From: an uncultured Pseudobdellovibrionaceae bacterium
GTDB lineage: Bacteria; Bdellovibrionota; Bdellovibrionia; Bdellovibrionales; JAGQZY01
Assembly (NCBI GenBank): GCA_964579625.1
Contig: CAZOGU010000001.1
Span: forward strand, 8,572 to 72,571
DNA length: 64,000 nucleotides
Direction: 5' to 3'
Below are positions 1 through 64,000 of the stretch, one piece after another. How positions within the stretch are numbered: the first letter of the stretch is position 1; the number at the start of each line of letters is the position of its first letter. Both the position numbers and the translations under genes were made by a program. The notes beneath the pieces are model-generated. The model had not been told where the DNA came from. It saw only the letters and a list, made by a program, of their open reading frames with translations, and made no database searches.

Positions 1-68
1 CTTGTGACAGTTTTCCCTCTGTAAAATGCGTCCTTTCCATTAAAAATGAACCCCTTACGGTCCCTTTC

Positions 69-1241
69 TTGGCACCTGGTATGCAGTATCTCTTTGGTAT
101 GGGGACGAAGAACAATCGCAACTTATTCTATTTCGCTGCCGGTTTGGCTCTGGTCTTAATGATCATGAGCTGGAGCACAACGGACACTTCTTCGAAACCG
201 AAGAGCTGGCTGCCGTGGTCCACAGCAACACTTGAAGCTGAAACAGAAGAAGCTTCACATCCTCGTTTATCTTCACCTCGTACACAGTGGAAACGTGTTT
301 ATCTTAAAAAAGACAAAACCTCAGGCAATGAATATCAGCCCACCACGAACACCGTGAACTCTTACACTCCTAGCACCGAGTACCAACATCCTTTGGTGGC
401 TTCGACAAAGTTCATTAGCAAAAAAGATCAAAAGAAAGCCAAAAAGGGCAAAAAGAAATCGGCCCTTCAGGCAAAAGGCAAAGGGAAAGAAAAAAGCAAT
501 CGTGAGTTTGGACTTTCCGACACAGAAGAAGACATGAGTTCCGACAATCGAACTGCAGCGTTTCCACAACCAAATCCCAATGCCAACAATCAGCAAGCAC
601 AAAACAACACTGAGAAAGAAAAAGAAGAAGAGGACAACCTCAACTCTATGGAGTATTGGGAAGAGCCTATCTTTGTAAACGAGGATAGCGCCATGCTTTC
701 CAAGTTGATTGAATCTTTTCAGGTTAAAAAAGTCTCGAACAATATCTTTTATGACCTTGTCGCAGAAATGCGTCAGGACGAGCGCGTGCAAATTCGTCAG
801 TTTGGACTCACAGCTCTCACTTCGACACCCAGCGTGCGCAGCTTTTCGGAGCTCGCCCTTATGAAAAACGGTGATCCTGATGCGGATCTTCGTCAATCTG
901 CGCGCCAAGAAGTTGCCAATTACTATCAAGAGAAAAAACTTTCACACGTGGTCTCTGCTCTCAAGGTCGCGACCACTCCAACCTCAAAAACAGCTTACGA
1001 AGCTCTTGTTGTGTTGGACGAAGCCACCAGGAAGTATTCCAATTTAGCACCGCTGGACGAAAACAATCCCACACCCAAAGCAGCCAATCTATCAAATATC
1101 AAACCGCGCTTTGAACAGGCGCTCTCTGTGATCGAGCAAACTCGACTCACCGAATCGACCGACGCCAAAGTAAAAGCTCAGGCCGTACAAACTGAAGGTT
1201 CTTTGAGCAACTTTTTACAAAGCACCCAAGCGACTCTCTAG
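69..1241 (+). CDS. hypothetical N-terminally membrane-anchored protein with a Lys/Glu/Asn-rich low-complexity centre
   Basis: Longest ORF in the region. Basic residues are followed by the hydrophobic segment LFYFAAGLALVLMIM. No family recognised. The track start at 69 is TTG. In-frame ATGs occur at 81 and 99, and 99 is favoured given the sigma-54-like promoter at 70-85. Confidence 0.5.
   Translation: MAPGMQYLFGMGTKNNRNLFYFAAGLALVLMIMSWSTTDTSSKPKSWLPWSTATLEAETEEASHPRLSSPRTQWKRVYLKKDKTSGNEYQPTTNTVNSYTPSTEYQHPLVASTKFISKKDQKKAKKGKKKSALQAKGKGKEKSNREFGLSDTEEDMSSDNRTAAFPQPNPNANNQQAQNNTEKEKEEEDNLNSMEYWEEPIFVNEDSAMLSKLIESFQVKKVSNNIFYDLVAEMRQDERVQIRQFGLTALTSTPSVRSFSELALMKNGDPDADLRQSARQEVANYYQEKKLSHVVSALKVATTPTSKTAYEALVVLDEATRKYSNLAPLDENNPTPKAANLSNIKPRFEQALSVIEQTRLTESTDAKVKAQAVQTEGSLSNFLQSTQATL
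70..85 (+). promoter_or_regulatory. sigma-54 (-24/-12) type promoter candidate, TGGCAC-N5-ATGCA
   Basis: TGGCAC at 70-75 and ATGCA at 81-85, against the consensus TGGCAC-N5-TTGCW. The predicted +1 is near 96, three nt before ATG 99. Confidence 0.4.
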
Positions 1242-1296
1242 ACACACAGTAGAGCCCCCTAGACAACTCCCGGCCTACGACCTATGATGGTTTTCC

Positions 1297-2019
1297 ATGC
1301 TTATTTTGATCAAATGTCTTTTATTCCTCCTGCCGTTTTCCATGGCGGAGTTTAGTTTATCCACCGGGCTGACCAAAGAAAATCGTGTCGCTGTGCTGGA
1401 GGTTTTGGGACTCGGTTCGAGCGTTAAAAATATCTCAACGCTTGCCCCTCTGGGCACCGATAGTGGCCTCGAAGTGGCCATTGCCTTTGAGTTTATCAAC
1501 ACCGATACGATTAATAATTATATCACTGACGAACAATCGCAAAACACTTTGTACTATCCTAAAATCATCATCGGTAAAGGTATTTACGATCACCTGGATT
1601 TGTACTTTCAGTTTATTCCTTACACCGCTACTTTTGGTATTTCCGAATTTGGCAGCCTCTTGCGCTACAATTTTTATAAAATGTCGGAGTCCCCATTTTA
1701 TATCACCGGCATGATTCACGCGAACAGTGCTAATTTTAACAACCAACTGGTCAGCCGAAACTTAGGCACGGATCTTATGTTTGGCTATGGCGCTCCTCCC
1801 CTCTCTATTTTTACAACTCTGGGCTGGGTCGGGGCTTATGGAAAATTTGTAGGTGGCACAAGCGGAATCACCGACACAGGAGTACCTGAAAAAGAAGAGG
1901 TCAATGCCCTTCATGCCGCGCTTGGAATCAATTCGCAGTGGAATTACATAAACATGACACTTTCTTTGGATTATTACGTTGAGCCCGTGTACACCGCTAA
2001 AATCAGTTTAATTTTTTAA
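1297..2019 (+). CDS. hypothetical secreted protein, possible outer-membrane beta-barrel
   Basis: Signal-like N-terminus MLILIKCLLFLLPFSMA. Gly/aromatic-rich alternating pattern. C-terminus ...AKISLIF ends in Phe, as in many outer-membrane proteins. Confidence 0.4.
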   Translation: MLILIKCLLFLLPFSMAEFSLSTGLTKENRVAVLEVLGLGSSVKNISTLAPLGTDSGLEVAIAFEFINTDTINNYITDEQSQNTLYYPKIIIGKGIYDHLDLYFQFIPYTATFGISEFGSLLRYNFYKMSESPFYITGMIHANSANFNNQLVSRNLGTDLMFGYGAPPLSIFTTLGWVGAYGKFVGGTSGITDTGVPEKEEVNALHAALGINSQWNYINMTLSLDYYVEPVYTAKISLIF

Positions 2020-2036
2020 AAGAAGGAGTTTTTAAA

Positions 2037-2882
2037 ATGGAGACCGTGACAGACATTATGACAAAATCAGAGCAAATTTATTTAAAATTGATCGAATACG
2101 CAATGGCTTATGGATTTAAAATTATCGCAGCGATTATCATCGTCGTTGTGGGATTTTGGTTGGCCAATCGAATCACACGCGTTTTAAATAACAAGGGCCT
2201 TGATCAAAAAGAACTCGATACAACCATTATCGTTTATCTGACACGTATTTTTAATGTCGCGCTAAAAATCTTAGTCGTTATTGTTGCGGCGGGAGTTTTG
2301 GGTGTGGAGACAACCTCCTTTGTCGCCATCTTGGGAGCTGCGGGATTAGCGGTTGGTTTGGCTCTGCAAGGAAGTTTAGCCAACTTCGCAGGTGGCGTTT
2401 TAATTCTTGTTCTACGACCGTTTCGCGTTGGCGATTTGATTGTAGCACAAGACCAAGAAGGCATCGTAACAACGATCGATATCTTCTACACAACTCTCAC
2501 CCGCACCGACAACCGACGTGTAATCCTTCCCAATGGTCCACTGATTGGAAATGTCATCACCAATTCCACAGCCGAACTCACACGGCGAGTGGATGTTTTA
2601 GTGGGTATTGCGTACAGCGACGATGTCGATAAGGCAGAAAAAATTCTTCTCGATTTGGCCAAACAAAACCCAATGGTTTTAGCTCATCCAGAGCCCATGG
2701 TCGGAATTTTAAACTTTGGCGACAGCTCGGTGAATCTGACTTTCCGCACATGGTGCAAAACAGACGATTATTGGCCGGCTTATTTTGATTTGCACAAACA
2801 AACCAAAAAAGCACTGGATGCTGGTGGCATTACAATCCCATTTCCACAACGCGAGATTCGCATTTTAAATCAGGAAAAATAA
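2037..2882 (+). CDS. mscS: small-conductance mechanosensitive channel (MscS family)
   Basis: N-terminal TM helices followed by the MscS core ...GSLANFAGGVLILVLRPFRVGDLI.... AAGGAG lies 8 nt upstream of the ATG. Confidence 0.85.
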   Translation: METVTDIMTKSEQIYLKLIEYAMAYGFKIIAAIIIVVVGFWLANRITRVLNNKGLDQKELDTTIIVYLTRIFNVALKILVVIVAAGVLGVETTSFVAILGAAGLAVGLALQGSLANFAGGVLILVLRPFRVGDLIVAQDQEGIVTTIDIFYTTLTRTDNRRVILPNGPLIGNVITNSTAELTRRVDVLVGIAYSDDVDKAEKILLDLAKQNPMVLAHPEPMVGILNFGDSSVNLTFRTWCKTDDYWPAYFDLHKQTKKALDAGGITIPFPQREIRILNQEK

Positions 2883-2895
2883 TTTAGGACAGACC

Positions 2896-3351
2896 CTATT
2901 TTTTAAGATTGGCTTTTTCGATGATTTTGGTCGTTGATTTGCCATCGATAAAGGTCAGTGAGCACACTTGGCCGCCATAGCTTTGCACAAAATGGCCGCC
3001 GACGATTTGGTCCACGGACCAATCGCCGCCTTTGACTAAAATATCTGGCTTGATTTGCTCAATCAAATTTTGTGGAGTGTCTTCACGAAAAATAACAGTC
3101 TCATCCACCGATTTTAGCGACTTTAAAATCTCGGCCCGATCTTGTTGATTTTGAATCGGGCGCGTGGGTCCTTTGAGTCGTTTGACGCTGTCATCAGAGT
3201 TTACACCGATGATGAGAAAGTCACCCAGCTTTTTGGCTTCTGAAAGATAGCGAACATGCCCCACATGCAACAGATCAAAACAACCATTGGTAAATACAAT
3301 TTTCTTTTTTTGGGACCGTAGGTTTTGCAGCTGAGCCAACAACTCTTTCAT
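2896..3351 (-). CDS. rfaE2: D-glycero-beta-D-manno-heptose 1-phosphate adenylyltransferase (RfaE domain II type cytidylyltransferase)
   Basis: Nucleotidyltransferase motif FTNGCFDLLHVGHVRYL and a size of about 150 aa. Confidence 0.75.
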   Translation of the reverse strand: MKELLAQLQNLRSQKKKIVFTNGCFDLLHVGHVRYLSEAKKLGDFLIIGVNSDDSVKRLKGPTRPIQNQQDRAEILKSLKSVDETVIFREDTPQNLIEQIKPDILVKGGDWSVDQIVGGHFVQSYGGQVCSLTFIDGKSTTKIIEKANLKK

Positions 3352-3363
3352 TTCGTCACCAGA

Positions 3364-4293
3364 TCAATAATTTCTGGTGTAGAGTCGAAGCCCCGAAATC
3401 CAGTAAGCTATGTCTTTTTTAAACAAAAACGAAACAATCGGCATCAGAATAAATCCCGTCAGTGCAATCACGGTCATTCGCAATACCACTTGTGCCGGAT
3501 AAAACCACTGAAGGCGCTCTTCCTCTAAACCAAGCTGCATATCAAAAGCCCAATCACCGAGAGTGCTGCCCCACAAACCGCGTGTGCACATGTAATAAAG
3601 TGTGTAGACGCCAAAAAAGATCGCTCCCACTTCAACCCAAACACTGAGTGGTGCTTTGGTATGAAGGATCACAGCGATCAAATCAATTTTTGTAACAAGA
3701 ATCAAACTCACCAAAAATAAAGCGCTTAAACCCGAAATCACAAGCAAGTCGAGCACGGCCGACGTAAAGCTTGAAGTCACCGGCGTGTACTGAGGCTTCA
3801 CTTCCACCGTTTGATGGAAGAACGGACGGCGGAATCCTACTTTTGGAAAAGCTTTTTCGAGAGTGTTGTTAAGACTTACATCCACACGGCCTTCGGGAAC
3901 CAATTCTGGATCGTCGGTGGAAATCTGCGGAAGCTCTGCCGGTGCGGTGATGGGCTGAGGTGCTGGTGCTGGCATGTAATCCGCACGCCCCACAGGCATA
4001 TGCACCTTAGGTTCTGATTTTTTGGGCACAGTGGTCTCAGGAGAAAACTCCATCGCCGGTGGAAGCGAGTTCAGCATATCGCTGATCATGCGGCTGGTTT
4101 TAGGAGGATTCATGTTCCAATCAATGGACTTTTCGAAAATTTCCGGCTTCGCAGAGGGCTCAATTTTTTCCGAGAACGTGAGCGACGGCGGAACAGAGCT
4201 TGTCATGATGGGCTTCGACTCCTCGGCTTTTTTATCAAAACCAAGGCCTTTGGTGATTGGCTTAAAGTCAAAATCATCCATTTCCATCAACAA
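3364..4293 (-). CDS. RDD-family-like membrane protein with a Pro-rich N-terminal region
   Basis: The C-terminal half has three TM segments with RDD-like motifs (AVLDLLVI ... GSTLGDWAFDMQL). Confidence 0.45.
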   Translation of the reverse strand: MLMEMDDFDFKPITKGLGFDKKAEESKPIMTSSVPPSLTFSEKIEPSAKPEIFEKSIDWNMNPPKTSRMISDMLNSLPPAMEFSPETTVPKKSEPKVHMPVGRADYMPAPAPQPITAPAELPQISTDDPELVPEGRVDVSLNNTLEKAFPKVGFRRPFFHQTVEVKPQYTPVTSSFTSAVLDLLVISGLSALFLVSLILVTKIDLIAVILHTKAPLSVWVEVGAIFFGVYTLYYMCTRGLWGSTLGDWAFDMQLGLEEERLQWFYPAQVVLRMTVIALTGFILMPIVSFLFKKDIAYWISGLRLYTRNY

Positions 4294-4297
4294 CTCC

Positions 4298-5062
4298 TTA
4301 AAACAGATCTATTTGATACTTTATGATGCCCAGAAGTGTGACGCAAGCCGTTTCAACCCGCAACACTTGTTGACCCAATGAGACAGGGAAAAGGTTAAAC
4401 TTTTTAAAGATTTCAACCTCTTGCGTGGAAAATCCCCCCTCACTTCCGACAAAAATCCAAAGATTTTCGAGGCTTGTCAGGGAAGAATGCTTGGTCTTCA
4501 TGGTTTCGAGGGCCGCCTTGAGACTCAATTCCCCGGCTCCTTCGTAGGCAAAAAGGCCGTCTGTGCGTGGTTGATTTTGAAATTGCTTCAGAAGTTCATC
4601 AAGATCACAGGCCGGAGCCACCTTCATCCAATCTCCGCGCCCTGTTTGTTGGGTAGCCGATTGAATGATCTTTTCAAAACGCGAGGCTTTGTTTTCGAGA
4701 ACATTTTTTTGGGTTTTTACAAAACTGTAATCCGAAAAAAAAGGATGAATTTGATAAACTCCCAACTCCACCGCTTTTTCGAGAACGGCTTCGTAAGTGG
4801 AGATCTTGGGCATGGAGAGCGCAAGATGAATCCACGGTTTTTTAAGCTCCGGGATTTTTCTTTTTTCGATCACTTGAGCTTGTGCTGATTTTTTTCCGAT
4901 TTTTTGAATTTCGACAAACAAAGCCCAACCCGTCGGGGTGAGAACTTCGAAGCGGGAGCCCACGTCTTGCCGGCAAACATCAACGATGTGATGAAATGAA
5001 TCGCCTTCGATCAGAACTTCAAGGTCATTCTCTGAGGTGTTTTCGATTCGATAGCGTCTCAT
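4298..5062 (-). CDS. rsmE: 16S rRNA (uracil1498-N3)-methyltransferase RsmE
   Basis: N-terminus MRRYRIE and C-terminus ...GSEGGFSTQEVE...SLGQQVLRVETA, typical of RsmE. ATG 5062 overlaps the prmA stop as ATGA. The track start at 5086 is probably too long. Confidence 0.8.
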   Translation of the reverse strand: MRRYRIENTSENDLEVLIEGDSFHHIVDVCRQDVGSRFEVLTPTGWALFVEIQKIGKKSAQAQVIEKRKIPELKKPWIHLALSMPKISTYEAVLEKAVELGVYQIHPFFSDYSFVKTQKNVLENKASRFEKIIQSATQQTGRGDWMKVAPACDLDELLKQFQNQPRTDGLFAYEGAGELSLKAALETMKTKHSSLTSLENLWIFVGSEGGFSTQEVEIFKKFNLFPVSLGQQVLRVETACVTLLGIIKYQIDLF

Positions 5063-5952
5063 CGGGAAAACCAATACCCGACCCACTCCTTCATCGCAAA
5101 TCGTTTTTGCGTTTTAAGGGGCCAGTCTTTAAGCATTTGTGCTAAAAATTCTTTTTCACGTTCAATCAGGATGCCGCTAAAAATAAAATGCGTTTGAGGT
5201 GTGGAGCGATTTTGAAAATCTGTTTTTAGATCGCACAGAACACCGTCGATGATGTTTGCGACGATGATATCCCACTCGCCCTCGTGGCGAGAAAAATCGT
5301 CCACCCATGTGATGTTTTCGATTTTGTTTTTTTCGAAGTTTTCCAGAGATACGCGCTTGCACTCAGGATCAATATCACTACAGAAAATTTGTGGGACCCC
5401 GAGCTTGGACATCAAAATGGCTAAAATTCCTGTCCCGGTGCCCACATCAAACGCGGACTGACAGGTGTTTTGTTTCATGTATTCAAAAATCAAATGGCTA
5501 CAGATCTGTGTCGTCTCGTGGGTGCCGGTTCCAAAGGCCATTCCTGGGTCGATAAATAAGGGCATTTTGGCTTGAGGCGGAACAGGCTTCCAGCTTGGAA
5601 CAACCCAAATATCACCCGTGAGTGGGAAGGCCTCATAGCCCTTTTTCCATTCTTCGAGCCAGTCCTTTTGATCGGCTTTGATCACAGTGACAGAGGCTTC
5701 TGGATGATGAGATTTAATTTTTTTGATGAGAGGTTGAATTGCGACGTCTGTAGAAAAGTAGGCAATCAATCGCAGATCGTGGCCTGTTTTGACAAGGGGA
5801 TTAAAACGAATATCAGGCTGAACAAAGTTGAGATTTTCGCAGACGCCCATGGCGCCCCAATGGAAGAGCTGTCCACTGATTTCATCTTCCACTCGACGAT
5901 GGAGATGCGAAATATAAACTTCGAGATATTGCGCGGGCTGTGTTTCGCTCAC
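5059..5952 (-). CDS. prmA: ribosomal protein L11 methyltransferase PrmA
   Basis: SAM-binding motif FDVGTGTGILAI plus PrmA-type N-terminal domain and length. Confidence 0.85.
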   Translation of the reverse strand: MSETQPAQYLEVYISHLHRRVEDEISGQLFHWGAMGVCENLNFVQPDIRFNPLVKTGHDLRLIAYFSTDVAIQPLIKKIKSHHPEASVTVIKADQKDWLEEWKKGYEAFPLTGDIWVVPSWKPVPPQAKMPLFIDPGMAFGTGTHETTQICSHLIFEYMKQNTCQSAFDVGTGTGILAILMSKLGVPQIFCSDIDPECKRVSLENFEKNKIENITWVDDFSRHEGEWDIIVANIIDGVLCDLKTDFQNRSTPQTHFIFSGILIEREKEFLAQMLKDWPLKTQKRFAMKEWVGYWFSR

Positions 5953-6082
5953 TTCTTCTCCAATAAGGGCAATTTAAAGCGCATCACTTGAATAGTAAAG
6001 CCGGTTTTTAAATTGGGAAACTATATGTTCTTGTTGGCTCAGACTTTTAAATCGACTATATTTGCCCTTGAGGCAAGGATTT

Positions 6083-6661
6083 ATGAAAAAAGTGATTAAA
6101 ATAGTATCTGGCCCCAATGGGAGCGGAAAGACCACCTTCGCAGAATCCCTTCTGGTACGCCAGCAAGCTGCCATTCCTTTTTTAAATCCAGATCTCATCG
6201 CCGCCGGACTCGACACCGGTAATCAAGCGGCCGCCTCATTTCAAGCAGGTCGAATTCTGCTAGAAGACATTAAAGATAAACTCAGCAAGGGTGATTCGTT
6301 TTCTTTCGAATCCACACTCAGTGGTCGAACGTATGCAAAAATCATCGAAGAAGCACGTAAAAATGATTACTCTATTGAGATTTATTTTTTATTCTTACAG
6401 AAGGTAACACAGAATATTTCTCGTATTAAGAAACGAGTGGAACAAGGTGGACACCATATTCCCACTCAAGTCGTTCGAAGACGTTATTTAAAATGTTTTC
6501 AACACTTTTGGACGCTTTATCGACCCCTCTCCGATAATTGGATGATTTTTGATAATTCTTCAACAATACCCAAATTACTCTTAGATAAGAAATCTTTCGA
6601 TTCTCTTTCTTCCGATTCGAAACTTAATTTTGAAAAACGTTTTTTGAAAGGCAAACCATGA
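6083..6661 (+). CDS. zeta-toxin family / COG4185-type P-loop ATPase
   Basis: Walker A SGPNGSGKTTFAE near the N-terminus, about 190 aa, overall zeta-toxin-like layout. ATG 6083 is preceded by AAGGA. The track start at 6062 is TTG. Confidence 0.6.
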   Translation: MKKVIKIVSGPNGSGKTTFAESLLVRQQAAIPFLNPDLIAAGLDTGNQAAASFQAGRILLEDIKDKLSKGDSFSFESTLSGRTYAKIIEEARKNDYSIEIYFLFLQKVTQNISRIKKRVEQGGHHIPTQVVRRRYLKCFQHFWTLYRPLSDNWMIFDNSSTIPKLLLDKKSFDSLSSDSKLNFEKRFLKGKP

Positions 6662-6822
6662 AACGTCATTTTTTAGAAATAAAAGATAAAAAAATTAAGA
6701 AAGCTGTAGAAGACTTTCCTAAAATTATAAAACAAAAAGAGCGTACAGCGCGCGAAAAGAAAAAGATCAGCCTACAGTTTCAAAAATTAAAGAAATATTT
6801 GAAGCCTTCAAAAATTGCCTAG
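6658..6822 (+). CDS. small highly basic ORF (54 aa) translationally coupled to the zeta-like ATPase
   Basis: It is below the 60-aa track cut-off, and I translated it by hand as MKRHFLEIKDKKIKKAVEDFPKIIKQKERTAREKKKISLQFQKLKKYLKPSKIA. Its ATG overlaps the upstream TGA (ATGA at 6658-6661). Confidence 0.3.
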   Translation: MKRHFLEIKDKKIKKAVEDFPKIIKQKERTAREKKKISLQFQKLKKYLKPSKIA

Positions 6823-6847
6823 AGTGCGTTTGAGAAGATATAAAAAG

Positions 6848-7504
6848 TTACTTCTTCTTTTTAGGAGTCGACTTTTTCTTGGAACTAAGCTTCTTTTCAA
6901 CACTCGCTAGTTGGCGTGTATTTTGAGCTTGCGGTTTTGTATCCATTTTTAAGTTGGATAGAGTCTCTAGATGTCGCTCCCCTTCCTTCATAAGACTTTT
7001 TGCTTTATCGGAACGGTTGAGTAAAGCGATTTTTTCCCCTTCAAGGGCAGCAGATGGTGCCATAAGAGCATTGACGTCAGGCGCGAGGGGTATTGATGGT
7101 TGCCTAAGAGAGCTTAAATCCAAACGATCTCCCACCATCACAGCATCGTAATCCAAAACGGCTCGGTTCTCAGGATTTTCGGATGACACAAGTTTGGCAA
7201 CGCTTAAGTACTCATCACCTTGAACGATTTCAAGCTCTCCCACCTTCACGCGGAGATCACCCACAGAAATATTTTTGATCGGATCATGCATCGGTAAACG
7301 ACGAAGAACATCGACAACCGTGCCTTTAGTAAGACCAAGCTTCCCGCCGCCATTGATAAAAAAGTTTTTGTAAACCTTGTCGTTTTTCGAAAGCGCAATA
7401 TTTTTTCGCACTTCAATGACAACAGCTTCTTTTTCAGCAGCCTGAACTTGCACCTCTAATCCTGAGAAGAGAAAGAACAGCAAAGGTAAATTGATCTTCT
7501 TCAT
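6848..7504 (-). CDS. hypothetical secreted protein
   Basis: Signal peptide MKKINLPLLFFLFSGLEVQVQA and a Lys-rich C-terminal tail. The RBS region is AACAAGGAUGGUUUAUG. Confidence 0.5.
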   Translation of the reverse strand: MKKINLPLLFFLFSGLEVQVQAAEKEAVVIEVRKNIALSKNDKVYKNFFINGGGKLGLTKGTVVDVLRRLPMHDPIKNISVGDLRVKVGELEIVQGDEYLSVAKLVSSENPENRAVLDYDAVMVGDRLDLSSLRQPSIPLAPDVNALMAPSAALEGEKIALLNRSDKAKSLMKEGERHLETLSNLKMDTKPQAQNTRQLASVEKKLSSKKKSTPKKKK

Positions 7505-7597
7505 AAACCATCCTTGTTACTAAGCTTATCGGCTCAAAATGAGATGGTTTTAACTGGACCAAGAGCTAGAAAAGTCTGGAGCTTTAAGTAGGACTAC

Positions 7598-7737
7598 TAT
7601 TCAGTCGGTAGCAGCATCGGCATCAGATACGGTTTCAGTTCAGTTTTTAGTAACCGAAAGAATAGCTAACTCATTGCAAACAGAAAACAGGACTGAAACT
7701 GTATCTGATGCCGATGCTGCTGCTTATTAGCTGAATG
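7598..7737 (+). other. long imperfect inverted repeat, about 140 nt; candidate structured RNA or extragenic palindromic element
   Basis: Positions 7611-7648 pair with 7683-7720, which is 38 positions with one mismatch. The pairs 7631/7700, 7640/7691 and 7648/7683 are G:U only when read on the plus strand. An outer stem pairs 7599-7604 with 7731-7736. The loop is 34 nt. Confidence 0.35.
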
Positions 7738-7747
7738 GACTTAACTA

Positions 7748-8605
7748 TTATTTAGCAACAAACCTTTTCATTTCCTTCACTTTTTGACAGCCAGCGGGGT
7801 TGCGATGCTCACAGGCCTTTTCGTAGATGCTGAGGCGTTCGTAAAAACTCCAGACTGATGCGTTCTTTAGTTTTTCGTCTGCAAACATGTCTTGCGCATT
7901 TTGTGCCATTTGAACATGGAGAGGTAAACTTCCGTCGATCGGAAAAATCATTCGCTCTCTATTTGTTTGTGATGGAGGAAACTCCTGACTCATCGAAAAA
8001 TAGAAGCGCAAATCCAATGTTTTGATTGCAGGTAGTTTTTCTGACAAAAACGGCTTTTGCAAAGCTTCGATCAAGAAAAGAAGAACCCAACCCTGCAACT
8101 CCCGTGGGCCCGTCATCGATTCTTCAAAAATGCGCAAAAGCTCTCCCCTTCGTCCCAAGCGAACACGCACCTGAACGACACCTTGAATGCGTTCGCGAAT
8201 ATGTTCGGGCCGATACGAAGCATGGGCGCGGATCTGACGCCAGATTCTAGGCAGCAAACGATCATTGTCGATTGTTTTTTGCAAATCGATCACCGTATCG
8301 CCTGACGAAACTTCGATGTCTTGAATGGACTCACCACTCGATTTTTTTTGCCCGTAGACCTCGCGGGCCATGTCTCCAAAACTGCTGTGTAAAAGTTTGG
8401 AAAGATGGCCGTTTTTTTTAATTGTTTTGCGATGGGATTTTTTGGAATTCTGTTGTGGTTCAGCAGATGTATTGCTCGCTGCCCATTCGATAAAAAGTGG
8501 TTCCCTGACCTCTGCGATGGGAGTGTTTTGCTTTTTTAGAAACACGTACAGTGTGAGATGTATAAAAAGAGAGAGAATAATTCCAAAACAAACAAAGCGA
8601 TTCAT
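7748..8605 (-). CDS. TonB-like energy transducer family protein
   Basis: A single N-terminal TM (FGIILSLFIHLTLYVFL), a linker, and a C-terminal region (...IQGVVQVRVRLGRRGELL...) resembling the TonB C-terminal fold. Confidence 0.4.
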   Translation of the reverse strand: MNRFVCFGIILSLFIHLTLYVFLKKQNTPIAEVREPLFIEWAASNTSAEPQQNSKKSHRKTIKKNGHLSKLLHSSFGDMAREVYGQKKSSGESIQDIEVSSGDTVIDLQKTIDNDRLLPRIWRQIRAHASYRPEHIRERIQGVVQVRVRLGRRGELLRIFEESMTGPRELQGWVLLFLIEALQKPFLSEKLPAIKTLDLRFYFSMSQEFPPSQTNRERMIFPIDGSLPLHVQMAQNAQDMFADEKLKNASVWSFYERLSIYEKACEHRNPAGCQKVKEMKRFVAK

Positions 8606-8670
8606 TAAGCCTTAGAATCGATAGAAATGTGTCAGCACACAAGCACGCTTGGAGAATGAGAACTGCAGTT

Positions 8671-8743
8671 GAGTCGGATGTGAGATCCTTCGCTTCGCTC
8701 AGGATGACGAGGTCATACTTAGGCGGCTTGGATTTGGGCCGTC
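8671..8743 (-). repeat. short extragenic repeat, copy A (core GAGATCCTTCGCTTCGCTCAGGATGACG)
   Basis: Lies directly 3' of the amidohydrolase gene. Stem ATCCT/AGGAT. About 70 nt are similar to copy B. Confidence 0.55.
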
Positions 8744-10189
8744 CTACTTTTTAACTTCCTGACCTTGGATAAACACCGTCTTGATCTTCTGAGTGTTGGC
8801 GATACTTTCGATGGGACTTTCCGACAAAAGAACAAGATCCGCGGAAGAGCCGATGCGAAGTGTGCCCGAATTTCCATTTAAGAATTTTCTCGAATTGATC
8901 GTTGAGGTGCGGAGGGCTTGCCACGGAGTGGCTCCAAACTCGACCATTTTCATCAACTCTCGATGTAAACTATAGCCGTGCATGGTTCCACTATTTCCGC
9001 TGTCCGAACCGCTTAAAATCAAGATCTTTGCATCCATTAAAGACCGAAAAGATTTTTTTTGCGTTTCCCTCTGATTGTGTTGATCTCCCCAACGCACCCA
9101 TCCTTTGTCCTCATCCGAGTAAGCTGAGAAATCAAGGTACGTATTCAGAAAAGAAACGGGAGAGACCTGAGCCAGTGGATAGGAAATAAAATCTTTTGCA
9201 AAAGCTGCATCTTCCATGTGACCGAAGTCGGAATAGATCGACATCGTGGTAATCACAGCCACATTCTGCTTACGAAGAGCCTTAAGTGTAGACGCTGGAG
9301 CCGCATCATGAGGAAGGTGCGTAACAGCGTCAACACCGAGCTTGGCTAAAGCTTCAACAGCCTCCCAAGACCCAACATGTGCAATGGCTTTGACTGAATT
9401 TTTGTGAGCCGTCTCGATGATTGTTTGTGCGATCGTCAAAGGCAAAACAGTGGGACGATCTGTCGGAGCGTCTTTGTGAGTGTCGTAGATAAATTTAACA
9501 ACATCAGGATTTGCCTGATCAATCAGATTTTGAACTTTCTTTGCAACCGAACGAGCCACATTTTTTAATTCTTTCTCGCTAAGAAGCTTGCCGCTCTCAT
9601 CTGTCACTTCGAAAGAAAGTGCATCCGGAAATCCATAAACGCCATGACCGCCTTTAGCCACGAAGAGGGGACCAGAGAGGTAAATGTGAGGAGCAAGAAG
9701 ACTTTGTTTCTGCTGTTTCTCACGAAGTTCGAAGTGATCGCTGCCAAAAGTTTTTTCGGGAGTGTCTCCATATTTGCTCGACGAAAACAGATCAAGGTAC
9801 GTTGTGATTCCCGCCTGCAAATAGCGAAAAGCCATGTCTTCCTGGGTGCTGAATTCATGATAGTTTTCTTCATAAGCATGAGCGGGCGGCGTATTATCGC
9901 CAAAGTTGTGAATATGCATGTCGGCAAGCCCAGGGATCAACCAAAGACCCTGAGCATAGAACACCTGGTCCGCATTGAGAGGGCCGGAGGAGCCTCTTAT
10001 GATTTTAACAATTTTTCCATCCTTAACCAGAACAGAACCGAGACGTTCTGTTTCCTTTTCAGGATCCACAAGCGTAGCGCCCACAATCGCGAGAGTTTCC
10101 TCTGCGGAGACTTTTGCCTGTGCTGAAGAAAAAATGGCAGTTGAAATGAATAAAACGATAGCGATTGAATGTATAAATAGTGTTTTCAT
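8744..10189 (-). CDS. secreted amidohydrolase-family metal-dependent hydrolase
   Basis: Signal peptide, the metal-binding DMHIHN motif, and ...GSDSGN... with overall amidohydrolase length. Confidence 0.75.
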   Translation of the reverse strand: MKTLFIHSIAIVLFISTAIFSSAQAKVSAEETLAIVGATLVDPEKETERLGSVLVKDGKIVKIIRGSSGPLNADQVFYAQGLWLIPGLADMHIHNFGDNTPPAHAYEENYHEFSTQEDMAFRYLQAGITTYLDLFSSSKYGDTPEKTFGSDHFELREKQQKQSLLAPHIYLSGPLFVAKGGHGVYGFPDALSFEVTDESGKLLSEKELKNVARSVAKKVQNLIDQANPDVVKFIYDTHKDAPTDRPTVLPLTIAQTIIETAHKNSVKAIAHVGSWEAVEALAKLGVDAVTHLPHDAAPASTLKALRKQNVAVITTMSIYSDFGHMEDAAFAKDFISYPLAQVSPVSFLNTYLDFSAYSDEDKGWVRWGDQHNQRETQKKSFRSLMDAKILILSGSDSGNSGTMHGYSLHRELMKMVEFGATPWQALRTSTINSRKFLNGNSGTLRIGSSADLVLLSESPIESIANTQKIKTVFIQGQEVKK

Positions 10190-10296
10190 TATTTTGAAAT
10201 AAAACTCAAAAATGAAAAGAACAACGTGTTTAGTAAATGCGACTGATTTCTGAAACTTTTATACTTCACATAAAAAACGAAATTGGCAGAATTACT

Positions 10297-10372
10297 GGCG
10301 ATGAGGAAGCAAGATTCTTCGCTTCGCTCAGAATGACGTATGGGGCTTCGTTAGGTTGACTGGAATTGCGTC
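10297..10372 (-). repeat. short extragenic repeat, copy B (core AAGATTCTTCGCTTCGCTCAGAATGACG)
   Basis: Lies directly 3' of fliW. Same orientation as copy A. The stem is ATTCT/AGAAT, a compensatory C-to-T and G-to-A change relative to copy A. Confidence 0.55.
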
Positions 10373-10381
10373 TATAACAGT

Positions 10382-10403
10382 AAAAGGGACTTGGTCCCTT
10401 TTT
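10382..10403 (-). terminator. hairpin overlapping the fliW stop (AAAGGGAC-CAA-GUCCCUUU)
   Basis: Perfect 8-9 bp stem with flanking A/T runs on both sides. The downstream U content on the minus strand is only moderate. Confidence 0.45.
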
Positions 10404-10926
10404 AGATGGTCTTGTCGGCGCCCGGAAGTTTTACGGCTACGCCAGAATCAACGGCTTTGCTCTTGATCGCGCTTGGACTGTTTTGTACCACGCGCTGTTG
10501 AAGGCGCGTGAAGATGGGCTCGCGGATTTCCAGTTTGTTGTCCTGAAGCACGCACTGACGACCCATTTTTTGCGCGATGTTGATGATGATCGGCGCTTTT
10601 AAATTGGCCGTCATCATGGTTGGGTCTTCGGGAATCGTAATAATGCAAAATGAGCGAAGGCCTGTTTTGTCTTCGACATTTAAAGATTTAAGATCGCTCT
10701 TTGTTAATGTCAGCTGAAAGGTGTCTGAGAAAAGTTCGGGCTCTAGTATTGGAAAGGCAATGCTTGGTTCGTCGCAACTTTGTAGCCAGGCAAAGATTTC
10801 GTCGCTTGGATCATCCAGTAACACAAAACGATCTAGATCTGAAAAACCCAGCAATCCTTCTGGGAAGTGGAGGACGTCGTCCTCACCAACAGTGATATTT
10901 CCAAAACGCGAAGTTTGGATCTGCAT
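10402..10926 (-). CDS. fliW: flagellar assembly factor FliW (CsrA antagonist)
   Basis: MQIQTSRFGNITVGEDDVLHFPEGLLGFSDLDRFVLLDDP...FAWLQS is typical of FliW. GGAGGGGGAAAUG marks the start at 10926. The track start at 10992 lacks an RBS. Confidence 0.85.
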   Translation of the reverse strand: MQIQTSRFGNITVGEDDVLHFPEGLLGFSDLDRFVLLDDPSDEIFAWLQSCDEPSIAFPILEPELFSDTFQLTLTKSDLKSLNVEDKTGLRSFCIITIPEDPTMMTANLKAPIIINIAQKMGRQCVLQDNKLEIREPIFTRLQQRVVQNSPSAIKSKAVDSGVAVKLPGADKTI

Positions 10927-11126
10927 TTCCCCCTCCAAAAACAACCAACAGCTCCCCAGGATAAACTCCGGTGCCTCCCATGGAGACAACACAAAGCGCC
11001 GAACGGTTAACCAAATAGTAGTCGTTCCAGTGAAAATAATTCAAGGATTTTCTTTAGGGAGAGAAGGTTGGAGACAGGATTTCGACAACACGCGCAAAGA
11101 ATTGAGGCCTTAGATCCGCCTCCGTC

Positions 11127-11360
11127 TTACTGGGGATCTTTGAGCATCTTTGCGACGTCTTTGGCTTTGTCGGAGGTCGTCGAAATGGACTGCTTGTTTT
11201 GCTCCTGAATCGACAAATAGACTTCTTCGCGATGGATTTTAGTGTCTTTTGGGGCTTCAATTCCCAAGCGAACTTGCTTGCCCTTGATTTGAACGACACG
11301 AATTTTGATGTGATCGTCGATTGCGATACTTTCGCCAATTTTTCTTGTGAGAACTAACAT
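11127..11360 (-). CDS. csrA: carbon storage regulator CsrA (FliW-partnered type with C-terminal extension)
   Basis: MLVLTRKIGESIAIDDHIKIRVVQIKGKQVRLGIEAPKDTKIHREEVY is near-canonical CsrA. Confidence 0.95.
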   Translation of the reverse strand: MLVLTRKIGESIAIDDHIKIRVVQIKGKQVRLGIEAPKDTKIHREEVYLSIQEQNKQSISTTSDKAKDVAKMLKDPQ

Positions 11361-11450
11361 AAAGCTCCTTCAACATCCTGGTCAAAGCTCAGCTTGCGTA
11401 ATGATTTACGCTTCTGCCCAGTAATAAACCGAGTGTCTTTGCTATTATCA

Positions 11451-12476
11451 CTACCTCAGAAAGTCAAGGAGTGTTGTCTTGAGCATTTTTCCGGATGTGG
11501 AAAGAGAGGCCTCAAGTTGCGTTTGCGTTTTGGTTAAATTATTCACCAAGTCGTACATATCAACGTCTTCGATTTCAGACTGGATGACCTTCGAGTCGAC
11601 ATGCAATTTTTGTAAAGTTTCCAAACCGGTGTTGAGCGAAGACACTCGCGAGCCCAACTCACCGCGTGCCATATTCACTTGCGATATTGCGGAATCTAAA
11701 TATTCCAAAGAGTTTTGCACAACAGATTTATCATTGGCGCGCAAACCGACTTCGAGGTCCCGTAGGGCTTCAAAGATGTTTACGGACTGCGGCCCCCAAG
11801 CTCCTTGAGTGCTGTTGGTGATTGTTTGTGACGTTGGAGACAGGGGATCTTGCGAACTTGGGCCGCGCAACTCCGCCTTGGTTTTATCGTCCTGAATGGT
11901 TTCCTGAACTGGCAAAGGCTGATGAAGTTTTTTGCCCATAAACACAACGCTGCCTGGAAGGTTGGTTGTGATGAAGGCATCTTTTTCGATTTGCACTTCG
12001 ATTTCGGCGTCGTCGCCAAAATAGGTGCCCGTCATATCAAATGGTGTCGTCAGACTCTTGTAACCGCCAAAAAGAAAGCGATCGCCAAAGCGACGATTGG
12101 CAATGTTCACCATTTGCTCGTAAATCTGACGAACTTCTCCAGCCACGATTCGACGAGACTCCGCACCATTGGCAGAATCATCCGCCTGATCAATTGCAAG
12201 TTCCTTGGCGCGAATTAAAAGTTCACTGGCTTGCGAAAGGGACTGCTCGGAGTATTCCACAAACTCTTTGGCTGATAAAATATTTCGTTTGTACTGTTCA
12301 AACCCTTGCATCTCGGTTTTCTTTTCCAAAATGCGAGCGGCTCCGAGCGGATCATCGGATGGTTTGTTAATGCGCTTTTGCGAAGCGGCCTGGTTTTGGT
12401 AAACCATCATATCCTGACGATTTTTATTAATCGCATTCAATGATTGATTGTAATTCATTTTATCAGCAACACGCAT
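11451..12476 (-). CDS. flgL: flagellar hook-associated protein 3 FlgL
   Basis: Flagellin-like N-terminus (MRVADKMNYNQSL...QKRINKPSDDP) and C-terminus. Located directly after flgK. Confidence 0.8.
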   Translation of the reverse strand: MRVADKMNYNQSLNAINKNRQDMMVYQNQAASQKRINKPSDDPLGAARILEKKTEMQGFEQYKRNILSAKEFVEYSEQSLSQASELLIRAKELAIDQADDSANGAESRRIVAGEVRQIYEQMVNIANRRFGDRFLFGGYKSLTTPFDMTGTYFGDDAEIEVQIEKDAFITTNLPGSVVFMGKKLHQPLPVQETIQDDKTKAELRGPSSQDPLSPTSQTITNSTQGAWGPQSVNIFEALRDLEVGLRANDKSVVQNSLEYLDSAISQVNMARGELGSRVSSLNTGLETLQKLHVDSKVIQSEIEDVDMYDLVNNLTKTQTQLEASLSTSGKMLKTTLLDFLR

Positions 12477-12478
12477 TC

Positions 12479-13909
12479 TTAGTATCTCCGAATATTAATC
12501 ACTGTATCGAGCATTTCGTCCGCCGTGCGAATCAACCGCGCCGAGGCATCAAATTGTTTTTGCCATTCGATCATACTCGCGATCTCTTCATCGATATTGA
12601 CGCCGCTATAGCTTTCGCGAAGATTTTCGAGTTGTCGAACAACGCCCTCTTGCGACTCGAGCATATTGTTCACTTTTTGTGTGCGCAATCCGAGCTCTGC
12701 CACCATTCCATTGTAAAACTCATCAACAGAGGTCGCGCCATCGAGCATTGATTTGCTATATTGCAGCTCTCCGATTTGATTGGAAATGCGATTGTCGCCT
12801 GGACTGTTTGGATCCATTCCCGCAACGATCCGGCCCACATCTCCCATGACAGTGGGATTGATTTTAATCAGCCCCGCGGTTCCTCGTTGTTGATCGGTAT
12901 GCGCGAAGAAGTCATCACCGGGTTGATTGTAGGCATTGTAACCTTGACGATGAAGATCATTCACGCGATTACCGACCTCAAAAGCAAGCATGTCCACTTT
13001 TCTTTCGAACTCCGCGACATCGCCATCACGAACCGACAGCAATCCACCGAGTTTTCCACCCTTGATGCGATCGGTGAGAATCATCGGCTCTGCGTACTCA
13101 TGGTGATAGTATTGAATATCATAATCGCCTTCGGCTTTGTTTTCGGTGGCTGGCGTTGGAACCGCTTCCAAGCGGCGGGCTTCGTTGCCGATGACGAGAA
13201 TGGCATTTTCCGCTGTGCTGATTGTCACCGTGGAATCTTTTCCCTCGGCCCATTTGATATCAACCACTTCGCCCAATTGTTTAAGGAGGGCATCTCGGCG
13301 GTCGCGCTCGTCGTTGGCAAAACCACCGCCGATTTCGACTTTTTGAACCTGCATATTGAGTGATGCAATCTCTTGAGTCATCGAGTTGATTTCATTCACC
13401 TGAATATGCACCTGTCCGTTGGCTTCTTTACGAATGTCTTCGAGCTGCTCACTGACACGATTAAAATCACGAGTTAAAAGATCCGCACTCTCTTTGACGG
13501 CCAAGCGTTTAGCCATGTTTTCTGGATTTGTTGAGAGTTCGCGAAATGAGTTAAAAAATTTGCCGATAGAACTATTGAGTCCTTCGACTTGTTGTTCGTT
13601 GTAGACTTGTTCTAAACGCATCAACGCTGTGCTTTGCCCGTTCAAAAAACCCAATTGCGATTTTTCGCCGGCCAGTTGCTTTTCGAGATACGGATTGTTG
13701 ACTCGCTGAATACTTGCAGCACGCGCGCCGGTTCCCACGCGCATTTTTCCGGCGCCGTTTGGAAAGTTACTAAACGTCTCTGTCTTTTGGCGACTGTAGC
13801 CTTCGGTGTTTTTATTGGCAATGTTGTGAGAAACCGTATGGAGCGCCGCCTGGCTATTCATCATAGCCCGCTGACCTACATTCATCGAGGTTCCAATACG
13901 TGTCGACAT
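12479..13909 (-). CDS. flgK: flagellar hook-associated protein 1 FlgK
   Basis: N-terminus ...QAALHTVSHNIANKNTEGYSRQ and C-terminus ...ARLIRTADEMLDTVINIRR, both typical of FlgK. Confidence 0.9.
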   Translation of the reverse strand: MSTRIGTSMNVGQRAMMNSQAALHTVSHNIANKNTEGYSRQKTETFSNFPNGAGKMRVGTGARAASIQRVNNPYLEKQLAGEKSQLGFLNGQSTALMRLEQVYNEQQVEGLNSSIGKFFNSFRELSTNPENMAKRLAVKESADLLTRDFNRVSEQLEDIRKEANGQVHIQVNEINSMTQEIASLNMQVQKVEIGGGFANDERDRRDALLKQLGEVVDIKWAEGKDSTVTISTAENAILVIGNEARRLEAVPTPATENKAEGDYDIQYYHHEYAEPMILTDRIKGGKLGGLLSVRDGDVAEFERKVDMLAFEVGNRVNDLHRQGYNAYNQPGDDFFAHTDQQRGTAGLIKINPTVMGDVGRIVAGMDPNSPGDNRISNQIGELQYSKSMLDGATSVDEFYNGMVAELGLRTQKVNNMLESQEGVVRQLENLRESYSGVNIDEEIASMIEWQKQFDASARLIRTADEMLDTVINIRRY

Positions 13910-13932
13910 CCTGTCCTTTCGCGAAGTCCCTC

Positions 13933-14442
13933 TTAGACTTCTTTACTCACCAGTCGTCCCGATGTTTCCATCGAGCTCTCACTGCGCTTGCCTTTCTTCT
14001 CATAGTTCGATTTTTTATTAAGCGTATCGGTAAAGGCCTGCATCGCTCCTGCAATGTGGGACAGCGCCGACGTGGCCAACTGATCATTGTGTTTATTAAG
14101 AGTCGCTGTACGTTGAATCAGCAAATTCAACACCGTTCGAAAGCGCAAAAGCTTTTCTCTTTGCGGTCCACTGTAGGCTTGCGCAATGTCGGCTAAACGC
14201 GGAGTTTCTGACGGGAGAGAAAAAAAGCTTTGCATCTCAACCGCTACATTCATCCACTGAATTTCAAGTTCATTGATTTTTTTGAGCATCAACTCTTTGG
14301 CTTGGTTGATCTCACCGAGCACTTGCAGGTCGGCGTGAATCAATACCGCTTTTTCCCGACGAACGGTTTCAAACAGCAGACGGTAGACACGCACCAGCTG
14401 ATTGAGATTTTTTTCGAGATCTAAAAAAAGTTGCTGCTTCAT
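13933..14442 (-). CDS. flgN: FlgN-like flagellar export chaperone
   Basis: Helical protein of about 165 aa between flgM and flgK with an FlgN-like N-terminal pattern. Confidence 0.55.
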   Translation of the reverse strand: MKQQLFLDLEKNLNQLVRVYRLLFETVRREKAVLIHADLQVLGEINQAKELMLKKINELEIQWMNVAVEMQSFFSLPSETPRLADIAQAYSGPQREKLLRFRTVLNLLIQRTATLNKHNDQLATSALSHIAGAMQAFTDTLNKKSNYEKKGKRSESSMETSGRLVSKEV

Positions 14443-14450
14443 TTAGTTCC

Positions 14451-14762
14451 TTACGACGGCAGTAAAAGGTGTTCGTTCACAAGTTTATCGGCAACCGCTT
14501 CGGCGTCGACTTTGTATTCGCCAGAATCAATCATCTTTTGCAAGCGAGCCACTTTGGCCTCATCGACAGAATCTTGCGAAGCCAACTCTTTGGCTTTGCT
14601 GATTTGTCGTGCTTGTGTTGATAAATTAATTTTTGTGGCGTCCATCATTTCGGAAGGAGACACCGATGAGGCTTTGCCTCTTTTAATCCCTGGGTCTTTT
14701 GCTAAATCGCTGATGGCGCGATCATTCATGAGCCCCTGAGTTGCTTTATTATTTACTTTCAT
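14451..14762 (-). CDS. flgM: anti-sigma-28 factor FlgM
   Basis: C-terminus ...AKVARLQKMIDSGEYKVDAEAVADKL is typical of FlgM. AAGGAGGA lies 5 nt before ATG 14762. The track start at 14765 is GTG. Confidence 0.8.
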   Translation of the reverse strand: MKVNNKATQGLMNDRAISDLAKDPGIKRGKASSVSPSEMMDATKINLSTQARQISKAKELASQDSVDEAKVARLQKMIDSGEYKVDAEAVADKLVNEHLLLPS

Positions 14763-14840
14763 CACATCCTCCTTGATGACATCCCTTTTATTGTATCACA
14801 ATGAGACGTCAATTATGCGAAAACCCGACCGGTCGAGAGT

Positions 14841-15170
14841 CTATTTTTCTGTCTTTTTAGGAGGAACTGGACTCGCCACATAACGACTGTGCTGACTGGG
14901 TATTAGCTTTTCTTTCAGTTCCTTGTAAATCTTGTCTGCAAGGCCGTTCCCGCCATTGTCGACCCATTTTTCGGCGTACTGATTGTACAGTTCATCCTGG
15001 TAAATTTTTTCAGCCATAGAAGGTTCTGTCACGCGGCTGTGTTCCACCGTTTTTTTCATCGCATTGATCATCTCTTGTAAGAACTGCTGTTCGTACATCT
15101 TGGCCGCTTTTTGCAGCTGCTGATCGAGCGTTGGTGGTGTGTGTTGAGGTTTTACATTTTTAATATTCAT
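14841..15170 (-). CDS. flgJ: flagellar rod-binding protein (FlgJ N-terminal domain only, no muramidase domain)
   Basis: Rod-binding motif ...YEQQFLQEMINAMKKT...GGNGLADKIYKEL. Only 109 aa long. Confidence 0.75.
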   Translation of the reverse strand: MNIKNVKPQHTPPTLDQQLQKAAKMYEQQFLQEMINAMKKTVEHSRVTEPSMAEKIYQDELYNQYAEKWVDNGGNGLADKIYKELKEKLIPSQHSRYVASPVPPKKTEK

Positions 15171-15350
15171 AAAAAAAACAGGGGGTCAGAGTTAGACGTG
15201 CGTCCATGCACATACAGCCTTTACTAAAAGATCACGATCCATCCTTGGTTCAATGACCCGTCCCAGCCGCTCTTCTGCTCAAGAGAAACCATCCGTGGTT
15301 AATACTCTAACTCCTCTTCTCCCCCCCTGGAGCCTGCGCTCCAATTCCAA
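15171..15350 (-). ncRNA. candidate CsrA-binding structured RNA or leader in the flgI-flgJ spacer
   Basis: Read on the minus strand, the spacer has 9 GGA triplets. Three sit in hairpin loops (15287-15300, 15239-15248, 15196-15213). A long-range closing stem (15307-15329 with 15179-15195) is followed by U8 at 15171-15178. Confidence 0.4.
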
Positions 15351-15384
15351 GTCTATAGCCAATTGTGTCATTTCGAAACACTTT

Positions 15385-16569
15385 TCAAAGGATTTCCAGC
15401 TCTCCTTGTAAAGCCCCAGAAGCCTTGATGTTTTGTAAAATGACAATCAGGTCTTTTGGAGAGACGCCCATTTGATTCAAACTTTGGACGAGCTCGCCAA
15501 CACTCACTGACTCTTGTAGTAACTTTACGTTTTGATCTTTTTTAGGTCCACTATTGTTTGCCGCGATCGAAGCCGGTGCACGCATCGGCACACTTTCCAT
15601 AGGCGGAGCCATTTCGGGCGCGATGGTGGGTGCGGGAGCGGGAACAACCGTCGGCGGTGTTGGTGTTTCCGCAGGAGTGGGCATCGCCTCTGGAGCAGAT
15701 ACCGCGGCCACCGGTGCAGGTGCCGGCGCCGGTTTTGCACCCACCTTCAGGTTGATATCACCATGACTGATCGCTACAGTACTGATGCGAACATTTTCTC
15801 CGATGATCACAGTTCCTGTTTTTTCGTTGATAACGACTTTGGCTTTTTGATCCGGCTCCACATTGAGGGATTCGATCGTTGCTAAAAGTTCGATTCCTTT
15901 TCCTTCGTAGGAAAATGGCACCACCACATCGATCGTTGCAGGATCCATCGCTGTTGCATACTTTCCGCCAAGATCCATGTTGACCGTCTGTGCGATCCGC
16001 ACGGCCGTTGTGATATCTGGATTGTGCAATGTCAGGCGATACATTTTACGATTGGTAAAGTTTTCTTGCAGAACATCTTTTTCGATAATGGCGCCACCGG
16101 AGATTTTACCGGCTGTCGAATGAACTGTTTTTCCAGATGTGCGACCAATGGAGATCGCTCCCTGTGCCACCGCGTAGACATTTTGATCAGACGCGCGAAG
16201 CGGCGACTGTACAAGTGTGCCGTTTTCGAGGCTTGAGGCATCGCCGATGGAGTTAACAGTGATATCCATCTTGTTTCCCGCTCGAGCAAAAGCGGGAAGC
16301 GTGGCAGTGATTAACACAGCTGCGACATTCTTTTTGGCCACTTCGCCGTCGTCGACTTTGATTCCTAATTTTTCGAGCATACGGGCCATACTTTTATTGG
16401 TGAATTCACTTTTACTATCGCCCGTTCCTTTGAGACCAACCACTAAACCGTAACCAATCAACTGGTTGTCACGAACACCGCGAACGTTGGCAATGTCTTT
16501 CAGACGAACAGCATGTGCATTCGATGCAAAAAAGAAAATCGTTAAAAAGACTCTCCCAAGATAAATCAT
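15385..16569 (-). CDS. flgI: flagellar P-ring protein FlgI
   Basis: N-terminus ...RLKDIANVRGVRDNQLIGYGLVVGL.GTGD and C-terminus ...DLIVILQNIKASGALQGELEIL, both typical of FlgI. It contains an unusual Pro/Ala-rich segment. Confidence 0.9.
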   Translation of the reverse strand: MIYLGRVFLTIFFFASNAHAVRLKDIANVRGVRDNQLIGYGLVVGLKGTGDSKSEFTNKSMARMLEKLGIKVDDGEVAKKNVAAVLITATLPAFARAGNKMDITVNSIGDASSLENGTLVQSPLRASDQNVYAVAQGAISIGRTSGKTVHSTAGKISGGAIIEKDVLQENFTNRKMYRLTLHNPDITTAVRIAQTVNMDLGGKYATAMDPATIDVVVPFSYEGKGIELLATIESLNVEPDQKAKVVINEKTGTVIIGENVRISTVAISHGDINLKVGAKPAPAPAPVAAVSAPEAMPTPAETPTPPTVVPAPAPTIAPEMAPPMESVPMRAPASIAANNSGPKKDQNVKLLQESVSVGELVQSLNQMGVSPKDLIVILQNIKASGALQGELEIL

Positions 16570-17387
16570 AAAGCCTCACTCTTCTTATCGCTGATAATAT
16601 CAAACACCGGATCGATAAGAGCTTCTGCACTCATGCCCTTTTCGTTGTATTCTTCGGATCGAATCGTTCCCATAACTAATAGTTTGTATTCGCGTTTGCC
16701 AATCATAAAAGGCTGCTCACCCTTGACTCGATAGTTTCCATCTTTTTGAATTTCAACAATTCGTGTGGAGACAGAGCGAATCGGGAACTCTTTGTTTTTT
16801 GCAAGGCCCTTAATCTCTTCTTCTTCGTCGCCAATTTTTTTAAGAACTTTATCTTGCTCTTTCATTTGCTGTTCGGGAGTTGGTCCCTCTGGTTTTTCTT
16901 CTTCCTCGGGTCCTATTCCAAACAAAGAGGCGAGTCCGCGAGATTCTGCTTTTTCAGTGTCCTGCTGCTCTTTGTACTCTGGGGTCATTTGTTTTTTGAG
17001 TTCTTCTTGTTTGAGTTTAATATCTTGCTTTTGTTCATTGAGAATTTCCGAAAGAAGTTTAGCAATCGTATTCACCTTGGTTTGAACTTGCTCTTTAGGA
17101 TAGCCTTCGAGCTTGATCTCTAGAAGGTCACCAAGAAGACGTTGGTTGTTGTTAGCAAAAAGAAAAGACGATTGGCCGCGGCTCACCCAGAGAGAACCGC
17201 TTTGTTCATAGAGCATTGATTCTTCTTCCATGCTTCGACGAGTGGTGCGCCGTGCTTCGGGCTCCGCTTTCTTTTCTTCTTTAACGGGTGGAACCACCTC
17301 GTTATGACGACGAAAAAGATCTGCAAGTGTTGAACAGCCCACAAAACTCATCAGAACAAAAAGAGAAAAAACAATCTGCTTCATCAC
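16566..17387 (-). CDS. flgH: flagellar L-ring lipoprotein FlgH
   Basis: Lipobox ...SFVGC, the motif SLWVSRGQSSFLFANNNQRLLGDLLEIKL, and an FlgH-type C-terminal region. It carries a Lys/Glu-rich insertion. Confidence 0.85.
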   Translation of the reverse strand: MMKQIVFSLFVLMSFVGCSTLADLFRRHNEVVPPVKEEKKAEPEARRTTRRSMEEESMLYEQSGSLWVSRGQSSFLFANNNQRLLGDLLEIKLEGYPKEQVQTKVNTIAKLLSEILNEQKQDIKLKQEELKKQMTPEYKEQQDTEKAESRGLASLFGIGPEEEEKPEGPTPEQQMKEQDKVLKKIGDEEEEIKGLAKNKEFPIRSVSTRIVEIQKDGNYRVKGEQPFMIGKREYKLLVMGTIRSEEYNEKGMSAEALIDPVFDIISDKKSEAL

Positions 17388-18316
17388 AACCTCACTCGAG
17401 AATCACCCACAATAACCGCGGTGATCTGCTTTTGCGTTTTATGAATGCGAATGGGAATCCGCTCCCCGAGTTTTCCTCCTCGTTGGGCCGTTCCGCTCAT
17501 TTCGACAAAAATGGATCCATTTTGAATTTCTACAGCCACCGATTCGCCCAGCTTTACGCTTTGACGATCGACCAAATCATCCATGGTCAATAGCTGTGCA
17601 TTGTTGAGAGAACGTTTAAGTTCTTTTCCGAGAAGGTCCTTAACATCCGCAAAGGATCTTTGTTCGTTGGTGACATCGCGGAGCTGAACCACAAAGTCGC
17701 TTGCCTGTGCGATGTGCCCCTTCATCAGTGCTTTTTGAATCACAAGTACAGGACGCTGTACGCGAACCCATGTTTGCAATATGAGCGGATTTAACACTTG
17801 GTCATCAAAATAAACCCGCAACATCACTGCTCCGCGAAGATCCCGTAGATCGTGCTGGAGATCCCAGTGTGAAAACGTGCTAGGCACTTGTCCTCTGAGA
17901 ACATTCAGATTGGAAAGTTGAAACGTGCAAGATGGGCAGGTTTTTTGCAAACGCTGTACGATCTCTTCTTGCACAATGGGTAACGAAAATGTTTCGGCTT
18001 TTTGTTCTTCTTTTGGACTGCGTGCAAAAATGAGCTGCACACGACAATCACACTCGTGTTCGTAAACTGTCGTTTGCTGGCGAATTTTACGAATCAGATC
18101 CACTTTTGAGAGCTTGCGATAGTCTTCGGGGTGAAGAGCTAAAATCAATTCACCCAGCTCGATGACTTGCGTTGCTGGTAGACCCTTGATCTCTGCCACA
18201 TCACGCAAATACACAACGCTTCCTTCGTGCCACTGCGGGAGCGCACGAAAATGAATCGTCGGATCTGCCGACGAGCAAGAAATTAAAAAAGAAAATACAA
18301 ACTGAAAAAGAATCAT
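17384..18316 (-). CDS. flgA: flagellar P-ring assembly chaperone FlgA
   Basis: C-terminal SAF-type domain ...VKLGESVAVEIQNGSIFVEMSGTAQRGGKLGERIPIRI.... Located between flgG and flgH. Confidence 0.8.
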   Translation of the reverse strand: MILFQFVFSFLISCSSADPTIHFRALPQWHEGSVVYLRDVAEIKGLPATQVIELGELILALHPEDYRKLSKVDLIRKIRQQTTVYEHECDCRVQLIFARSPKEEQKAETFSLPIVQEEIVQRLQKTCPSCTFQLSNLNVLRGQVPSTFSHWDLQHDLRDLRGAVMLRVYFDDQVLNPLILQTWVRVQRPVLVIQKALMKGHIAQASDFVVQLRDVTNEQRSFADVKDLLGKELKRSLNNAQLLTMDDLVDRQSVKLGESVAVEIQNGSIFVEMSGTAQRGGKLGERIPIRIHKTQKQITAVIVGDSRVRL

Positions 18317-18322
18317 ACCTTC

Positions 18323-19108
18323 CTATCTAATATGCGTTAAGGCCTGTAACATTTGATCGCTGGCCTGAATGACTTTGGAGTTGGTTTCATAAGCTCTTTG
18401 CGTGGTGATCATGTTCACCATTTCTTCGACGATGTTGACGTTACTGGTTTCGAGTTCGCGCTGACCAATGGCTCCATAAGGACCTTGTCCTGGATTTCCA
18501 ACGGCAGCATCACCGCTTGCTGAAGTGGCTAAAAACAAATTGCCACCAATCGCTTTAAGACCCGTAGGATTTACAAACGTCGCTAATTCAATCTGCCCAA
18601 TCACCTGTGGAACTTCGGATCCAGTTGTCAGAACCGAAACTTCACCCTGTGGGTTGATGATGACATCCGCGGCATCATTGGGAAGAACGATCTCTGGCTG
18701 AAGCGTATTTCCGTTAAAATCCACAATGCGTCCGTCAGCCGAGCGATGAAGTTCGCCGTTACGACCGTAGGCCATTGAGCCATCAGGACGCAAAAACTGA
18801 AGGAAACCTTTTCCATTGATGGCCACATCCAATTCACGATTGGTCGTCTGTAACGATCCGAGTGAAAAATCTTTTTGTGTGGCGCCGGTTTTGACTCCCA
18901 ATCCCACTTGCACGCCGGTTGGCGACACGGCATTCAGTCCTGTCGCCGCTCCTGGCTCCTTGATGTTTTGATAGAGAAGATCTTCGAACTCTGCTCTCGT
19001 TTTCTTAAAGCCTGTCGTCGATGTGTTGGCAATGTTGTTGGCGATCGTATCCATATTGGTCTGTTGCGCCTGCATCCCTGTGGCTGCCGTATGCAATGAC
19101 TTAATCAT
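18323..19108 (-). CDS. flgG: flagellar distal rod protein FlgG
   Basis: N-terminus MIKSLHTAATGMQAQQTNMDTIANNIANTSTTGFK and C-terminus ...SNVNIVEEMVNMITTQRAYETNSKVI. Confidence 0.9.
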   Translation of the reverse strand: MIKSLHTAATGMQAQQTNMDTIANNIANTSTTGFKKTRAEFEDLLYQNIKEPGAATGLNAVSPTGVQVGLGVKTGATQKDFSLGSLQTTNRELDVAINGKGFLQFLRPDGSMAYGRNGELHRSADGRIVDFNGNTLQPEIVLPNDAADVIINPQGEVSVLTTGSEVPQVIGQIELATFVNPTGLKAIGGNLFLATSASGDAAVGNPGQGPYGAIGQRELETSNVNIVEEMVNMITTQRAYETNSKVIQASDQMLQALTHIR

Positions 19109-19131
19109 AAAAACTCCTCTACCTCAGATTT

Positions 19132-19950
19132 TTATCTGAGCTTGGTTACGTCGTTCACTAACTTCGAATTCATTTGATCATAAGCTTGAATGGCTTTTTG
19201 TGTGGTTTCGAAAACGCGCGATGTTTTAATCAAGTCCGTCATTTCACTGACCAGATTGACATTGCTCTTTTCGATAGACCCTTGATGCAATTTAAATTGT
19301 GTGGCTTGTTTGAGTGGACTGTTGATGGTTTCGCGAAGCTTATAAAAAGAATTTCCTTCTTTTTGAAAAACATCTTTGTCTTGCGCGGTGACCATTGAGA
19401 GTTGTCCGACAAATTGTTCACCCACTTTAAGATGTCCCTGATTGGAAACGCTAAAGCTGGGCTCGTTACCGATGCGCACAAAGCGAGACTCGAGAGCCTG
19501 ATTGGGTTGTTGCTCTTGCATTAAAATGGGATAGCCCTGTTTAGTGACCAGTTCACCGTTTTGATTCATGGTGAACCCACCATTGCGGGTCCAGCGAATT
19601 CCATTGGGAGTTAGCACTTCAAAAAAGCCATCGCCCTCTACGGCCACATCAAATGGATTGTTGGTCACAACCAAAGATCCTTGCGCAAAACTTGTCGATG
19701 TTCCCGCAGAATCCACGTAGCTTTTGTCGGCCCCGTTGACTGGGTAAAAACTATCTATGGTATCGGGAATTTTTATCGATGCTAAACCTTCTTGTTGTTT
19801 TTCGTAGCTCGTTAAATATTCGCGAAACACCTGTTCGTCGCGTTTAAAGGCGGGCGTGTCGGCGTTGGCGATGTTGTTGGCAATGGTGTCCATCTTATCG
19901 GACTGGGCCATGGCTCCACTGACTGCTGTGTAAATACCTTTCATACTCAT
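19132..19950 (-). CDS. flgF: flagellar proximal rod protein FlgF
   Basis: Rod-protein N- and C-terminal motifs (...MDTIANNIANADTPAFKRD; ...SNVNLVSEMTDLIKTSRVFETTQKAI). Located upstream of flgG. Confidence 0.75.
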   Translation of the reverse strand: MSMKGIYTAVSGAMAQSDKMDTIANNIANADTPAFKRDEQVFREYLTSYEKQQEGLASIKIPDTIDSFYPVNGADKSYVDSAGTSTSFAQGSLVVTNNPFDVAVEGDGFFEVLTPNGIRWTRNGGFTMNQNGELVTKQGYPILMQEQQPNQALESRFVRIGNEPSFSVSNQGHLKVGEQFVGQLSMVTAQDKDVFQKEGNSFYKLRETINSPLKQATQFKLHQGSIEKSNVNLVSEMTDLIKTSRVFETTQKAIQAYDQMNSKLVNDVTKLR

Positions 19951-19964
19951 ACAACGTAGTGGTG

Positions 19965-19981
19965 AGCAAAGCTTATGCCGA
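19965..19981 (-). promoter_or_regulatory. sigma-54-like promoter candidate for the flgF operon (minus strand UCGGCAU-AAGCU-UUGCU)
   Basis: The GG and GC elements have correct -24/-12 spacing. The predicted +1 is near 19954, four nt before AUG 19950. No Shine-Dalgarno is visible. Confidence 0.35.
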
Positions 19982-19992
19982 CTGGACTTTCG

Positions 19993-20019
19993 TAAAGTTT
20001 ATTGGCGAGATCGAATCAG
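19993..20019 (+). promoter_or_regulatory. weak sigma-28-like promoter candidate upstream of the lytic transglycosylase
   Basis: TAAAGTTT matches the enteric sigma-28 -35 element 8/8. The -10 region has only tCGAAt, and the spacer is about 2 nt short. Confidence 0.2.
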
Positions 20020-20111
20020 AATGAAACAGAGAGCAACGTGTTACAGACCTTCGTCACAATTCGATGTCGTCCCTCTGACGCAAAGACAATTCTCTGACAT
20101 ATACTTCTTAA

Positions 20112-21029
20112 ATGTTGTTGTTTGTTGATTTACTGATTTCTTTTGCCTTGGCCATCCCCAATCCCGCCGCCCAACCACCAGTCGTGACCGGCGGGGAATC
20201 TCTCACGCAAGCGGCCTCGGACAGCTCTGATCAAGCCCCCATTTTTGATATTCCAATGACCTACAATCATCGCGTGCAGTTTTGGATTCGTCATTTTCAG
20301 ACGAGTGGTCGCAAGGATTTTCAGAAGTGGCTTGCGCGCTCGACACGTTACTCACCATTTATTTTAAAAGAGCTCGAAAAATCGGGTTTGCCAAAAGATA
20401 TCATTTACACGGCGATGGTTGAGAGTGGATTTTCTCCATCGGTGCAAAGCCCGGCGGCGGCCATGGGGCTTTGGCAGTTTATCAAACCCACGGCCGAACG
20501 TTATGGACTCACTGTAAACTGGTGGCTTGATGAGCGAAGAAATTTTGTGAAGAGCACCGCCGCAGCGATCAAGTACAAAAAAGATCTCTATGCGATGTTT
20601 GGCTCGTGGTATTTGGTGTCTGCTAGCTACAACTGTGGCGAACGAAAAATTGTGAACTTGATTAAAAAATATGGCACGAATAATTTTTGGGAAATGGCGC
20701 AACTGGGAGTTTTACCAAGAGAGACTGCCGACTATGTTCCAAAGATTCTTGCCGCCACGATGATTGCAAAAGCTCCAGGCCTCTATGGTTTTCGCAACAT
20801 TGATTACTCGGTTCCTTACGAGTTCGACATGGCTCCGGTTCCAGGCGGAACGGATCTTTACAATCTTGCGCAGTATCTTGGTGTGAATGCCAACTATCTT
20901 AAAGAACTCAATCCCGATTTGATTCATGGATTTATTCCGCCAGCGATTCCGTTTCACACCATCAAGGTGCCAAAGGGATCGGCCAAACTCGTCGCTCAGT
21001 ATAGCGACAAACTCACTCGACAATTGTAA
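20112..21029 (+). CDS. lytic transglycosylase (SLT domain) with C-terminal LysM-like domain
   Basis: Catalytic region ...MVESGFSPSVQSPAAAMGLWQF.... LysM-like segment ...TDLYNLAQYLGVNANYLKELNP.... Confidence 0.75.
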   Translation: MLLFVDLLISFALAIPNPAAQPPVVTGGESLTQAASDSSDQAPIFDIPMTYNHRVQFWIRHFQTSGRKDFQKWLARSTRYSPFILKELEKSGLPKDIIYTAMVESGFSPSVQSPAAAMGLWQFIKPTAERYGLTVNWWLDERRNFVKSTAAAIKYKKDLYAMFGSWYLVSASYNCGERKIVNLIKKYGTNNFWEMAQLGVLPRETADYVPKILAATMIAKAPGLYGFRNIDYSVPYEFDMAPVPGGTDLYNLAQYLGVNANYLKELNPDLIHGFIPPAIPFHTIKVPKGSAKLVAQYSDKLTRQL

Positions 21030-21071
21030 TCTTTGACATCAGGCACTCCGAGGTTCGCTGATCGGGTAGGT

Positions 21072-21638
21072 TTAGCGATTTACGCACTTGTTCACAAAGC
21101 CCGAAGCTGTTCCGACGGTGACGTGTTCACTGGAGCATTTAAGGGGGGCGCAGTCGGAGTCGAAGGAGCATTGGCTCATTTTTTTGAGTGCGTCCTCGTC
21201 TCGATCTTTTTGTTTATCTTCCATCGCCACAAGTTGGCGTTTGATTTCAGCGTTATGCTCTTCTTCTTGCTTTTCCAGCTGTTTTTTAACTTGGTAGACT
21301 CTTAATCCAGCGGTGTAACCTTTGTTAAATTCTTTTGCGAGTTCCTCGGGGCAAATCTGATTATTTACCGCCCCTCCTTCACCATGCTCTAGGCCATTTT
21401 CAAAAGTGCAAAAGGCTTTAACCCCTTCGCGGTATCCTTCGGCGTAGTCGGCACGGGAAGCTCTGACTTTGTGTTTTGTGCATAGCTTTTCTCGTTTGCG
21501 AAACATCTCAAATGTTTCGCCATTTTTTGCATCTTGAAAACCGAGCTTTGACCAATCGGCCGTTTGACACTGTTTTTCGGTCATCATGGTACAACCTGTG
21601 GCAAACAGTGCGAAAAAAATAACTGCGATAGACTTCAT
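21072..21638 (-). CDS. DUF2799-type lipoprotein
   Basis: Lipobox MKSIAVIFFALFATGC. Repeated motifs C..ADW..LGFQDAKNG and ...DYAEGYREG.... GGGGGA precedes ATG 21638. The track start at 21713 is probably too long. Confidence 0.55.
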   Translation of the reverse strand: MKSIAVIFFALFATGCTMMTEKQCQTADWSKLGFQDAKNGETFEMFRKREKLCTKHKVRASRADYAEGYREGVKAFCTFENGLEHGEGGAVNNQICPEELAKEFNKGYTAGLRVYQVKKQLEKQEEEHNAEIKRQLVAMEDKQKDRDEDALKKMSQCSFDSDCAPLKCSSEHVTVGTASGFVNKCVNR

Positions 21639-21842
21639 AAGTCCCCCGTATTGTTTGCCCTCGATATTAAGAAGAACACGTTTTATGTCCACCAAAATCT
21701 CTCTGACGCCCATGCTGCTTTGCAGCCTTACGAAGAATACAGTCCTCTCAAGCGCTGATGCTGCGCATCTCCCAAAGGTACTTAGTGCCTTTTTGAGGTC
21801 GAATGACCTATATTTTGGCCGTCTTAACTGACAGGGGGAATC

Positions 21843-22253
21843 ATGAAAACATTTTTTTTAATCACATTGCTATTTGCTCAATCCGTCTTAGCTGCTGGCC
21901 TACCTAAAACGGCTAAAATTGTTCTGCAGCTTGATCAAGAACCAATCACGGTGCAATTTCCAAAATTGGATTTATCCAAAGCAATAATGAGCGATGTCGG
22001 TAGTCTTGTGACATTTTCTGAAACGGGAAACATCGTCGTTGGCCCAATCACTTACAAGATGGACAAAACTGCCTTTATGGTCCTGAAGGACGAGAAAAAA
22101 GGCTTAACAATCGAAAATATTAAATTTGCTCGCTATCGCCTTTACTCAGAAGAGATCGGTGCAGTTGTTGCCAACATCGTGGTCGACACCGAAACAGGTA
22201 ACGTCACGATCAACAAATCAACTCTCAAAGGCCAAGTCACCGAGTGGTACTAA
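21843..22253 (+). CDS. hypothetical secreted protein
   Basis: Signal peptide MKTFFLITLLFAQSVLA. GGGGGA lies upstream of the start. Confidence 0.5.
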   Translation: MKTFFLITLLFAQSVLAAGLPKTAKIVLQLDQEPITVQFPKLDLSKAIMSDVGSLVTFSETGNIVVGPITYKMDKTAFMVLKDEKKGLTIENIKFARYRLYSEEIGAVVANIVVDTETGNVTINKSTLKGQVTEWY

Positions 22254-22259
22254 GTCTTA

Positions 22260-23096
22260 TCAGTTCAGTGGCAGAGCAAAGTAATTGAGATATTTGTAAT
22301 ACGGAAGTGGCTCTTCGACAGTGAAGAGTCCTTTCTGTGGATCTAAGGCATGCATTTGGTACTTTCGCTCTTTAAAAAATGCAAAAATCTCTTCGCCGCT
22401 TGTTCCGGTATCAAGGAGGCAAGGTTCGTTCAGCTCGATGCATATACGCGGGCGATCTTTTTCAATCAGATTTGTGGCACCCTTTAAAACTTTGTGTTCG
22501 TAGCCCTCGACATCGATCTTCATCAGATCAACTTTTCCAATTTGCTTTTCGCGGCAAAATTCATCCAACGTAATCACAGAGCGTTTAATCTTCTCTCCAG
22601 AAAACAAATCGCGATGGGCCATTCGTCCCCACCCGCTTTCTTCTTTGGGTGGAATTAAAAATTCGGTTTCACCTTTTTGATCGGCCACACACACTTCTTG
22701 CAAATGCATTTTTGAAAACTGATTCAATTGCTGATTTTTTTTATAGGCCTCGATGTTTTGTGGAAGGGGTTCAAAAGAGTAAACCTCTGCTTGTGGGGAC
22801 ATTTGTTTTACAAGAAAACTAAAATACCCAATGTTCGCTCCCACGTCCAAAAACACCTGACTGGTTTTTGCCATTTCTTTAAAAACCATTTCCGTTTCCG
22901 GCTCGTGACAACGCTTCATAAACATCACCGACTGCATGCGATCTCGCAGATCGAGTTGCAAACGAAAACCTGTGAGCATCTTTTGTTCTTGTTTTGCTTG
23001 TGGTGGTGAAAAGTATTTTAACAACTTTTGGCCGATAAAGTTTTTGCCGCGAAAATTTGGAATTTTTGTGTACGTTTTTAATAGTTGCATGTTCAT
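22260..23096 (-). CDS. FkbM-family SAM-dependent methyltransferase
   Basis: The motif FLDVGANIGYFS and FkbM-like length. ATG 23096 lies 1 nt after the SDR stop. Confidence 0.7.
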   Translation of the reverse strand: MNMQLLKTYTKIPNFRGKNFIGQKLLKYFSPPQAKQEQKMLTGFRLQLDLRDRMQSVMFMKRCHEPETEMVFKEMAKTSQVFLDVGANIGYFSFLVKQMSPQAEVYSFEPLPQNIEAYKKNQQLNQFSKMHLQEVCVADQKGETEFLIPPKEESGWGRMAHRDLFSGEKIKRSVITLDEFCREKQIGKVDLMKIDVEGYEHKVLKGATNLIEKDRPRICIELNEPCLLDTGTSGEEIFAFFKERKYQMHALDPQKGLFTVEEPLPYYKYLNYFALPLN

Positions 23097-23097
23097 C

Positions 23098-23850
23098 TTA
23101 TGTCCTATGAACGTCACGCAGGGACGCTTGATCTGTGGGATAAACAACCATTTCTTGTATGTTGACGTGAGCGGGGCGCTGTAAGCTCCACAAAATGGTT
23201 TCAGCGATGTCTTTCGCCGAAAGCGGCGTCATGTTTTTATAAACTTGTTTGGCTTTTTCTTTATCTTGAAAGCGCACTTCCGAAAACTCTGTGTCCACCA
23301 TTCCTGGCTCGATATTTGTGACGCGAATTCCTGTTCCAATAAGATCCATGCGCAAACACTCAGATATAGCACGGACGGAAAATTTGGTGGCGCAATAAAC
23401 AGCTCCTCCTGGGTAGCTCCAACGACCGGCGACAGAACCGATATTCACAACATGGCCGCTTTTGTTCTCTACCATTTGCGGAAGTACATTCCGCGTGATC
23501 CATAAAAGTCCGCGCAGATTGGTGTCGATCATTTCGTCCCAGTCTTCCATTTTTCCTTTATGAAGAGGATCTGTACCGCGAGCCAACCCAGCGTTATTCA
23601 CAAGCACATTCACCTCTGCGGTGATTTTTTGATTTTGCGAAAACCATTGCGTTGTCGCCTGCCGATCGCGCACATCAAAAGGAGCTAAATGAACCGTGCA
23701 GTGTGATGAAAGTTCTTTTTGCACAGCTTCGAGTCGCTCTTGGCGACGGCCATTGATAATCAGTTGTTTGCAAAAGGGCGCGAGCATTTTTGCCGTCTCC
23801 AAGCCGATGCCCGAAGTGGCTCCCGTGATCAGTGCCGAAAAGGTCTTCAT
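23098..23850 (-). CDS. SDR-family NAD(P)-dependent oxidoreductase (YdfG-like)
   Basis: TGATSGIG cofactor motif, NNAG, and Y..xK (YCATK). Confidence 0.8.
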   Translation of the reverse strand: MKTFSALITGATSGIGLETAKMLAPFCKQLIINGRRQERLEAVQKELSSHCTVHLAPFDVRDRQATTQWFSQNQKITAEVNVLVNNAGLARGTDPLHKGKMEDWDEMIDTNLRGLLWITRNVLPQMVENKSGHVVNIGSVAGRWSYPGGAVYCATKFSVRAISECLRMDLIGTGIRVTNIEPGMVDTEFSEVRFQDKEKAKQVYKNMTPLSAKDIAETILWSLQRPAHVNIQEMVVYPTDQASLRDVHRT

Positions 23851-24311
23851 ATGAGGCCTCCAAAATCCAAGTTCGCCAACAAAGTGGCGACAGCTTTTTC
23901 GTAAAATTCTTGATCCTTCTGATTAAAACGCGCGAGCTTTGGAGAATCAACATCCAACACACCAATGAGTTTACCGTTTTGAACGAGGGGCACAACGATT
24001 TCTGATTTGGACCGCGAATCGCACACAATATGACCAGGAAATTCATCCACATTGTCGACAATAACAGTGCGCCGCTGTTGGGCCGCAGTTCCGCAAACCC
24101 CTTTACCAATAGCAATCTGAGTGCAGGCCGGATGACCCTGAAAAGGACCTAGGATTAATTTTTCGCCATCGTACAAATAAAAACCCAACCAATTGATCTC
24201 CGATTGGCTCGCCATCAAAAGCGCACTTACATTGGCAAGACTCCCCATCAAATTGTGCTGTTCACAATAAGCCGACAAATCCCCAAGCACATCATCACTC
24301 AAAATCTTCAT
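23847..24311 (-). CDS. GAF-domain protein, free methionine-(R)-sulfoxide reductase-like
   Basis: ...GFYLYDGEKLILGPFQGHPACTQIAIGKGVCGTAA...HIVCDSRSKSEIVVPL resembles the fRMsr/YebR family. ATG 24311 is preferred over the track start at 24341. Confidence 0.65.
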   Translation of the reverse strand: MKILSDDVLGDLSAYCEQHNLMGSLANVSALLMASQSEINWLGFYLYDGEKLILGPFQGHPACTQIAIGKGVCGTAAQQRRTVIVDNVDEFPGHIVCDSRSKSEIVVPLVQNGKLIGVLDVDSPKLARFNQKDQEFYEKAVATLLANLDFGGLI

Positions 24312-24337
24312 ACCCACCAAACTACTGCGACTCCCTC

Positions 24338-24401
24338 CCAAAAGGTACGCCGTTCCTTTTCCTTAAGCGCTGAATCATTTTTGGAACGTCGTACCTTTTG
24401 G
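24338..24401. promoter_or_regulatory. 19-bp inverted repeat CCAAAAGGTACGCCGTTCC / GGAACGTCGTACCTTTTGG with a 26-nt spacer
   Basis: The arms match at 18 of 19 positions. It sits in the divergent GAF / yggS intergenic region. Confidence 0.4.
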
Positions 24402-24427
24402 GGCGGAAAGGGCGTAGTTTGTGGCTT

Positions 24428-25114
24428 ATGCTTCTTGAACAGTTGCGCGAAGTTGAAGGTCGAATTCTTGCTGCTTGTCAGAGGGGCGGACGTTCGCGAA
24501 GTGACGTGCAACTTTTGTTGGCTTCTAAAAAAGTGGCAGCACCCCGGCTTCTGGAGCTTCCTCTTTCCCCGCCCCCTGTACTCGGGGAAAATACGGTGCA
24601 GGAGTTGCTCGCGAAGCAAAAGCAGCTCGAAGGGAAACCTTTTCGTTGGCACTTTATTGGCCATTTACAATCAAACAAAGTGAAAGATCTGATTGGACGC
24701 TGCGATCTGATTCACAGTGTGGATCGCTTCTCTTTAGCCCAAGAGATTTCGAAACGTTCGGCTCAGAAAAATCTGACAACGAACATTTTAGTGGAAATCA
24801 ATACATCGGGAGAAACCAGCAAATCGGGCGCACCTCCCGATCAGGCGCTGACATTAATTAGGCAGATTTCTATGCTGCCAAATATTTTGGTCAAAGGTTT
24901 GATGACCATTGCCGAAAACACAGAAGATGAGGCTTGCGTGCGAAATAACTTCCGTGCTTTAAAAGCCTTATATCTCGCGATTAAAAAAGAAAATCTAGAA
25001 AAAGTACAAATGACGGAACTCTCTATGGGCATGTCTCAAGATTTTGAGTGGGCGATCGAAGAGGGCGCCACCCTTGTGCGCATTGGATCTTTGATTTTTG
25101 GCGAAAGAAGTTAA
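24428..25114 (+). CDS. yggS: YggS-family pyridoxal-phosphate homeostasis protein
   Basis: ...LLLASKK...HFIGHLQSNKVK... and C-terminus ...LVRIGSLIFG. Confidence 0.85.
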   Translation: MLLEQLREVEGRILAACQRGGRSRSDVQLLLASKKVAAPRLLELPLSPPPVLGENTVQELLAKQKQLEGKPFRWHFIGHLQSNKVKDLIGRCDLIHSVDRFSLAQEISKRSAQKNLTTNILVEINTSGETSKSGAPPDQALTLIRQISMLPNILVKGLMTIAENTEDEACVRNNFRALKALYLAIKKENLEKVQMTELSMGMSQDFEWAIEEGATLVRIGSLIFGERS

Positions 25115-26302
25115 ATGCCACGCTCCCTCACAGAAAAAAATATTTTTAAAGTCTATACGTTTCAGTTTTTTTGGATCTTTGCCATTATTCTACCAGTTCT
25201 CTATCCGTATTACGCTTCTCTTGGCGTGAATATGCACCAGTTTTTTCAACTTCAAGCAGTGTTCGGTTTTACAGTGGCGTTTTTCGAAATCCCAACAGGT
25301 TATTTGAGCGATCGCTATGGCCGTAAAATATGTTTAATCATCGGTGGTTTTTTATCTGGCGCCTCTTACGTCATTCTCACTCAGGCAACGGGTTTTTGGG
25401 GCCTTGTGGCTCACGAATTTTTATTGGGACTGGCGCTCAGCTTTGTTTCGGGAACTGACATTGCGATTTTGTTTGAATCAATTCCCCACAAATCACCCAG
25501 GGATATGTCTTCGCGAATTTTGAGCTTTCATCAAATGGCGGCGGCACTAGGGGAATCTTCGGCGGCTTTAGTGTGTAGCTTATTGCTTTTTATTTGGACC
25601 TACTCGCACATTATTTGGATTCAGGCGGCCGTAGCGTGGTTGCCATTTTTAGTGGCTCTTACTCTGCATGAGCCACCCACACACCAAAAACAAATCGTTG
25701 AGTTTAAAAAAATCAAAAAACTTTGGTGGCAAATGCTCCACGACCAACGCCTGATTCAACTCCTTTCCCTCAATTTAGTTTCATGGATGCTGGCGACATT
25801 TATTGCCATTTGGATCATTCAAAAATACTGGCAAGAACAAGGGGTGCCAGTGGCGTGGTTTGGTGTGCTGTGGGCCGCAAGCAATATTACAATCGGAGTG
25901 ACGGGCCTCTATACCCGTCGCCTCGAAAAATCATGGAGCGTTCGTCACGTTCTTCTCGTTGTTACAGTGCTCTGTGTTTCTGCCTATTTTTTAATGCCAC
26001 TTGTTGGGGGCGCTTTGGGTATTTTTTGTGGATTTTTTATTTACATTGCTCGTGGACTCAACAACGTGGTCTCGCGCGATTTGGTCAACCAAACCATGGA
26101 ACCAGCACTGAGAGCCACAGCCAACTCCATACTTAACTTTTTATTTCGTTTTACATTTGCCGTTGTGGGACCTGCCATTGGATTTTCAGTGGATCGCTGG
26201 GGACTCAACTCAACCTTGCTTGCGCTTGGGGTCTGCTTTTTCATTTGCAGTCTCGCAATCACTCGCCCCCTTTGGCGCCTACTCCAGACCAACGAGGTTT
26301 GA
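25115..26302 (+). CDS. MFS transporter
   Basis: About 12 predicted TM segments and the MFS loop motif ...GYLSDRYGRK. Confidence 0.75.
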   Translation: MPRSLTEKNIFKVYTFQFFWIFAIILPVLYPYYASLGVNMHQFFQLQAVFGFTVAFFEIPTGYLSDRYGRKICLIIGGFLSGASYVILTQATGFWGLVAHEFLLGLALSFVSGTDIAILFESIPHKSPRDMSSRILSFHQMAAALGESSAALVCSLLLFIWTYSHIIWIQAAVAWLPFLVALTLHEPPTHQKQIVEFKKIKKLWWQMLHDQRLIQLLSLNLVSWMLATFIAIWIIQKYWQEQGVPVAWFGVLWAASNITIGVTGLYTRRLEKSWSVRHVLLVVTVLCVSAYFLMPLVGGALGIFCGFFIYIARGLNNVVSRDLVNQTMEPALRATANSILNFLFRFTFAVVGPAIGFSVDRWGLNSTLLALGVCFFICSLAITRPLWRLLQTNEV

Positions 26303-26352
26303 CATCTTACTTTATCTACGACAAAGTAAAAATGTTTTTAAATTGAGGTATT

Positions 26353-27423
26353 ATGTTTAAATCGATTTCACTCAAAGAAGCATTGATCACTTGTCTGCTA
26401 TTCGTGGTGATTGTTTTGTTTTTTTATGGACTTGGCTCAGCCTTGTTGCCCCTCACATTTTCGTGGTTCCTCGCTTATGCCACCATCCCTCTGGTTAAAA
26501 AAATGGAAAAACGTGGCTTTGCACGATCCCAGGCGTCTTCTCTTGTTCTGGCAATTGTCTTTATTTTTATTGTTCTCTTAGGCTTGATCATGATTCCGCC
26601 TCTCTGTCGCGATCTACAAGAGGCTGTTCTAGCCGTCCCTAAAAATGTGTCCGTATCGCTTGAGAAACTCGATGCCTTCTTTTCAAACTATGGCGTCAAT
26701 ATTCCCTACGACAGGCAGTCCCTCATCGATTACTCCGTTCACTATTCTGAAAAAATATCAGGCAGTATGATTACATCCTTTGGAGAAGTCTTAAAAAGTT
26801 CTGTCGTTAATGCCGCGTCTGTGATTGTGATTTTACTGAATATCTTTTTAATTCCGATATTTTTTATTTATGTCATCAATGACTACGAAAAACTCATCGA
26901 TACCTTTGAAAGCCTTGTTCCTTTGTCGTGGCGCCCCAAGCTTGATGAATTGCTTCAGGAAGCTAACGTGATCCTGAGTGGATATATCCGCGGGCAACTT
27001 TTGGTCTGTGCCATATTGGCGGCAATGTACAGCTTGGGTTTGCTGATCGTTGGGGTTAATTTTGCAATCATCATTGGAATTATGACCGGCTTTTTAAGCA
27101 TTATTCCTTATGTCGGCTTTAGTTTTGGATTGGCTGCTGCCATTATCACAGCCCTCGCCAGCTTTGAGGGGTTTGGTCCCATTATCGGTATTGGAATCGT
27201 TTATGGTTTGATTCAATTGTTAGAAAGTTTTTGGATCACACCACGCATTGTCGGCAACAAAGTCGGTTTATCTTCGTTTGAAGCCATCCTAGCCCTGATC
27301 GTTCTTGGCAATCTTCTCGGTTTTCTTGGGTTGTTTTTAGCCATACCGGTGGGTGCTTTAACGAAGTTAATTCTTCTTAACCTGCTTTCAGAATATAAGA
27401 AGTCCTCTTTTTATAAAATGTAA
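26353..27423 (+). CDS. AI-2E family transporter (PerM/UPF0118)
   Basis: Polytopic membrane protein with ...GYIRGQLLVCAILA... and ...ITPRIVGNKVGL..., typical of UPF0118. Confidence 0.75.
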   Translation: MFKSISLKEALITCLLFVVIVLFFYGLGSALLPLTFSWFLAYATIPLVKKMEKRGFARSQASSLVLAIVFIFIVLLGLIMIPPLCRDLQEAVLAVPKNVSVSLEKLDAFFSNYGVNIPYDRQSLIDYSVHYSEKISGSMITSFGEVLKSSVVNAASVIVILLNIFLIPIFFIYVINDYEKLIDTFESLVPLSWRPKLDELLQEANVILSGYIRGQLLVCAILAAMYSLGLLIVGVNFAIIIGIMTGFLSIIPYVGFSFGLAAAIITALASFEGFGPIIGIGIVYGLIQLLESFWITPRIVGNKVGLSSFEAILALIVLGNLLGFLGLFLAIPVGALTKLILLNLLSEYKKSSFYKM

Positions 27424-27429
27424 AAGTCA

Positions 27430-27447
27430 GCTGGATTTAAATCCAGC
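27430..27447 (+). terminator. perfect 18-nt palindrome GCTGGATTTAAATCCAGC after the AI-2E gene
   Basis: Seen directly, 7 nt after the stop codon. No clear U-tract follows. Confidence 0.35.
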
Positions 27448-27581
27448 CCTTCTCAATGATCGTTTGTTAAAAAATATTCACATGTTTTTGAACCGCACCC
27501 AACTTGACAACTATTTCGGGAAACTCAAATTTATATGAGAGACACTGATCTCATAATGAGAAAGGAGATAAAGGAGGAAAA

Positions 27582-27662
27582 ATGAAACACAAAGCACACG
27601 TTACTTATACGCTTCAACCTCAGTCGGCCCACCTGACGCGACCCCCAGTCGCTTTTTATTAG
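27582..27662 (+). CDS. candidate 26-aa peptide (MKHKAHVTYTLQPQSAHLTRPPVAFY)
   Basis: Tandem SD-like AAAGGAGATAAAGGAGG lies 5 nt upstream of the ATG. Below the track cut-off. Confidence 0.25.
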   Translation: MKHKAHVTYTLQPQSAHLTRPPVAFY

Positions 27663-27732
27663 TTACAGAAATGGCCAGCGAATAAATAACTCGTAAAAAA
27701 TCAATGAATAAATACACATTAAGGAGGGTACT

Positions 27733-27969
27733 GTGTTTTTTTGGTTTTTTATTGCATCTGTTTTTTCATTAACAATGATATCTGGGTATCTCTACTTTGT
27801 TTTTGTTCTTTTGTATTTTGCTTTGATTTTCTTTTACCTACAGGCACAAGCCAAAATCGAAAGGATAAAAGACAAAATAATTAAATGGGCCCAATTACAG
27901 AGGAATCTATTTCTTTTAGTGAAATGGAGAATTCAAAATAACAAAGGAGGTTTTTATGGACGAAAATAA
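27733..27969 (+). CDS. small two-TM membrane protein (78 aa)
   Basis: AAGGAGGG lies 4 nt before a GTG start. Very hydrophobic Phe-rich N-terminal 40 aa followed by a basic tail. Confidence 0.45.
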   Translation: MFFWFFIASVFSLTMISGYLYFVFVLLYFALIFFYLQAQAKIERIKDKIIKWAQLQRNLFLLVKWRIQNNKGGFYGRK

Positions 27970-28327
27970 ACTGGTTCAATTCACAGGATTTAATCCCAGT
28001 GCGCAGACTCGGGATTATTTGGATGCGGTTTTTAATCAAATTTTGTACATCGCTCCTTATAACTCTGCACTGCGGGTTCTTTTTTCTAAAAAAAAGAGCC
28101 AATACAAAATCACTGTGCAGATTAATTCTTATACAAAGAGATTTTTTGCAATGGCCTCTCACAGTCATTTGAAAAGAGCCACAGACATGGTCGATGACAA
28201 ATTAAGAAAACAAATTGAGCGATGGAAGACAACCCGTTTTGACTCTACTGCGATAAGGGATTTATCGATTTTGAAGGATTTGTTTGCTACAGAAGGGGTG
28301 CATCATGAGCATGACGTGGTGGCATAG
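27956..28327 (+). CDS. divergent HPF/RaiA (S30AE, ribosome hibernation factor)-like protein
   Basis: The pattern VQFTGFNPSAQTRDYLDAVF...YKITVQI...FFAMASHSHLKRATDMVDDKLRKQIERWK fits the beta-alpha-beta-beta-beta-alpha S30AE layout. AAAGGAGG lies upstream. Confidence 0.45.
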   Translation: MDENKLVQFTGFNPSAQTRDYLDAVFNQILYIAPYNSALRVLFSKKKSQYKITVQINSYTKRFFAMASHSHLKRATDMVDDKLRKQIERWKTTRFDSTAIRDLSILKDLFATEGVHHEHDVVA

Positions 28328-28389
28328 TTTCCCATACCTTTTGTTTCTATTGATCTCGCTTCTTGTTTACTACCATATGATGCTTTAAT

Positions 28390-28980
28390 TTAAAGGAAGG
28401 CTGTTCGATTCGCACCGACAAGGTTCGGATGCGTTCGCATTTTTAAACATTGCTCCTCTGTCACTTGATTCGACAGATTTGTAACATAGCCAGCCATTAA
28501 ATTAGGGCCGTAGCTCTCATCAAGGTGCTGTAGATCCCCCAAAAGATGGCCCAGCTCGTGAGCAAGAGGTTCATAAGCCTCAGCTCTTTTTTGTTTGTAT
28601 TCTGTCGAACGACTGTATTTTGAAATAAATAAAAAATGCGAGCCGGGAGCGAGTCCCGCGCTTTGATTCTCTTGAACCGAGCTTACCAAAAACAGAACCG
28701 GTCGCTGAAATTGCTCATAATATTTACGAGCCATTGGAAATGTTTCATAATCCATCGCAATCACAGAAAGTGGACTTACCTCTAAGCCGTTCAAACGAAT
28801 TTCAATTCGACATTGTGATAAAATTTGATTTGTTTTTTGCAACATTTCCGTAATTTCGGATTTATTCCATGGAGTTTGTGACTCGGTCACAACAGCCATA
28901 GATAAAGTTAAAATCGGAAGAGCCCATGCCTGACCCCTCAGCATACAAATGGCAAAAAAGATGATAATTGCTGTTTTCAA
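28390..28980 (-). CDS. secreted zinc metalloprotease-like protein (HExxH)
   Basis: Signal peptide plus AHELGHLLGDLQH. TTG start. Confidence 0.55.
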   Translation of the reverse strand: MKTAIIIFFAICMLRGQAWALPILTLSMAVVTESQTPWNKSEITEMLQKTNQILSQCRIEIRLNGLEVSPLSVIAMDYETFPMARKYYEQFQRPVLFLVSSVQENQSAGLAPGSHFLFISKYSRSTEYKQKRAEAYEPLAHELGHLLGDLQHLDESYGPNLMAGYVTNLSNQVTEEQCLKMRTHPNLVGANRTAFL

Positions 28981-28982
28981 TG

Positions 28983-29170
28983 AGACCCCATTACGAACAG
29001 ACCCCTCTGTTCTCTTAGAAAGAGGTTTATCTCATTGGATTTTCAAAACAACTTCAACGTCAGTTGGTGCCCTTTCTAGGCTCTTTTCTGTAAAAAGACC
29101 CCAAATTGTCACTCTATGCACTGCAATTATTACAGAATATCTTGAAAATTCAGCAGCTTAAGTAGACCCC
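28983..29170 (+). repeat. four direct copies of AGACCCC in a divergent promoter region
   Basis: Copies at 28983-28989, 28999-29005, 29096-29102 and 29164-29170. Two extend to AGACCCCTCT and two to AGACCCCA. Confidence 0.4.
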
Positions 29171-29250
29171 TCTTTTGATTCTGCTTGGTACGGATCTTGA
29201 TAAGGAATTCATGACTGTGGTTTTAAACGCTGACGTTGATGGAGTCCAAA

Positions 29251-29955
29251 ATGAAAGTCTTAACATTCTTGTTTATTCTCATCATTCTCACCAATGGATC
29301 TACCGGTGAGGCACAAGATCTTGTAAAAACAGAAGGTCCCGTTGTCCAAACACAAAGCTGTCCTTCGGCTGAATTGTTTTCTGATGTGACTTATGAAGAT
29401 CTGCGCAGCCAGTTGGATAAAACCCTTCGAGAAAAAAATAAATCGCTGGTGTTTTTAGACTTTCGAGGTTTGCAAGCTCAGATCGATGTTTTATCAAATC
29501 ATTTGATCACCGAGGATCAGCTCACTTCCAAAGAAGCGATCACTATTTTAAAAAAGACCATCACCCATCTCGAACAACTTGATGTTTTAGTGTCTAAAGC
29601 AAAAGATGCAGCAAAATCCATTAAAGAAAATCAAGTAGTTCCGCTTGCCACTCTGACTTCTTTAAAGTCAGAGGCAGACGCTTGTAACCTCGTGTCTTCT
29701 CCTTACACAGATATTTTTAAAACACTGTCAGCGCTGAACAAGGAGCTGAACGAAGTATTGATGCTCTCTCAACAAAAAATCAATGCACAAAAAGATAAAG
29801 TCCAAGCCCTGATGAAAAAGGTAAATTCTACGGACTCAAACACTGTTACAAACCAGGCCATCTCCGAGCATTTTAATTTTATTCAAAAAAACATATTAAG
29901 CGTCACTCGCGTGTTTGAATTTGATCCCAGTGTTCTACAAGTCGCCAGCCATTAA
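29251..29955 (+). CDS. hypothetical secreted helical / coiled-coil-like protein
   Basis: Signal peptide [25 protein letters not shown] lies 6 nt upstream of ATG 29251. Confidence 0.5.
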
Positions 29956-31631
29956 AGAAGAGAGCTGAGGAGTTTTTTGGTGTATTCGTTTTGGGGGTCT
30001 TGATAGATTTTTTCGGCACTGGCGAGTTCGACAATTTTTCCTTGATTCATGACCGCGACTTCGTCTGAGATAAATTTAACGACTGATAAATCGTGCGAAA
30101 TAAAAATATATGTTAATCCAAATTCGTCTTTTAAATCGAGAAGCAGATTCAGAATCTGTGCTTGCACAGACACATCCAGCGCTGATACGGATTCATCACA
30201 GACAATAAACTCTGGCTTAACTGATAAAGCCCGGGCAATACATACACGTTGTCTTTGCCCGCCCGAAAATTCGTGCGGATACCGATGAAGAACTTTTGCA
30301 TCTAAACCCACTTTACGCATCAACTCTTCGGCACGCGCCCAACGCTCCTCATCGGAATCATAAAAGCCATGAACCTTCATAGGTTCTGTTATGGCGCGAC
30401 CAACGGTCATGCGTGGATTGAGCGACGAGTAGGGATCTTGAAAAACAATCTGAATTTTTTGTCGAAGCTGACGGAGCTTTTCTCCATCCATGGTCAATAG
30501 GTTTTGACCTCGGTAAAGTATTTCTCCGGATGTAGGCTCGATCAAACGTAAAATGGAGCGACCAAGAGTTGTCTTTCCACATCCCGACTCTCCCACAAGT
30601 CCTAAAACACGTCCCGACTGAAGTTGAAAACTCACTTGGTCCACCGCTCGCACCCAATCTGTGGTGCGACGAAGAAAAGAGGATTTTACGGGATAGTGCT
30701 TGCAAAGATCTTTCACGACCAATAGTGGCTCCTCCGTGGAAGGAGCTTTCTGTTTTCTTACACCCAAAGACGCCACATCGAATTTCTTTTCCGCCCCTTT
30801 GTCGTCAATAAAGTCAGCGACGGTTGGTAATCGGCGAGCGGTGGGATTGACCTGTGGTCGGCAATTCAGCAAACCCTTGGTGTAAGGATGTTGTGGCTGC
30901 GAAAATAAGCGCTCCGTGGGACCACGCTCAACACAAACACCTTTGTTCATAATTGTGACTTCATCCGCCATTCGTCTGATTAATGACAAATCGTGCGTGA
31001 TAAACAGCATCGCCATTCCAAGATCCGCTTGGAGTTTTTGTAAAAGATCGAGAATCTGTTTTTGAATTGTGACATCAAGGGCCGTGGTTGGCTCATCTGC
31101 GATCAAAAGTTGCGGCTGACAAGCAATCGCCATGGCGATCATCACGCGCTGCCTTTGACCGCCACTGAGTTCGTGCGGATAGGCTTTCATTTTTAAATCG
31201 GGACGAGGCAGTCCGACCTGCTCCAAAAGACTTTCTGCCTTGATAGCAGCATCTTTGTTCGACATTTTTTTGTGCAGCTGGAGCCCTTCCATCAGCTGAT
31301 ATCCGACGCGAAAGACAGGATTTAAACTTGTCATGGGTTCCTGAAAGATCATCGAAATTTGCTGCCCACGGATCTGACGCATTTGTGCTTCAGGAAGCGC
31401 GAGAAGATTTTTATCGTGAAAAAGGATTTCACCTTTCACCGAAGAATTTTGCTCTTGCAAAAGACGCATGATCGAAAGACTAGTGACACTTTTGCCAGAG
31501 CCCGACTCGCCAACCAATCCCACCACTTTTCCCGCAGGAATATTTAGATCCAGATCGCGAACGGCCGGCAGCCACTGGTCATTGTGACGAAAGGAAATAT
31601 TCAGCTTGCGAAGGGATAACAAATCAGCCAT
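29952..31631 (-). CDS. ABC transporter ATP-binding protein with two fused ATPase domains (peptide/nickel type)
   Basis: Two Walker A motifs ([16 protein letters not shown]), two LSGGQRQR signatures, and oligopeptide-type C-terminal motifs. Confidence 0.85.
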
Positions 31632-31699
31632 CCCTTGACTGTAGAACCCCTCTTAAAAAGAGTAAATGATTAATTATTGATCTCCGCACAAAGAAAGGC

Positions 31700-31719
31700 A
31701 TCCAAGAGGTTGCTTGGAT
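31700..31719 (-). terminator. hairpin AUCCAAG-CAACCU-CUUGGAU after the O-methyltransferase gene
   Basis: 7-bp stem followed on the minus strand by GCCUUUCUUUGUG. Confidence 0.4.
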
Positions 31720-31724
31720 CGCAA

Positions 31725-32363
31725 TCACTTTCGACGAGCGACGGTGAGGCCCTCGGCTGTGGGTAAAATGCAGGTGTCAAAGTTGGGATTCTGAAAAAGG
31801 CGCTGATTAAACAGGCGCATGGCCTCCCACATTCCTTTTTTTTGAGAATCCTCGGGCGCGGACTGAAAGACCTGACCAAACAGAAACGTATTGTCGCCAA
31901 TAATAAGGCCACCTGGAGAAACATGCGTTTCGGCCCATTTGAGATAATCGGGGTAGGCTTTTTTGTTCGCATCAATAAAAATCAAATCATATTTTTTATC
32001 ATTCAGGGATTGCAGCAAATCGACGGCGTCTCCGAGCATAAATTGCGCTCGGAGATCCGTAACAAAAGATTTTGCCATTTGATGGTGTTCAACATCTTTT
32101 TCCAAACTGAGCAAACGGCCATCGTCTGGAAGGGCCTCCAACATCCACTGGGTGGAATAACCGTACTGTGTGCCGATCTCTAAAATATTTTTAAGTTGAT
32201 AGGTTTTAATCAAGAACTGCAGAATTTGGCCTTCGACAGCGCCAATATTAATTCCCCACTTGTTGTCTTGCCGCAATCGCGCTTCGATTTTAAGGAGGGA
32301 CTCCGAGAGGGGCTTTTGTAAGGACTTTACATATTCTGAAATAGAATCCGTTGAGCTACGCAT
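31725..32363 (-). CDS. class I SAM-dependent O-methyltransferase (family 3, caffeoyl-CoA OMT-like)
   Basis: ...ILEIGTQYGYST...FIDANKKAYPDY... is typical of the family. Confidence 0.75.
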   Translation of the reverse strand: MRSSTDSISEYVKSLQKPLSESLLKIEARLRQDNKWGINIGAVEGQILQFLIKTYQLKNILEIGTQYGYSTQWMLEALPDDGRLLSLEKDVEHHQMAKSFVTDLRAQFMLGDAVDLLQSLNDKKYDLIFIDANKKAYPDYLKWAETHVSPGGLIIGDNTFLFGQVFQSAPEDSQKKGMWEAMRLFNQRLFQNPNFDTCILPTAEGLTVARRK

Positions 32364-32428
32364 CACAGCACAATACCACTCTCAAATACCTCTGTCCACG
32401 GCGGTTTTTTTTCGCTAACCTCTTCGGA

Positions 32429-34183
32429 ATGCAAATCCAAATGCTGGCTTTTCTCTTCATTTTTATTTTTACTGGCTGTACCAAACGCTTTCAGCCCGAG
32501 GATGCCACATTTTACTCGTATGTTCGCGAAAACATCCACACCCTCGATCCCATTCACACTCACGATCTTTTTTCCCATCAAATGGCGGCCCAAGTCTATG
32601 AAGGGCTTTATCACTTTCATTATCTCAAAAGACCCATCGAAATCGAGCCACTCTTGGCAAGTACCATGCCTTCCGTATCCCAAGACGGGAAAACCTATAC
32701 GATTTCACTTAAGAAAAATATTTATTTTCACGAGCATCCGGCTTTTCAAAAACCCAAAGAGCGCCTCTTTGTTGCCGACGATTTTATTTATTCCATCAAA
32801 CGTTTGGCCGATCCAAAAAATCGCAGTGAATCGTACTGGGTTGTGGAAAATAAAATCGAAGGCCTGGATGAGTGGCGTAAGAATAAAGGTGCGGGTCTTG
32901 CCAATGATGCAACCCCCGTCTCTGGATTGACCGCTCTTGACCCACACACCTTGCAAATTCGTCTCAATAAACCCAACTATCAATTTTTACAAAATCTCAC
33001 AATGGCAGCAACCTATATCGTGCCTCGAGAGATTGTTGATTTTTATGGCGCGAACTTTGGCAATCACGCCGTGGGGACTGGGGCTTTTCAGTTGGACCAA
33101 TGGATTCGTGGATCGCAATTAAGATTTTCAAAAAACCGGCGATATGCAACTCATACGTATCCCCTCGTTGGAACTCCTGAAGATCAAAAACAAGGGAATT
33201 TAAAACACGCTGGTCAGCCACTCCCTTTATTGGATCGAGTGGTGATTTACGAAATTCCAGAGCCGCAGCCACAGTGGTTGCTTTTTTTAAAAGGTGACAT
33301 TGATGTTCTTCAACCCCATAAGGACTATCAAGACACTTTTATCAAAGCCGGGCGACTGACTGGAGAGGCTGAAAAAAAAGGATTTGCTCTGGAACTCCCA
33401 TCGGGACTTGATATTACATACATTGGCTTCAATACCCAGCATCCCTATTTGAAGAATAAAAAAATTCGCCAAGCCTTCTCCCTAGTTTTTGATCGCACAT
33501 TTTCCGTGGATAAGTTTTATAACTTTTTAGCCACCCCGGCGCACGGTCCGATACCGCCGGGTCTCGAAGGCTATGATCCTGCTCGAAAAGCATTTGCCAC
33601 GGATTACAACTTAGAACTTGCCAAAAAAACATTGGCAGACGCTGGCTACCCCGAAGGAAAAGGTTTACCGGAGTTTGTCTACGAAATGCCGTCCACTCAT
33701 CCAGTGGCTCGTCAGATGTCTGAGTTTTTTAAAAATCAATTGTCCTTGATCGGCGTTAAAGTTCGTCTCAGTGCAAACACCTGGCCGCAATTTAATGACA
33801 AGGTAAAAAAGAAAAAAGCGGATATCTTTGATCAGGCTTGGAACGCCGACTACCCCGATCCTGAAAACTTTTTTCAACTTTTCTACAGTAAAAATATTTC
33901 TCCTGGTCCCAATGCCAGTAATTTCGAAAACGCCCGTTTTGATCAGCTCTATGAACAGGCTCTGCAATTGCCATTTGGCCCCGCACGCACAGCTCTTTAC
34001 GTCGAAATGGAAAAATTGCTGATGGATGAGTGCCCTTGGGTTTTTAATGTTCATAGGCAACGACCTCTTGTAAAACAGCCTTGGCTGCAAAATCATAAGT
34101 TTGAAGTGATGATTGCCGACACCATGAAGTACTACTTTGTCGACGGACCACAACGGGCTCGCCTTAAAAAGGAGAACCGATGA
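32429..34183 (+). CDS. ABC transporter substrate-binding lipoprotein (family 5, peptide/nickel)
   Basis: Lipobox ...FIFTGC, family-5 length, and motifs such as ...DPHTLQIRL... and WNADYPDPENFF. The start is uncertain. Track start 32351 would overlap the divergent OMT start. Confidence 0.8.
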   Translation: MQIQMLAFLFIFIFTGCTKRFQPEDATFYSYVRENIHTLDPIHTHDLFSHQMAAQVYEGLYHFHYLKRPIEIEPLLASTMPSVSQDGKTYTISLKKNIYFHEHPAFQKPKERLFVADDFIYSIKRLADPKNRSESYWVVENKIEGLDEWRKNKGAGLANDATPVSGLTALDPHTLQIRLNKPNYQFLQNLTMAATYIVPREIVDFYGANFGNHAVGTGAFQLDQWIRGSQLRFSKNRRYATHTYPLVGTPEDQKQGNLKHAGQPLPLLDRVVIYEIPEPQPQWLLFLKGDIDVLQPHKDYQDTFIKAGRLTGEAEKKGFALELPSGLDITYIGFNTQHPYLKNKKIRQAFSLVFDRTFSVDKFYNFLATPAHGPIPPGLEGYDPARKAFATDYNLELAKKTLADAGYPEGKGLPEFVYEMPSTHPVARQMSEFFKNQLSLIGVKVRLSANTWPQFNDKVKKKKADIFDQAWNADYPDPENFFQLFYSKNISPGPNASNFENARFDQLYEQALQLPFGPARTALYVEMEKLLMDECPWVFNVHRQRPLVKQPWLQNHKFEVMIADTMKYYFVDGPQRARLKKENR

Positions 34184-35112
34184 GTGGATTTTTAGTACGT
34201 CGTTTTGTCGGAGCCGCTTTTGTTTTGTGGGGAGTGACCCTTGTGACATTTGCGATTTTTCATCTCGTCGGTGGAGATCCTGCATTGTTGTATGCTGGCA
34301 AAAACGCCAGTGCCGAAACAATCGCTCAACTTCGTCAAGAGCTGGGGCTTGATCGCTCTCTGCTTGCGCAGTATTTTTCTTTTTTAAAACAAACAATCAC
34401 CTGGGACTGGGGCGAAAGCTGGGCCAGCCATCAGAGCGTCACACAAATGATTTTGCAAAGTGTGGGCGCCTCCTTAAGCCTCACTCTTCCGGCGTACTTT
34501 CTTACCATTCTTCTTTCTCTGTCCTTGGCGCTGTTTGCGGTTTACAAAAAATCGTGGTGGGATCGCACCATTTGTTTATTTTGTTCTGTGTTAATGAGCT
34601 TTAGCTTTTTAGTTTTTATTATCTACGCGCAAAAACTTTTTGCCTTTGATATGAATTTATTTCCCGTTTATGGCTGGGACCCTTCGTGGACCGGGAGATG
34701 GATGTATGTCACTCTCCCCTGTTTGATTTACGCCTTTGCCAGTATGGCTCCCAAAATTTTACTCTTTCGCTCCACGCTTTTAAACGAGTCGGAGCAGGAC
34801 TATGTGCGAACAGCCTATGCCAAAGGCCTTTCTCCTCGGCAGATTTACACTTCGCATATTCTAAAAAATGCGGCGATTCCGATTTTGACCGTAATCACAT
34901 CGCAAATGCCGACACTCATTACCGGATCATTACTTCTCGAAGCTTATTTTGGAATTCCAGGACTGGGTGGACTTCTTTTAAAAGCCATTCAAGGAAGTGA
35001 TTTACCTGTAATTCAAGCTCTCACCGTGATTGGTTCGACGCTTTATATTGTTTTTAATTTACTCAATGACTTACTTGCAGCTTTTTTTGATGCTCGCGTG
35101 GAGTGGCGATGA
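34180..35112 (+). CDS. ABC transporter permease (DppB/OppB-like)
   Basis: N-terminus ...RRFVGAAFVLWGVTLVTFAIFHL.GDP and an EAA-loop region ...DYVRTAYAKGLS. Confidence 0.85.
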   Translation: MSGFLVRRFVGAAFVLWGVTLVTFAIFHLVGGDPALLYAGKNASAETIAQLRQELGLDRSLLAQYFSFLKQTITWDWGESWASHQSVTQMILQSVGASLSLTLPAYFLTILLSLSLALFAVYKKSWWDRTICLFCSVLMSFSFLVFIIYAQKLFAFDMNLFPVYGWDPSWTGRWMYVTLPCLIYAFASMAPKILLFRSTLLNESEQDYVRTAYAKGLSPRQIYTSHILKNAAIPILTVITSQMPTLITGSLLLEAYFGIPGLGGLLLKAIQGSDLPVIQALTVIGSTLYIVFNLLNDLLAAFFDARVEWR

Positions 35113-35933
35113 GAAAAGTGATTTTTTCTTCTACCGCGACCACGATTTCTTTTGCCGTGCTTCTTTTGTACGTGCTGATAGCACTTGGGACGGCTTCTGG
35201 TTTGTTGGCCACTCACTTCGATCTTGTGCAAAATGATTTATCCTATCAACCTCCAAGTCGTACATTTATTTTGGGAACAGATCTTTTTGGAAGGTCTGTT
35301 CTCGAAAGATCAATGCAGGCCACACGAATTGCAATCACTGTGGGCTCGCTTTCAACACTGCTTGCGGTTTTGATCGGCGTTGTTTTAGGATCCTTGGCTG
35401 GCTACAGAGGAGGTCGCACCGACGATTTCATTGTGTGGTTTTACACCACACTCGATTCCATTCCGTATATTTTACTTCTTTCCGCCTTTGCGTTTGTTCT
35501 GGGACAAGGGCTTAATAATCTTTTTCTGGCGCTCGGATTAACCACCTGGACCACACTTTGTAAAATCGTGCGCAGTGAATTTATGAAACTAAAGCAAACA
35601 GATTTTGTCCTCGCAGCCAAGGCCCAAGGACTTCCTCAGTGGAAAATCATTTTCCAGGAAATCTTGCCAAATCTCTCCCATTTGATACTAATTCAAGCCG
35701 GTGTGATTTTTGTCTCCGTAATTAAAATCGAAGTGATCTTAAGTTACTTGGGTTTGGGCCTGGAACCCGGATCGCCCAGTTGGGGTTTAATGATCGATGA
35801 CGCCAAACAAGAAATCACCCGCGGCATCTGGTGGAACATGTTTGCCGCCACGTTCTTTATGTTCGGCTTAATCCTCTCCACTCAGTTCGCCCTAGAAGCC
35901 CTCCGCCGCCACTTTGATCGCAAATCAAAGTAA
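35103..35933 (+). CDS. ABC transporter permease (DppC/OppC-like)
   Basis: ...LGTDLFGRSVL... and ...DFVLAAKAQGLPQWKI... are typical of the family. Confidence 0.85.
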   Translation: MAMRKVIFSSTATTISFAVLLLYVLIALGTASGLLATHFDLVQNDLSYQPPSRTFILGTDLFGRSVLERSMQATRIAITVGSLSTLLAVLIGVVLGSLAGYRGGRTDDFIVWFYTTLDSIPYILLLSAFAFVLGQGLNNLFLALGLTTWTTLCKIVRSEFMKLKQTDFVLAAKAQGLPQWKIIFQEILPNLSHLILIQAGVIFVSVIKIEVILSYLGLGLEPGSPSWGLMIDDAKQEITRGIWWNMFAATFFMFGLILSTQFALEALRRHFDRKSK

Positions 35934-35997
35934 GACGCAAGTCCCTAGTTGCCCTTTGACAGACTCTCTCTTAAAATTAGAAATAGAGGGGGCCCAC

Positions 35998-37128
35998 ATG
36001 CTTCGATGGATTGTTTCGCTGGCCACGGTTTTTGTTTGTTACTCTTCTTTGGCTCAGGTCGCTCGGCCGCCGCAGTTTGTGCTTTTGGCTTTTGATGGAT
36101 CTAAGAGTCTGACGTTTTGGTTAAATTCGCGCAAGTTCGCTGCACAAAACGATGTGCGCTTTACTTATTTTATCAGCGGTGTTTATTTTCTTTCCACAGA
36201 AAATAAAGCAAATTACGTCGAACCCTCGCAAGGCGCTGGCAAAAGTGCCATTGGTTTTGGTGGACTCAAAACAGATATTCAACAGCGTCTCGATCAAGTC
36301 CGTCTCGCGAGCAATGAAGGTCATGAGATGGCGTCGCATGCCAATGCACATTTTGATGGCGCGAAATACACTCAAAAACAATGGGACAGCGAAAACAAAC
36401 AGTTCACGCAACTCATGCTCAATGCGTGGAAGCACAGTTTGATTCCGCAAAAGCAACCGTCGTGGTGGGTGGATTATTTTACGCAAAATCTAAGCTCTGA
36501 TCCCGGCATGGTCGGATTTCGCGCGCCACTTCTTGGCGTTGGAAATGGATTGTGGCCATCACTAAAAAGCAATGGCATTCTTTACGACACCAGCCGCGTA
36601 GACAAAATGGCTTACTGGCCAAAACAGATCAACGGGATTTGGAATTTTCCCCTCGCTGCACTTACTATTGTCGAAACTGGCAAAAAAACATTGAGTATGG
36701 ACTACAATTTTTATGTCGCCGACTCAAAGGGAGTCGCCGGCCCCGCTGCTGAGTATACAAATTACGAAAATCGCATGTACAAAACATATCTCGCGTATTT
36801 CGAAAACAATTATTACGGCAACCGGGCCCCCGTACACATTGGCCACCACTTTTCTCTCTGGAACGGCGGCGCTTATTGGCGTGCAATGCAGCGTTTTGCT
36901 CAAACTGTTTGCTCTAAACCCGAAGTCGTCTGTGGAACTTATAAAGAACTTCTTGGCTTTGTTAAAAATAATAAAGACCACCTCGCGACATTTCAAAACT
37001 CTGAGTTTGTAAAACTCGAAAGTTCTTTTAAACCCTCGCACGTCATTCCCGAACTCACAGACAAAGAGTTAGCTGAACTACGAGCTACGCTACCCAATCA
37101 CTTTCAAGCTCATGAGGAAGAACCTTAA
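35998..37128 (+). CDS. secreted polysaccharide deacetylase (NodB-homology)-like protein
   Basis: Signal peptide MLRWIVSLATVFVCYSSLAQ. Motifs LAFDGS and GHEMASHANAH. AGAGGGGG lies upstream of ATG 35998. Confidence 0.5.
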   Translation: MLRWIVSLATVFVCYSSLAQVARPPQFVLLAFDGSKSLTFWLNSRKFAAQNDVRFTYFISGVYFLSTENKANYVEPSQGAGKSAIGFGGLKTDIQQRLDQVRLASNEGHEMASHANAHFDGAKYTQKQWDSENKQFTQLMLNAWKHSLIPQKQPSWWVDYFTQNLSSDPGMVGFRAPLLGVGNGLWPSLKSNGILYDTSRVDKMAYWPKQINGIWNFPLAALTIVETGKKTLSMDYNFYVADSKGVAGPAAEYTNYENRMYKTYLAYFENNYYGNRAPVHIGHHFSLWNGGAYWRAMQRFAQTVCSKPEVVCGTYKELLGFVKNNKDHLATFQNSEFVKLESSFKPSHVIPELTDKELAELRATLPNHFQAHEEEP

Positions 37129-37150
37129 AGAAGACTCACATTCCAGATCC

Positions 37151-37205
37151 AACGCCCACGTCAAAAAATTATCCTGAGGACGTTAGCCCGAAGGATCTCT
37201 ATCAC
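37151..37205 (+). repeat. short extragenic repeat, copy C (ACGTCA...ATCCTGAGGACGTTAGCCCGAAGGATCTC)
   Basis: Its ends match the reverse complement of copies A and B (ATCCTGAG...CGAAGGATCT). It lies 3' of the plus-strand deacetylase gene, so its orientation relative to the upstream gene matches A and B. Confidence 0.45.
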
Positions 37206-37230
37206 ATAGATGTTGCTTAAATTCTCTTCT

Positions 37231-37728
37231 CTAACTCTTAATATTTAAAAGCTGAGACACTGTCTTTTTCATTTGTTCCACATCAAAAGGTTTTTTGATG
37301 TAGTCGTCGGCGCCGACGTCGAAGCCGCGTTTGACGTCGAGTTCGCTGGTTTTTCCAGAAACGAAAATCAAGGGGATGGATTTGAGGTCTTCGTGTTCTT
37401 TGAGAAGTTTAGCAAGTTCGAAACCGTTGATCCATGGCAGACCGATATCCATGATGATCAAATCAATTGGCGAATCATCGAGAACCAATGAGAGCTGAGT
37501 GCCGTCGGCAGCGGTTTTAACGTTGTAACCTTCACCTTCGAAGAGGCGCTTTATTGCGCTTCGCATGGTTTCGTCGTCTTCGATCACTAACAGACATTTG
37601 TTTTCTTTTTTGTTGCGGAGTTTACGAAACTCATCGAGGCTCACGATGCTTTCGCTCGTGAGACGCTCTTTGGTGATCTTTTCGATTTTATCCACTAGAA
37701 TTTTGGTATCAAATGACTTCTTTTTCAC
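37231..37728 (-). CDS. single-domain response regulator (CheY-like receiver with N-terminal extension)
   Basis: ...LLVIEDDETMR...DLIIMDIGLPWINGFEL...IPLIFVSGK...DYIKKPFD. Confidence 0.8.
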   Translation of the reverse strand: MKKKSFDTKILVDKIEKITKERLTSESIVSLDEFRKLRNKKENKCLLVIEDDETMRSAIKRLFEGEGYNVKTAADGTQLSLVLDDSPIDLIIMDIGLPWINGFELAKLLKEHEDLKSIPLIFVSGKTSELDVKRGFDVGADDYIKKPFDVEQMKKTVSQLLNIKS

Positions 37729-37743
37729 TTCACTAGCATAGCG

Positions 37744-38673
37744 CTAGTGACCTTGCTGTTCAAGCCATCGTTCGCTGTCAATCGCAGCCATGCATCCAGT
37801 TCCAGCAGCTGTGATCGCTTGGCGATAAACGTGATCTGCCACGTCGCCCGCTGCAAAAACACCCTCGACCGAAGTAGAGGTTGAATGGGGTTTTGTTACT
37901 AAATATCCCACGTCGTTCATATCCAATTGGCCCTTGAACAAATCGGTATTGGGTTTGTGACCAATGGCAATAAACACTCCCTGAATTTTTTTGTCGTAGA
38001 CTTTATCATTGGCAAAATCACGGATCTTAACGGACTCCACAACCTTATCACCAAGAATTTCTTCGATGCCCGAATTCCACAGCACTTCGATCTTAGGGTT
38101 ATTTAAAGCCTTATCGGCCATGATTTTCGAAGCACGGAAGCTATCGCGACGATGAACAATATAAACTTTGCTGGCAAAACGCGTGAGAAACGTAGCCTCT
38201 TCCATCGCCGTATCACCACCGCCCACAATCACCACTTCTTGGTTGCGGAAAAAAGCACCATCGCAGGTGGCGCAGGCCGAAACTCCGCGCCCTAAGAATT
38301 TGCGTTCGGACTCAAGTCCCAAATATTTAGCACTCGCACCGGTAGAAATAATCAAAGTTTTCGACTGAAAAAGTTGGTCTCCCACCCACACTTTAAATGG
38401 ACGAGAGGACAAATCGACTTTTGTTACGTTGCGAGAAAGAAAGCGAGTGCCAAAGCGCTCCGCCTGTTGCTTCATTACACCCATCAGCTCTGGCCCCATA
38501 ATTCCGTGGGCAAAACCCGGAAAATTTTCAACATCGGTCGTGGTCATTAACTGTCCGCCCACTTCTTCGCCCTCAATCATAAACGGTTTTAAAAGGGCTC
38601 GAGATGAGTAAATCGCCGCCGTTAAACCCGCTGGGCCAGAACCAATTATGATCACATCTTCAACCTGACTCAT
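37744..38673 (-). CDS. trxB: thioredoxin-disulfide reductase
   Basis: GSGPAG FAD motif, redox-active CATCDG, and GGGDTAMEEA NADPH motif. Confidence 0.95.
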   Translation of the reverse strand: MSQVEDVIIIGSGPAGLTAAIYSSRALLKPFMIEGEEVGGQLMTTTDVENFPGFAHGIMGPELMGVMKQQAERFGTRFLSRNVTKVDLSSRPFKVWVGDQLFQSKTLIISTGASAKYLGLESERKFLGRGVSACATCDGAFFRNQEVVIVGGGDTAMEEATFLTRFASKVYIVHRRDSFRASKIMADKALNNPKIEVLWNSGIEEILGDKVVESVKIRDFANDKVYDKKIQGVFIAIGHKPNTDLFKGQLDMNDVGYLVTKPHSTSTSVEGVFAAGDVADHVYRQAITAAGTGCMAAIDSERWLEQQGH

Positions 38674-38708
38674 GTTTCACCTCAAAAGTTGAGAAAAACT
38701 ACCACACC

Positions 38709-39362
38709 TCAAACAGAAGGTCGACTGCTCCAATGCCATGACGCTTTGGGATTCTGTGCCCAGTCAATAAACTCTTTTGCCATTAAATGAGGACTTAAAA
38801 CCGGAAGGGAGGGATCCAAACGCCCCTGAACAGCCCGCGGTAGCATCTCGGTATCCATGTAACCTGGGCTAAAAAGGCGTAAATCTTTATCGGTTTCCTG
38901 TTGAAGGGAATAGATCAATCCCTTGAGGCCGTGTTTAGCGGCAGCATAACTGGCTGCGCCAGGATCTGCTTGATCTTCGGCGATGGCGGACCCCACACAA
39001 ATCACTTGAGTGACAGAGCTTTGTTGAAGGCATTGATAAATCAATTTCATGGGCGTTAACAAAGTGACTGTCATTCCCCATTCGTGATCTTTCCAATGTT
39101 TGTCGGTAAAGGCTCCATAAGGACCCCCGCCAGCAATATAAAAAACGCGATTGGGGGAGTCATGCTTCACTTTTTGTAAAAGGGATTCTACATCCTGTGG
39201 TTTTGTCATGTCACAAAGATAGGTTTCAACTCCTGTGGCGGAAAACTCTTTGCGCGACGACGCCATGACCTCGTGCTCTGGGTTTTGCGCTTTCCAAAGT
39301 TTTAAAATTTCTGATCCCAGGCCGCGGCGAGCCCCAAGAATCCATATCTTTTCTTTTTTCAC
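38709..39362 (-). CDS. SDR-family oxidoreductase
   Basis: N-terminus ...ILGARRGLG... and Y..xK (YAAAK). Confidence 0.65.
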   Translation of the reverse strand: MKKEKIWILGARRGLGSEILKLWKAQNPEHEVMASSRKEFSATGVETYLCDMTKPQDVESLLQKVKHDSPNRVFYIAGGGPYGAFTDKHWKDHEWGMTVTLLTPMKLIYQCLQQSSVTQVICVGSAIAEDQADPGAASYAAAKHGLKGLIYSLQQETDKDLRLFSPGYMDTEMLPRAVQGRLDPSLPVLSPHLMAKEFIDWAQNPKASWHWSSRPSV

Positions 39363-39379
39363 AGTTTTATACTCTTCTC

Positions 39380-39664
39380 ATGAAAATCTCACTTCCTCAA
39401 CTCAACAAAACCCTCGAAGGCAACCCCGAAGAGTCTTTGTTTCAGATTTTACGAAAAAACGACATTCCCGTGGCCTCCTCCTGCCTGGGTGATGGCGTTT
39501 GCGGAAAGTGCCGACTTAAGATCGAAGCTGGAATTGAAAATCTTTCCCCGGTTGAACCTTTGGAAGCCAAACTCATCGAAAAATATCAACTCTTGCCAAG
39601 CCAGAGAATCAGCTGCCAGTGCAGCGTTCACGGTGATGTGACCGTCACAAGCAGTTACTGGTAA
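39380..39664 (+). CDS. 2Fe-2S ferredoxin-like protein
   Basis: Cysteine pattern C-x5-C-x2-C ... C (SSCLGDGVCGKCRL ... ISCQC). Confidence 0.6.
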   Translation: MKISLPQLNKTLEGNPEESLFQILRKNDIPVASSCLGDGVCGKCRLKIEAGIENLSPVEPLEAKLIEKYQLLPSQRISCQCSVHGDVTVTSSYW

Positions 39665-39709
39665 AGTGTGGCCCTGATCTTGCGATAAGGCCCTCCACAA
39701 GGAGGCTTT

Positions 39710-41125
39710 ATGGCTTTAAAAAGAAAATATGGTGTTTATAGTTTAATGGTCCTGTTTTTGGGATTGGTTTCCTGCTTCAAAGACAAAGAGGTTGTGTATC
39801 AACCCGTGCGCTCGGAGACCGAAAATATTGGCTCCCGAGACAGTCAAAAACGCATGAAATGGGCAAAAGACATCCGCTCCCTCGAACTCGGTGGCGAATT
39901 GGTGATTGATCTTCTTGAGCAACAAAACTTTCAAACCAATCCCATTGTTGTTCGTGTGCAGTCGTGGTGCCAGACAGATTCCACCAAAGGATCTTTGGTC
40001 AATGATGTGTATTTTCAGAATCAATTTTCGATTCCTATTCTTAAAATTTTATCACGCGAGGCTTTGCTCTCCACAAGTTCGTCACCTCTCACCTGTGATC
40101 TTACACTCACTCTCACCGAGTCCAATACCTCATCTGTATCGATCTATCCGCTGAAATCCATCACGATCACCAATTCCGCGAGTTTCAATAATATTGCTCT
40201 TTTTACAGAAACTAAAACGGCAGATATCTACGAGCAGATCAAAACAGAGTCACTCCCTGATGGAGAGGCGTGGACACTGGCCTGTTCAGACTTTCAAAAA
40301 ATATTACGCCATCATTCTGAAGTGACGCTCGAAAAATTGATGGCCTCTTCGGAAACAAATTATTCAATCTGGAAAAGTTCTCAACAAACCTGTCGTCTCT
40401 TGATCGAAAGTAGCGAACAGGTGTTTCTGTCACGACCCATGGTTTTGGCTTTCGAACCTCAGCCTTTAATGATCGAAGCCGAACTTCAAAACATGGAAAC
40501 TGTGTTTGGCCCGGTAGAACCACATCCTGTTTTAACTCTTCAAGTGATGAACCCAAACTCTTATGAAGTTAAAATAAAAGTGGACAAACTTCAGTCCTCC
40601 CAATTTATTTTTAGACCTGTCTACGTTGGAGGAATCAATCGCGGACTATTGGGGAACAAATACAAATCCGTTTTAAAATGGTCGTTTGAAGAGTCGATGC
40701 TGCAAAAAACAATCGAAAAGGATCAATGGGTTTTTACACTTCCACCGCAACAAGCGATTTTCCTCAATGCGGACTATGCCGAAAGTTATGACTGTGGTGG
40801 TCTTCGTAAACCGGTCGAAAAATTAACTCCATTTGGAGCCGCTCCGAAAAAAGAACATTACCCTCTCAACCGTCCCGCCTTTGCTGGAATCAAATATGGA
40901 TTTTCTTTTGGAACACAGCTTCTCACCCACGTGGCAGACAAAACTTGGACTGCGACTGACCTTCGGGCGCACACGTTCCCTCAACTCAAAGAAGACCCAA
41001 CACCTTTTTGGGATATGAATTTTCCTGCCGTTAAAAAGTTTCATCGGATTCAACATGCGGCTAAAAGCAATAAAGAATTTATCAAATACATCACAGAGTC
41101 TTACGATCTGTGCAAAAAGCTCTAA
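39710..41125 (+). CDS. hypothetical lipoprotein
   Basis: Lipobox ...FLGLVSC. No family recognised. Confidence 0.5.
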   Translation: MALKRKYGVYSLMVLFLGLVSCFKDKEVVYQPVRSETENIGSRDSQKRMKWAKDIRSLELGGELVIDLLEQQNFQTNPIVVRVQSWCQTDSTKGSLVNDVYFQNQFSIPILKILSREALLSTSSSPLTCDLTLTLTESNTSSVSIYPLKSITITNSASFNNIALFTETKTADIYEQIKTESLPDGEAWTLACSDFQKILRHHSEVTLEKLMASSETNYSIWKSSQQTCRLLIESSEQVFLSRPMVLAFEPQPLMIEAELQNMETVFGPVEPHPVLTLQVMNPNSYEVKIKVDKLQSSQFIFRPVYVGGINRGLLGNKYKSVLKWSFEESMLQKTIEKDQWVFTLPPQQAIFLNADYAESYDCGGLRKPVEKLTPFGAAPKKEHYPLNRPAFAGIKYGFSFGTQLLTHVADKTWTATDLRAHTFPQLKEDPTPFWDMNFPAVKKFHRIQHAAKSNKEFIKYITESYDLCKKL

Positions 41126-41790
41126 TTTTTTTGGAGCGTAAAAGAAAAGATTCGTTGGCCCTTTTTTAAGAAAAGGGCCTCAAACGCTGTAACAAAGTTT
41201 TGCGCTGCTACAAACGAATGATGCAAATCCTCTGTGTAATGAGTCATCACCAAATTCGATTCGGCTGCGTGACGAGCGGCAAACTGAAAATACCCATAAT
41301 GATCTGTTTTGAATTCGAGAGTTCCGCCAGGTTTTAAAACCATGTCTAACTCTTTAAAAAAATTTCCATTCATTAAACGATTTTTTTGCTGCCGACGTTT
41401 GGGCCAAGGGTCTGGAAAATGGATGATCACCTTTTCGACCTCTTCGGGAGCAAAATATTGGGTGAGTTTCCGCGCATCCGCTTTGAGCATTCGCACTTGC
41501 GTTGCTCCCGTCGCACGCGTGCGTTCAATACTTTGTACGGCTGTTTTAAATTTAATTTCAAAACCAACAAGTGCCACATTCAGTTGCGTTTCTGCGTAGT
41601 GGGCAAAGTGAAAACCATTTCCGGTGCCGATTTCAACATGCAACGGACAGGGTTTCTCGGCCAAATGTGTGACCCACTGGCCGCGAAAGTACCGCGCCTT
41701 TTCTTCGTCATAAACCCACTCCTCTTGGAGTTCCATCCTGCGAATATAGGGATTTACAAAGTGATAGGTTCTTGACTCAACGAGTTGCAT
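41122..41790 (-). CDS. trmB: tRNA (guanine46-N7)-methyltransferase
   Basis: ...VEIGTGNGFHF... and ...IHFPDPWPKRRQQKNRL. Confidence 0.85.
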   Translation of the reverse strand: MQLVESRTYHFVNPYIRRMELQEEWVYDEEKARYFRGQWVTHLAEKPCPLHVEIGTGNGFHFAHYAETQLNVALVGFEIKFKTAVQSIERTRATGATQVRMLKADARKLTQYFAPEEVEKVIIHFPDPWPKRRQQKNRLMNGNFFKELDMVLKPGGTLEFKTDHYGYFQFAARHAAESNLVMTHYTEDLHHSFVAAQNFVTAFEALFLKKGQRIFSFTLQKN

Positions 41791-41883
41791 GCCTTCGAAC
41801 TATCAAATTCTTACATGATCAGCAAGCAGAAGTTGACCCCGTGAATGCAAGAGTTCAATTTTAGGGGTAACACAGGAGTTATC

Positions 41884-43533
41884 ATGAAGTATTCAATCTA
41901 TTTATTGAGCGTTTGTATTTTTAACCCCCTCTCAAGTTGGGCTGTTCCGGTGGAGGGTCACAAAATCATGGTGGCCGCTCCCACTCAACGAGTGATTGAA
42001 GTGGGACAAAAAATCGCTCAAAAGGGCGGAAATGTTGTCGACGTGGCCGTCGCCGTTGAATTAGCGCTAGCTGTGACAAGCCCTTACAATGCCTCTTTGG
42101 GGGGGGGTGGTTTTGCAATGATTCGTATGAATCAACAAGCCCCCGTCGCTATCGACTTTCGCGAAACCGCGCCCATTTTAACTCATCCCAATTTTTATAA
42201 AGAGCGCGCCGAAAAAGCCTCAACCATTGGTTCCTTGGCTGTGGGTATTCCAGGAATTGCCGCCGGTCTGTGGGAAATTCATCAAAAGTACGGAAAACTC
42301 AAATGGGCGCAGTTGTTTGACGAGCCTCTTCGTTTAGCGGAGCAGGGATTCCCAGTCAGTGGCGAATGGGTTGGTGATACCAGAGACACAAAAAAAGATT
42401 TTAACCAGTATGGAAAAAAATATTTCTTCAAATCAGAAATGGATTACAAGCCTGGCGAAATTTTTCGTCAACCGCAACTCGGCAAAGCCCTTCGCAAACT
42501 GCGCGATGAAGGACCAAAAGCTTTTTACGCTGGCGATATTGGCAAAGACATCATTACTACTCTTAAAAAAAGTGGTGGTGTGATGGGAATTCAGGATTTG
42601 CAAAATTACAAAGTGCGCTGGTTAACTCCGATTGAAAAAGATTATCTCGGCCACAAAGTTCACATGATGCCCCCGCCTTCGAGTAGCGGCGTATTAACTT
42701 CGACCATCATTGGCCTCGCCGAAAAAACCGAACTTGCTAAAAAAACGCCAACGTCGATCGAAGAGTATCACTTGCTTGCCGAAATTTTAAAAATGGCTTT
42801 TCGCGGACGCTCCCTTCTCGGAGATCCTGATTACAATAAAAATCCGGTCACGGAGCTTTCGAGCCAAAAATACATTAAAACTCTGGCCGATCAAATCAGT
42901 TCGAGAAAACCCGTTAAACTCTCGGCTCTCTCCGAAGAGGGGCTTAAAAAAGAAAGCAACGAAACCACAAACTTTACGGTGATGGATTCTGCTGGCAACG
43001 CAGTGGTCATGACAATTACCTTAAACGGCACTTATGGCTCTGCAATGGTCAGTGAAAAGTACGGCATTACTCTCAACAACCAGATGGATGATTTTACAAC
43101 CATTCCCGACAAACCAAACATGTATGGACTCATTCAAGGGAAAGCCAATTTGGTTCAGGCCGGAAAAAGACCTCTCAGTTCGATGAGCCCCACCATTATC
43201 ACAAAAGACAATAAAACTGTTTTGGGTGTTGGTGGAGCCGGTGGACCACGTATCATCACTGGTGTTTTTCAAACCTGGTATCGCGTTGTTGCAAACGGCT
43301 ATGATATGGATCGTGCTTTGCAAACTCCGCGCATCCATCACCAATTTTTACCAGAACAAATCTTTCTCGATAACTATCAGTTTTCGGTCGATACACAGCG
43401 GGCCCTCGAAAAAATGGGGCATAAAACAGAAGTTTCGTGGACGGCGAAGGTCAACGGTATTCGCTTGCGCGAAGATGGTATTTTAGAGGGAGCCTATGAT
43501 TCTCGCGCCGAAGGTGGCGCCGGAGGAATTTAA
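41884..43533 (+). CDS. ggt: gamma-glutamyltransferase
   Basis: Signal peptide, ...GGNVVDVAVAV..., the autoprocessing site ...ETTNFTVMD, and ...GGAGGPRIIT.... Confidence 0.9.
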   Translation: MKYSIYLLSVCIFNPLSSWAVPVEGHKIMVAAPTQRVIEVGQKIAQKGGNVVDVAVAVELALAVTSPYNASLGGGGFAMIRMNQQAPVAIDFRETAPILTHPNFYKERAEKASTIGSLAVGIPGIAAGLWEIHQKYGKLKWAQLFDEPLRLAEQGFPVSGEWVGDTRDTKKDFNQYGKKYFFKSEMDYKPGEIFRQPQLGKALRKLRDEGPKAFYAGDIGKDIITTLKKSGGVMGIQDLQNYKVRWLTPIEKDYLGHKVHMMPPPSSSGVLTSTIIGLAEKTELAKKTPTSIEEYHLLAEILKMAFRGRSLLGDPDYNKNPVTELSSQKYIKTLADQISSRKPVKLSALSEEGLKKESNETTNFTVMDSAGNAVVMTITLNGTYGSAMVSEKYGITLNNQMDDFTTIPDKPNMYGLIQGKANLVQAGKRPLSSMSPTIITKDNKTVLGVGGAGGPRIITGVFQTWYRVVANGYDMDRALQTPRIHHQFLPEQIFLDNYQFSVDTQRALEKMGHKTEVSWTAKVNGIRLREDGILEGAYDSRAEGGAGGI

Positions 43534-44911
43534 GATTCAAACCTTGCAAAAACCTTGCTTTCGTTTTTTAGGTGGAGCTCAAACGGTGACGGGCTCCAAA
43601 TATCTTGTCACCTACGGTGAACAACAAATCTTAATCGATTGCGGACTTTTTCAAGGACTTAAGGAGTTACGTCTTAAAAACTGGGACCGTTTTCCTATTG
43701 ATCCGCAAAAAATTGATGCCATACTTCTGACTCATGCGCATATCGATCACTCGGGTTACATTCCTCGCTTGGTCAAAGAAGGCTTTCACGGCAAGATCTT
43801 TTGCTCCAGCGCAACTGCAGAATTATGCCAGGTGATGCTTCTCGACTCCGCTCACCTTCAGGAGGAAGAAGCCTCTTGGTTCAATAAACGCAAACTGTCT
43901 AAACACACACCCGCGCTTCCCCTCTACACGATCGAAGATGCCGAAGCTGCACTGACATACTTTCAGCCTCAAAGTTTTCAATCTTTTTTTGAGTTTATTC
44001 CTGGTTGGCGCGCGCGATTTTTATCAGCAGGACACATCTTGGGGGCTGCACAGATTTTGCTCGAAGTGGGAGGCATACGGATTGCTTTTTCCGGGGACAT
44101 CGGCCGTCCCGAAGATCCCCTTCTTCTCCCACCAGAGCCTCTTCCCGATGTGGATTGCTTAGTCGTCGAATCCACCTACGGTGATCGAAAACACGAAGAA
44201 TCTGACCCAAAAAATGAACTCAGTGAAATTATAAATGTGGCTATTCAAAAAAAGGGAGTCGTCCTCATCCCCGCGTTTACCGTTGGGCGCACTCAAATGT
44301 TGATGCACTTTTTATCAGAACTTCGTAAAGATAAAAAAATTGCCGAAATACCGATGTATCTCAACAGTCCTATGGCAACGAGTGCGACATCGATTTTTTG
44401 TCGTCACCCCGACCTACATAAGCTGACAACACAGCAATGCAATCGGATGAGTGAGGATTTTGAATATATAAAGTCCGTCGAAGAATCCAAACTTCTCAAC
44501 GAACAAAAAGGACCAATGATAATCATTGCCGGAAGCGGAATGGCCACCGGTGGGCGTATTCTTCATCATCTGGAAGCCTTTGCAGAAAATCCAAACAACG
44601 TGATCGTGCTTTCGGGCTTCCAGGCCATGGGCACGCGCGGGCGACAACTTCAGGACGGTGCCATAGAAGTCAAGATTCATGGGCGAATGGTACCCATCAA
44701 AGCGTCTGTTAAAATGATCGAAAATCTTTCGGCCCATGCCGATTTTACCGAAATTATCGATTGGCTTAAAAAATCAGAATTTAAAGCGAAAAAGGTTTTT
44801 ATCACTCATGGAGAGCCTGATTCCGTGGCTGCCATGAAAGGGCACATTGAAAAAGAATTCCAGACGGAGTGTATTGCTCCTCATCAAGACCAAGAGTATG
44901 TTTTAATTTAA
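43496..44911 (+). CDS. MBL-fold metallo-hydrolase with beta-CASP / RNA-metabolising domain
   Basis: ...FLGGAQTVTGSKYL..., LTHAHIDHSG, and a beta-CASP-like middle region. The start overlaps ggt by 38 nt, and GAGGGAG lies upstream. Confidence 0.75.
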   Translation: MILAPKVAPEEFKIQTLQKPCFRFLGGAQTVTGSKYLVTYGEQQILIDCGLFQGLKELRLKNWDRFPIDPQKIDAILLTHAHIDHSGYIPRLVKEGFHGKIFCSSATAELCQVMLLDSAHLQEEEASWFNKRKLSKHTPALPLYTIEDAEAALTYFQPQSFQSFFEFIPGWRARFLSAGHILGAAQILLEVGGIRIAFSGDIGRPEDPLLLPPEPLPDVDCLVVESTYGDRKHEESDPKNELSEIINVAIQKKGVVLIPAFTVGRTQMLMHFLSELRKDKKIAEIPMYLNSPMATSATSIFCRHPDLHKLTTQQCNRMSEDFEYIKSVEESKLLNEQKGPMIIIAGSGMATGGRILHHLEAFAENPNNVIVLSGFQAMGTRGRQLQDGAIEVKIHGRMVPIKASVKMIENLSAHADFTEIIDWLKKSEFKAKKVFITHGEPDSVAAMKGHIEKEFQTECIAPHQDQEYVLI

Positions 44912-44968
44912 AACAACTTTGCATCTAGATAAGTTCGGATGGTAATCTGTAAGCGTGAGGGAGGTATT

Positions 44969-45364
44969 ATGTTACATGCTTTGTTAGTGAGTTTTTTTAT
45001 TTTTTCTCAACCGTCCATTCCGCCCAAGACGGACTTTGAAGTGATTCGTGAGCAAGGGAGTTTGTTTAATATTAAATTTGTTCCCGGCGAACCAGTTAAA
45101 ATATTTATTGTCGGACGCGAAGAAGCCTCTGTGGATCTCAGTAAGACGAAATGGTCAGCGGATGTGGATCTTGCGAACCTTTCTGTCAGCCTAAAGCAGA
45201 CAAATCCGAATCCTGGAAAAATATTTAAAATAAAACGCTTTGAAGATCATTACATCGTTGACGATCCGCTTCAGCTCACCAACGGAACGGAACTTAAATT
45301 ACAAATCGATGATAAAGGAAAAAAGAAACACTGCTTCAAGGTGAAAGTAAAACAAACACCTTAG
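44969..45364 (+). CDS. hypothetical secreted protein
   Basis: GAGGGAGG lies 5 nt before ATG 44969. Hydrophobic N-terminus. Confidence 0.45.
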   Translation: MLHALLVSFFIFSQPSIPPKTDFEVIREQGSLFNIKFVPGEPVKIFIVGREEASVDLSKTKWSADVDLANLSVSLKQTNPNPGKIFKIKRFEDHYIVDDPLQLTNGTELKLQIDDKGKKKHCFKVKVKQTP

Positions 45365-45387
45365 GGCACGTGCTCTTGGTGACTTAC

Positions 45388-46221
45388 TTATTTCTTTTTT
45401 CTGAAACGTGACAGACTCTGAGGCAATTGTGCGAGGAGATCCACGGGGCGCAGACTTAAGATATCATTTCCGTTGCGAAGCCATTCATCGGCTAACCAGC
45501 CATGAACATAAACTGCAAGGCAGACCATTTGCGAGACGGACTGTTTCTTTTTCTTTTGTGCCAAAAATGCAGCGAGCATTCCTGCCAAAACATCACCGCT
45601 TCCTGCTTTGGCCAAGGCTGCGTTTCCGGATTTGATTTGCATTACTTTTTGACCATCTGTCACCAGCGTTTCGTGCCCTTTGAGTAAAACGACACCACCA
45701 TATTTTTTTTGCGCCATTTTAACGGCCATCGCACGATTCTCTTTCACCCATGCGCTGCTTTTTTGAAGAAGACGCGCCATCTCTCCTTCGTGTGGAGTCA
45801 AAACCCAACTCGCGGGCAATCGTGATATTTTATTCTTTGCAATCCAGTTGAGGGCCTCGGCATCGAGCACCACACTGCTTTGCTTTTGTTGAAGCCAATG
45901 ACGAATCAAAACTCCGATGGTTTTGGGTCGACGAAAACCAGGTCCAAGCACAACAGCGGAGAACACTGTTTTTTTGAGCTGAGTTTGTGTGAGAGTTAAA
46001 AAATCAGGATTGTTTTTTTGTCCTTTTAAAAGATAGATATAACCAGCGCCACATCGACTGGCCGCCTGAGCCGTGAGCTGTCCGGCTCCCCACATGCCAG
46101 CGCTGCCCGCTGCAACGAAAACTTTTCCGCCAGTGGTTTTGTTGTCTTTTGTTTTTCGAGTGGGTAAATCTTTGAGCGCTTGTTGTTTGGAATAGATTTT
46201 TAGAGTTTTTTGAAAACTCAT
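45388..46221 (-). CDS. nnrD: ADP-dependent NAD(P)H-hydrate dehydratase (YjeF C-terminal type)
   Basis: ...LTPHEGEMARL... and ...AKAGSGDVLAGM.... Confidence 0.8.
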   Translation of the reverse strand: MSFQKTLKIYSKQQALKDLPTRKTKDNKTTGGKVFVAAGSAGMWGAGQLTAQAASRCGAGYIYLLKGQKNNPDFLTLTQTQLKKTVFSAVVLGPGFRRPKTIGVLIRHWLQQKQSSVVLDAEALNWIAKNKISRLPASWVLTPHEGEMARLLQKSSAWVKENRAMAVKMAQKKYGGVVLLKGHETLVTDGQKVMQIKSGNAALAKAGSGDVLAGMLAAFLAQKKKKQSVSQMVCLAVYVHGWLADEWLRNGNDILSLRPVDLLAQLPQSLSRFRKKK

Positions 46222-47237
46222 GGTTGGGACTTTCTGGGTTCGTCGAAGTCCAACATTTCTTTGATCGAAATTTTTCGCGGAGCTTCGAACTCCTCTTTAC
46301 GGATCAAACATTTTAAGTCACCACAGTTTTTACAATACCTTCTTTGACAAGGATCCACATGAAAATGTATTTCACCGTGAGTTCCATATTTTTCAAACAC
46401 TTGCTTTTCATAGTCAAAAATCACATCGTGTGTGGTTTTGATATCCCAGTATTCAGGCATAACGATATGGGCGTCGATGTGATGGTATTCTCCGGCAATG
46501 ATCATTCTCACATGATGAATCTGAATGGCCCATGTTGGTCGTTGATCATTGATAATGCCGTTAAATTTTTCGATAAATCCACGATTGGTGGCATCGAGCA
46601 AACCGCCGAGCGCCCCTCTGACAAGTTTGTAACCCGTATGCAGCAGATGAATGGCCACTCCAATAGCGAGTAAACCATCAATCCATACAAGGTTGGTAAA
46701 TCGCACCAAAAGTAAGCCCGCGAGAACGCCAATCGTAGTGATCAAGTCCGACATCAAGTGATGTCCACTCGCTAAAATGGCCGCAGAATTGAGTTGTCGT
46801 CCTCGATAAATCAATAACCATCCCAACAACCCATTGATCACCGCTGCCGCCAAACTGACGATCATCCCTAAATCCAACTGTGTTAAAACTTTGGGTTGAA
46901 AAAAAGATTGTATTGAAGACGCCATAATAAAAAGAGCGGCGGCAAAAATAAGTCCGCCCTCAAAGGCGGCCGAAAGATATTCGGCTTTACCATGGCCATA
47001 AGGATGACCCTGATCGGCGGGCTGAGCGGCCCAGTAAATGGCCCATAAGGACATGCCCGAGACCACGATGTTAACGACGGTCTCCATTGCGTCGGAGAGA
47101 AGTGCTTGCGATTGGGTGATATGAAATGACCAGTATTTAATAAAAAAGAGAACAAAACTCAAAGCCAATGAGGTTTGGGCTAAAAACACGCGCGATTGAT
47201 TTTCACTTTTTGTAAAATCTAATATTTTTTTAACCAC
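46218..47237 (-). CDS. cation diffusion facilitator family transporter with a Cys-rich C-terminal tail
   Basis: Six TM segments, ...LLSDAMETVVN... and ...HLMSDLIT... metal-site motifs, and the tail CQRRYCKNCGDLKC. Confidence 0.8.
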   Translation of the reverse strand: MVKKILDFTKSENQSRVFLAQTSLALSFVLFFIKYWSFHITQSQALLSDAMETVVNIVVSGMSLWAIYWAAQPADQGHPYGHGKAEYLSAAFEGGLIFAAALFIMASSIQSFFQPKVLTQLDLGMIVSLAAAVINGLLGWLLIYRGRQLNSAAILASGHHLMSDLITTIGVLAGLLLVRFTNLVWIDGLLAIGVAIHLLHTGYKLVRGALGGLLDATNRGFIEKFNGIINDQRPTWAIQIHHVRMIIAGEYHHIDAHIVMPEYWDIKTTHDVIFDYEKQVFEKYGTHGEIHFHVDPCQRRYCKNCGDLKCLIRKEEFEAPRKISIKEMLDFDEPRKSQP

Positions 47238-48232
47238 TCAAGCGCCTTTAACTTTCTTTCGTTGAGACAAAAATGCGTCCCCGGAAATTCATTATAAATT
47301 GTTTTTACTTTTTTTCTTTTTAGGACATCACGGATTTTTCGAGCCCCAAAATAGAGACAAAAATCATCAAAAATGCCAACATCCAGATACACGGTCTTGC
47401 GCTTGAGCTGGGAAGATCTCTGCGCTAAAAAGTAGACCGGGTCTTTTAGCAACCAGGTTTTCCAAAGAGACGCTTTAAGATCTCCGCTTTTTAAATCAAT
47501 TGGAAATTGGAGCTGTCCGTTTTTTAACGGCGAATAACAGGCCGTCATCGCAAGCGTGTTTATGATATCAAAAAAGTTTTTTCGTTTTGCAAGTTCTTTA
47601 CTTGCTAAGGCTTTCTCTACACTTTTCACAGACGTGAGATCTGTCAGGTAGGGACTCACTTTGTAAAGTTCGGGAAGCAATGACGTCGCAAAATCGCTGT
47701 CTGGAGCAATGGCGATGGCTGCATCGAAGCGACTTTTTGGCAAACTCACATGGTGAAGAGCGCCGTATCCACCACTGGAGGAGCCCATCAATATCCAAGG
47801 ATGTTTTTTATCAACATGAAAAATATCTTGAACCAAAGGAGCCAATTCACTTTGTAAATGATCACTGTAACGTCCAAACAGATCACTGTTTAAAAACTGT
47901 GAGCCACCCCAGGGAGTCATCGCATCGACAAACACATGAAGAGCACTCGGGATTTTTCCGCGTCGCGTACGATCCATGATTTGCTCTGGAAAATTTTCTT
48001 CCTGCGTTTTTTGGTTAAAACTTTGCGGACCATTGCCAAAATAGCCAGACAGATGAAAAATCACCATCTCGGGCTTTTTTTTGCGCGATTGTAAAATATA
48101 ATGGTGCTTGCGCGGAGATGCCTTTAAATAAGTTCGCGATAAGACCTGGCTTTCAACCTTGAGGTTAAAAAGCACAAAATCCTGCTCAATGCTTGGCAAA
48201 GCCAATTGGTAAAGACTGTATTTCACAGCCAC
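47219..48232 (-). CDS. alpha/beta hydrolase, putative esterase family
   Basis: Nucleophile elbow GSSSGGYGA. GTG start with no visible SD, so the start is uncertain. Confidence 0.6.
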   Translation of the reverse strand: MAVKYSLYQLALPSIEQDFVLFNLKVESQVLSRTYLKASPRKHHYILQSRKKKPEMVIFHLSGYFGNGPQSFNQKTQEENFPEQIMDRTRRGKIPSALHVFVDAMTPWGGSQFLNSDLFGRYSDHLQSELAPLVQDIFHVDKKHPWILMGSSSGGYGALHHVSLPKSRFDAAIAIAPDSDFATSLLPELYKVSPYLTDLTSVKSVEKALASKELAKRKNFFDIINTLAMTACYSPLKNGQLQFPIDLKSGDLKASLWKTWLLKDPVYFLAQRSSQLKRKTVYLDVGIFDDFCLYFGARKIRDVLKRKKVKTIYNEFPGTHFCLNERKLKALEWLKKY

Positions 48233-48247
48233 AGAATAAAGGATTAT

Positions 48248-48273
48248 CCAAAAGGTACCAAGTACCTTTTCTG
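48248..48273. promoter_or_regulatory. palindrome CCAAAAGGTAC-CAA-GTACCTTTTCTG in a divergent promoter region
   Basis: 9-bp perfect arms at 48250-48258 and 48262-48270. The half-site is the same as in the 24338-24401 inverted repeat. Confidence 0.4.
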
Positions 48274-48366
48274 TGCGTATATGCGATCTGGCTGAGTATT
48301 GAGTCGTGCGTTATTAGTAGGAATGCGCGCTTGCGCGAAGTATAAGCAGGGCTTCGAGGGGGATTT

Positions 48367-49314
48367 ATGAGTACATTATCCAAAGTTCCAGAGTTAAGCC
48401 TTGCCGCCTATACACAAGGTTCCGAAACCGACAAACAGAGTTTTATCAGCGATTTGTACCGCGGTCTTAAAGACTATGGCTTTATTGTGATGGTGGATCA
48501 TCCCATCTCAGACTCACTTCTTAAAAAAGCGTATGCTTTGAGCGAAGAGTTTTTTGCCCTCCCTCGCGAGATCAAAGAAAAGTACGCCCTCAGAGACAAT
48601 GGCTTTCAACGTGGTTACACTCCCTTTGGCCAAGAACACGCCAAGGACAGCCCGGTGGCTGATCTTAAAGAGTTCTGGCATGTGGGTCGAACTCTGGCCG
48701 CTGTTCATCGCTACAATTCTCTCTATCCCAAAAATGTGTGGCCTGCGGAAGTGAAAGAGTTTGCTGACGTGTTCTCGCAAATTTATACAGCGCTTGAAAC
48801 CTGTGGAGATTTGATTTTAGAAGCTCTCACTCTGCCACTAGAACTTGAAAAATCGTTCTTCAAAAAAATGACACTCGATGGGAACTCCATCCTTCGGTTG
48901 TTGCATTACCCGCCGCTCCCGCCCGATCGCGATCCACGCTCGATTCGCGCAGCCGCTCACGAAGACATTAATTTAATCACTATTCTTGTGTCCGCATCTG
49001 CTTCGGGTTTAGAGCTTAAAGATCGCGATGGCACTTGGCTGCCGATTGAATCTAAGCCCAATGCATTGATTGTCGACTCTGGAGACATGCTGGCACGGAT
49101 AACCAATAACGTCATTCCGTCGACTACACATCGAGTGGTGAATCCGCCTGAGGCCAAATCCAGCCGTTACTCAATGCCATTTTTTATGCATCCACACCCT
49201 GAGGCCATGCTCAGCTGCTTGCCTTCGTGTTTAGGAACTGGCGCCAAATTTCCAGATATATTGGCGGAAGATTTTTTAAAACAACGCCTGCGCGAAATTG
49301 GTTTGTTGAAATAA
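48367..49314 (+). CDS. 2-oxoglutarate/Fe(II)-dependent oxygenase (isopenicillin N synthase-like)
   Basis: ...LLHYPP..., the HEDINLITIL (HxD) motif, and ...STTHRVVNP.... Confidence 0.8.
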   Translation: MSTLSKVPELSLAAYTQGSETDKQSFISDLYRGLKDYGFIVMVDHPISDSLLKKAYALSEEFFALPREIKEKYALRDNGFQRGYTPFGQEHAKDSPVADLKEFWHVGRTLAAVHRYNSLYPKNVWPAEVKEFADVFSQIYTALETCGDLILEALTLPLELEKSFFKKMTLDGNSILRLLHYPPLPPDRDPRSIRAAAHEDINLITILVSASASGLELKDRDGTWLPIESKPNALIVDSGDMLARITNNVIPSTTHRVVNPPEAKSSRYSMPFFMHPHPEAMLSCLPSCLGTGAKFPDILAEDFLKQRLREIGLLK

Positions 49315-49317
49315 ATT

Positions 49318-50244
49318 CTATTTTCCTAATAAAATATTCTTAAGATGATGAGCTTTCATGCCGTCGATTCCAAAGCGAAGTCGTTGCTGCACATTTTTAG
49401 AATAGACGAGACTGCCAAGGAGGCGATCCCAAATCGCCAGAGAAACTCCAAAATTTTTATCGAAGTGTTCTGGTTTTTTGGAGTGATGAATTTGATGTTG
49501 TTTGGGGCTGATAAAGATATTTTCAAAGATGCCAAAGCTGATTGGAATGTGACTGTGGCGCAAATTGCTTCCTAAAAAGTTAAAAGCAAAACCAAAAAGA
49601 TTCACACTCAAAATATTAAAATACGAAACTTGCGATTCAAACATATAAACAAAAACACCCGTGGCGACACCTGCGCTTAAGGAATTTCTCAAGGTCGCGA
49701 TGATCACTTCCATCGGATGCGCGCGATAAAGTGTAATCGGTGTTAGAATTTTTGCAGAGTGATGTGTTTTATGAAAACGCCAGAGCCAAGGGACTTTGTG
49801 CATACACCAGTGATGAAAAAACCTGAGGAAATCATCAAAAACGAAGGCCATCACTGTAAATGAAAACAAACTGATATAGCTCGTAGGTAACGCATGAGAA
49901 TCTCTTGGAAAGGACTGCAAAAGACGAACTGTGTTTTTCGAAAAAAAGTAACTGAGATCGAGCCACGGAATCAAAATAAAGGCCTTGAGCACTCCGTTGA
50001 GAAAATAAATTTGATAATCCACTTTAGTGGAGGCATTCCACCAGTATTTTTTACGAAAAATCCAAGTTGTTATACGAGAAACCACTAAATTCAGGGGCTT
50101 ACCTCTAAACTGGAAAGATGCAAAAACCACTAAAAATACGAATGTCATTACAAGATTGAGATAGAAGAGCCTAGAACCTGGATCGTCAATGGGAACCAGA
50201 AATCGATCCACATAGGTTTTAAGAGAACGGAGCAGTTGTTCCAT
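49318..50244 (-). CDS. fatty acid hydroxylase / sterol desaturase family membrane protein
   Basis: His boxes HHWCMH, HKTHH and HQIHH. Confidence 0.75.
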   Translation of the reverse strand: MEQLLRSLKTYVDRFLVPIDDPGSRLFYLNLVMTFVFLVVFASFQFRGKPLNLVVSRITTWIFRKKYWWNASTKVDYQIYFLNGVLKAFILIPWLDLSYFFSKNTVRLLQSFPRDSHALPTSYISLFSFTVMAFVFDDFLRFFHHWCMHKVPWLWRFHKTHHSAKILTPITLYRAHPMEVIIATLRNSLSAGVATGVFVYMFESQVSYFNILSVNLFGFAFNFLGSNLRHSHIPISFGIFENIFISPKQHQIHHSKKPEHFDKNFGVSLAIWDRLLGSLVYSKNVQQRLRFGIDGMKAHHLKNILLGK

Positions 50245-50434
50245 GCGCCAAAATTAGGTTTTCAGAGCCATCTTCGTCAACGATTTTCAATTACTATGCA
50301 GTTATGAAATCAATAGCTTATCAACAACATAAAAAAGTCGGTTTTGTTTGCCCAAACCTACACTGAAGCCTTAGTTTGTGCTCTCAACTCAGAGGTCAAA
50401 AGCAGAATGCTTTGGCTAGATAAGGAGCCCCCCA

Positions 50435-51418
50435 ATGAAATTCATAGTATTCACAATGACTACACTCATTTCACTTAATACTTTTGCCGCACTTGTAATG
50501 TATACAGATCGTCCTGCCGCGACGACACAGATTATCGCCTCTGCTTTTAAAGCAAAAACGGGCGCTGATCTTGATATCATCGAAATGAAAAGTTCCGATC
50601 TCGTCAATCGTCTCAATGCCGAAGGCGCTCAGTCGAATGGTGCCGATGTTATCTTTGTAAGAGATTTAGTTTATCTTAACGAAATCAATGCTGGCGGATT
50701 TTTTCAACCCTACAACAGCGCGGCATCTCAAAAAGTAAATGGAGTGATGAAAACAAAAAACTGGGTGGGCGTGACCTATCGTGCACGTACTGTTGTTTAC
50801 AACACTCTTTCCGTGAACCCTGCTACTTTAAAAAACTATTCCGATCTTGCAAATCCTGAGTGGGCCGGAAGACTCTGCGTTCGCGTAGCGAACTCTTCGT
50901 ACAATCAAGCTTTGATTGCAAATTTAATTGCTAACGCTGGAGAGCAAAAAGCCACTTCGGTGATCGATGGATGGGTTCAAAATTTTGCCGTTAATCCCAT
51001 CGCAGATGACACTGCTGTTCTTAAGGCCATCGCGGATGGAACGTGCGCTGTAGGCGTTGTTAATACATACTACTTAGGACGCTATCTTTCCTCCGACCCA
51101 CAAGCTCCGCTCGGCGTTGTTTTTGTTGGTGAAGGTGGACAAGGAACTCACACCAATGGCTCGGGCATCGGTATTTCTTTGGCCTCTGAACAACAAGCTC
51201 TGGCCAACCAGTTGATTGAGGTCATGCTTTCTCCTGATGTTCAAAAACAAATTGTTGGATCCACTTTCGAATTCCCGGCAAACACAACTGTCGCTCACCC
51301 GAATAAGACTGTTGGTTCTTGGATGGGTTTTAAAATCAACGGCACAAGCTGGAGCCAATTGACACCAGACCTGATTGAGGAAAGTACAAATCTCATGAAG
51401 AGTGTTGGTTACAAATAG
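50435..51418 (+). CDS. periplasmic Fe3+-type ABC substrate-binding protein (FbpA/AfuA-like)
   Basis: Signal peptide, ...LVMYTDRPAA...FKAKTGADLDII..., and ...GADVIFVRD...GGFFQPY, typical of iron(III) binding proteins. Confidence 0.6.
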   Translation: MKFIVFTMTTLISLNTFAALVMYTDRPAATTQIIASAFKAKTGADLDIIEMKSSDLVNRLNAEGAQSNGADVIFVRDLVYLNEINAGGFFQPYNSAASQKVNGVMKTKNWVGVTYRARTVVYNTLSVNPATLKNYSDLANPEWAGRLCVRVANSSYNQALIANLIANAGEQKATSVIDGWVQNFAVNPIADDTAVLKAIADGTCAVGVVNTYYLGRYLSSDPQAPLGVVFVGEGGQGTHTNGSGIGISLASEQQALANQLIEVMLSPDVQKQIVGSTFEFPANTTVAHPNKTVGSWMGFKINGTSWSQLTPDLIEESTNLMKSVGYK

Positions 51419-51426
51419 GATTTTTG

Positions 51427-52635
51427 ATGTTGCTTGGGCCTCGTGTTCCTCTCATTCTCGCTCTCACTCTCTGCTGCTCCTGTTCTGACTATGGCAAACA
51501 AGAAACAGAGGTCAAAGCTCGTCAGTCAACGCCAGAGGTGCAACTCGCTAACTTTGGCCTTTCTTTGGCGCAGAAAAATGCGAGTGATTTTTCTCAGGCT
51601 GCAAATCAATTAACGATTTCTCTGCAAAATCTTTGTTCTCATGTCGAAGTGCCAGGGGCCTTGGTATCTGTGACATATGCTTATGAAAAGTTGGTGGAAA
51701 AATTTTATCTGCTCCAAGGATTTGCCATTGGGTTACAAAAAGCTGATACCGACCAGTCTCCGCTCAATGCCATTCACTATCGCACCCTCAATCGATGTCT
51801 TGTTGATACGCTCGTTGTAGAAACAAAAAACAAACAACCTCTTTCCCCTACGCATCCCTCGGTTTTGGGACTCTATGCAATCGAGTATTTGCTTTTCGAA
51901 AAAACATTGGTGTCCCATTGCAACATCAAAGCCTACCCGCAGATGGAAATCTGGAATCAAATTCCCGATACAGAAAAAAAACGCGATCGCTGCCTGCACG
52001 CTCAAACTCTCGCAAAACAGATCAACCATTTCGCACAAAAAATAAAAAACGATTGGGATCCACAGTCCGCCAGCTACGAACAGAATTTAAATACCTTGGA
52101 ATATACAAAATCAGAAACTTTAGCTTTAAAAAATATGGTACAGGCACTCTCGGCTCTTGAAAAAGTGAAAGACTATGATTTGGGCAAGCCTTTGGGGCTC
52201 AACAGTCTTTGCACCAACGAATCTGGGAAGTGTCCTGAGGATGTGCAACACCCCTATTCGCAATTGAGCCTCGTAGCTGTTATCTCTTCACTTAAAGCCT
52301 TTCAGAATTTTTTTAACGGAACGGATCCTGAAGATTTTTCTGTGAGCGCTTATTTACGGGCCAAGAAACAATACGATTTGGATCTTAGAATCAATACCCT
52401 CATTTCACAAGCGCTTGCAACTTCCATCAAACTTAATCAAGTCAGCACACTCTCCCAACTTGTGGAAAATATGAATCCAATATCTTGTAAAAAAACAACT
52501 CTTTCTGAACCGAATGAGCCCGTTTGTTTCTTGTTTAAGCAGGTGGAACACATTACAGACGTTTACAAGTCCGATCTGCTCACGTTTCTTTCTCTAGAGA
52601 TCGACCAATCGATTCCTCAAGGTGACAATGATTAA
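51427..52635 (+). CDS. imelysin-like (peptidase M75 / EfeO-IrpA-like) lipoprotein
   Basis: Lipobox-like LTLCCSC. The motif ...LGLYAIEYLLFE resembles the imelysin G-x-H-x-x-E-Y-L-L-W motif, with Tyr in place of His. Confidence 0.5.
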   Translation: MLLGPRVPLILALTLCCSCSDYGKQETEVKARQSTPEVQLANFGLSLAQKNASDFSQAANQLTISLQNLCSHVEVPGALVSVTYAYEKLVEKFYLLQGFAIGLQKADTDQSPLNAIHYRTLNRCLVDTLVVETKNKQPLSPTHPSVLGLYAIEYLLFEKTLVSHCNIKAYPQMEIWNQIPDTEKKRDRCLHAQTLAKQINHFAQKIKNDWDPQSASYEQNLNTLEYTKSETLALKNMVQALSALEKVKDYDLGKPLGLNSLCTNESGKCPEDVQHPYSQLSLVAVISSLKAFQNFFNGTDPEDFSVSAYLRAKKQYDLDLRINTLISQALATSIKLNQVSTLSQLVENMNPISCKKTTLSEPNEPVCFLFKQVEHITDVYKSDLLTFLSLEIDQSIPQGDND

Positions 52636-54796
52636 TATTGGACTTCTTCTCTTGAATTTATTTTTAAGCCCCACTTGGGCGGAGGACGCAGACGGAGCTG
52701 AAACCGTGGAACTCGATCGTATTTTTGTATCTGGCAATATGCAGGAAAAGTTACAAAATTTTACGGCCCCGGATGAAGTGAGCAAAAAAGATCTAGAAAA
52801 AAAGAAACAAACTGATGTCATGCGAATTTTAAAATCCGTTTCTGGAACTTATGTTCGTGAAGAGGACGGGCAAGGGTTACGCCCCAACATCGGACTTCGT
52901 GGTACGCATCCTGATCGCAGTAAAAAAGTTGTTCTGATGGAAGATGAAGTGCTTATCAGTCCGGCGCCCTACTCGGCTCCAGCGGCCTATTTTACGCCCT
53001 CCATGCTGACCACTGAGAGCTTACAAGTGTACAAGGGTTTTGCGTCCGTTCCTTGGGGACCGAACTCGATTGGTGGCAGCCTCAATTATATCACCAAACA
53101 AATACCCAAAAACGGTTATCAAAAAATAGATGCCTCTTATGGCAGCTTTAACACTCGATTATTTAGCGCCGAAGCTGGCGACTCCGTTTTGGATAAGTAT
53201 GGCTTTCTTCTTTTGGCTTCGCGCATGGAAACGGATGGCTTTAAAGTTCTTCCTCGAGATCAGAACACGGGATTTATAAAAAACGATATTCTCTTAAAAG
53301 CTTCGTGGAATATTTCTGCCAAACAGTATCTAAAAACCAAAATCGGTTTTTCAACCGAAGACTCCAATGAAACTTATGTTGGGATTACATCGACTGATTT
53401 TTCTGAGGACGCTTATCAAAGATATGCTGCTTCGGAGCTAGATGATATGATGTGGACTCACCAGCGCTTTCAAATTGAGCACGGTTTACAAATAGGCGAA
53501 TCCAGCTTTTTAAAAACATTGGCCTATCACAATCGTTTTGAAAGAACCTGGTTTCGCGTTGATGGTTTTGCCAATAAAGATATATCTATTCGCGATGTTC
53601 TCAATAATCCGACAAGTACAAACTCTTATTATTATCAAATTCTCAAAGGGCAGCGCAACTCTTCGACTCTTGCAGGAAAGGATGGCAACGTTCTTCTCGC
53701 GAACAATGAACGTCATTTTCTTTCGAGTGGCCTGCAGACAAATCTCACCGTGAATAGCGATTTAGGCTCTGCTAAAAATGAACTGATTTGGGGCGCACGT
53801 CTTCACAACGATTCCATCGAACGCAACCACACCCGGCAAGAATCGGAAATGATCAATGGGTCGATGAACCTGACGGGGAATATCTCGCAAGGGACTCTTG
53901 ATAAAAACGAAGCCTTGGCGGCTAGCACATTTATCGAAAACAATCTGACCATGGGCGATTGGAAGTGGACCCTTGTTGGTCGTTACGAAGATATTCGTTT
54001 TCGCAATCTCAATCGCACAAACAACCAAGAAAATCGCACGCGTGACCAATTTTTTGTTCCAGGCACCGGGCTTTCTTACAAATTGAATCAGGTCCTTGCC
54101 GCGAGAGGCAGCATAAATCGCGCTCTCAATGTGGCCGGCCTTGGAACTTTTGGTCGTAATGAGAGAGAAAGCGCCGTGAATTACGAAGTGGGTTTGCGCT
54201 ACGGAGGAACCCACTTCAACACCGACGCCACTTTGTTTTTTAATGATTACGATAACATCACTGGAAGCTGTACCGCTTCGACAGGTTGCTTGGCCGATGC
54301 CGATACACAATTTAACGGCGGTGCGGCCCGTGTTTACGGGCTTGAACTCTCGGCAAGCACACTTCAGCACTATCGCGGCTTTCAATTCCCCATGCAAACG
54401 TCTCTCACTTTGATGAGCGCCGAGTTTGCAAATACCTTTCGGTCCGAAAGCCCCGAGTGGGGTGACGGTGTCATTACCTCAGGCTCACGTCTTCCGTATA
54501 TTCCTCGAGTTCAGTACAATGTGAGTGTGGGTGTAGATTATAAAAAATGGCAAAACAATCTCAACTTTTCCTACCAAGGCGATGTGGTGGATCAAAGTCT
54601 TTCCACGAATCAAGTCCGCATCGGTGGGTTTGGGGTTGTGGATTTGGTGAGTCGTTTTAATTATTCGAAGACAGGCTCGTTGTATCTGAAAGCAGACAAT
54701 CTATTCGCTGTGGAATACATTGTTGCCGCCCGCCCATTTGGGATGCGTCCCGGAAAACCGCAGGCCTTTGGCGTAGGTCTTACGCAGACTTTTTAA
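52628..54796 (+). CDS. TonB-dependent receptor
   Basis: Signal peptide, a plug domain (...DVMRILKSVSGTYVRE...GLRPNIGLRG...), a long beta-barrel, and C-terminus ...GVGLTQTF. Confidence 0.85.
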   Translation: MINIGLLLLNLFLSPTWAEDADGAETVELDRIFVSGNMQEKLQNFTAPDEVSKKDLEKKKQTDVMRILKSVSGTYVREEDGQGLRPNIGLRGTHPDRSKKVVLMEDEVLISPAPYSAPAAYFTPSMLTTESLQVYKGFASVPWGPNSIGGSLNYITKQIPKNGYQKIDASYGSFNTRLFSAEAGDSVLDKYGFLLLASRMETDGFKVLPRDQNTGFIKNDILLKASWNISAKQYLKTKIGFSTEDSNETYVGITSTDFSEDAYQRYAASELDDMMWTHQRFQIEHGLQIGESSFLKTLAYHNRFERTWFRVDGFANKDISIRDVLNNPTSTNSYYYQILKGQRNSSTLAGKDGNVLLANNERHFLSSGLQTNLTVNSDLGSAKNELIWGARLHNDSIERNHTRQESEMINGSMNLTGNISQGTLDKNEALAASTFIENNLTMGDWKWTLVGRYEDIRFRNLNRTNNQENRTRDQFFVPGTGLSYKLNQVLAARGSINRALNVAGLGTFGRNERESAVNYEVGLRYGGTHFNTDATLFFNDYDNITGSCTASTGCLADADTQFNGGAARVYGLELSASTLQHYRGFQFPMQTSLTLMSAEFANTFRSESPEWGDGVITSGSRLPYIPRVQYNVSVGVDYKKWQNNLNFSYQGDVVDQSLSTNQVRIGGFGVVDLVSRFNYSKTGSLYLKADNLFAVEYIVAARPFGMRPGKPQAFGVGLTQTF

Positions 54797-54850
54797 ACAG
54801 TCAGAACCCGAAACCTAGACAAGGTTCAAATTTTCATCCATCATCATAGG

Positions 54851-56194
54851 ATGCACTCGTCCGCTCTTAAACAAATGACTCATTTGTTCATCTTGCAGAT
54901 TCTGTTAGTGGCTTCTTATGTTTTTCATCAAACAGAGTCTTGGGATATTCGCCCGCTGGCCCTCTTTTCCGTGGTTGCTCTTTTTACCCTTGTAAGGCTC
55001 CCAAAAACTCAACTTCAGTTTGCCTTTATTTCTATCGTTGCACTTTTTTTGTATGCTGAAAAATTTCCCAATCTTGCCAATCACTCCAATCTGTCTTTTT
55101 TTATTTTTCTGTTAACAATTCCGCTCACCCTCGGGCAATTTCGCCCCTTGAGTGGTGAGCACTACAACCAATTTTTGAAAACAGTTCGATGGCTTGCTTT
55201 TATCACTTATTTTTTTGCTGCTTTTCACAAATTCAATAGTGATTTTTTTAACCCAGAGGTCAGCTGTGCCAATGACAAGATGGGTGAATACTTAGCGCTT
55301 CTTCCCAATTCCCTGAGTTTTCTTAAGACCACGCTTCAACAACTGATGCCCGCTCTTGGCTTTTTAACAGAGGCTGTGATCCCTTTGTGCTTGGTTGTTC
55401 CGCGCTTAAGACGATTTGGATTTCTATTTGTTTGTGGGCTCCACTTTTTGCTCGCGCCTTTGGGATTTATCGATTTTTCGAGCCTAGCTATGGTTTTGGC
55501 ATGGAGTTTTGTTGTGCCAGAAAAAATCAACACCGAATTGGCTCTAAGGCATGTGCAGTGGTTGACCTATGCTGTTTTGGCGTTGGTTTGCGGCTTGGGA
55601 CTCTTTCGCTGGGAAGATCAAACCGAAGATTTCGCAGCCTTTGAAGGCATTGCCTTTGCTGTGATTTACACACCCTTTATCTACACCCACATGTGGCCGA
55701 ACATCTATCGAGGTCGACTGGAACTGCCAAAGTGGTCATTTGGTCTCGCATTTCTTTTCTTTATGTTTGCCTATGGTTTTTCTAATTACTTAGGACTTCG
55801 GACGGCGGGAACTTTCTCGATGTTTAGCAATTTAAAAACCGAAGGTACCGTCTCCAATCACTACTTGCTCTCCTCAAATCCATTTAAGATTTTTTCGTTT
55901 CAAGAAAACGTCGTTGAAGTGATCGCGGTGGATGAACGCATTGAGGGCTTTTATCGAAAGATGCCAAAAGTCGGCCAGCTCATTCCACGTGTGGAGTTCT
56001 CGCGCATTCTCGATCGCTTGCGCGAGGAAAATCGACTACGTGCTCATCTGGAAGTAATTTACCAGGGTGTCACTTACAAAACAGAAAAAGCGGGCTATGA
56101 TCCCACCTTTGATTTCCAAGTCCCCGCCTGGCAAAAAAAACTATTTAAATTCCGCGCCATCCCAAAAGAAGGTCCTCAGCACTGCGCATGGTAA
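54851..56194 (+). CDS. polytopic integral membrane protein of unknown function (possibly HTTM-like)
   Basis: About 9-10 hydrophobic segments followed by a soluble C-terminal region of about 100 aa. The family assignment is uncertain. Confidence 0.4.
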   Translation: MHSSALKQMTHLFILQILLVASYVFHQTESWDIRPLALFSVVALFTLVRLPKTQLQFAFISIVALFLYAEKFPNLANHSNLSFFIFLLTIPLTLGQFRPLSGEHYNQFLKTVRWLAFITYFFAAFHKFNSDFFNPEVSCANDKMGEYLALLPNSLSFLKTTLQQLMPALGFLTEAVIPLCLVVPRLRRFGFLFVCGLHFLLAPLGFIDFSSLAMVLAWSFVVPEKINTELALRHVQWLTYAVLALVCGLGLFRWEDQTEDFAAFEGIAFAVIYTPFIYTHMWPNIYRGRLELPKWSFGLAFLFFMFAYGFSNYLGLRTAGTFSMFSNLKTEGTVSNHYLLSSNPFKIFSFQENVVEVIAVDERIEGFYRKMPKVGQLIPRVEFSRILDRLREENRLRAHLEVIYQGVTYKTEKAGYDPTFDFQVPAWQKKLFKFRAIPKEGPQHCAW

Positions 56195-56201
56195 AATGAT
56201 T

Positions 56202-56225
56202 AACGAATTGGAGAATTAATTCGTT
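56202..56225 (+). terminator. hairpin AACGAATT-N8-AATTCGTT after the membrane protein gene
   Basis: 8-bp stem starting 8 nt after the stop codon. The T-run appears only about 15 nt later. Confidence 0.3.
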
Positions 56226-56357
56226 GTCCATTCGCAAAAGTCTTTTTTATATCACTGTTTGGATTGTGAGTTAAAAAAACAACTGAATAAATGAGGACGT
56301 TGTAATATTTCTTTAGTGAAATCATCTCTTTTTGATCAGTTTTAACTCAGGAAATCC

Positions 56358-57410
56358 CTAAAGGTTGAGTCTTTTCAACAGAACCATATCTGCCAGTACA
56401 GTCCATGTCATTGCTTCAACAACGGGTACAGCACGAGGGACGATGCATGGGTCATGGCGTCCCTTTTTTGCGACGTCGAGGATCGACGACGTGGGCTTGA
56501 AGGCTGTTCGAAATGAAAGGGGCTCTCCAGTTGTAATTCCTCCGCGTTGGCCGCCGTAGAGGGAGTTTTTTTGCGAATGATGAACTTTTGTTCCTGGCTG
56601 TTTTGTCATATCGAAGCCGCCGCCGATTTCAAATCCGCAGGTGGCGCCGATACTCATCATGGCAGAGGCGAGCGCATTTTTAAATTTGTAAAAGATCGGC
56701 TCACCCAATCCACTTGGTAACCCATCTGCCCAAACTTCGACGACACCACCGTAACTTTCGCCTTGTTGTTTGGCTTTGAGTAGAACATCCGCGATATCAA
56801 AGCGGGCTGTGGGAAATCGAGTGCTCCACTCATCGACAGTTTGCAAACCGTTCGTCCACTTTGATTGAAGCACTGTGCGCTCGTCTTCATTCAATTGCAT
56901 TTCGCCAATAGAATCTACGAATCCTAAAACTTTTAGCTCCGGATGATTTTTTTGAACAAAACTTTTAGCCACGGCGCCTGCAATCACGCGGCAGAGAGTT
57001 TCGCGTCCACTGGATCGTCCACCGCCTCGTGGATCGGAAATACCAAATTTTTGTTTCCACACATCATCGGCATGGCCGGCTCGCGGTTGCTCTGCAATCT
57101 TTTGATAATCTTGCGAGCGTTGATCTTTATTTTTAACCACACACGCGATGGGTGTTCCTAAAGTAAGGCCCTCATAAACACCAGAGAGAATTTCGACACG
57201 ATCTTCTTCCGCCCTCGAGGAGACAAGAATTTGTTGCGACGTTTGATCTTTTTGACCAGGGCGGCGACGATTCAACTCAGCCTGAATGATCGCTTCGGAA
57301 AGCGGAACTCCTGCGGGACAGCCATCAATCACAACGCCGAGGCCTTCACCATGGCTTTCACCAAACGTCGTCCACCGAAAGAGATGACCAAAACTATTCA
57401 CTCCACTCAT
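56358..57410 (-). CDS. aroC: chorismate synthase
   Basis: ...FGESHG...GVVIDGCPAG... and ...GRHDPCIVPRAVPV.... Confidence 0.95.
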   Translation of the reverse strand: MSGVNSFGHLFRWTTFGESHGEGLGVVIDGCPAGVPLSEAIIQAELNRRRPGQKDQTSQQILVSSRAEEDRVEILSGVYEGLTLGTPIACVVKNKDQRSQDYQKIAEQPRAGHADDVWKQKFGISDPRGGGRSSGRETLCRVIAGAVAKSFVQKNHPELKVLGFVDSIGEMQLNEDERTVLQSKWTNGLQTVDEWSTRFPTARFDIADVLLKAKQQGESYGGVVEVWADGLPSGLGEPIFYKFKNALASAMMSIGATCGFEIGGGFDMTKQPGTKVHHSQKNSLYGGQRGGITTGEPLSFRTAFKPTSSILDVAKKGRHDPCIVPRAVPVVEAMTWTVLADMVLLKRLNL

Positions 57411-59145
57411 ACTTGCTCCATAGGTTTTGCTGTTCTCTCGCTTGGGTCACGAACATTGTTTCTCCCGAAATATATTTTGCACCTTTTTGAAAAGCATACA
57501 GCTTTGCTGGCGAATCCGCGCGATAGTTTAAATCCATTACGAGACGAGGCTTCCAAGTCTCGGGAAGCATTTCTACACTTTGCCAACCTGCCGACCAAAT
57601 TAAAACATCAATCTGCGGTTTTTCAACACTGCCCTCGCGCGGTTTTCCGCTGCGCGCAGAGTAGTAAGACGCTCCTTGCAATGCGAGCGAAGGTAAAATG
57701 CCACCACCGCCCCACACAACCACGTTTTGAGTCCCTAAATCCACTTCTGCTTGCTTTGTCATTTCGGCAAAACCTTGCGCGTCAGTGGAAAATCCCTGCC
57801 ACCCTCCACGAGAGTCGCGCACCAAGGTGTTGAGAGGACGAGCCGCACCGACATATTCTGCCGCCCAGCTCTTGAGAGGACTCGTTACGGCCGCCGCGAC
57901 AAGCCCACACTTTTGTAGAAAATCAAAACCGCCATCGCGAAGGTCTTCTTCTTCGATTTCGACGGGGTAAAGACTCATTCCTTTTTGCGCAAAAAAATCA
58001 GCATGAAATGCGGGCGACCAGCTTTGCAAGACAGGGTTTCCTAAAACAGCTGAAAAATATTTTGCATGCACGGGCTGAAACCATTGTGCTAAAGTCGGTT
58101 GATCGAGCGCAGAGCCAAGCCCATCGCGCCAAAAATTAAGTTTCATTTTATCTTTGAGCCAATGACGGTACCAAACCCACCGACCATTCTCCGAACGCGG
58201 GAGAAAAAATCGAGTTTGAGGAGAACGCATCATCCATTCATGCCCTAAACGCAGCTGTAAAAAGCTTTTCACCATGGGCGCCCACTTGATCGGGCGCTCT
58301 ACCCCTTCAACCGTTTCGAAGGCATCATAAAAGTTTTCTTCCTCACTGTGAAAGGACAAAAGGAGTTTATTCATGTCGATCTGGAAAGGAATTTCACCAA
58401 AATCCAGTGGCCAATCCACACGAGCCACCGATTGAACAAAACGGGATGTCGATTCTACCTTTTCAAAATCACGAAAGCTCAAAAGCAGATTTTTCGCAGG
58501 AATTTGAGTGATGGCACTTTGAATTTGATCTTGGGTTAAAAGATCATCTCGAAGTTCTAAAAAATCGGGAGAAAATGCGACCAGCGCCTCAAGACGTTGT
58601 CTTTGATAATGCTCTGGCAATACGGTCACAACTCCGCCCGCTCGTTCCTTTGAAAAATACGCACGTTCGCCGGGATGCGTGTCATACACACCCTCCGGGA
58701 GAACCAGCTCCTCACCGCCCAGAGAGTGAAAACGTTGTTCGCGAGCTTCAAAAAGTGGCATTGGAATTTTTAAATCCGAGGACGTTGGATTTAAAGTCGG
58801 ACGATCAAAAAAAATATTTTTCGACACATCCCAATCTCTTTTCACCCAGAGCCGGCGTACATCTTCGGGTAGGGCTCCTTCAAAACCACCACCCACGGCA
58901 ATAAACACAGGGCACGATTCTCCGCGAGAGCGAGTCATAAGTTGGGAGAACACCTGTTTCTCGCTTTCGCGAAAGAAGGGCTCCCCTTTTTGACGGAAAA
59001 GTTCTGGAATCGGACCCATTTTTTTTTCGATTTCTTCATCAAGACAAAAACAAAGAGCTGTAGGAATGTATTTTTTAAGTCGGCGAAGCAATGAGCTTTT
59101 GCCAACTCCACGATGACCATAGAGAACTGTGATCTTTGGATTCAT
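57394..59145 (-). CDS. trifunctional fusion: shikimate kinase + type I 3-dehydroquinate dehydratase-like + shikimate dehydrogenase (AroK-AroD-AroE)
   Basis: The N-terminus has GHRGVGKSSL...DEEIE...GEPFFRE...VGGG (shikimate kinase). The middle has ...FLELRDD...LLSFHSEE...IKWAPMV..., a type I dehydroquinase pattern with His and Lys. The C-terminus has ...VLGNPVLQSWSPAFH...AAVTSPLK...NTLV...GFSTDAQG...VWGGGG (AroE). ATG 59145 overlaps the aroA TGA, and GGAGGG lies 7 nt upstream. Confidence 0.75.
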   Translation of the reverse strand: MNPKITVLYGHRGVGKSSLLRRLKKYIPTALCFCLDEEIEKKMGPIPELFRQKGEPFFRESEKQVFSQLMTRSRGESCPVFIAVGGGFEGALPEDVRRLWVKRDWDVSKNIFFDRPTLNPTSSDLKIPMPLFEAREQRFHSLGGEELVLPEGVYDTHPGERAYFSKERAGGVVTVLPEHYQRQRLEALVAFSPDFLELRDDLLTQDQIQSAITQIPAKNLLLSFRDFEKVESTSRFVQSVARVDWPLDFGEIPFQIDMNKLLLSFHSEEENFYDAFETVEGVERPIKWAPMVKSFLQLRLGHEWMMRSPQTRFFLPRSENGRWVWYRHWLKDKMKLNFWRDGLGSALDQPTLAQWFQPVHAKYFSAVLGNPVLQSWSPAFHADFFAQKGMSLYPVEIEEEDLRDGGFDFLQKCGLVAAAVTSPLKSWAAEYVGAARPLNTLVRDSRGGWQGFSTDAQGFAEMTKQAEVDLGTQNVVVWGGGGILPSLALQGASYYSARSGKPREGSVEKPQIDVLIWSAGWQSVEMLPETWKPRLVMDLNYRADSPAKLYAFQKGAKYISGETMFVTQAREQQNLWSKYEWSE

Positions 59146-60308
59146 CACAGCCCTCCTGTCGCTTGCCAAAACTGAGGAAAACTTTTGTCAACAACCATTG
59201 GGTGAAGAATATTGAGTCGTGCTCCATAAAGATTCGCTACACGAGCCGCCATGGCCATTCGATGATCTTGATCTGGATTAAAATCTCCATTGGACTCAAA
59301 CGGCGATTCGTCTCCGTGTATCACCAACTGGTCTGTCATTAATTCTGTTTTTCGCCCAAGACGTTTTAAAAGTTGAATGGTGTTTGTCAGGCGATCTGAT
59401 TCTTTGTGGGAAAGATGATCGAGTCCCGTCAAAAATGATTTTCCCTGCGCCCGCGCGCAAAGAGTCGCCAACACAGGAAATAGATCCGGCGTGTTTCTGA
59501 GATTGTAAGTCAGAGGATTTAGATGCTCCGTCTTTTCAATCAACAAATCCTGCTCATCACGAGAATAACGGACTCCCATCCGTTTGAACAAAGTTAAAAA
59601 CGCGATGTCGGGCTGTTGAGAGTCAAACGGAAAATTGAGAATGCGAGCTTGGCCGTTTTGAACAGCACAACTGGCGAGTGCAAAACAGGAACTCACATCC
59701 GCTTCCACAGTGTAGTTGAGCTGTCGCGGTTTTTGTTGAGCGCGAATCAACCAACTTTTTTCGTCAGCAATGATGTCCATACCAAACCGTCGCACGAGAT
59801 CTAAAGTCATTGCTAAATAAGCTTCCGAAACCTGACGACCGGTAAACTCCATGGTTAGATCGTTTGGTAAATTCCAGGCATTGAGTAAAATGGACGAAGC
59901 AAATTGACTAGAGACACTGGTGTTCACTCTGATTTCAGAACGAGGCTTCCAACCTGTGGACTGTAAAATCCATCGCCGATCTTGCACATCCACGCTCACG
60001 TCCCATTGATCCAGCAAAGCGATGAGCTCCTCTTGCGGGCGCGATAAAAGCCTTTCCGAGCCAGAAACGATCCACGTTCCAGGTTCGCGCGAAAGACGTA
60101 AAATTAAAAACCGAAAAGCTGTGCCCGCGTCGCCACAATGGAATTCTTTGTGACCATTAAAAAAATCGGTAAAGGCTTTTTGCAAAACCAGAATGTCTTT
60201 GGATTGGCTGCTAAAATCCAACTGAATCTGCGATTCGTAAGACTGAATGATCAGTGCGCGGTTGACTAAGGATTTTGAGGATTCAATGGTTCCCGAAAAC
60301 TCAAACAT
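59145..60308 (-). CDS. aroA: 3-phosphoshikimate 1-carboxyvinyltransferase (EPSP synthase)
   Basis: ...GTIESSKSLVNRALI... and EPSPS-like length. The start is ambiguous: ATG 60308 gives an 8-nt overlap with aroB, while ATG 60350 gives a more typical N-terminal length. Confidence 0.85.
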   Translation of the reverse strand: MFEFSGTIESSKSLVNRALIIQSYESQIQLDFSSQSKDILVLQKAFTDFFNGHKEFHCGDAGTAFRFLILRLSREPGTWIVSGSERLLSRPQEELIALLDQWDVSVDVQDRRWILQSTGWKPRSEIRVNTSVSSQFASSILLNAWNLPNDLTMEFTGRQVSEAYLAMTLDLVRRFGMDIIADEKSWLIRAQQKPRQLNYTVEADVSSCFALASCAVQNGQARILNFPFDSQQPDIAFLTLFKRMGVRYSRDEQDLLIEKTEHLNPLTYNLRNTPDLFPVLATLCARAQGKSFLTGLDHLSHKESDRLTNTIQLLKRLGRKTELMTDQLVIHGDESPFESNGDFNPDQDHRMAMAARVANLYGARLNILHPMVVDKSFPQFWQATGGL

Positions 60309-61344
60309 CCTGTGCCCAACCTTGTCTTTGGGCTTCAAAGACCAAGTCATGAATCGAAACCGGAATGACTTTGGCCGTTCCGATTTCTGTGAGAAAAACA
60401 AAATCTATCTGCGCTTGCGCGTTCATTTTTTTATCTTGTGCCACGAGCTTTGTAACCTGTGTCACAGGCATAGGCTGAAACGCGCTTTTATCCAGCCAGC
60501 AGCTCAGTCCTAGCTCGGTAAAATGCTTAAAAATGAGTTCACGTTGTGCTTCTGACAAAAGACCAATCTTTGCACTCCATTCGATGGCAAAGTAGAGTCC
60601 CTGTAAAACACTCTCGCCATGAGAGACTTGATAATACGACTCGATCACATGTCCCAGCGTATGTCCGAGATTTAAAATTTTTCTAACACCTTTGGTTTCA
60701 TAAGGATCTTGCATCACGATTTGATTTTTGGCCTGAATGGCTTTTTCGAGGTGACGCCAAATCAATTCCCCTAAAGAAACTTCGCTATGCAATGTGAGCT
60801 CCTGAAAGAACGACGGCTGATGAATCAAAGAGATTTTGATCATTTCGCTTAAACCTTCACGCGCCCGTTCTTGATTTTGCATAAATAGAAGGTCTTTGAC
60901 CAAGATGATATGCTCGGCTGGATAAAATGTTCCCACCTGGTTTTTAACTGACTTCACGTTGAGCGCGGTCTTCCCGCCATGGGCCGAATCAATAGCCGAT
61001 AGCCATGTTGTTGGACATTGAACCAAACGTAAACCGCGTTTTAAGATCGAAGCCAAAAATCCGCTAAAGTCTCCTACAGAGCCACCACCACACGATACAA
61101 TTCGACTCTGCCGACTGAGTGGTTGATCCCAAAGCTCCACCACATTTTCGACGTGCACGGCAAAGGTTGATAAACTTTTAAGCGACTCACCCGCTTGCAC
61201 TCGATACACGTAACGAAAGTTTTTACTGAGACCGGGCATTTGCTGGTCCACAAGCTCATCGATGATCAGAAGATCTTTTTCTAAATCAAAAGAAGGCAAT
61301 GGAAAGTGTTCAGAGAAGGAAATTTGGCTCGCAAAATTATTCAT
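60301..61344 (-). CDS. aroB: 3-dehydroquinate synthase
   Basis: ...[11 protein letters not shown]..., ...[17 protein letters not shown]..., and ...[12 protein letters not shown].... ATG 61344 overlaps the ung TGA. Confidence 0.9.
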
Positions 61345-62060
61345 GCAGGATCCAATCTCCAATCTATGGGAGAAAAACCTTTTTCTTTGAGGAACGCATT
61401 GGTTTTAGAAAAGTGTTTGCATCCCAAAAATCCACGATGCGCCGAAAGTGGTGACGGATGCACCGATTCTAAGACGAGATGTTTTTGGCGATTGATAAAC
61501 TCACCTTTTTTTTGCGCGTAGCTGCCCCAGAGTAAAAACACCACGGGATTGGATTGTTCGTTGATAATGCGAATCACTTGATCGGTGAATCGCTCCCAGC
61601 CGCGAGCGCGATGGGATGCGGCCATTCCGTCTTGCACGGTGAGAACACTGTTAAGAAGTAAAACGCCTTGCTGAGCCCAATAGGATAAACACCCATGTTG
61701 CGGAATGGGCAGTTTTAAATCTTGATGAATTTCTTTAAAAATATTTTTAAGCGACGGCGGTGGCGGCACACCTTTTTGAACAGAGAAACAAAGTCCGTGA
61801 GCTTGCCCGGGACCATGATAGGGATCTTGGCCCAAAATCACCACACGCACTTTTTCGAGCGGCGTGTGTTCGAAGGCCGCGAAGTACTCTGGCGCTTTTG
61901 GATATATGATTTTGTTGCTCTTGAGTTCGCTGGCCAAAAAGGCGCGAAGCTCTTTCATGTACGTTTGTTCAAATTCGCTTTGCAAAGCTTTTTTCCAACT
62001 TGGCTCAAGCTTGATGGAATCGGTGGATGTGGCGGATGAGGTTTGCATACAACCTGTCAT
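61341..62060 (-). CDS. ung: uracil-DNA glycosylase
   Basis: ...[22 protein letters not shown]... and ...HPSPLSA.... Confidence 0.95.
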
Positions 62061-62325
62061 TTTTAGGGGACAAAGCAGAGGTGGTCAAGGAGAGCGAAAT
62101 GTCTCGTTTTTAGACAACAAAAGTAGCTAAACCCATCAACCGTCTCTGTGTTTAACCAGCTCCCCTTTAAACCTATCCTATAACGATTTTAGTGAGCTTG
62201 GACTCGACCTTGACTTGATGGAAAAAAATCGCACTTTTATGTTAGAATATTAATGTGGGTTGTCATTTTGAGACCCGCACCAGAAGCCTCTGACAGAGGA
62301 TCTGAGTGAGCAAAAAGGAGGGCTT

Positions 62326-62676
62326 ATGTTTGCTATGAACCTCAATAAGCTCAACGTCAATGAGGCTGAGTTAAAGGCTTTTATTTACCAACAGCTTAAC
62401 GAAATTCAGCCCTTTGTTGGTGAGTCCGAAGTAGGCATAAAAATGACCTACACGCCCGAAAATCAATTCTTGGTCCGTATGCAAGCCTCGCACGAAGCTG
62501 GTGATGTGGAAGTTGAAGGCACTAACGAAGATGTGTATTCCGCCCTCTCACAAGCCAAGCATGCCTTGATTCGCACTTTTTCGTCTTTGGATAACACCGA
62601 ATCTGAAGAAGAGACGGATGAAAAACGTGATGTGGAAATTCAATCTGTTCTTACGAAGAAAGATGTGAAGCATTAA
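62326..62676 (+). CDS. HPF/RaiA (S30AE)-like small protein with an acidic C-terminal tail
   Basis: AAGGAGGG RBS. The pattern ...NVNEAELKAFIYQQLNEIQPFV...VGIKMTY...FLVRMQA...GTNEDVYSALSQAKHALIRTF fits the S30AE fold. Confidence 0.45.
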   Translation: MFAMNLNKLNVNEAELKAFIYQQLNEIQPFVGESEVGIKMTYTPENQFLVRMQASHEAGDVEVEGTNEDVYSALSQAKHALIRTFSSLDNTESEEETDEKRDVEIQSVLTKKDVKH

Positions 62677-62759
62677 ATGATGTTTTTGAAATGGAGTCGT
62701 CATAGAACTGTCTTGCACTTTTAAATAACACAAAAGATACTTTCTCAAAAGGAATTATC

Positions 62760-63125
62760 ATGACAAAAATCTCCCTGTTCTTAAGCCTCATTACTTTTTT
62801 TACATTGAATGCCTTTGCCAACACCGAAGGGCTGACGGCGCAGCAAATCCAGCAAACAATTCAGAAATATATGGGCAATGTGCTCAATTGCTACGATCTC
62901 GAAATAAAGAAAAATCCTGAACTGAATGCGGGTCGCGTAGTTTTGTCATTCGATGTTGAGCTTGATGGCAAGATTTTGAATTCTGCTGTGACCAAAACGA
63001 CTTTACATCATAAAAAAGTGGAAGCTTGTATTGTAGAAAATAGTCGAACTTGGATCTTTCCAAAACCCACAGGAAAAAAGCCGGTTCAAGTTAAATACCC
63101 CTTTGAGTTTAAAAAATCGAAATAA
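62760..63125 (+). CDS. secreted AgmX/PglI C-terminal domain protein (TonB-C-like fold)
   Basis: Signal peptide. ...IQKYMGNVLNCYDLEIKKNPELNAGRVVLSFDVELDGKILNSAV...VEACIVENSRTWIFPKP...VKYPFEF. Confidence 0.6.
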   Translation: MTKISLFLSLITFFTLNAFANTEGLTAQQIQQTIQKYMGNVLNCYDLEIKKNPELNAGRVVLSFDVELDGKILNSAVTKTTLHHKKVEACIVENSRTWIFPKPTGKKPVQVKYPFEFKKSK

Positions 63126-63140
63126 GCTCCCTTGTACTCA

Positions 63141-63160
63141 AAGTAGAGCCGCTTCTACTT
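63141..63160 (+). terminator. hairpin AAGTAGA-GCCGCT-TCTACTT after the AgmX-like gene
   Basis: 7-bp stem. The T-run (TATTTTTTT) appears only about 15 nt downstream. Confidence 0.3.
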
Positions 63161-63229
63161 GACTGGATGCTGCTATTTTTTTAGAACAGACTGTGGTGCA
63201 ACTAATAAGAATCCAAACTATTTCATCCA

Positions 63230-64000
63230 ATGAGTAACTCTACGAACGTTGCTCCTCAGCGGGTTTTGTTTGTACGCATGGATCGCATTGGAGATCTCAT
63301 TCTCACTCTCCCCGCCGATCAGCATCCACTTTTTACTACGTCTGAGACGTTTTGGTTTATTTCGCAAGAACTTGGGTTTGTTCCACAAAATGCAGTTCCC
63401 AAAAGATCATTTTTTGAATGGAAGAAGGATTTTTCTTTTTCTCAGTTTTTTTTGTTTGTCAAAAAAGTGCATGAGCTTAAACCCGACGTGAGTGTTTCGT
63501 TTCATTCTCCTTGGTGGGTGACCTTGGCGTTATTTTTAGCGCGTGTGCCTCGACGAGTGGGTGTGTTGAGCTCATGGCACTCGTATCTTTTTTTAAATCG
63601 TGGCCTTCGGCAAAAGCGCAGTCGCTGCGAACTGCATGAACTGGATTACAACCACCAACTGATTCAAAAAACTCTCGCTCCAGATCAACCAACAGAGCCC
63701 TCTCATTTGCAGCTCTCAGCCACACCAGAAAATCTGAAACTCCCAGCCAGGTACGTTGTCATTCACCCTGGGATGGCGGGCTCGGCCCTCAACTGGCCGC
63801 TCTCACATTATCATGAATTGATTCAAACTTTAGTTGCTCAGACAAGCGTGGTTATCACGGGCACCGCTATAGATCGAAAAATCCTTGAGCCTCTTCGATC
63901 AACTCTTCCGGCTTCTGCGCAAATTGTTTGGCTCAACGAACAGCTAAATCCCCAGCAATTGCTCTTTGTTTTGCAAAACGCCAACGTGGTTTTTGCCCCT
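63230..64000 (+). CDS. glycosyltransferase family 9 (LPS heptosyltransferase), truncated at the window end
   Basis: I translated this by hand. The frame is open from ATG 63230 to the end of the window, 257 codons with no stop. The sequence MSNSTNVAPQRVLFVRMDRIGDLILTLPA...YVVIHPGMAGSALNWP... is typical of GT9. It is absent from the ORF track because it has no stop codon. Confidence 0.75.
   Translation, partial: MSNSTNVAPQRVLFVRMDRIGDLILTLPADQHPLFTTSETFWFISQELGFVPQNAVPKRSFFEWKKDFSFSQFFLFVKKVHELKPDVSVSFHSPWWVTLALFLARVPRRVGVLSSWHSYLFLNRGLRQKRSRCELHELDYNHQLIQKTLAPDQPTEPSHLQLSATPENLKLPARYVVIHPGMAGSALNWPLSHYHELIQTLVAQTSVVITGTAIDRKILEPLRSTLPASAQIVWLNEQLNPQQLLFVLQNANVVFAP

Follow-up and report, generated by a model that had tools for sequence, protein, structure and literature searches.

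The 214-nt spacer between flgI and flgJ (15171–15384, minus strand) in a 64,000-nt stretch of DNA from an uncultured Pseudobdellovibrionaceae bacterium, hereafter the window, raises the question of whether it encodes an RNA of its own and whether such an RNA acts on CsrA. A preliminary description had proposed either a CsrA-binding small RNA or an intercistronic leader. The spacer is preceded by flgI, encoding the P-ring protein (15385–16569, minus strand; Pfam PF02119), and is followed by a flgJ-like gene (14841–15170, minus strand; Pfam PF10135), the 109-aa product of which comprises the rod-binding domain only and has an N-terminus conserved from residue 1 in relatives. Matches to two covariance models, R1 and R2, placed a putative small RNA of the APsRNA1 family at 15171–15351 (minus strand).

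Fold and conservation of the spacer

In the predicted structure, a 5′ hairpin (P0) would be followed by a long G-rich/C-rich helix (P1) enclosing four hairpin domains, P2–P5; all these elements are located on the minus strand. P0 (UUGGAGC-GCAG-GCUCCAG, 15327–15344) lies outside the closing helix. The 5′ strand of P1 (15307–15326), consisting of GGGGGG, an AGAAGA internal loop, and GGAGUUAG, pairs with 15180–15195: GGGGGG with CCCCCU (15326–15321 with 15185–15180) and GGAGUUAG with CUAACUCU (15314–15307 with 15195–15188). The 3′ strand, CUAACUCU-GA-CCCCCUG, followed by U8, forms a terminator-like RNA end (15171–15195). Hairpin P2 (AACCA-CGGA-UGGUU, 15287–15300) contains CACGGAUG, a CANGGANG core, and the unpaired probability of its GGA in the fold was 0.99–1.0. 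Hairpin P3 (CUCUU-GAGCAG-AAGAG, 15270–15285) showed compensatory changes of UU/AA to AC/GU; its loop is kept as GAGCAG or UCGCAG, and relatives have GCAGGA. The P4 domain (15215–15269) is made up of an outer stem (CGGCU/GGCUG), a middle stem (GGGUCAU/GUGAUCU), and an inner hairpin, GA-CCA-AGGA-UGG-UC (15251–15236), with CAAGGAUG at 15247–15240. Hairpin P5 (AUGUGC-AUGGAC-GCACGU, 15196–15213) contains CAUGGACG, also a CANGGANG core. The nine GGA triplets, three loop-GGA hairpins, closing stem, U8, and adjoining ATG of the preliminary description were all present where it had located them. The folding check proposed there gave the expected result as well: the P2, P4 inner, and P5 hairpins were all part of the minimum-free-energy fold, with an unpaired probability of ~1.0 for their GGAs. 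The fold z-score was −1.45 for the whole spacer and −2.45 for the trimmed RNA.

One copy of the RNA was found between flgI and the flgJ-like gene in every Bdellovibrionales locus readable after flgI; two loci were cut by contig ends, and the count covers loci with sequence after flgI. A FlgI metagenome scan added only three loci, further ones were obtained by exact-protein look-ups, and close relatives were covered. FlgI identity among the loci carrying the RNA was 53–85%. The spacer had 84–85% nucleotide identity versus 72–78% amino acid identity of FlgI, the spacer thus outdoing the flanking proteins in conservation.

The loci fall into three sub-groups, of which A includes the window. In sub-group A, 96% of cells were paired, compared to 38–48% in slid controls, and 10 pairs had double changes, compared to 0–2 in the controls. 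The corresponding values for sub-group C were 92% against 37–51% and 18 pairs against 5–9. Compensatory double changes were identified family-wide at 34 of the 39 base pairs in an alignment fitted to the structure of the model. Covariation was strongest in P0 (double changes in 9 of 10 pairs); P1 was retained, with compensatory changes, in every sub-group, and the outer and middle stems of P4 covaried. The inner hairpin of P4 was invariant in sub-group A and had a counterpart, GCC-AGGAU-GGC, in sub-group C. Two pairs of P5 had double changes in sub-group A, and its counterpart in sub-group C, GUGCA-GGA-UGCAC, showed covariation. The loop GGA columns were the most conserved positions (93–99%, versus 67–81% for other unpaired and 78–90% for paired positions), so that both covariation and loop-GGA conservation, put forward earlier as a check, were borne out. 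The loop of P2 was NGGA in every family member. At the same time, GGA loops shifted among hairpins: the P0 loop was devoid of GGA in sub-group A and was ACAUGGAUGU in sub-groups B and C, while P4 was devoid of GGA in sub-group B. Such turnover between hairpins is expected for redundant protein sites. The comparative data thus support a genuine non-coding RNA, conserved and structured, whose covarying hairpins present GGA in their loops.

Relation to APsRNA1 and boundaries of the transcript

A transcript from this position was already described in Bdellovibrio bacteriovorus HD100: it is APsRNA1, a 207-nt primary and very abundant attack-phase transcript (Karunker et al. 2013, PMC3627812). The publication reports the transcript alone, with no structure family, function, or CsrA link (PMC3627812), and no CsrA link for APsRNA1 was found in the literature searched. 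The gene order in HD100 is flgI (498,325–499,332), APsRNA1 (499,375–499,581), and flgJ (499,642–500,349) on the same strand; the window RNA likewise shares its strand with flgI before it and the rod-binding flgJ gene after it. A sequence-only HMM of the window's sub-group did not detect HD100 APsRNA1; covariance models were needed. Model R2, derived from 10 sequences with the published APsRNA1 among them, matched the window at 15164–15352 (minus strand; 31.2 bits, E = 3.8e-8, model positions 1–213). Model R1, based on the sub-group to which the window belongs, matched the window at 15172–15344 and also sub-group C loci with E values of 1e-3 to 5e-7. Each model had a sole match in the 64 kb. 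No Rfam family was found at the gathering score in the whole window, and only a chance PreQ1 match appeared for the region at E ≤ 10.

The two RNAs agree in their position between flgI and flgJ, strand, helices P0–P5, and the P1 closing helix, and covariance models detect them reciprocally; however, nucleotide identity between them is only ~56%. APsRNA1 belongs to sub-group C, having a P0 loop with GGA, a longer P4 region, and a distance of ~60 nt to flgJ. Judged by these comparisons, the window RNA is the counterpart, or putative ortholog, of APsRNA1.

In HD100, APsRNA1 is attack-phase-enriched (50,451 vs. 3,181 RPKM) and has a TAP-dependent 5′ end (PMC3627812). Attack-phase values of flgI and flgJ are 15 and 7.7 RPKM, respectively, APsRNA1 outnumbering these transcripts 3,000–6,000 times. 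The 3′ end of the HD100 transcript is ...CUCCCCUUU, homologous to the P1 closing helix. Hence, the discrete transcript that had been anticipated exists for the ortholog, being abundant and primary and having the closing helix at its end. The leader became the less likely of the two options originally offered because of the TAP-dependent 5′ end and the abundance of the ortholog relative to flgI and flgJ. Among the seven HD100 attack-phase small RNAs examined (all but APsRNA6), loop-GGA hairpins were found in APsRNA1 only.

The window RNA is predicted to start between 15358 and 15345 and to end within U8, giving a length of about 175–188 nt. A promoter of its own would lie in the ~35 nt that follow the flgI stop codon, where a promoter-like block (15352–15384, minus strand) contains GTGTTTCGAAATGACACAAT (15381–15362) and a −10-like TATAGA (15357–15352), replaced by TATAAT or TAAAAT in relatives. 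Another possible reading of the −10 element is the extended −10 TGACACAAT (15370–15362). The block is kept in all three sub-groups, includes GTGTTTCGAA-TGA-ACA, and is partly palindromic (GTGTTTCGAAATGACAC). In loci L022 and L026, it adjoins the RNA and not the flgI stop codon, with ~190 nt between. We failed to find a sigma-28 promoter upstream of the RNA (the only canonical one of the window is at 7527–7552), and neither a sigma-54 element nor a good sigma-70 −35 was seen there by eye.

U8 (15178–15171) directly follows P1, and a U-run after P1 is present in most relatives (degenerate in L032 and L033). P1 together with U8 would constitute the intrinsic terminator of the RNA. A simple terminator scan did not flag this site because the stem encloses ~130 nt, an unusual arrangement for a terminator.

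GGA motifs, CsrA, and known CsrA-binding RNAs

The nine GGAs of the spacer are located on the minus strand at 15348, 15342, 15322, 15314, 15294, 15263, 15244, 15240, and 15205, which makes it the GGA-densest stretch in the whole 64 kb. The genome-wide rate is 2.9 per 214 nt on average, and 0.6% of segments of this length reach nine. The expectation of about three GGAs in the preliminary description was correct as a genome-wide value; however, the spacer is G/purine-rich, and composition-matched expectations are therefore higher. Mononucleotide shuffles gave 5.0 (P = 0.036) and dinucleotide shuffles 7.2 (P = 0.22), so the count is not significant against the latter, nor by the shuffle criterion set in the preliminary description. 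On its own, the number of GGAs is weak evidence; the comparative evidence is strong.

Only the three GGAs in loops are cleanly exposed; one more is at a junction, one is in the 5′ tail, and helices hide the other four of the nine. Three loop-GGA hairpins in the window RNA compare with 0.71 in shuffles (P = 0.03), and 88 across the family compare with 17.3 ± 4.1. The minimum-free-energy folds of L008, L010, and L011, however, have a single loop GGA each, which, like the small number of exposed GGAs, counts against a CsrA decoy. The CsrA/RsmE recognition core, CANGGANG, is displayed by hairpins P2, P4, and P5. These 3 of the 24 matches in the window lie within 97 nt on one strand, where ~0.02 would be expected, while the 64 kb as a whole is not enriched (24 seen vs. 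27.7 expected). Apart from this cluster, only a few ribosome-binding-site occurrences stand out; the same motif class was found on ribosome-binding sites of the csrA leader, the flgK start, and the sole sigma-28-driven ORF. The stem nucleotides beside the loop GGA also agree with the CsrA consensus. The SELEX consensus of CsrA is RUACARGGAUGU, and ACAUGGAUGU in P0 of relatives closely resembles it. The conserved junction GGGA and the 5′-tail GGA may be extra candidate CsrA sites.

The csrA gene (11127–11360, minus strand) is located 3.8 kb downstream of the RNA in the same flagellar cluster. Its product retains the RNA-binding residues and has a C-terminal extension with N55; its leader contains ACCAGGAUGU and a GGA-containing Shine–Dalgarno sequence. 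The gene of the protein antagonist of CsrA, fliW (10402–10992, minus strand; Pfam PF02623), is also present. From its sequence, the local CsrA looks competent as an RNA partner; CsrA of B. bacteriovorus represses a GGA-hairpin hag reporter (PMC13443453).

Similarly to CsrB/CsrC and RsmX/RsmY/RsmZ, the window RNA presents several (A)NGGA motifs in hairpin loops of a non-coding RNA, abundant in the case of the HD100 ortholog, with a putative intrinsic terminator, the loop motifs being under selection while the stems covary; the sequestration of CsrA dimers is here only proposed. The number of sites in the window RNA is about 4–6, close to that of RsmY/RsmZ. Neither sequence nor Rfam-model similarity to CsrB, CsrC, or Rsm RNAs was found, and the RNA is therefore not a member of this group by descent and is a functional analogue at most. 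Unlike the separate 3′ hairpin of CsrB and Rsm RNAs, the terminator of the window RNA would be a long-range closing helix of the whole molecule; moreover, its gene lies inside a flagellar operon, and the host CsrA is FliW-partnered with a C-terminal extension. The GacA/UvrY-type box has the form TGTAAG-N6-CTTACA, whereas the upstream block of the window RNA is of another form.

A FliW-type CsrA, a flagellar context, and GGA hairpins are shared with the hag leader of B. subtilis and the flaA leader of C. jejuni, and the flaA mRNA was also proposed to titrate CsrA (PMC4894983). However, both leaders belong to mRNAs that are translated and whose Shine–Dalgarno sequence is covered by the site, whereas the window RNA is non-coding and presumably terminated, and no GGA is positioned at the start of flgJ. 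In terms of organism group, expression programme, and proposed ‘sponge’ logic, the RNA resembles merRNA of B. bacteriovorus, which is abundant in the attack phase and was suggested to sequester c-di-GMP (PMC3627812). In contrast, merRNA carries a c-di-GMP riboswitch and has no excess of loop GGA.

Proposed function and alternative explanations

The hairpin loops carry the CsrA motif; therefore, the RNA may be a CsrA decoy. With moderate confidence, we favor an independent small RNA gene, orthologous to APsRNA1, the product of which, about 175–190 nt long, would serve as a decoy of the FliW-type CsrA, with flgJ expressed by read-through only. For this organism, we infer CsrA binding, sequestration, targets, and timing as follows. 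The loops of P2, P4, and P5 would each offer GGA within CANGGANG to CsrA, and the RNA would capture two to three FliW-type CsrA dimers, keeping them away from mRNAs with GGA ribosome-binding sites. Flagellin and other genes of the sigma-28 regulon would be the freed targets. By analogy with the HD100 ortholog, the RNA would accumulate in the swimming attack phase, and flgJ mRNA would arise solely from rare read-through of the terminator. A broader proposal, to which we give an even chance, is that one FliW-type CsrA in Bdellovibrionales has two antagonists, the FliW protein and a dedicated sponge RNA of the APsRNA1 family, very abundant in the attack phase and hard-wired into the flagellar cluster. 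FliW would act during flagellum assembly, whereas in swimming predators the sponge would prevent CsrA from reaching the attack-phase regulon of sigma-28; the closing-helix terminator would also meter flgJ.

The element could instead be mainly a cis-acting leader or attenuator of flgJ, in which P1 and U8 set read-through and mask the start lacking a Shine–Dalgarno sequence, and any CsrA or other factor on the loops would adjust termination or translation without being titrated. We regard this explanation, which is compatible with a sponge, as unlikely. It is consistent with the flgJ ATG at 15170, which abuts U8 and leaves no space for a promoter. The same holds throughout sub-groups A and B, where the ATG follows the U-run at a distance of 0–20 nt and likewise has no Shine–Dalgarno sequence. 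The absence of a Shine–Dalgarno sequence from flgJ, pointed out before, was corroborated by a survey in which flgI, flgM, flgN, flgK, flgL, and csrA had AAGGAG-type sites. This tight link suggests a role that is at least partly cis-acting. Furthermore, flgM seems to be transcribed from a separate promoter, and flgJ is followed by a small hairpin; in HD100, expression of flgJ is ~0.02% of the APsRNA1 level in the attack phase, and flgM is ~30 times above flgJ in the growth phase. However, the RNA is fully conserved in sub-group C despite a distance of 100–250 nt to flgJ (~60 nt in HD100) and, in some loci, an ordinary Shine–Dalgarno sequence. As a primary transcript, the ortholog exceeds the needs of a leader thousands of times in abundance, and no GGA occurs within 30 nt of the flgJ start, the closest one being 35 nt upstream in the P5 loop.

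Base pairing of the Hfq type, or another CsrA-independent role as an attack-phase small RNA with the GGA loops acting as seeds or as sites of a different protein, seems improbable. The RNA is an abundant small RNA with a U-rich 3′ end, and base pairing was proposed for attack-phase small RNAs in general by Karunker et al. (PMC3627812). Nevertheless, what is conserved among its single-stranded positions is one short motif that recurs in three to five hairpins, not an extended seed, and the agreement with the CsrA consensus extends to the stem nucleotides flanking GGA.

Still less probable, to a degree that we consider slight, is a riboswitch-like ligand sensor, in which stabilization of P1 in a multi-helix junction would lead to termination before flgJ. 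The multi-branch architecture, the closing helix abutting the U-run, and the precedent of merRNA as another abundant Bdellovibrio RNA containing a riboswitch fit this scheme. It is opposed by the lack of an Rfam match and of a unique conserved junction core across the sub-groups: junction sequences differ between them, the P3/P4 region is rearranged in sub-group B, and conservation resides in the repeated loop motifs. Finally, the spacer might be purine-rich by accident or be a coding region with a wrong annotation, for which the insignificant GGA count against dinucleotide shuffles and the ORFs put across the RNA by public gene callers might speak. This was refuted by spacer conservation exceeding that of FlgI and by covariation. 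A small protein was rejected as well, since the ORFs called there vary from genome to genome and the substitutions, compensatory changes, and one- to three-base indels follow the helix pattern.

With regard to the favored CsrA decoy, the remark in the preliminary description that it knew of no described multi-GGA RNA partner in FliW-type systems agrees with the literature, where reviews still treat such RNAs as unknown. In the words of a Csr review of 2020, it ‘remains to be determined’ whether any species combines FliW with small RNAs in the control of CsrA, and a 2026 paper described FliW-type bacteria as having no CsrA-antagonist small RNAs; this prevailing view counts against a decoy. If the proposal is true, joint action of a small RNA and FliW on CsrA would be documented for the first time, and the RNA would be the first Csr-type sponge outside Gammaproteobacteria, having arisen independently of CsrB and Rsm RNAs. 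The question is testable in the culturable B. bacteriovorus HD100, in which the ortholog is mapped and highly expressed and CsrA is active on GGA hairpins. The RNA would define a new Rfam family and would correct the ORF calls that run through its locus in public assemblies. If the decoy function is true, it would also provide a role for an RNA that ranks among the most abundant unexplained ones in the attack phase of a predator studied as a ‘living antibiotic’.

Locus and relation to APsRNA1

The closest FlgI proteins were encoded in MAGs labelled Bdellovibrionales or Pseudobdellovibrionaceae, and the source of the window (G+C content of 44.6%) is a member of the Bdellovibrionales. Pfam searches identified on the minus strand two flgF/G-like genes (19132–19950 and 18323–19108), flgA (17384–18316), flgH (16566–17387), flgI (15385–16569), and, after a 214-nt spacer (15171–15384), a flgJ-like gene encoding a rod-binding protein of 109 aa (14841–15170), flgM (14451–14765), flgN (13933–14442), flgK (12479–13909), flgL (11451–12476), csrA (11127–11360), and fliW (10402–10992). 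An SLT lytic-transglycosylase gene (20112–21029, plus strand) was divergent from the flgF...flgI operon, as in every related locus whose flank was long enough (L022, L024, L026), which fits a rod-binding-only FlgJ with a separate peptidoglycan-cutting partner.

Eight attack-phase sRNAs of Bdellovibrio bacteriovorus HD100 were catalogued by Karunker et al. 2013 (PMC3627812). APsRNA1 (499,375–499,581, plus strand; 207 nt) lies between flgI (Bd0535, 498,325–499,332) and flgJ (Bd0536, 499,642–500,349; Table S1), has no FliA promoter, and reaches 50,451 RPKM in the attack phase and 3,181 in the growth phase; the attack/growth values are 15/9 for flgI and 7.7/41.5 for flgJ (PMC3627812). In attack-phase HD100, it exceeds its neighbours in abundance by three to four orders of magnitude. 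The start sites were mapped in TAP(+)/TAP(−) 5′-end libraries and are therefore primary 5′ ends (PMC3627812); APsRNA1 is a discrete primary transcript, with its 3′ end at the homologous 3′ strand of the closing helix P1.

The published APsRNA1 sequence (Fig. S1, PMC3627812) aligned end to end with sub-group C of the related loci. A covariance model built from this alignment (R2) detected every other family locus and had a sole match in the window, at 15164–15352 (minus strand; 31.2 bits, E = 3.8e-8, all 213 positions). Together, the match and the alignment make the window RNA (approximately 15171–15351, minus strand) almost certainly an APsRNA1 ortholog. In a literature search, the name APsRNA1 was found in no paper besides Karunker et al. 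2013, and no paper linking Bdellovibrio with a Csr-type sRNA was found.

In HD100, the 553-nt gap after flgL (504,103–504,657), where relatives carry csrA, has no annotation (2004 annotation, Table S1); this could be the reason that no link between APsRNA1 and CsrA has been made. The gene that follows, Bd0543, is annotated as 'putative transmembrane protein' and may be fliW; its expression (growth 3077, attack 41) is the reverse of that of APsRNA1.

Conservation and structure of the family

Loci encoding FlgI relatives of 53–85% identity were collected from genomes, metagenomes, and exact-protein look-ups. Among the closest relatives, the spacer had 84–85% nucleotide identity versus 72–78% for the flanking FlgI protein. 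A covariance model built from the eight closest sequences (R1) gave a single match in each locus, the window included, and placed it after flgI every time. The family comprises three sub-groups, A (with the window), B, and C, sharing one plan: a 5′ hairpin, P0, and P1, a long closing helix that pairs a G-rich 5′ strand with a C-rich 3′ strand and in most cases leads into a U-run. P1 encloses P2 (ACC-AGGAU-GGU type), P3 (loop GAGCAG, often running on as GGA), P4 (CCA-AGGA-UGG or GCC-AGGAU-GGC), and P5 (GUGCA-GGA-UGCAC or an AUGGAC loop).

Covariation in the aligned sequences supports this predicted plan. In sub-group A, 96.1% of cells were paired (slid controls, 38–48%), with 10 double-change pairs (controls, 0–2); in sub-group C, the values were 91.7% (37–51%) and 18 (5–9), and none of 500 shuffles attained the observed percentage in either. 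Sub-group B had 11 compensatory pairs. For the whole family, 91.9% of cells were paired (40–54%), with 34/39 double-change pairs (12–17), counts that lean towards the model's structure because the family-wide alignment was fitted to it. Compensatory changes among the spacers of relatives were present in all three sub-groups, and the loop GGAs, which the preliminary description had singled out, proved to be conserved: unpaired GGA columns were the best-conserved (93–99%, versus 67–81% for other unpaired and 78–90% for paired columns). Which hairpins carry GGA changes from one sub-group to another: it is missing from P0 in A and from P4 in B, and it is also missing from P5 in L008, L010, and L011. 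Such turnover is the behaviour of redundant protein-binding sites, not of a ligand pocket.

Public gene calls run across the RNA in four related loci (L022, 8044–9147; L026, 8057–9319; L024, 8075–8389; L031, 4093–4407), either as a 'Rod-binding' ORF of 367–420 aa that overlaps the RNA with its N-terminal part or as a separate 104-aa ORF lying over it. The calls are probably misannotations that hide the RNA gene.

GGA presentation and proposed action on CsrA

The preliminary description had read the spacer as GGA-rich, and its features were all found again: nine GGA triplets, the hairpins AACCA-CGGA-UGGUU, CCA-AGGA-UGG, and AUGUGC-AUGGAC-GCACGU, a purine tract, the two-part long-range stem, and U8 running into the ATG of flgJ, which has no Shine–Dalgarno sequence, while neighbouring genes have AAGGAG-type sites. 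Its chance expectation of about three GGAs agrees with the genome-wide mean (2.9 per 214 nt), but shuffles matched to the spacer expect more because it is G-rich: 5.0 with mononucleotide (P = 0.036) and 7.2 with dinucleotide shuffling (P = 0.22). At least nine GGAs occurred in only 0.6% of 214-nt segments genome-wide, and no other stretch of the 64 kb was as dense in GGA as the spacer. Four of the nine triplets are buried in helices. What departs from chance is how GGA is presented: three hairpin loops display it, compared with a shuffle expectation of 0.71 (P = 0.03). Among seven HD100 attack-phase sRNAs (APsRNA6 left out), loop-GGA hairpins were found only in APsRNA1 (4 versus 0.5 expected).

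In the window, the CANGGANG core of the motif recognised by CsrA/RsmE occurs in P2 (CACGGAUG), P4 (CAAGGAUG), and P5 (CAUGGACG), each time with its GGA fully unpaired. Of the 24 CANGGANG matches in the window, three fall within 97 nt of a single strand; across the 64 kb the motif was not enriched (27.7 expected). P0 of sub-groups B and C has ACAUGGAUGU, near the CsrA SELEX consensus RUACARGGAUGU. The loop GGAs are 39–50 nt apart, inside the range bridgeable by a CsrA dimer. The CsrA of the window keeps the RNA-binding residues and has a C-terminal extension with N55, typical of FliW-partnered CsrAs; B. bacteriovorus CsrA represses a GGA-hairpin hag reporter (PMC13443453). The best-supported reading, held with moderate confidence, is that of a CsrA-sequestering sRNA acting as CsrA antagonist: CsrA would bind the RNA and be titrated by it in vivo. 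We infer both the identity of the targets of CsrA and, in the window organism, the attack-phase timing.

CANGGANG-class motifs also coincide with ribosome-binding sites in the csrA leader, at the start of flgK, and in the leader of a sigma-28-driven ORF. The csrA leader (11361–11390, minus strand) reads UUGACCAGGAUGUUGAAGGAGCUUU-AUG, with ACCAGGAUGUUGAAGGAGCUUUAUG; it has two GGA sites, one in the Shine–Dalgarno sequence, which suggests that CsrA controls its own translation. The flgK start region (13909–13925, minus strand; GAAAGGACAGGAUG), with two GGAs, one directly before the start codon, is a possible CsrA site. A single canonical sigma-28 promoter was found in the 64 kb (TTAAA-N15-GCCGATAA; together with its leader at 7505–7552, minus strand). 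It drives ORF 6848–7504, whose short leader, UAACAAGGAUGGUUU-AUG, has as its Shine–Dalgarno sequence a CANGGANG motif near-identical to P2. Its product (218 aa, signal-peptide-like N-terminus) matched no Pfam family; the gene is likely FliA-dependent and CsrA-repressible. Between this promoter and ORF 7748–8605 (no Pfam family) lies a long inverted repeat (7610–7647/7684–7721; 38-nt arms, 92% complementary, 36 nt apart).

Transcription unit, flgJ, and known systems

Upstream of P0, about 33 nt are conserved in all sub-groups. This block contains GTGTTTCGAAATGACACAAT followed by TATAGA (TATAAT or TAAAAT in relatives); it moves with the RNA, not with the flgI stop, and has no sigma-28 likeness. 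Candidate −10 elements are TATAGA (15357–15352) and an extended −10, TGACACAAT (15370–15362), so that the predicted 5′ end falls in the range 15358–15345. The U8 tract that follows P1 forms the 3′ end. As no local hairpin precedes U8, P1, enclosing about 130 nt, must be the terminator stem; this would be unusual but agrees with the HD100 3′ end.

The preliminary description had left a choice between an sRNA and an intercistronic leader. The sRNA is best supported, and a secondary cis role in sub-groups A and B, metering flgJ, is plausible: the interval from U8 to the flgJ ATG is too short for a promoter, and transcription of flgJ must therefore depend on read-through. Downstream of the flgJ stop (14766–14840, minus strand), a small GC hairpin, UUUU, and an extended −10-like motif, TGATACAAT, precede flgM; flgJ may therefore be the sole gene needing read-through of the sRNA terminator. 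Metering cannot be the conserved core function, since sub-group C keeps the RNA despite 100–250 nt to flgJ.

The candidate CsrA-sequestering sRNA resembles CsrB/RsmZ in its proposed working without being a family member; it differs in architecture, genomic setting, and coexistence with FliW, and no Rfam model, including the CsrB/RsmZ families, matched it. Unlike the hag and flaA leaders, it is non-coding and has no GGA at the start of the downstream gene. A 2020 Csr review regarded joint action of FliW and sRNAs as undetermined, and a 2026 paper still described such sRNAs as absent from FliW-type bacteria. Overall, the feature is real and conserved: as a transcript it was already known in one relative, as HD100 APsRNA1, and what is new is its recognition as a structured family and, for a FliW-type system, as a candidate CsrA decoy.

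Follow-up and report, generated by a model that had tools for sequence, protein, structure and literature searches.

A predicted trifunctional AroK-AroD-AroE fusion in a Bdellovibrionales shikimate operon that follows the domain order of AROM

Introduction

The described fusions of shikimate pathway enzymes that come close to the present case include AROM (Aro1), a pentafunctional polypeptide found in fungi and protists (6hqv, 7u5s, 7tbv), with its five domains in the order DHQS-EPSPS-SK-DHQase-SDH (PMC6851490). A dehydroquinase domain fused in this way may be catalytically dead, as in Aro1 from C. albicans, where a type II enzyme backs it up (PMC9074039). In the plant DHQ-SDH proteins (2gpt, 2o7s) and the bacterial AroDE proteins (NF006802), the dehydroquinase is N-terminal to the shikimate dehydrogenase. 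The bacterial AroK-AroB proteins (NF010556, NF010627) are likewise kinase-containing fusions, although they have two domains, with other partners and order. Finally, type I dehydroquinase is also described as the monofunctional AroD (2ocz from S. pyogenes, 2ox1 from Archaeoglobus, and the E. coli enzyme).

Here we analyzed a 64,000-nucleotide stretch of DNA (the window), in which a 583-aa protein shares with AROM the order SK, type I DHQase and SDH on one chain, and in which the upstream aroB and aroA genes follow the order of the N-terminal AROM domains. However, the window protein is bacterial and has three domains instead of five, its relatives have four at most (EPSPS-SK-DHQase-SDH), no fused aroB occurs at the loci surveyed here, unlike the DHQS of AROM, and its dehydroquinase is far more divergent than that of AROM. 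Compared to DHQ-SDH, the window protein has an additional N-terminal kinase and a compact dehydroquinase (~195 aa) that is missed by Pfam; its score against NF006802 was 40.6 bits for a cutoff of 598, below the equivalog level and with the SDH part alone aligning. The AroK-AroB models were matched weakly, and by the kinase part only (21.7 and 17.6 bits). With monofunctional AroD, the middle domain shares the TIM-barrel, the Lys/His dyad and the Glu/Arg substrate-binding residues, but identity is ~20%, the window sequence has no Pfam DHquinase_I match and, among the matches listed, domains of this type lie only between a kinase and a dehydrogenase.

Results and Discussion

Organization of the operon

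The minus-strand order ung, aroB, aroA, 583-aa ORF and aroC, with all neighbours overlapping or abutting, had been described in the first-pass annotation of this DNA, and the five ORFs were found at the corresponding positions (Table 1), with their identities established by Pfam and NCBIfam. The ung product scored 361.8 bits for NF003589 (cutoff 223), with UDG found too, and the aroC product 355.9 bits for NF003793 (cutoff 321). The aroB product, with 251 bits, falls under the TIGR01357 cutoff of 305, and it is therefore a divergent protein; the aroA product scored 241 bits for TIGR01356 (cutoff 287).

Table 1. Genes of the cluster, and domains and catalytic codons of the fusion (window positions).
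Feature	Position	Strand	Details
ung, uracil-DNA glycosylase	61341..62060	-	First gene in co-directional cluster; Pfam UDG; NCBIfam NF003589
aroB, 3-dehydroquinate synthase, pathway step 2	60301..61344	-	347 aa, ATG at 61344; Pfam DHQ_synthase and DHQS_C
aroA, EPSP synthase, step 6	59145..60308	-	387 aa, ATG at 60308; Pfam EPSP_synthase, E=9e-54
Fusion ORF (aroKDE)	57394..59145	-	583 aa from ATG, 591 aa if upstream TTG used; Pfam SKI and Shikimate_dh_N
Shikimate kinase domain (step 5), fusion residues 1-165	58651..59145	-	Pfam SKI (PF01202); Walker A GHRGVGKSS
Predicted type I 3-dehydroquinate dehydratase domain (step 3), fusion residues 166-359	58069..58650	-	Family profile, fold, catalytic residues
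His266 codon	58348-58350	-	Dehydroquinase domain
Lys287 codon	58285-58287	-	Dehydroquinase domain
Shikimate dehydrogenase domain (step 4), fusion residues 360-583 and stop	57394..58068	-	Pfam Shikimate_dh_N (PF08501); family profile
aroC, chorismate synthase, step 7	56358..57410	-	Pfam Chorismate_synt, E=1e-105; NCBIfam NF003793

Regarding the junctions, the ung stop overlaps the aroB ATG in the ATGA at 61341-61344, the aroB/aroA junction (ATGTTTGA) shows an 8-nt overlap of the aroB stop by the aroA start, and the fusion/aroC junction (ATGAGTGGAGTGAATAG) is a 17-nt overlap, with the aroC ATG lying within the fusion ORF. All three had been anticipated, the second as an overlap of at least 8 nt. 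The ATGA overlap claimed between aroA and the fusion, in turn, was not borne out: the junction (AGGAGGGCTGTGATGAAT) reads TGATG, a 1-nt overlap in which the last base alone of the aroA stop TGA (59147-59145) is common to the fusion ATG (59145-59143). Only with the GTG at 59148 as the fusion start would the overlap be 4 nt (GTGA). An AGGAGG Shine-Dalgarno box precedes the fusion ATG, 6 nt upstream. From this layout we infer translational coupling within the operon.

The kinase and dehydrogenase domains

The motifs quoted earlier for the 583-aa ORF (GHRGVGKSS, DEEIE, GGG, ELRDD, SFH, IKWAPMV, SWSP, VTSPLK, NTL, TDAQG and GGGG) are all present in its translation and, based on profiles, fold and conserved residues, the protein consists, from N to C, of a shikimate kinase, a type I dehydroquinase and a shikimate dehydrogenase. 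Across 256 relatives with 31-75% identity to the window protein, there is virtually no variation at the catalytic residues of any of the three domains. The whole-protein AlphaFold model (pLDDT 93.6, pTM 0.91) is confident across the domain boundaries. Overall, sequence and modelled structure show the 583-aa product to be a genuine enzyme of three domains, predicted to act in three consecutive steps of aromatic-compound synthesis.

The kinase was assigned on an SKI score above the curated Pfam cutoff (35.5 against 22.1 bits), the Walker A motif, and the shikimate-binding D36, R59, GGG, R115 and R135. K16, D36, R59, G85/G87, R115 and R135 are kept in at least 247 of ~250 relatives, and the family profile matched solved shikimate kinases with 50-58 bits. 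For the dehydrogenase, the Shikimate_dh_N score of 27.0 bits is exactly the cutoff and the TIGR00507 score of 62 bits is under its cutoff of 200; the family profile covers the full length of solved AroE structures (1nvt, E=7.7e-22; 2hk9). The assignment to AroE is based on this profile match, together with the catalytic Lys/Asp pair and a glycine-rich dinucleotide loop. Lys425, Asp455, N439 and S375 are each kept in at least 250 of the 251-254 relatives having a residue there, and Q568 in 245/246; in the WGGGG loop, G479 is kept in 251/251 relatives and G480-G482 in 238-242 of 250.

When the single sequence was compared with solved structures, the dehydrogenase part matched best with YdiB quinate/shikimate dehydrogenases (1npd, E=3e-6), which would be in agreement with a fusion serving quinate/shikimate catabolism, by a YdiB-like dehydrogenase and a catabolic dehydroquinase, instead of biosynthesis. 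This seems very unlikely, as the family profile puts biosynthetic AroE over YdiB (81 against 56 bits), a shikimate kinase on the same chain, with aroB, aroA and aroC on either side, fits biosynthesis alone, and the cluster is conserved across Bdellovibrionales.

A divergent dehydroquinase in the middle of the fusion

Pfam assignment, as proposed in the first-pass annotation, thus recovered SKI and Shikimate_dh_N; residues 165-362 of the window protein had no Pfam domain, with DHquinase_I (PF01487) absent even at E<=10, and just 2 of 25 relatives gave weak DHquinase_I matches (best E 0.0055). According to that annotation, a middle region without a DHquinase_I match would be only a linker. Although Pfam gave this negative result, the dehydroquinase assignment stands because of profile comparison with solved structures, the predicted fold and the invariant catalytic residues. 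Over its positions 7-142, a profile built from 25 middle-region sequences matched a type I dehydroquinase from S. pyogenes (2ocz_A, E=1.8e-5), with ELRDD, SFR, SxH and K-AP lining up with the equivalent motifs of that enzyme; the sole other match among solved structures was noise (E=1.6). Moreover, the alignment of the whole-protein family profile with 2gpt from Arabidopsis extends across the DHQase part. The AlphaFold model of the middle domain (pLDDT 95.7) has the (beta/alpha)8 barrel fold of type I dehydroquinases, and its best Foldseek match was an archaeal dehydroquinase (2ox1_A, E=6e-6, TM 0.63, rmsd 3.7 A), followed by the Arabidopsis DHQ-SDH 2o7s.

In the alignment with E. coli AroD, which was weak when hhalign was run against that single sequence (E=0.043), R225, H266 and K287 fall on R82, H143 and K170, so that K287 and H266 would represent the Schiff-base lysine and the general-base histidine (K170/H143, E. 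coli numbering). H266 is kept in 256/256 relatives and K287 in 255/256, and E197, R199, D201 and R225 are invariant.

It could be argued that the middle region derives from a dehydroquinase but is inactive and serves as a scaffold or linker, with a separate AroD or AroQ elsewhere being responsible for dehydration, considering the lack of a Pfam match, the highly divergent sequence, and the precedent of the inactive dehydroquinase of C. albicans Aro1 mentioned above. We regard this as improbable: inactive Candida domains have a substituted catalytic dyad, while here the dyad is retained nearly without exception and the substrate-binding E197, R199 and R225 do not vary. In addition, no dehydroquinase was found among the scanned window ORFs of at least 150 aa, and no aroQ-like sequence in the window or in 80 related loci, the latter being a weak local search with an approximate query sequence.

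The middle-domain profile matched 495 clusters (50% identity) among 1.84 billion proteins, 469 of them at E<=1e-10; among the 150 matches listed, most have 520-650 aa and the domain near residues 165-365, as would be expected of a closed family. The family is tight and its profile barely detects other dehydroquinases. The domain is too divergent for standard annotation to pick up, and none of the public annotations and papers that we found names it as a dehydroquinase.

Distribution among relatives

A survey of related genomes, also proposed at the outset, yielded 331 database proteins with the same continuous three-domain architecture and 80 kept loci, all with the fusion and almost all titled Bdellovibrionales or relatives, cultured Bdellovibrio bacteriovorus included. 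The fusion is thus typical of Bdellovibrionales and not special to the window genome. The order aroB-aroA-fusion-aroC is found in 54 of the 80 loci, with junctions typically within a few nt, and ung is an upstream neighbour at 25/80 loci and at locus L081.

This distribution rules out the sequencing frameshift that had been raised as a possible origin of the fusion. More generally, an artificial joining of separate aroK, aroD and aroE genes during sequencing or assembly is hardly conceivable and was rejected, since the survey found the same continuous ORF in relatives, the uninterrupted architecture extends over the 495 clusters, complete genomes of cultured Bdellovibrio strains carry it, and the AlphaFold model remains confident where the domains adjoin.

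In one subclade, aroA is fused as well, giving AroA-K-D-E tetra-domain proteins of ~970 aa; these represent one derived clade, as they are each other's closest relatives. Within the 80 loci, no aroB-aroA fusion was found, and relatives have at most four domains per chain.

Proposed function

Altogether, the explanation that we consider best, and quite probable, is that of a translationally coupled ung-aroB-aroA-aroKDE-aroC operon with a trifunctional enzyme, ancestral to Bdellovibrionales and parallel to AROM. The operon would encode shikimate pathway steps 2 to 7, with 3-dehydroquinate being converted to chorismate. In the fusion, the central type I dehydroquinase barrel would form 3-dehydroshikimate from 3-dehydroquinate, with Lys287 as the Schiff-base residue and His266 as the general base. 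This product would then be reduced to shikimate by the NADP-type dehydrogenase at the C-terminus (Lys425/Asp455), and the N-terminal P-loop kinase (Lys16, Asp36, Arg59) would phosphorylate shikimate, with AroA and AroC completing the pathway after the kinase step. Fusion and overlapping start and stop codons may keep the enzymes at equal amounts and consecutive active sites close, with a possible kinetic benefit; substrate channelling had been suggested as one possibility in the first-pass annotation. The arrangement would be ancestral to Bdellovibrionales and would have arisen independently of eukaryotic AROM, one subclade going further by adding aroA to the fusion.

Relation to AROM

The identity between the operon order and that of AROM, pointed out in the first-pass annotation, was corroborated: aroB, aroA and the K-D-E domains follow the AROM order in the window and in 54/80 loci. 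The probability of identical order by chance is 1/120 for five units, or 1/24 with D-E as one pre-existing unit. It was also proposed that the operon resembles a state intermediate or parallel to AROM and may be informative for the origin of the fusion. To address this, scores against solved structures were ranked, among which AROM is represented by fungal chains only, and in every comparison single prokaryotic enzymes scored higher than fungal AROM. With the family profile, the kinase reached 58 bits for bacterial 2pt5 against 42.9 for the AROM domain, and the dehydrogenase 81 bits for archaeal 1nvt against 49.6. Similarly, the best solved relatives of the aroB product are bacterial (3okf, 124 bits; AROM 7u5s, 95 bits), and the aroA product scored 106-114 bits with bacterial class I enzymes and 68 bits with AROM. 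At E<=10, the solved structures matched by the middle-domain profile did not include AROM. Because for none of the domains is fungal AROM nearer than single enzymes from bacteria or archaea, these sequence comparisons suggest that the fusion most likely represents parallel evolution and not an ancestor of AROM. Of the two states proposed, the parallel one is thus favoured and the intermediate one is not, and no special link informative for the origin of AROM was found.

Shared ancestry would imply either that AROM derived from a Bdellovibrionales-type operon or fusion via an early eukaryote, or that bacteria acquired and split AROM. The B-A-K-D-E order, which is that of AROM and not that of the pathway, would be in agreement with it given the chance values above, as would the subclade whose proteins combine four of the five AROM domains without a change in order, the family profile being continuous from the kinase into the dehydroquinase start of C. 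albicans Aro1, and the first rank of AROM structures in the whole-model Foldseek search, where 6hqv and the C. albicans SK+DHQase+SDH fragment 7tbv were the top matches (E ~1e-18; ~720 columns covering all three domains). Nevertheless, we consider shared ancestry unlikely, and slightly less likely still that the AROM order goes back to inheritance from, or exchange with, an operon or fusion of the Bdellovibrionales type instead of being a eukaryotic invention; if true, predatory bacteria would preserve living three- and four-domain intermediates of the AROM supergene. Besides the lower per-domain scores and the unmatched middle-domain profile, the four-domain form is a derived subclade and not the ancestral state, and aroB-aroA fusions are absent from the 80 loci. 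By middle-domain fold, AROM (6hqv) comes below archaeal and plant enzymes, at rank 5 (E=0.029) and behind two unrelated folds. Moreover, the predicted relative orientation of the domains is unlike that of AROM (TM ~0.25, rmsd ~19 A over 720 columns). The Arabidopsis DHQ-SDH was next in the whole-model search, with the predicted D-E orientation of the window protein superposing on it (TM 0.60, ~500 columns), and the family profile is continuous across the D-E junction of 2gpt (profile positions 261-593).

Gene layout and junctions

Five co-directional minus-strand open reading frames (ORFs) were listed between 54 and 64 kb of the window, and domain searches identified them as ung, aroB, aroA, a long ORF with kinase and dehydrogenase domains (below, the AroK-AroD-AroE fusion, domains K, D and E) and aroC. 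AroB and AroA are divergent, as they score 251 and 241 bits against NCBIfam equivalog cutoffs of 305 and 287, respectively. The first-pass annotation had recognized here the aroB-aroA-K-D-E order of AROM, the pentafunctional Aro1 polypeptide of fungi and protists, with the last three activities fused, and ORF and domain identification confirmed that this arrangement is present. The fusion is 583 aa long from its ATG, and 591 aa from a TTG upstream.

Coordinates of features in the window and, in the last row, of a related genome locus
Feature	Position	Strand	Evidence or remarks
ung, uracil-DNA glycosylase	61341-62060	-	Pfam + NCBIfam
aroB, 3-dehydroquinate synthase	60301-61344, from ATG	-	Pfam + NCBIfam
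aroA, EPSP synthase	59145-60308, from ATG	-	Pfam + NCBIfam
Fusion, shikimate kinase + shikimate dehydrogenase N-terminal domains	57394-59145	-	Pfam + NCBIfam
aroC, chorismate synthase	56358-57410	-	Pfam + NCBIfam
447-aa ORF	54851-56194	+	Cluster boundary, convergent on aroC; many hydrophobic stretches; no Pfam family at E<=0.001
116-aa ORF	62326-62676	+	Other cluster boundary, divergent from ung; acidic C-terminus; no Pfam match
121-aa ORF	62760-63125	+	Divergent from ung; weak TonB_C match, E=4e-4, under cutoff
Sigma-70-like match, TTCACA-17-TATGAT	58324-58352	-	10/12; top match of the region
196-aa ORF	28390-28980	-	No Pfam family at E<=1e-4
239-aa ORF	29236-29955	+	No Pfam family at E<=1e-4
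404-aa ORF	35914-37128	+	No Pfam family at E<=1e-4
471-aa ORF	39710-41125	+	No Pfam family at E<=1e-4
Apparent uptake cluster	50435-54796	+	
AroA-K-D-E of locus L081, 968 aa	5001-7907		GCA_019637915.1, Pseudobdellovibrionaceae, 3.26-Mb contig

When the junctions were read directly from the sequence, the overlaps proposed earlier were found at ung/aroB (ATGA), at aroB/aroA (8 nt, ATGTTTGA) and at fusion/aroC (17 nt). The aroA/fusion junction had also been described as ATGA, which is wrong: it reads AGGAGGGCTGTGATGAAT, in which the TGA stop and the ATG start have one base in common, and a good Shine-Dalgarno box lies 6 nt upstream. The operon encodes steps 2 to 7 of the shikimate pathway; translation of its genes may be coupled, as stop and start codons overlap, and the fusion would hold steps 3, 4 and 5 at a 1:1:1 ratio. 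We infer enzymatic activity, coupling and any benefit from channelling. In structures of Candida albicans Aro1, the active sites lack connecting structural features, and the authors suggested that substrates are not exchanged between them (PMC9074039); a channelling claim for the fusion therefore demands direct kinetic evidence.

Scans for regulatory elements gave 10 promoter-like sites, against 6.2 +/- 2.6 expected from shuffled controls, and 8 terminator-like sites, against 8.1 expected; as neither is a clear excess, neither element was assigned. The top sigma-70-like match falls inside the coding sequence of the fusion, shortly before the His266 codon, and is likely a chance occurrence, since the whole scan does not clearly exceed the shuffled controls. 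Across the whole window no Rfam family reached its gathering threshold, so the search gives no sign of a riboswitch or leader RNA.

Identity of the middle domain

The kinase part of the fusion matches SKI with 35.5 bits, above the Pfam threshold, and the dehydrogenase part matches Shikimate_dh_N with 27.0 bits, exactly at the threshold, while the approximately 200 residues between them have no usable Pfam or NCBIfam match. The first-pass annotation, which had read this region as type I dehydroquinase-like, conceded that it might be a mere linker if no profile matched; the Pfam match is indeed absent, so that a linker is conceivable, but profile, fold and residue evidence all point to the enzyme. 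A linker was rejected on four lines, namely invariant residues, a match to the solved structure 2ocz, structural models and alignment with AroD.

In an alignment of 41 full-length relatives, E197, R199, D201, R225, H266, K287 and Q349 are invariant in the middle region, a block that is, at the level of sequence, the pattern of type I dehydroquinases. Moreover, a 25-sequence profile restricted to the middle region had one significant match among solved proteins, the type I 3-dehydroquinate dehydratase of Streptococcus pyogenes (2ocz_A, E=1.8e-5), pairing ELRDD with EWRAD, SFR with TLR, SxH with SYH, and K-AP with KIAV. AlphaFold2 modelled the whole fusion, with pLDDT 93.6 and pTM 0.91, as three domains in a rigid arrangement, and the middle domain alone with pLDDT 95.7. 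The top Foldseek match of this domain was an archaeal dehydroquinase (2ox1_A, E=6e-6, TM 0.63, rmsd 3.7 A), followed by Arabidopsis DHQ-SDH; AROM came at rank 5 (E=0.029), and the rest were mostly generic TIM barrels with far weaker scores. With the whole model, AROM 6hqv and the C. albicans SK+DHQase+SDH fragment 7tbv were matched at E ~1e-18 over ~720 aligned columns, and then Arabidopsis DHQ-SDH (TM 0.60, ~500 columns). The hhalign comparison with Escherichia coli AroD alone was weak (E=0.043, probability 1.2%) and was used for residue numbering only; it places R225, H266 and K287 on R82, H143 and K170.

Conservation was counted over 256 family members with 31-75% identity to the window protein, the denominators being the members with a residue at the position. 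In the dehydroquinase, His266 is kept in 256/256 and Lys287 in 255/256; in the kinase, Lys16 in 247/248, Asp36 in 246/247 and Arg59 in 249/251; and in the dehydrogenase, Lys425 and Asp455 each in 250/251. Such strict conservation of catalytic residues argues that the dehydroquinase domain is active. Nothing credible as a type II dehydroquinase was found in the window or in the 80 genome loci described below by tblastn with an approximate Mycobacterium tuberculosis AroQ sequence, a weak, local search. We conclude that the 583-aa protein is a predicted trifunctional AroK-AroD-AroE enzyme, and that routine annotation misses its AroD domain because of its divergence.

Distribution and gene order in Bdellovibrionales

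The fusion is common to related genomes and not peculiar to the source genome. A protein search returned 331 relatives, nearly all of 520-650 aa, whose named sources are Bdellovibrionales, Bdellovibrionota or Oligoflexia, and a scan of species-representative genomes gave 127 relatives, with 80 loci kept. The same architecture in database proteins and genome loci rules out a frameshift or assembly artefact. All but four of the loci are titled Bdellovibrionales or relatives, complete genomes of cultured Bdellovibrio bacteriovorus and Pseudobdellovibrio among them; three exceptions are generic ('Proteobacteria bacterium', 'Oligoflexia bacterium', 'bacterium') and one is Streptomyces griseus. The latter contig (L034, CALQIT020000008.1, 'MAG: Streptomyces griseus') carries a typical Bdellovibrionales aroB-aroA-fusion-aroC cluster, and is probably mislabelled or mis-binned. 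The nearest genome representative is only 55% identical to the window protein, so the lineage that the window represents is poorly sampled within Bdellovibrionales. Against 1.84 billion cluster representatives, the middle-domain profile had 495 matches at E<=1e-3, 469 of them at E<=1e-10; most of the 150 matches listed are proteins of 520-650 aa in which the domain occupies residues 165-365 or thereabouts. On these profile searches, the domain seems to form a closed family, from which other dehydroquinases are scarcely detected.

When the five window proteins were mapped by tblastn, 54 of the 80 loci showed aroB-aroA-fusion-aroC, with or without ung in the flank, and truncated loci are consistent with that order. 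In two related loci (L020 and L048) aroA lies downstream of aroC (aroB-fusion-aroC-aroA), so the AROM-like order, though common, does not hold throughout the group. Junction spacing is tight, with medians of -1, -13 and -7 nt as extrapolated from the tblastn mapping. Upstream ung was found in 25 of the 80 loci, adjoining aroB in several; its place at the operon head is conserved synteny, and no functional link to the shikimate pathway was seen.

Furthermore, Pfam revealed EPSP synthase fused ahead of K-D-E in six proteins of 923-975 aa (examples are L081, P0074, P0096, P0110 and P0228), which are mutual closest relatives and thus form one derived clade. In L081 the four-domain gene follows ung and aroB and precedes aroC, and the opposite strand carries a DAHP synthase gene close by. 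No aroB-aroA fusion occurred among the 80 loci.

Relation to AROM

AROM is a textbook eukaryotic multi-enzyme, and we know of no settled reason why its five shikimate enzymes were fused in an order other than that of the pathway. The gene-plus-domain order of the window is exactly that of AROM and differs from the order of pathway steps. The probability of this order by chance is 1/120, or 1/24 if D-E is one pre-existing module, so the resemblance is real and worth explaining, and it speaks for a shared origin of the two arrangements. However, the best prokaryotic solved structure outscores AROM, represented by fungal structures only, in every domain or gene.

Best prokaryotic solved structure compared with AROM (fungal structures only)
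Query	Prokaryotic structure	AROM
Kinase (family profile)	2pt5, 58 bits	42.9 bits (takes in first residues of next domain)
Dehydrogenase (family profile)	1nvt, 81 bits	49.6 bits
Window AroB	3okf, 124 bits	95 bits
Window AroA	5xwb, 114 bits	68 bits
Middle-domain profile	2ocz, E=1.8e-5	No AROM chain at E<=10

Moreover, the inter-domain geometry of AROM is unlike that of the predicted fusion (TM ~0.25), the predicted D-E pair superposes on the plant bifunctional DHQ-SDH, and within the bacterial clade the four-domain form is a derived state. A shared origin is thus improbable; it keeps a small share of our belief because the case consists of score rankings against fungal AROM structures only. The most economical reading is that genes of a conserved operon were fused stepwise, in parallel with AROM. 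Of the earlier proposal of an AROM-like intermediate or parallel state, the identical order stands, but the similarity data do not lean toward common descent. The group would offer a bacterial staged parallel to AROM, with the AROM order as an operon, a three-domain fusion throughout and the four-domain form in one subclade, and hence natural, genetically tractable stages for testing the effect of fusion on flux, stoichiometry or stability.

Annotation and other features of the window

Public names of the fusion proteins are 'hypothetical protein', 'shikimate kinase', 'shikimate 5-dehydrogenase' (alone or with 'shikimate kinase') and 'shikimate synthase'; none of the source annotations names a dehydroquinase. 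As step 3 is both unnamed and invisible to Pfam in genomes carrying the fusion, we reason that automated reconstruction of pathways in Bdellovibrio and relatives may show a false gap there, which identification of the fusion would correct. The fusion was not described in the full-text literature searched, whose coverage leaves out most subscription journals, so that a prior mention is possible; where 'Bdellovibrio' and 'AROM' were mentioned together, the texts concerned unrelated CASP targets. Elsewhere in the window, an apparent iron or metal uptake cluster encodes a solute-binding protein, an imelysin (Peptidase_M75) and a TonB-dependent receptor with a Plug domain.
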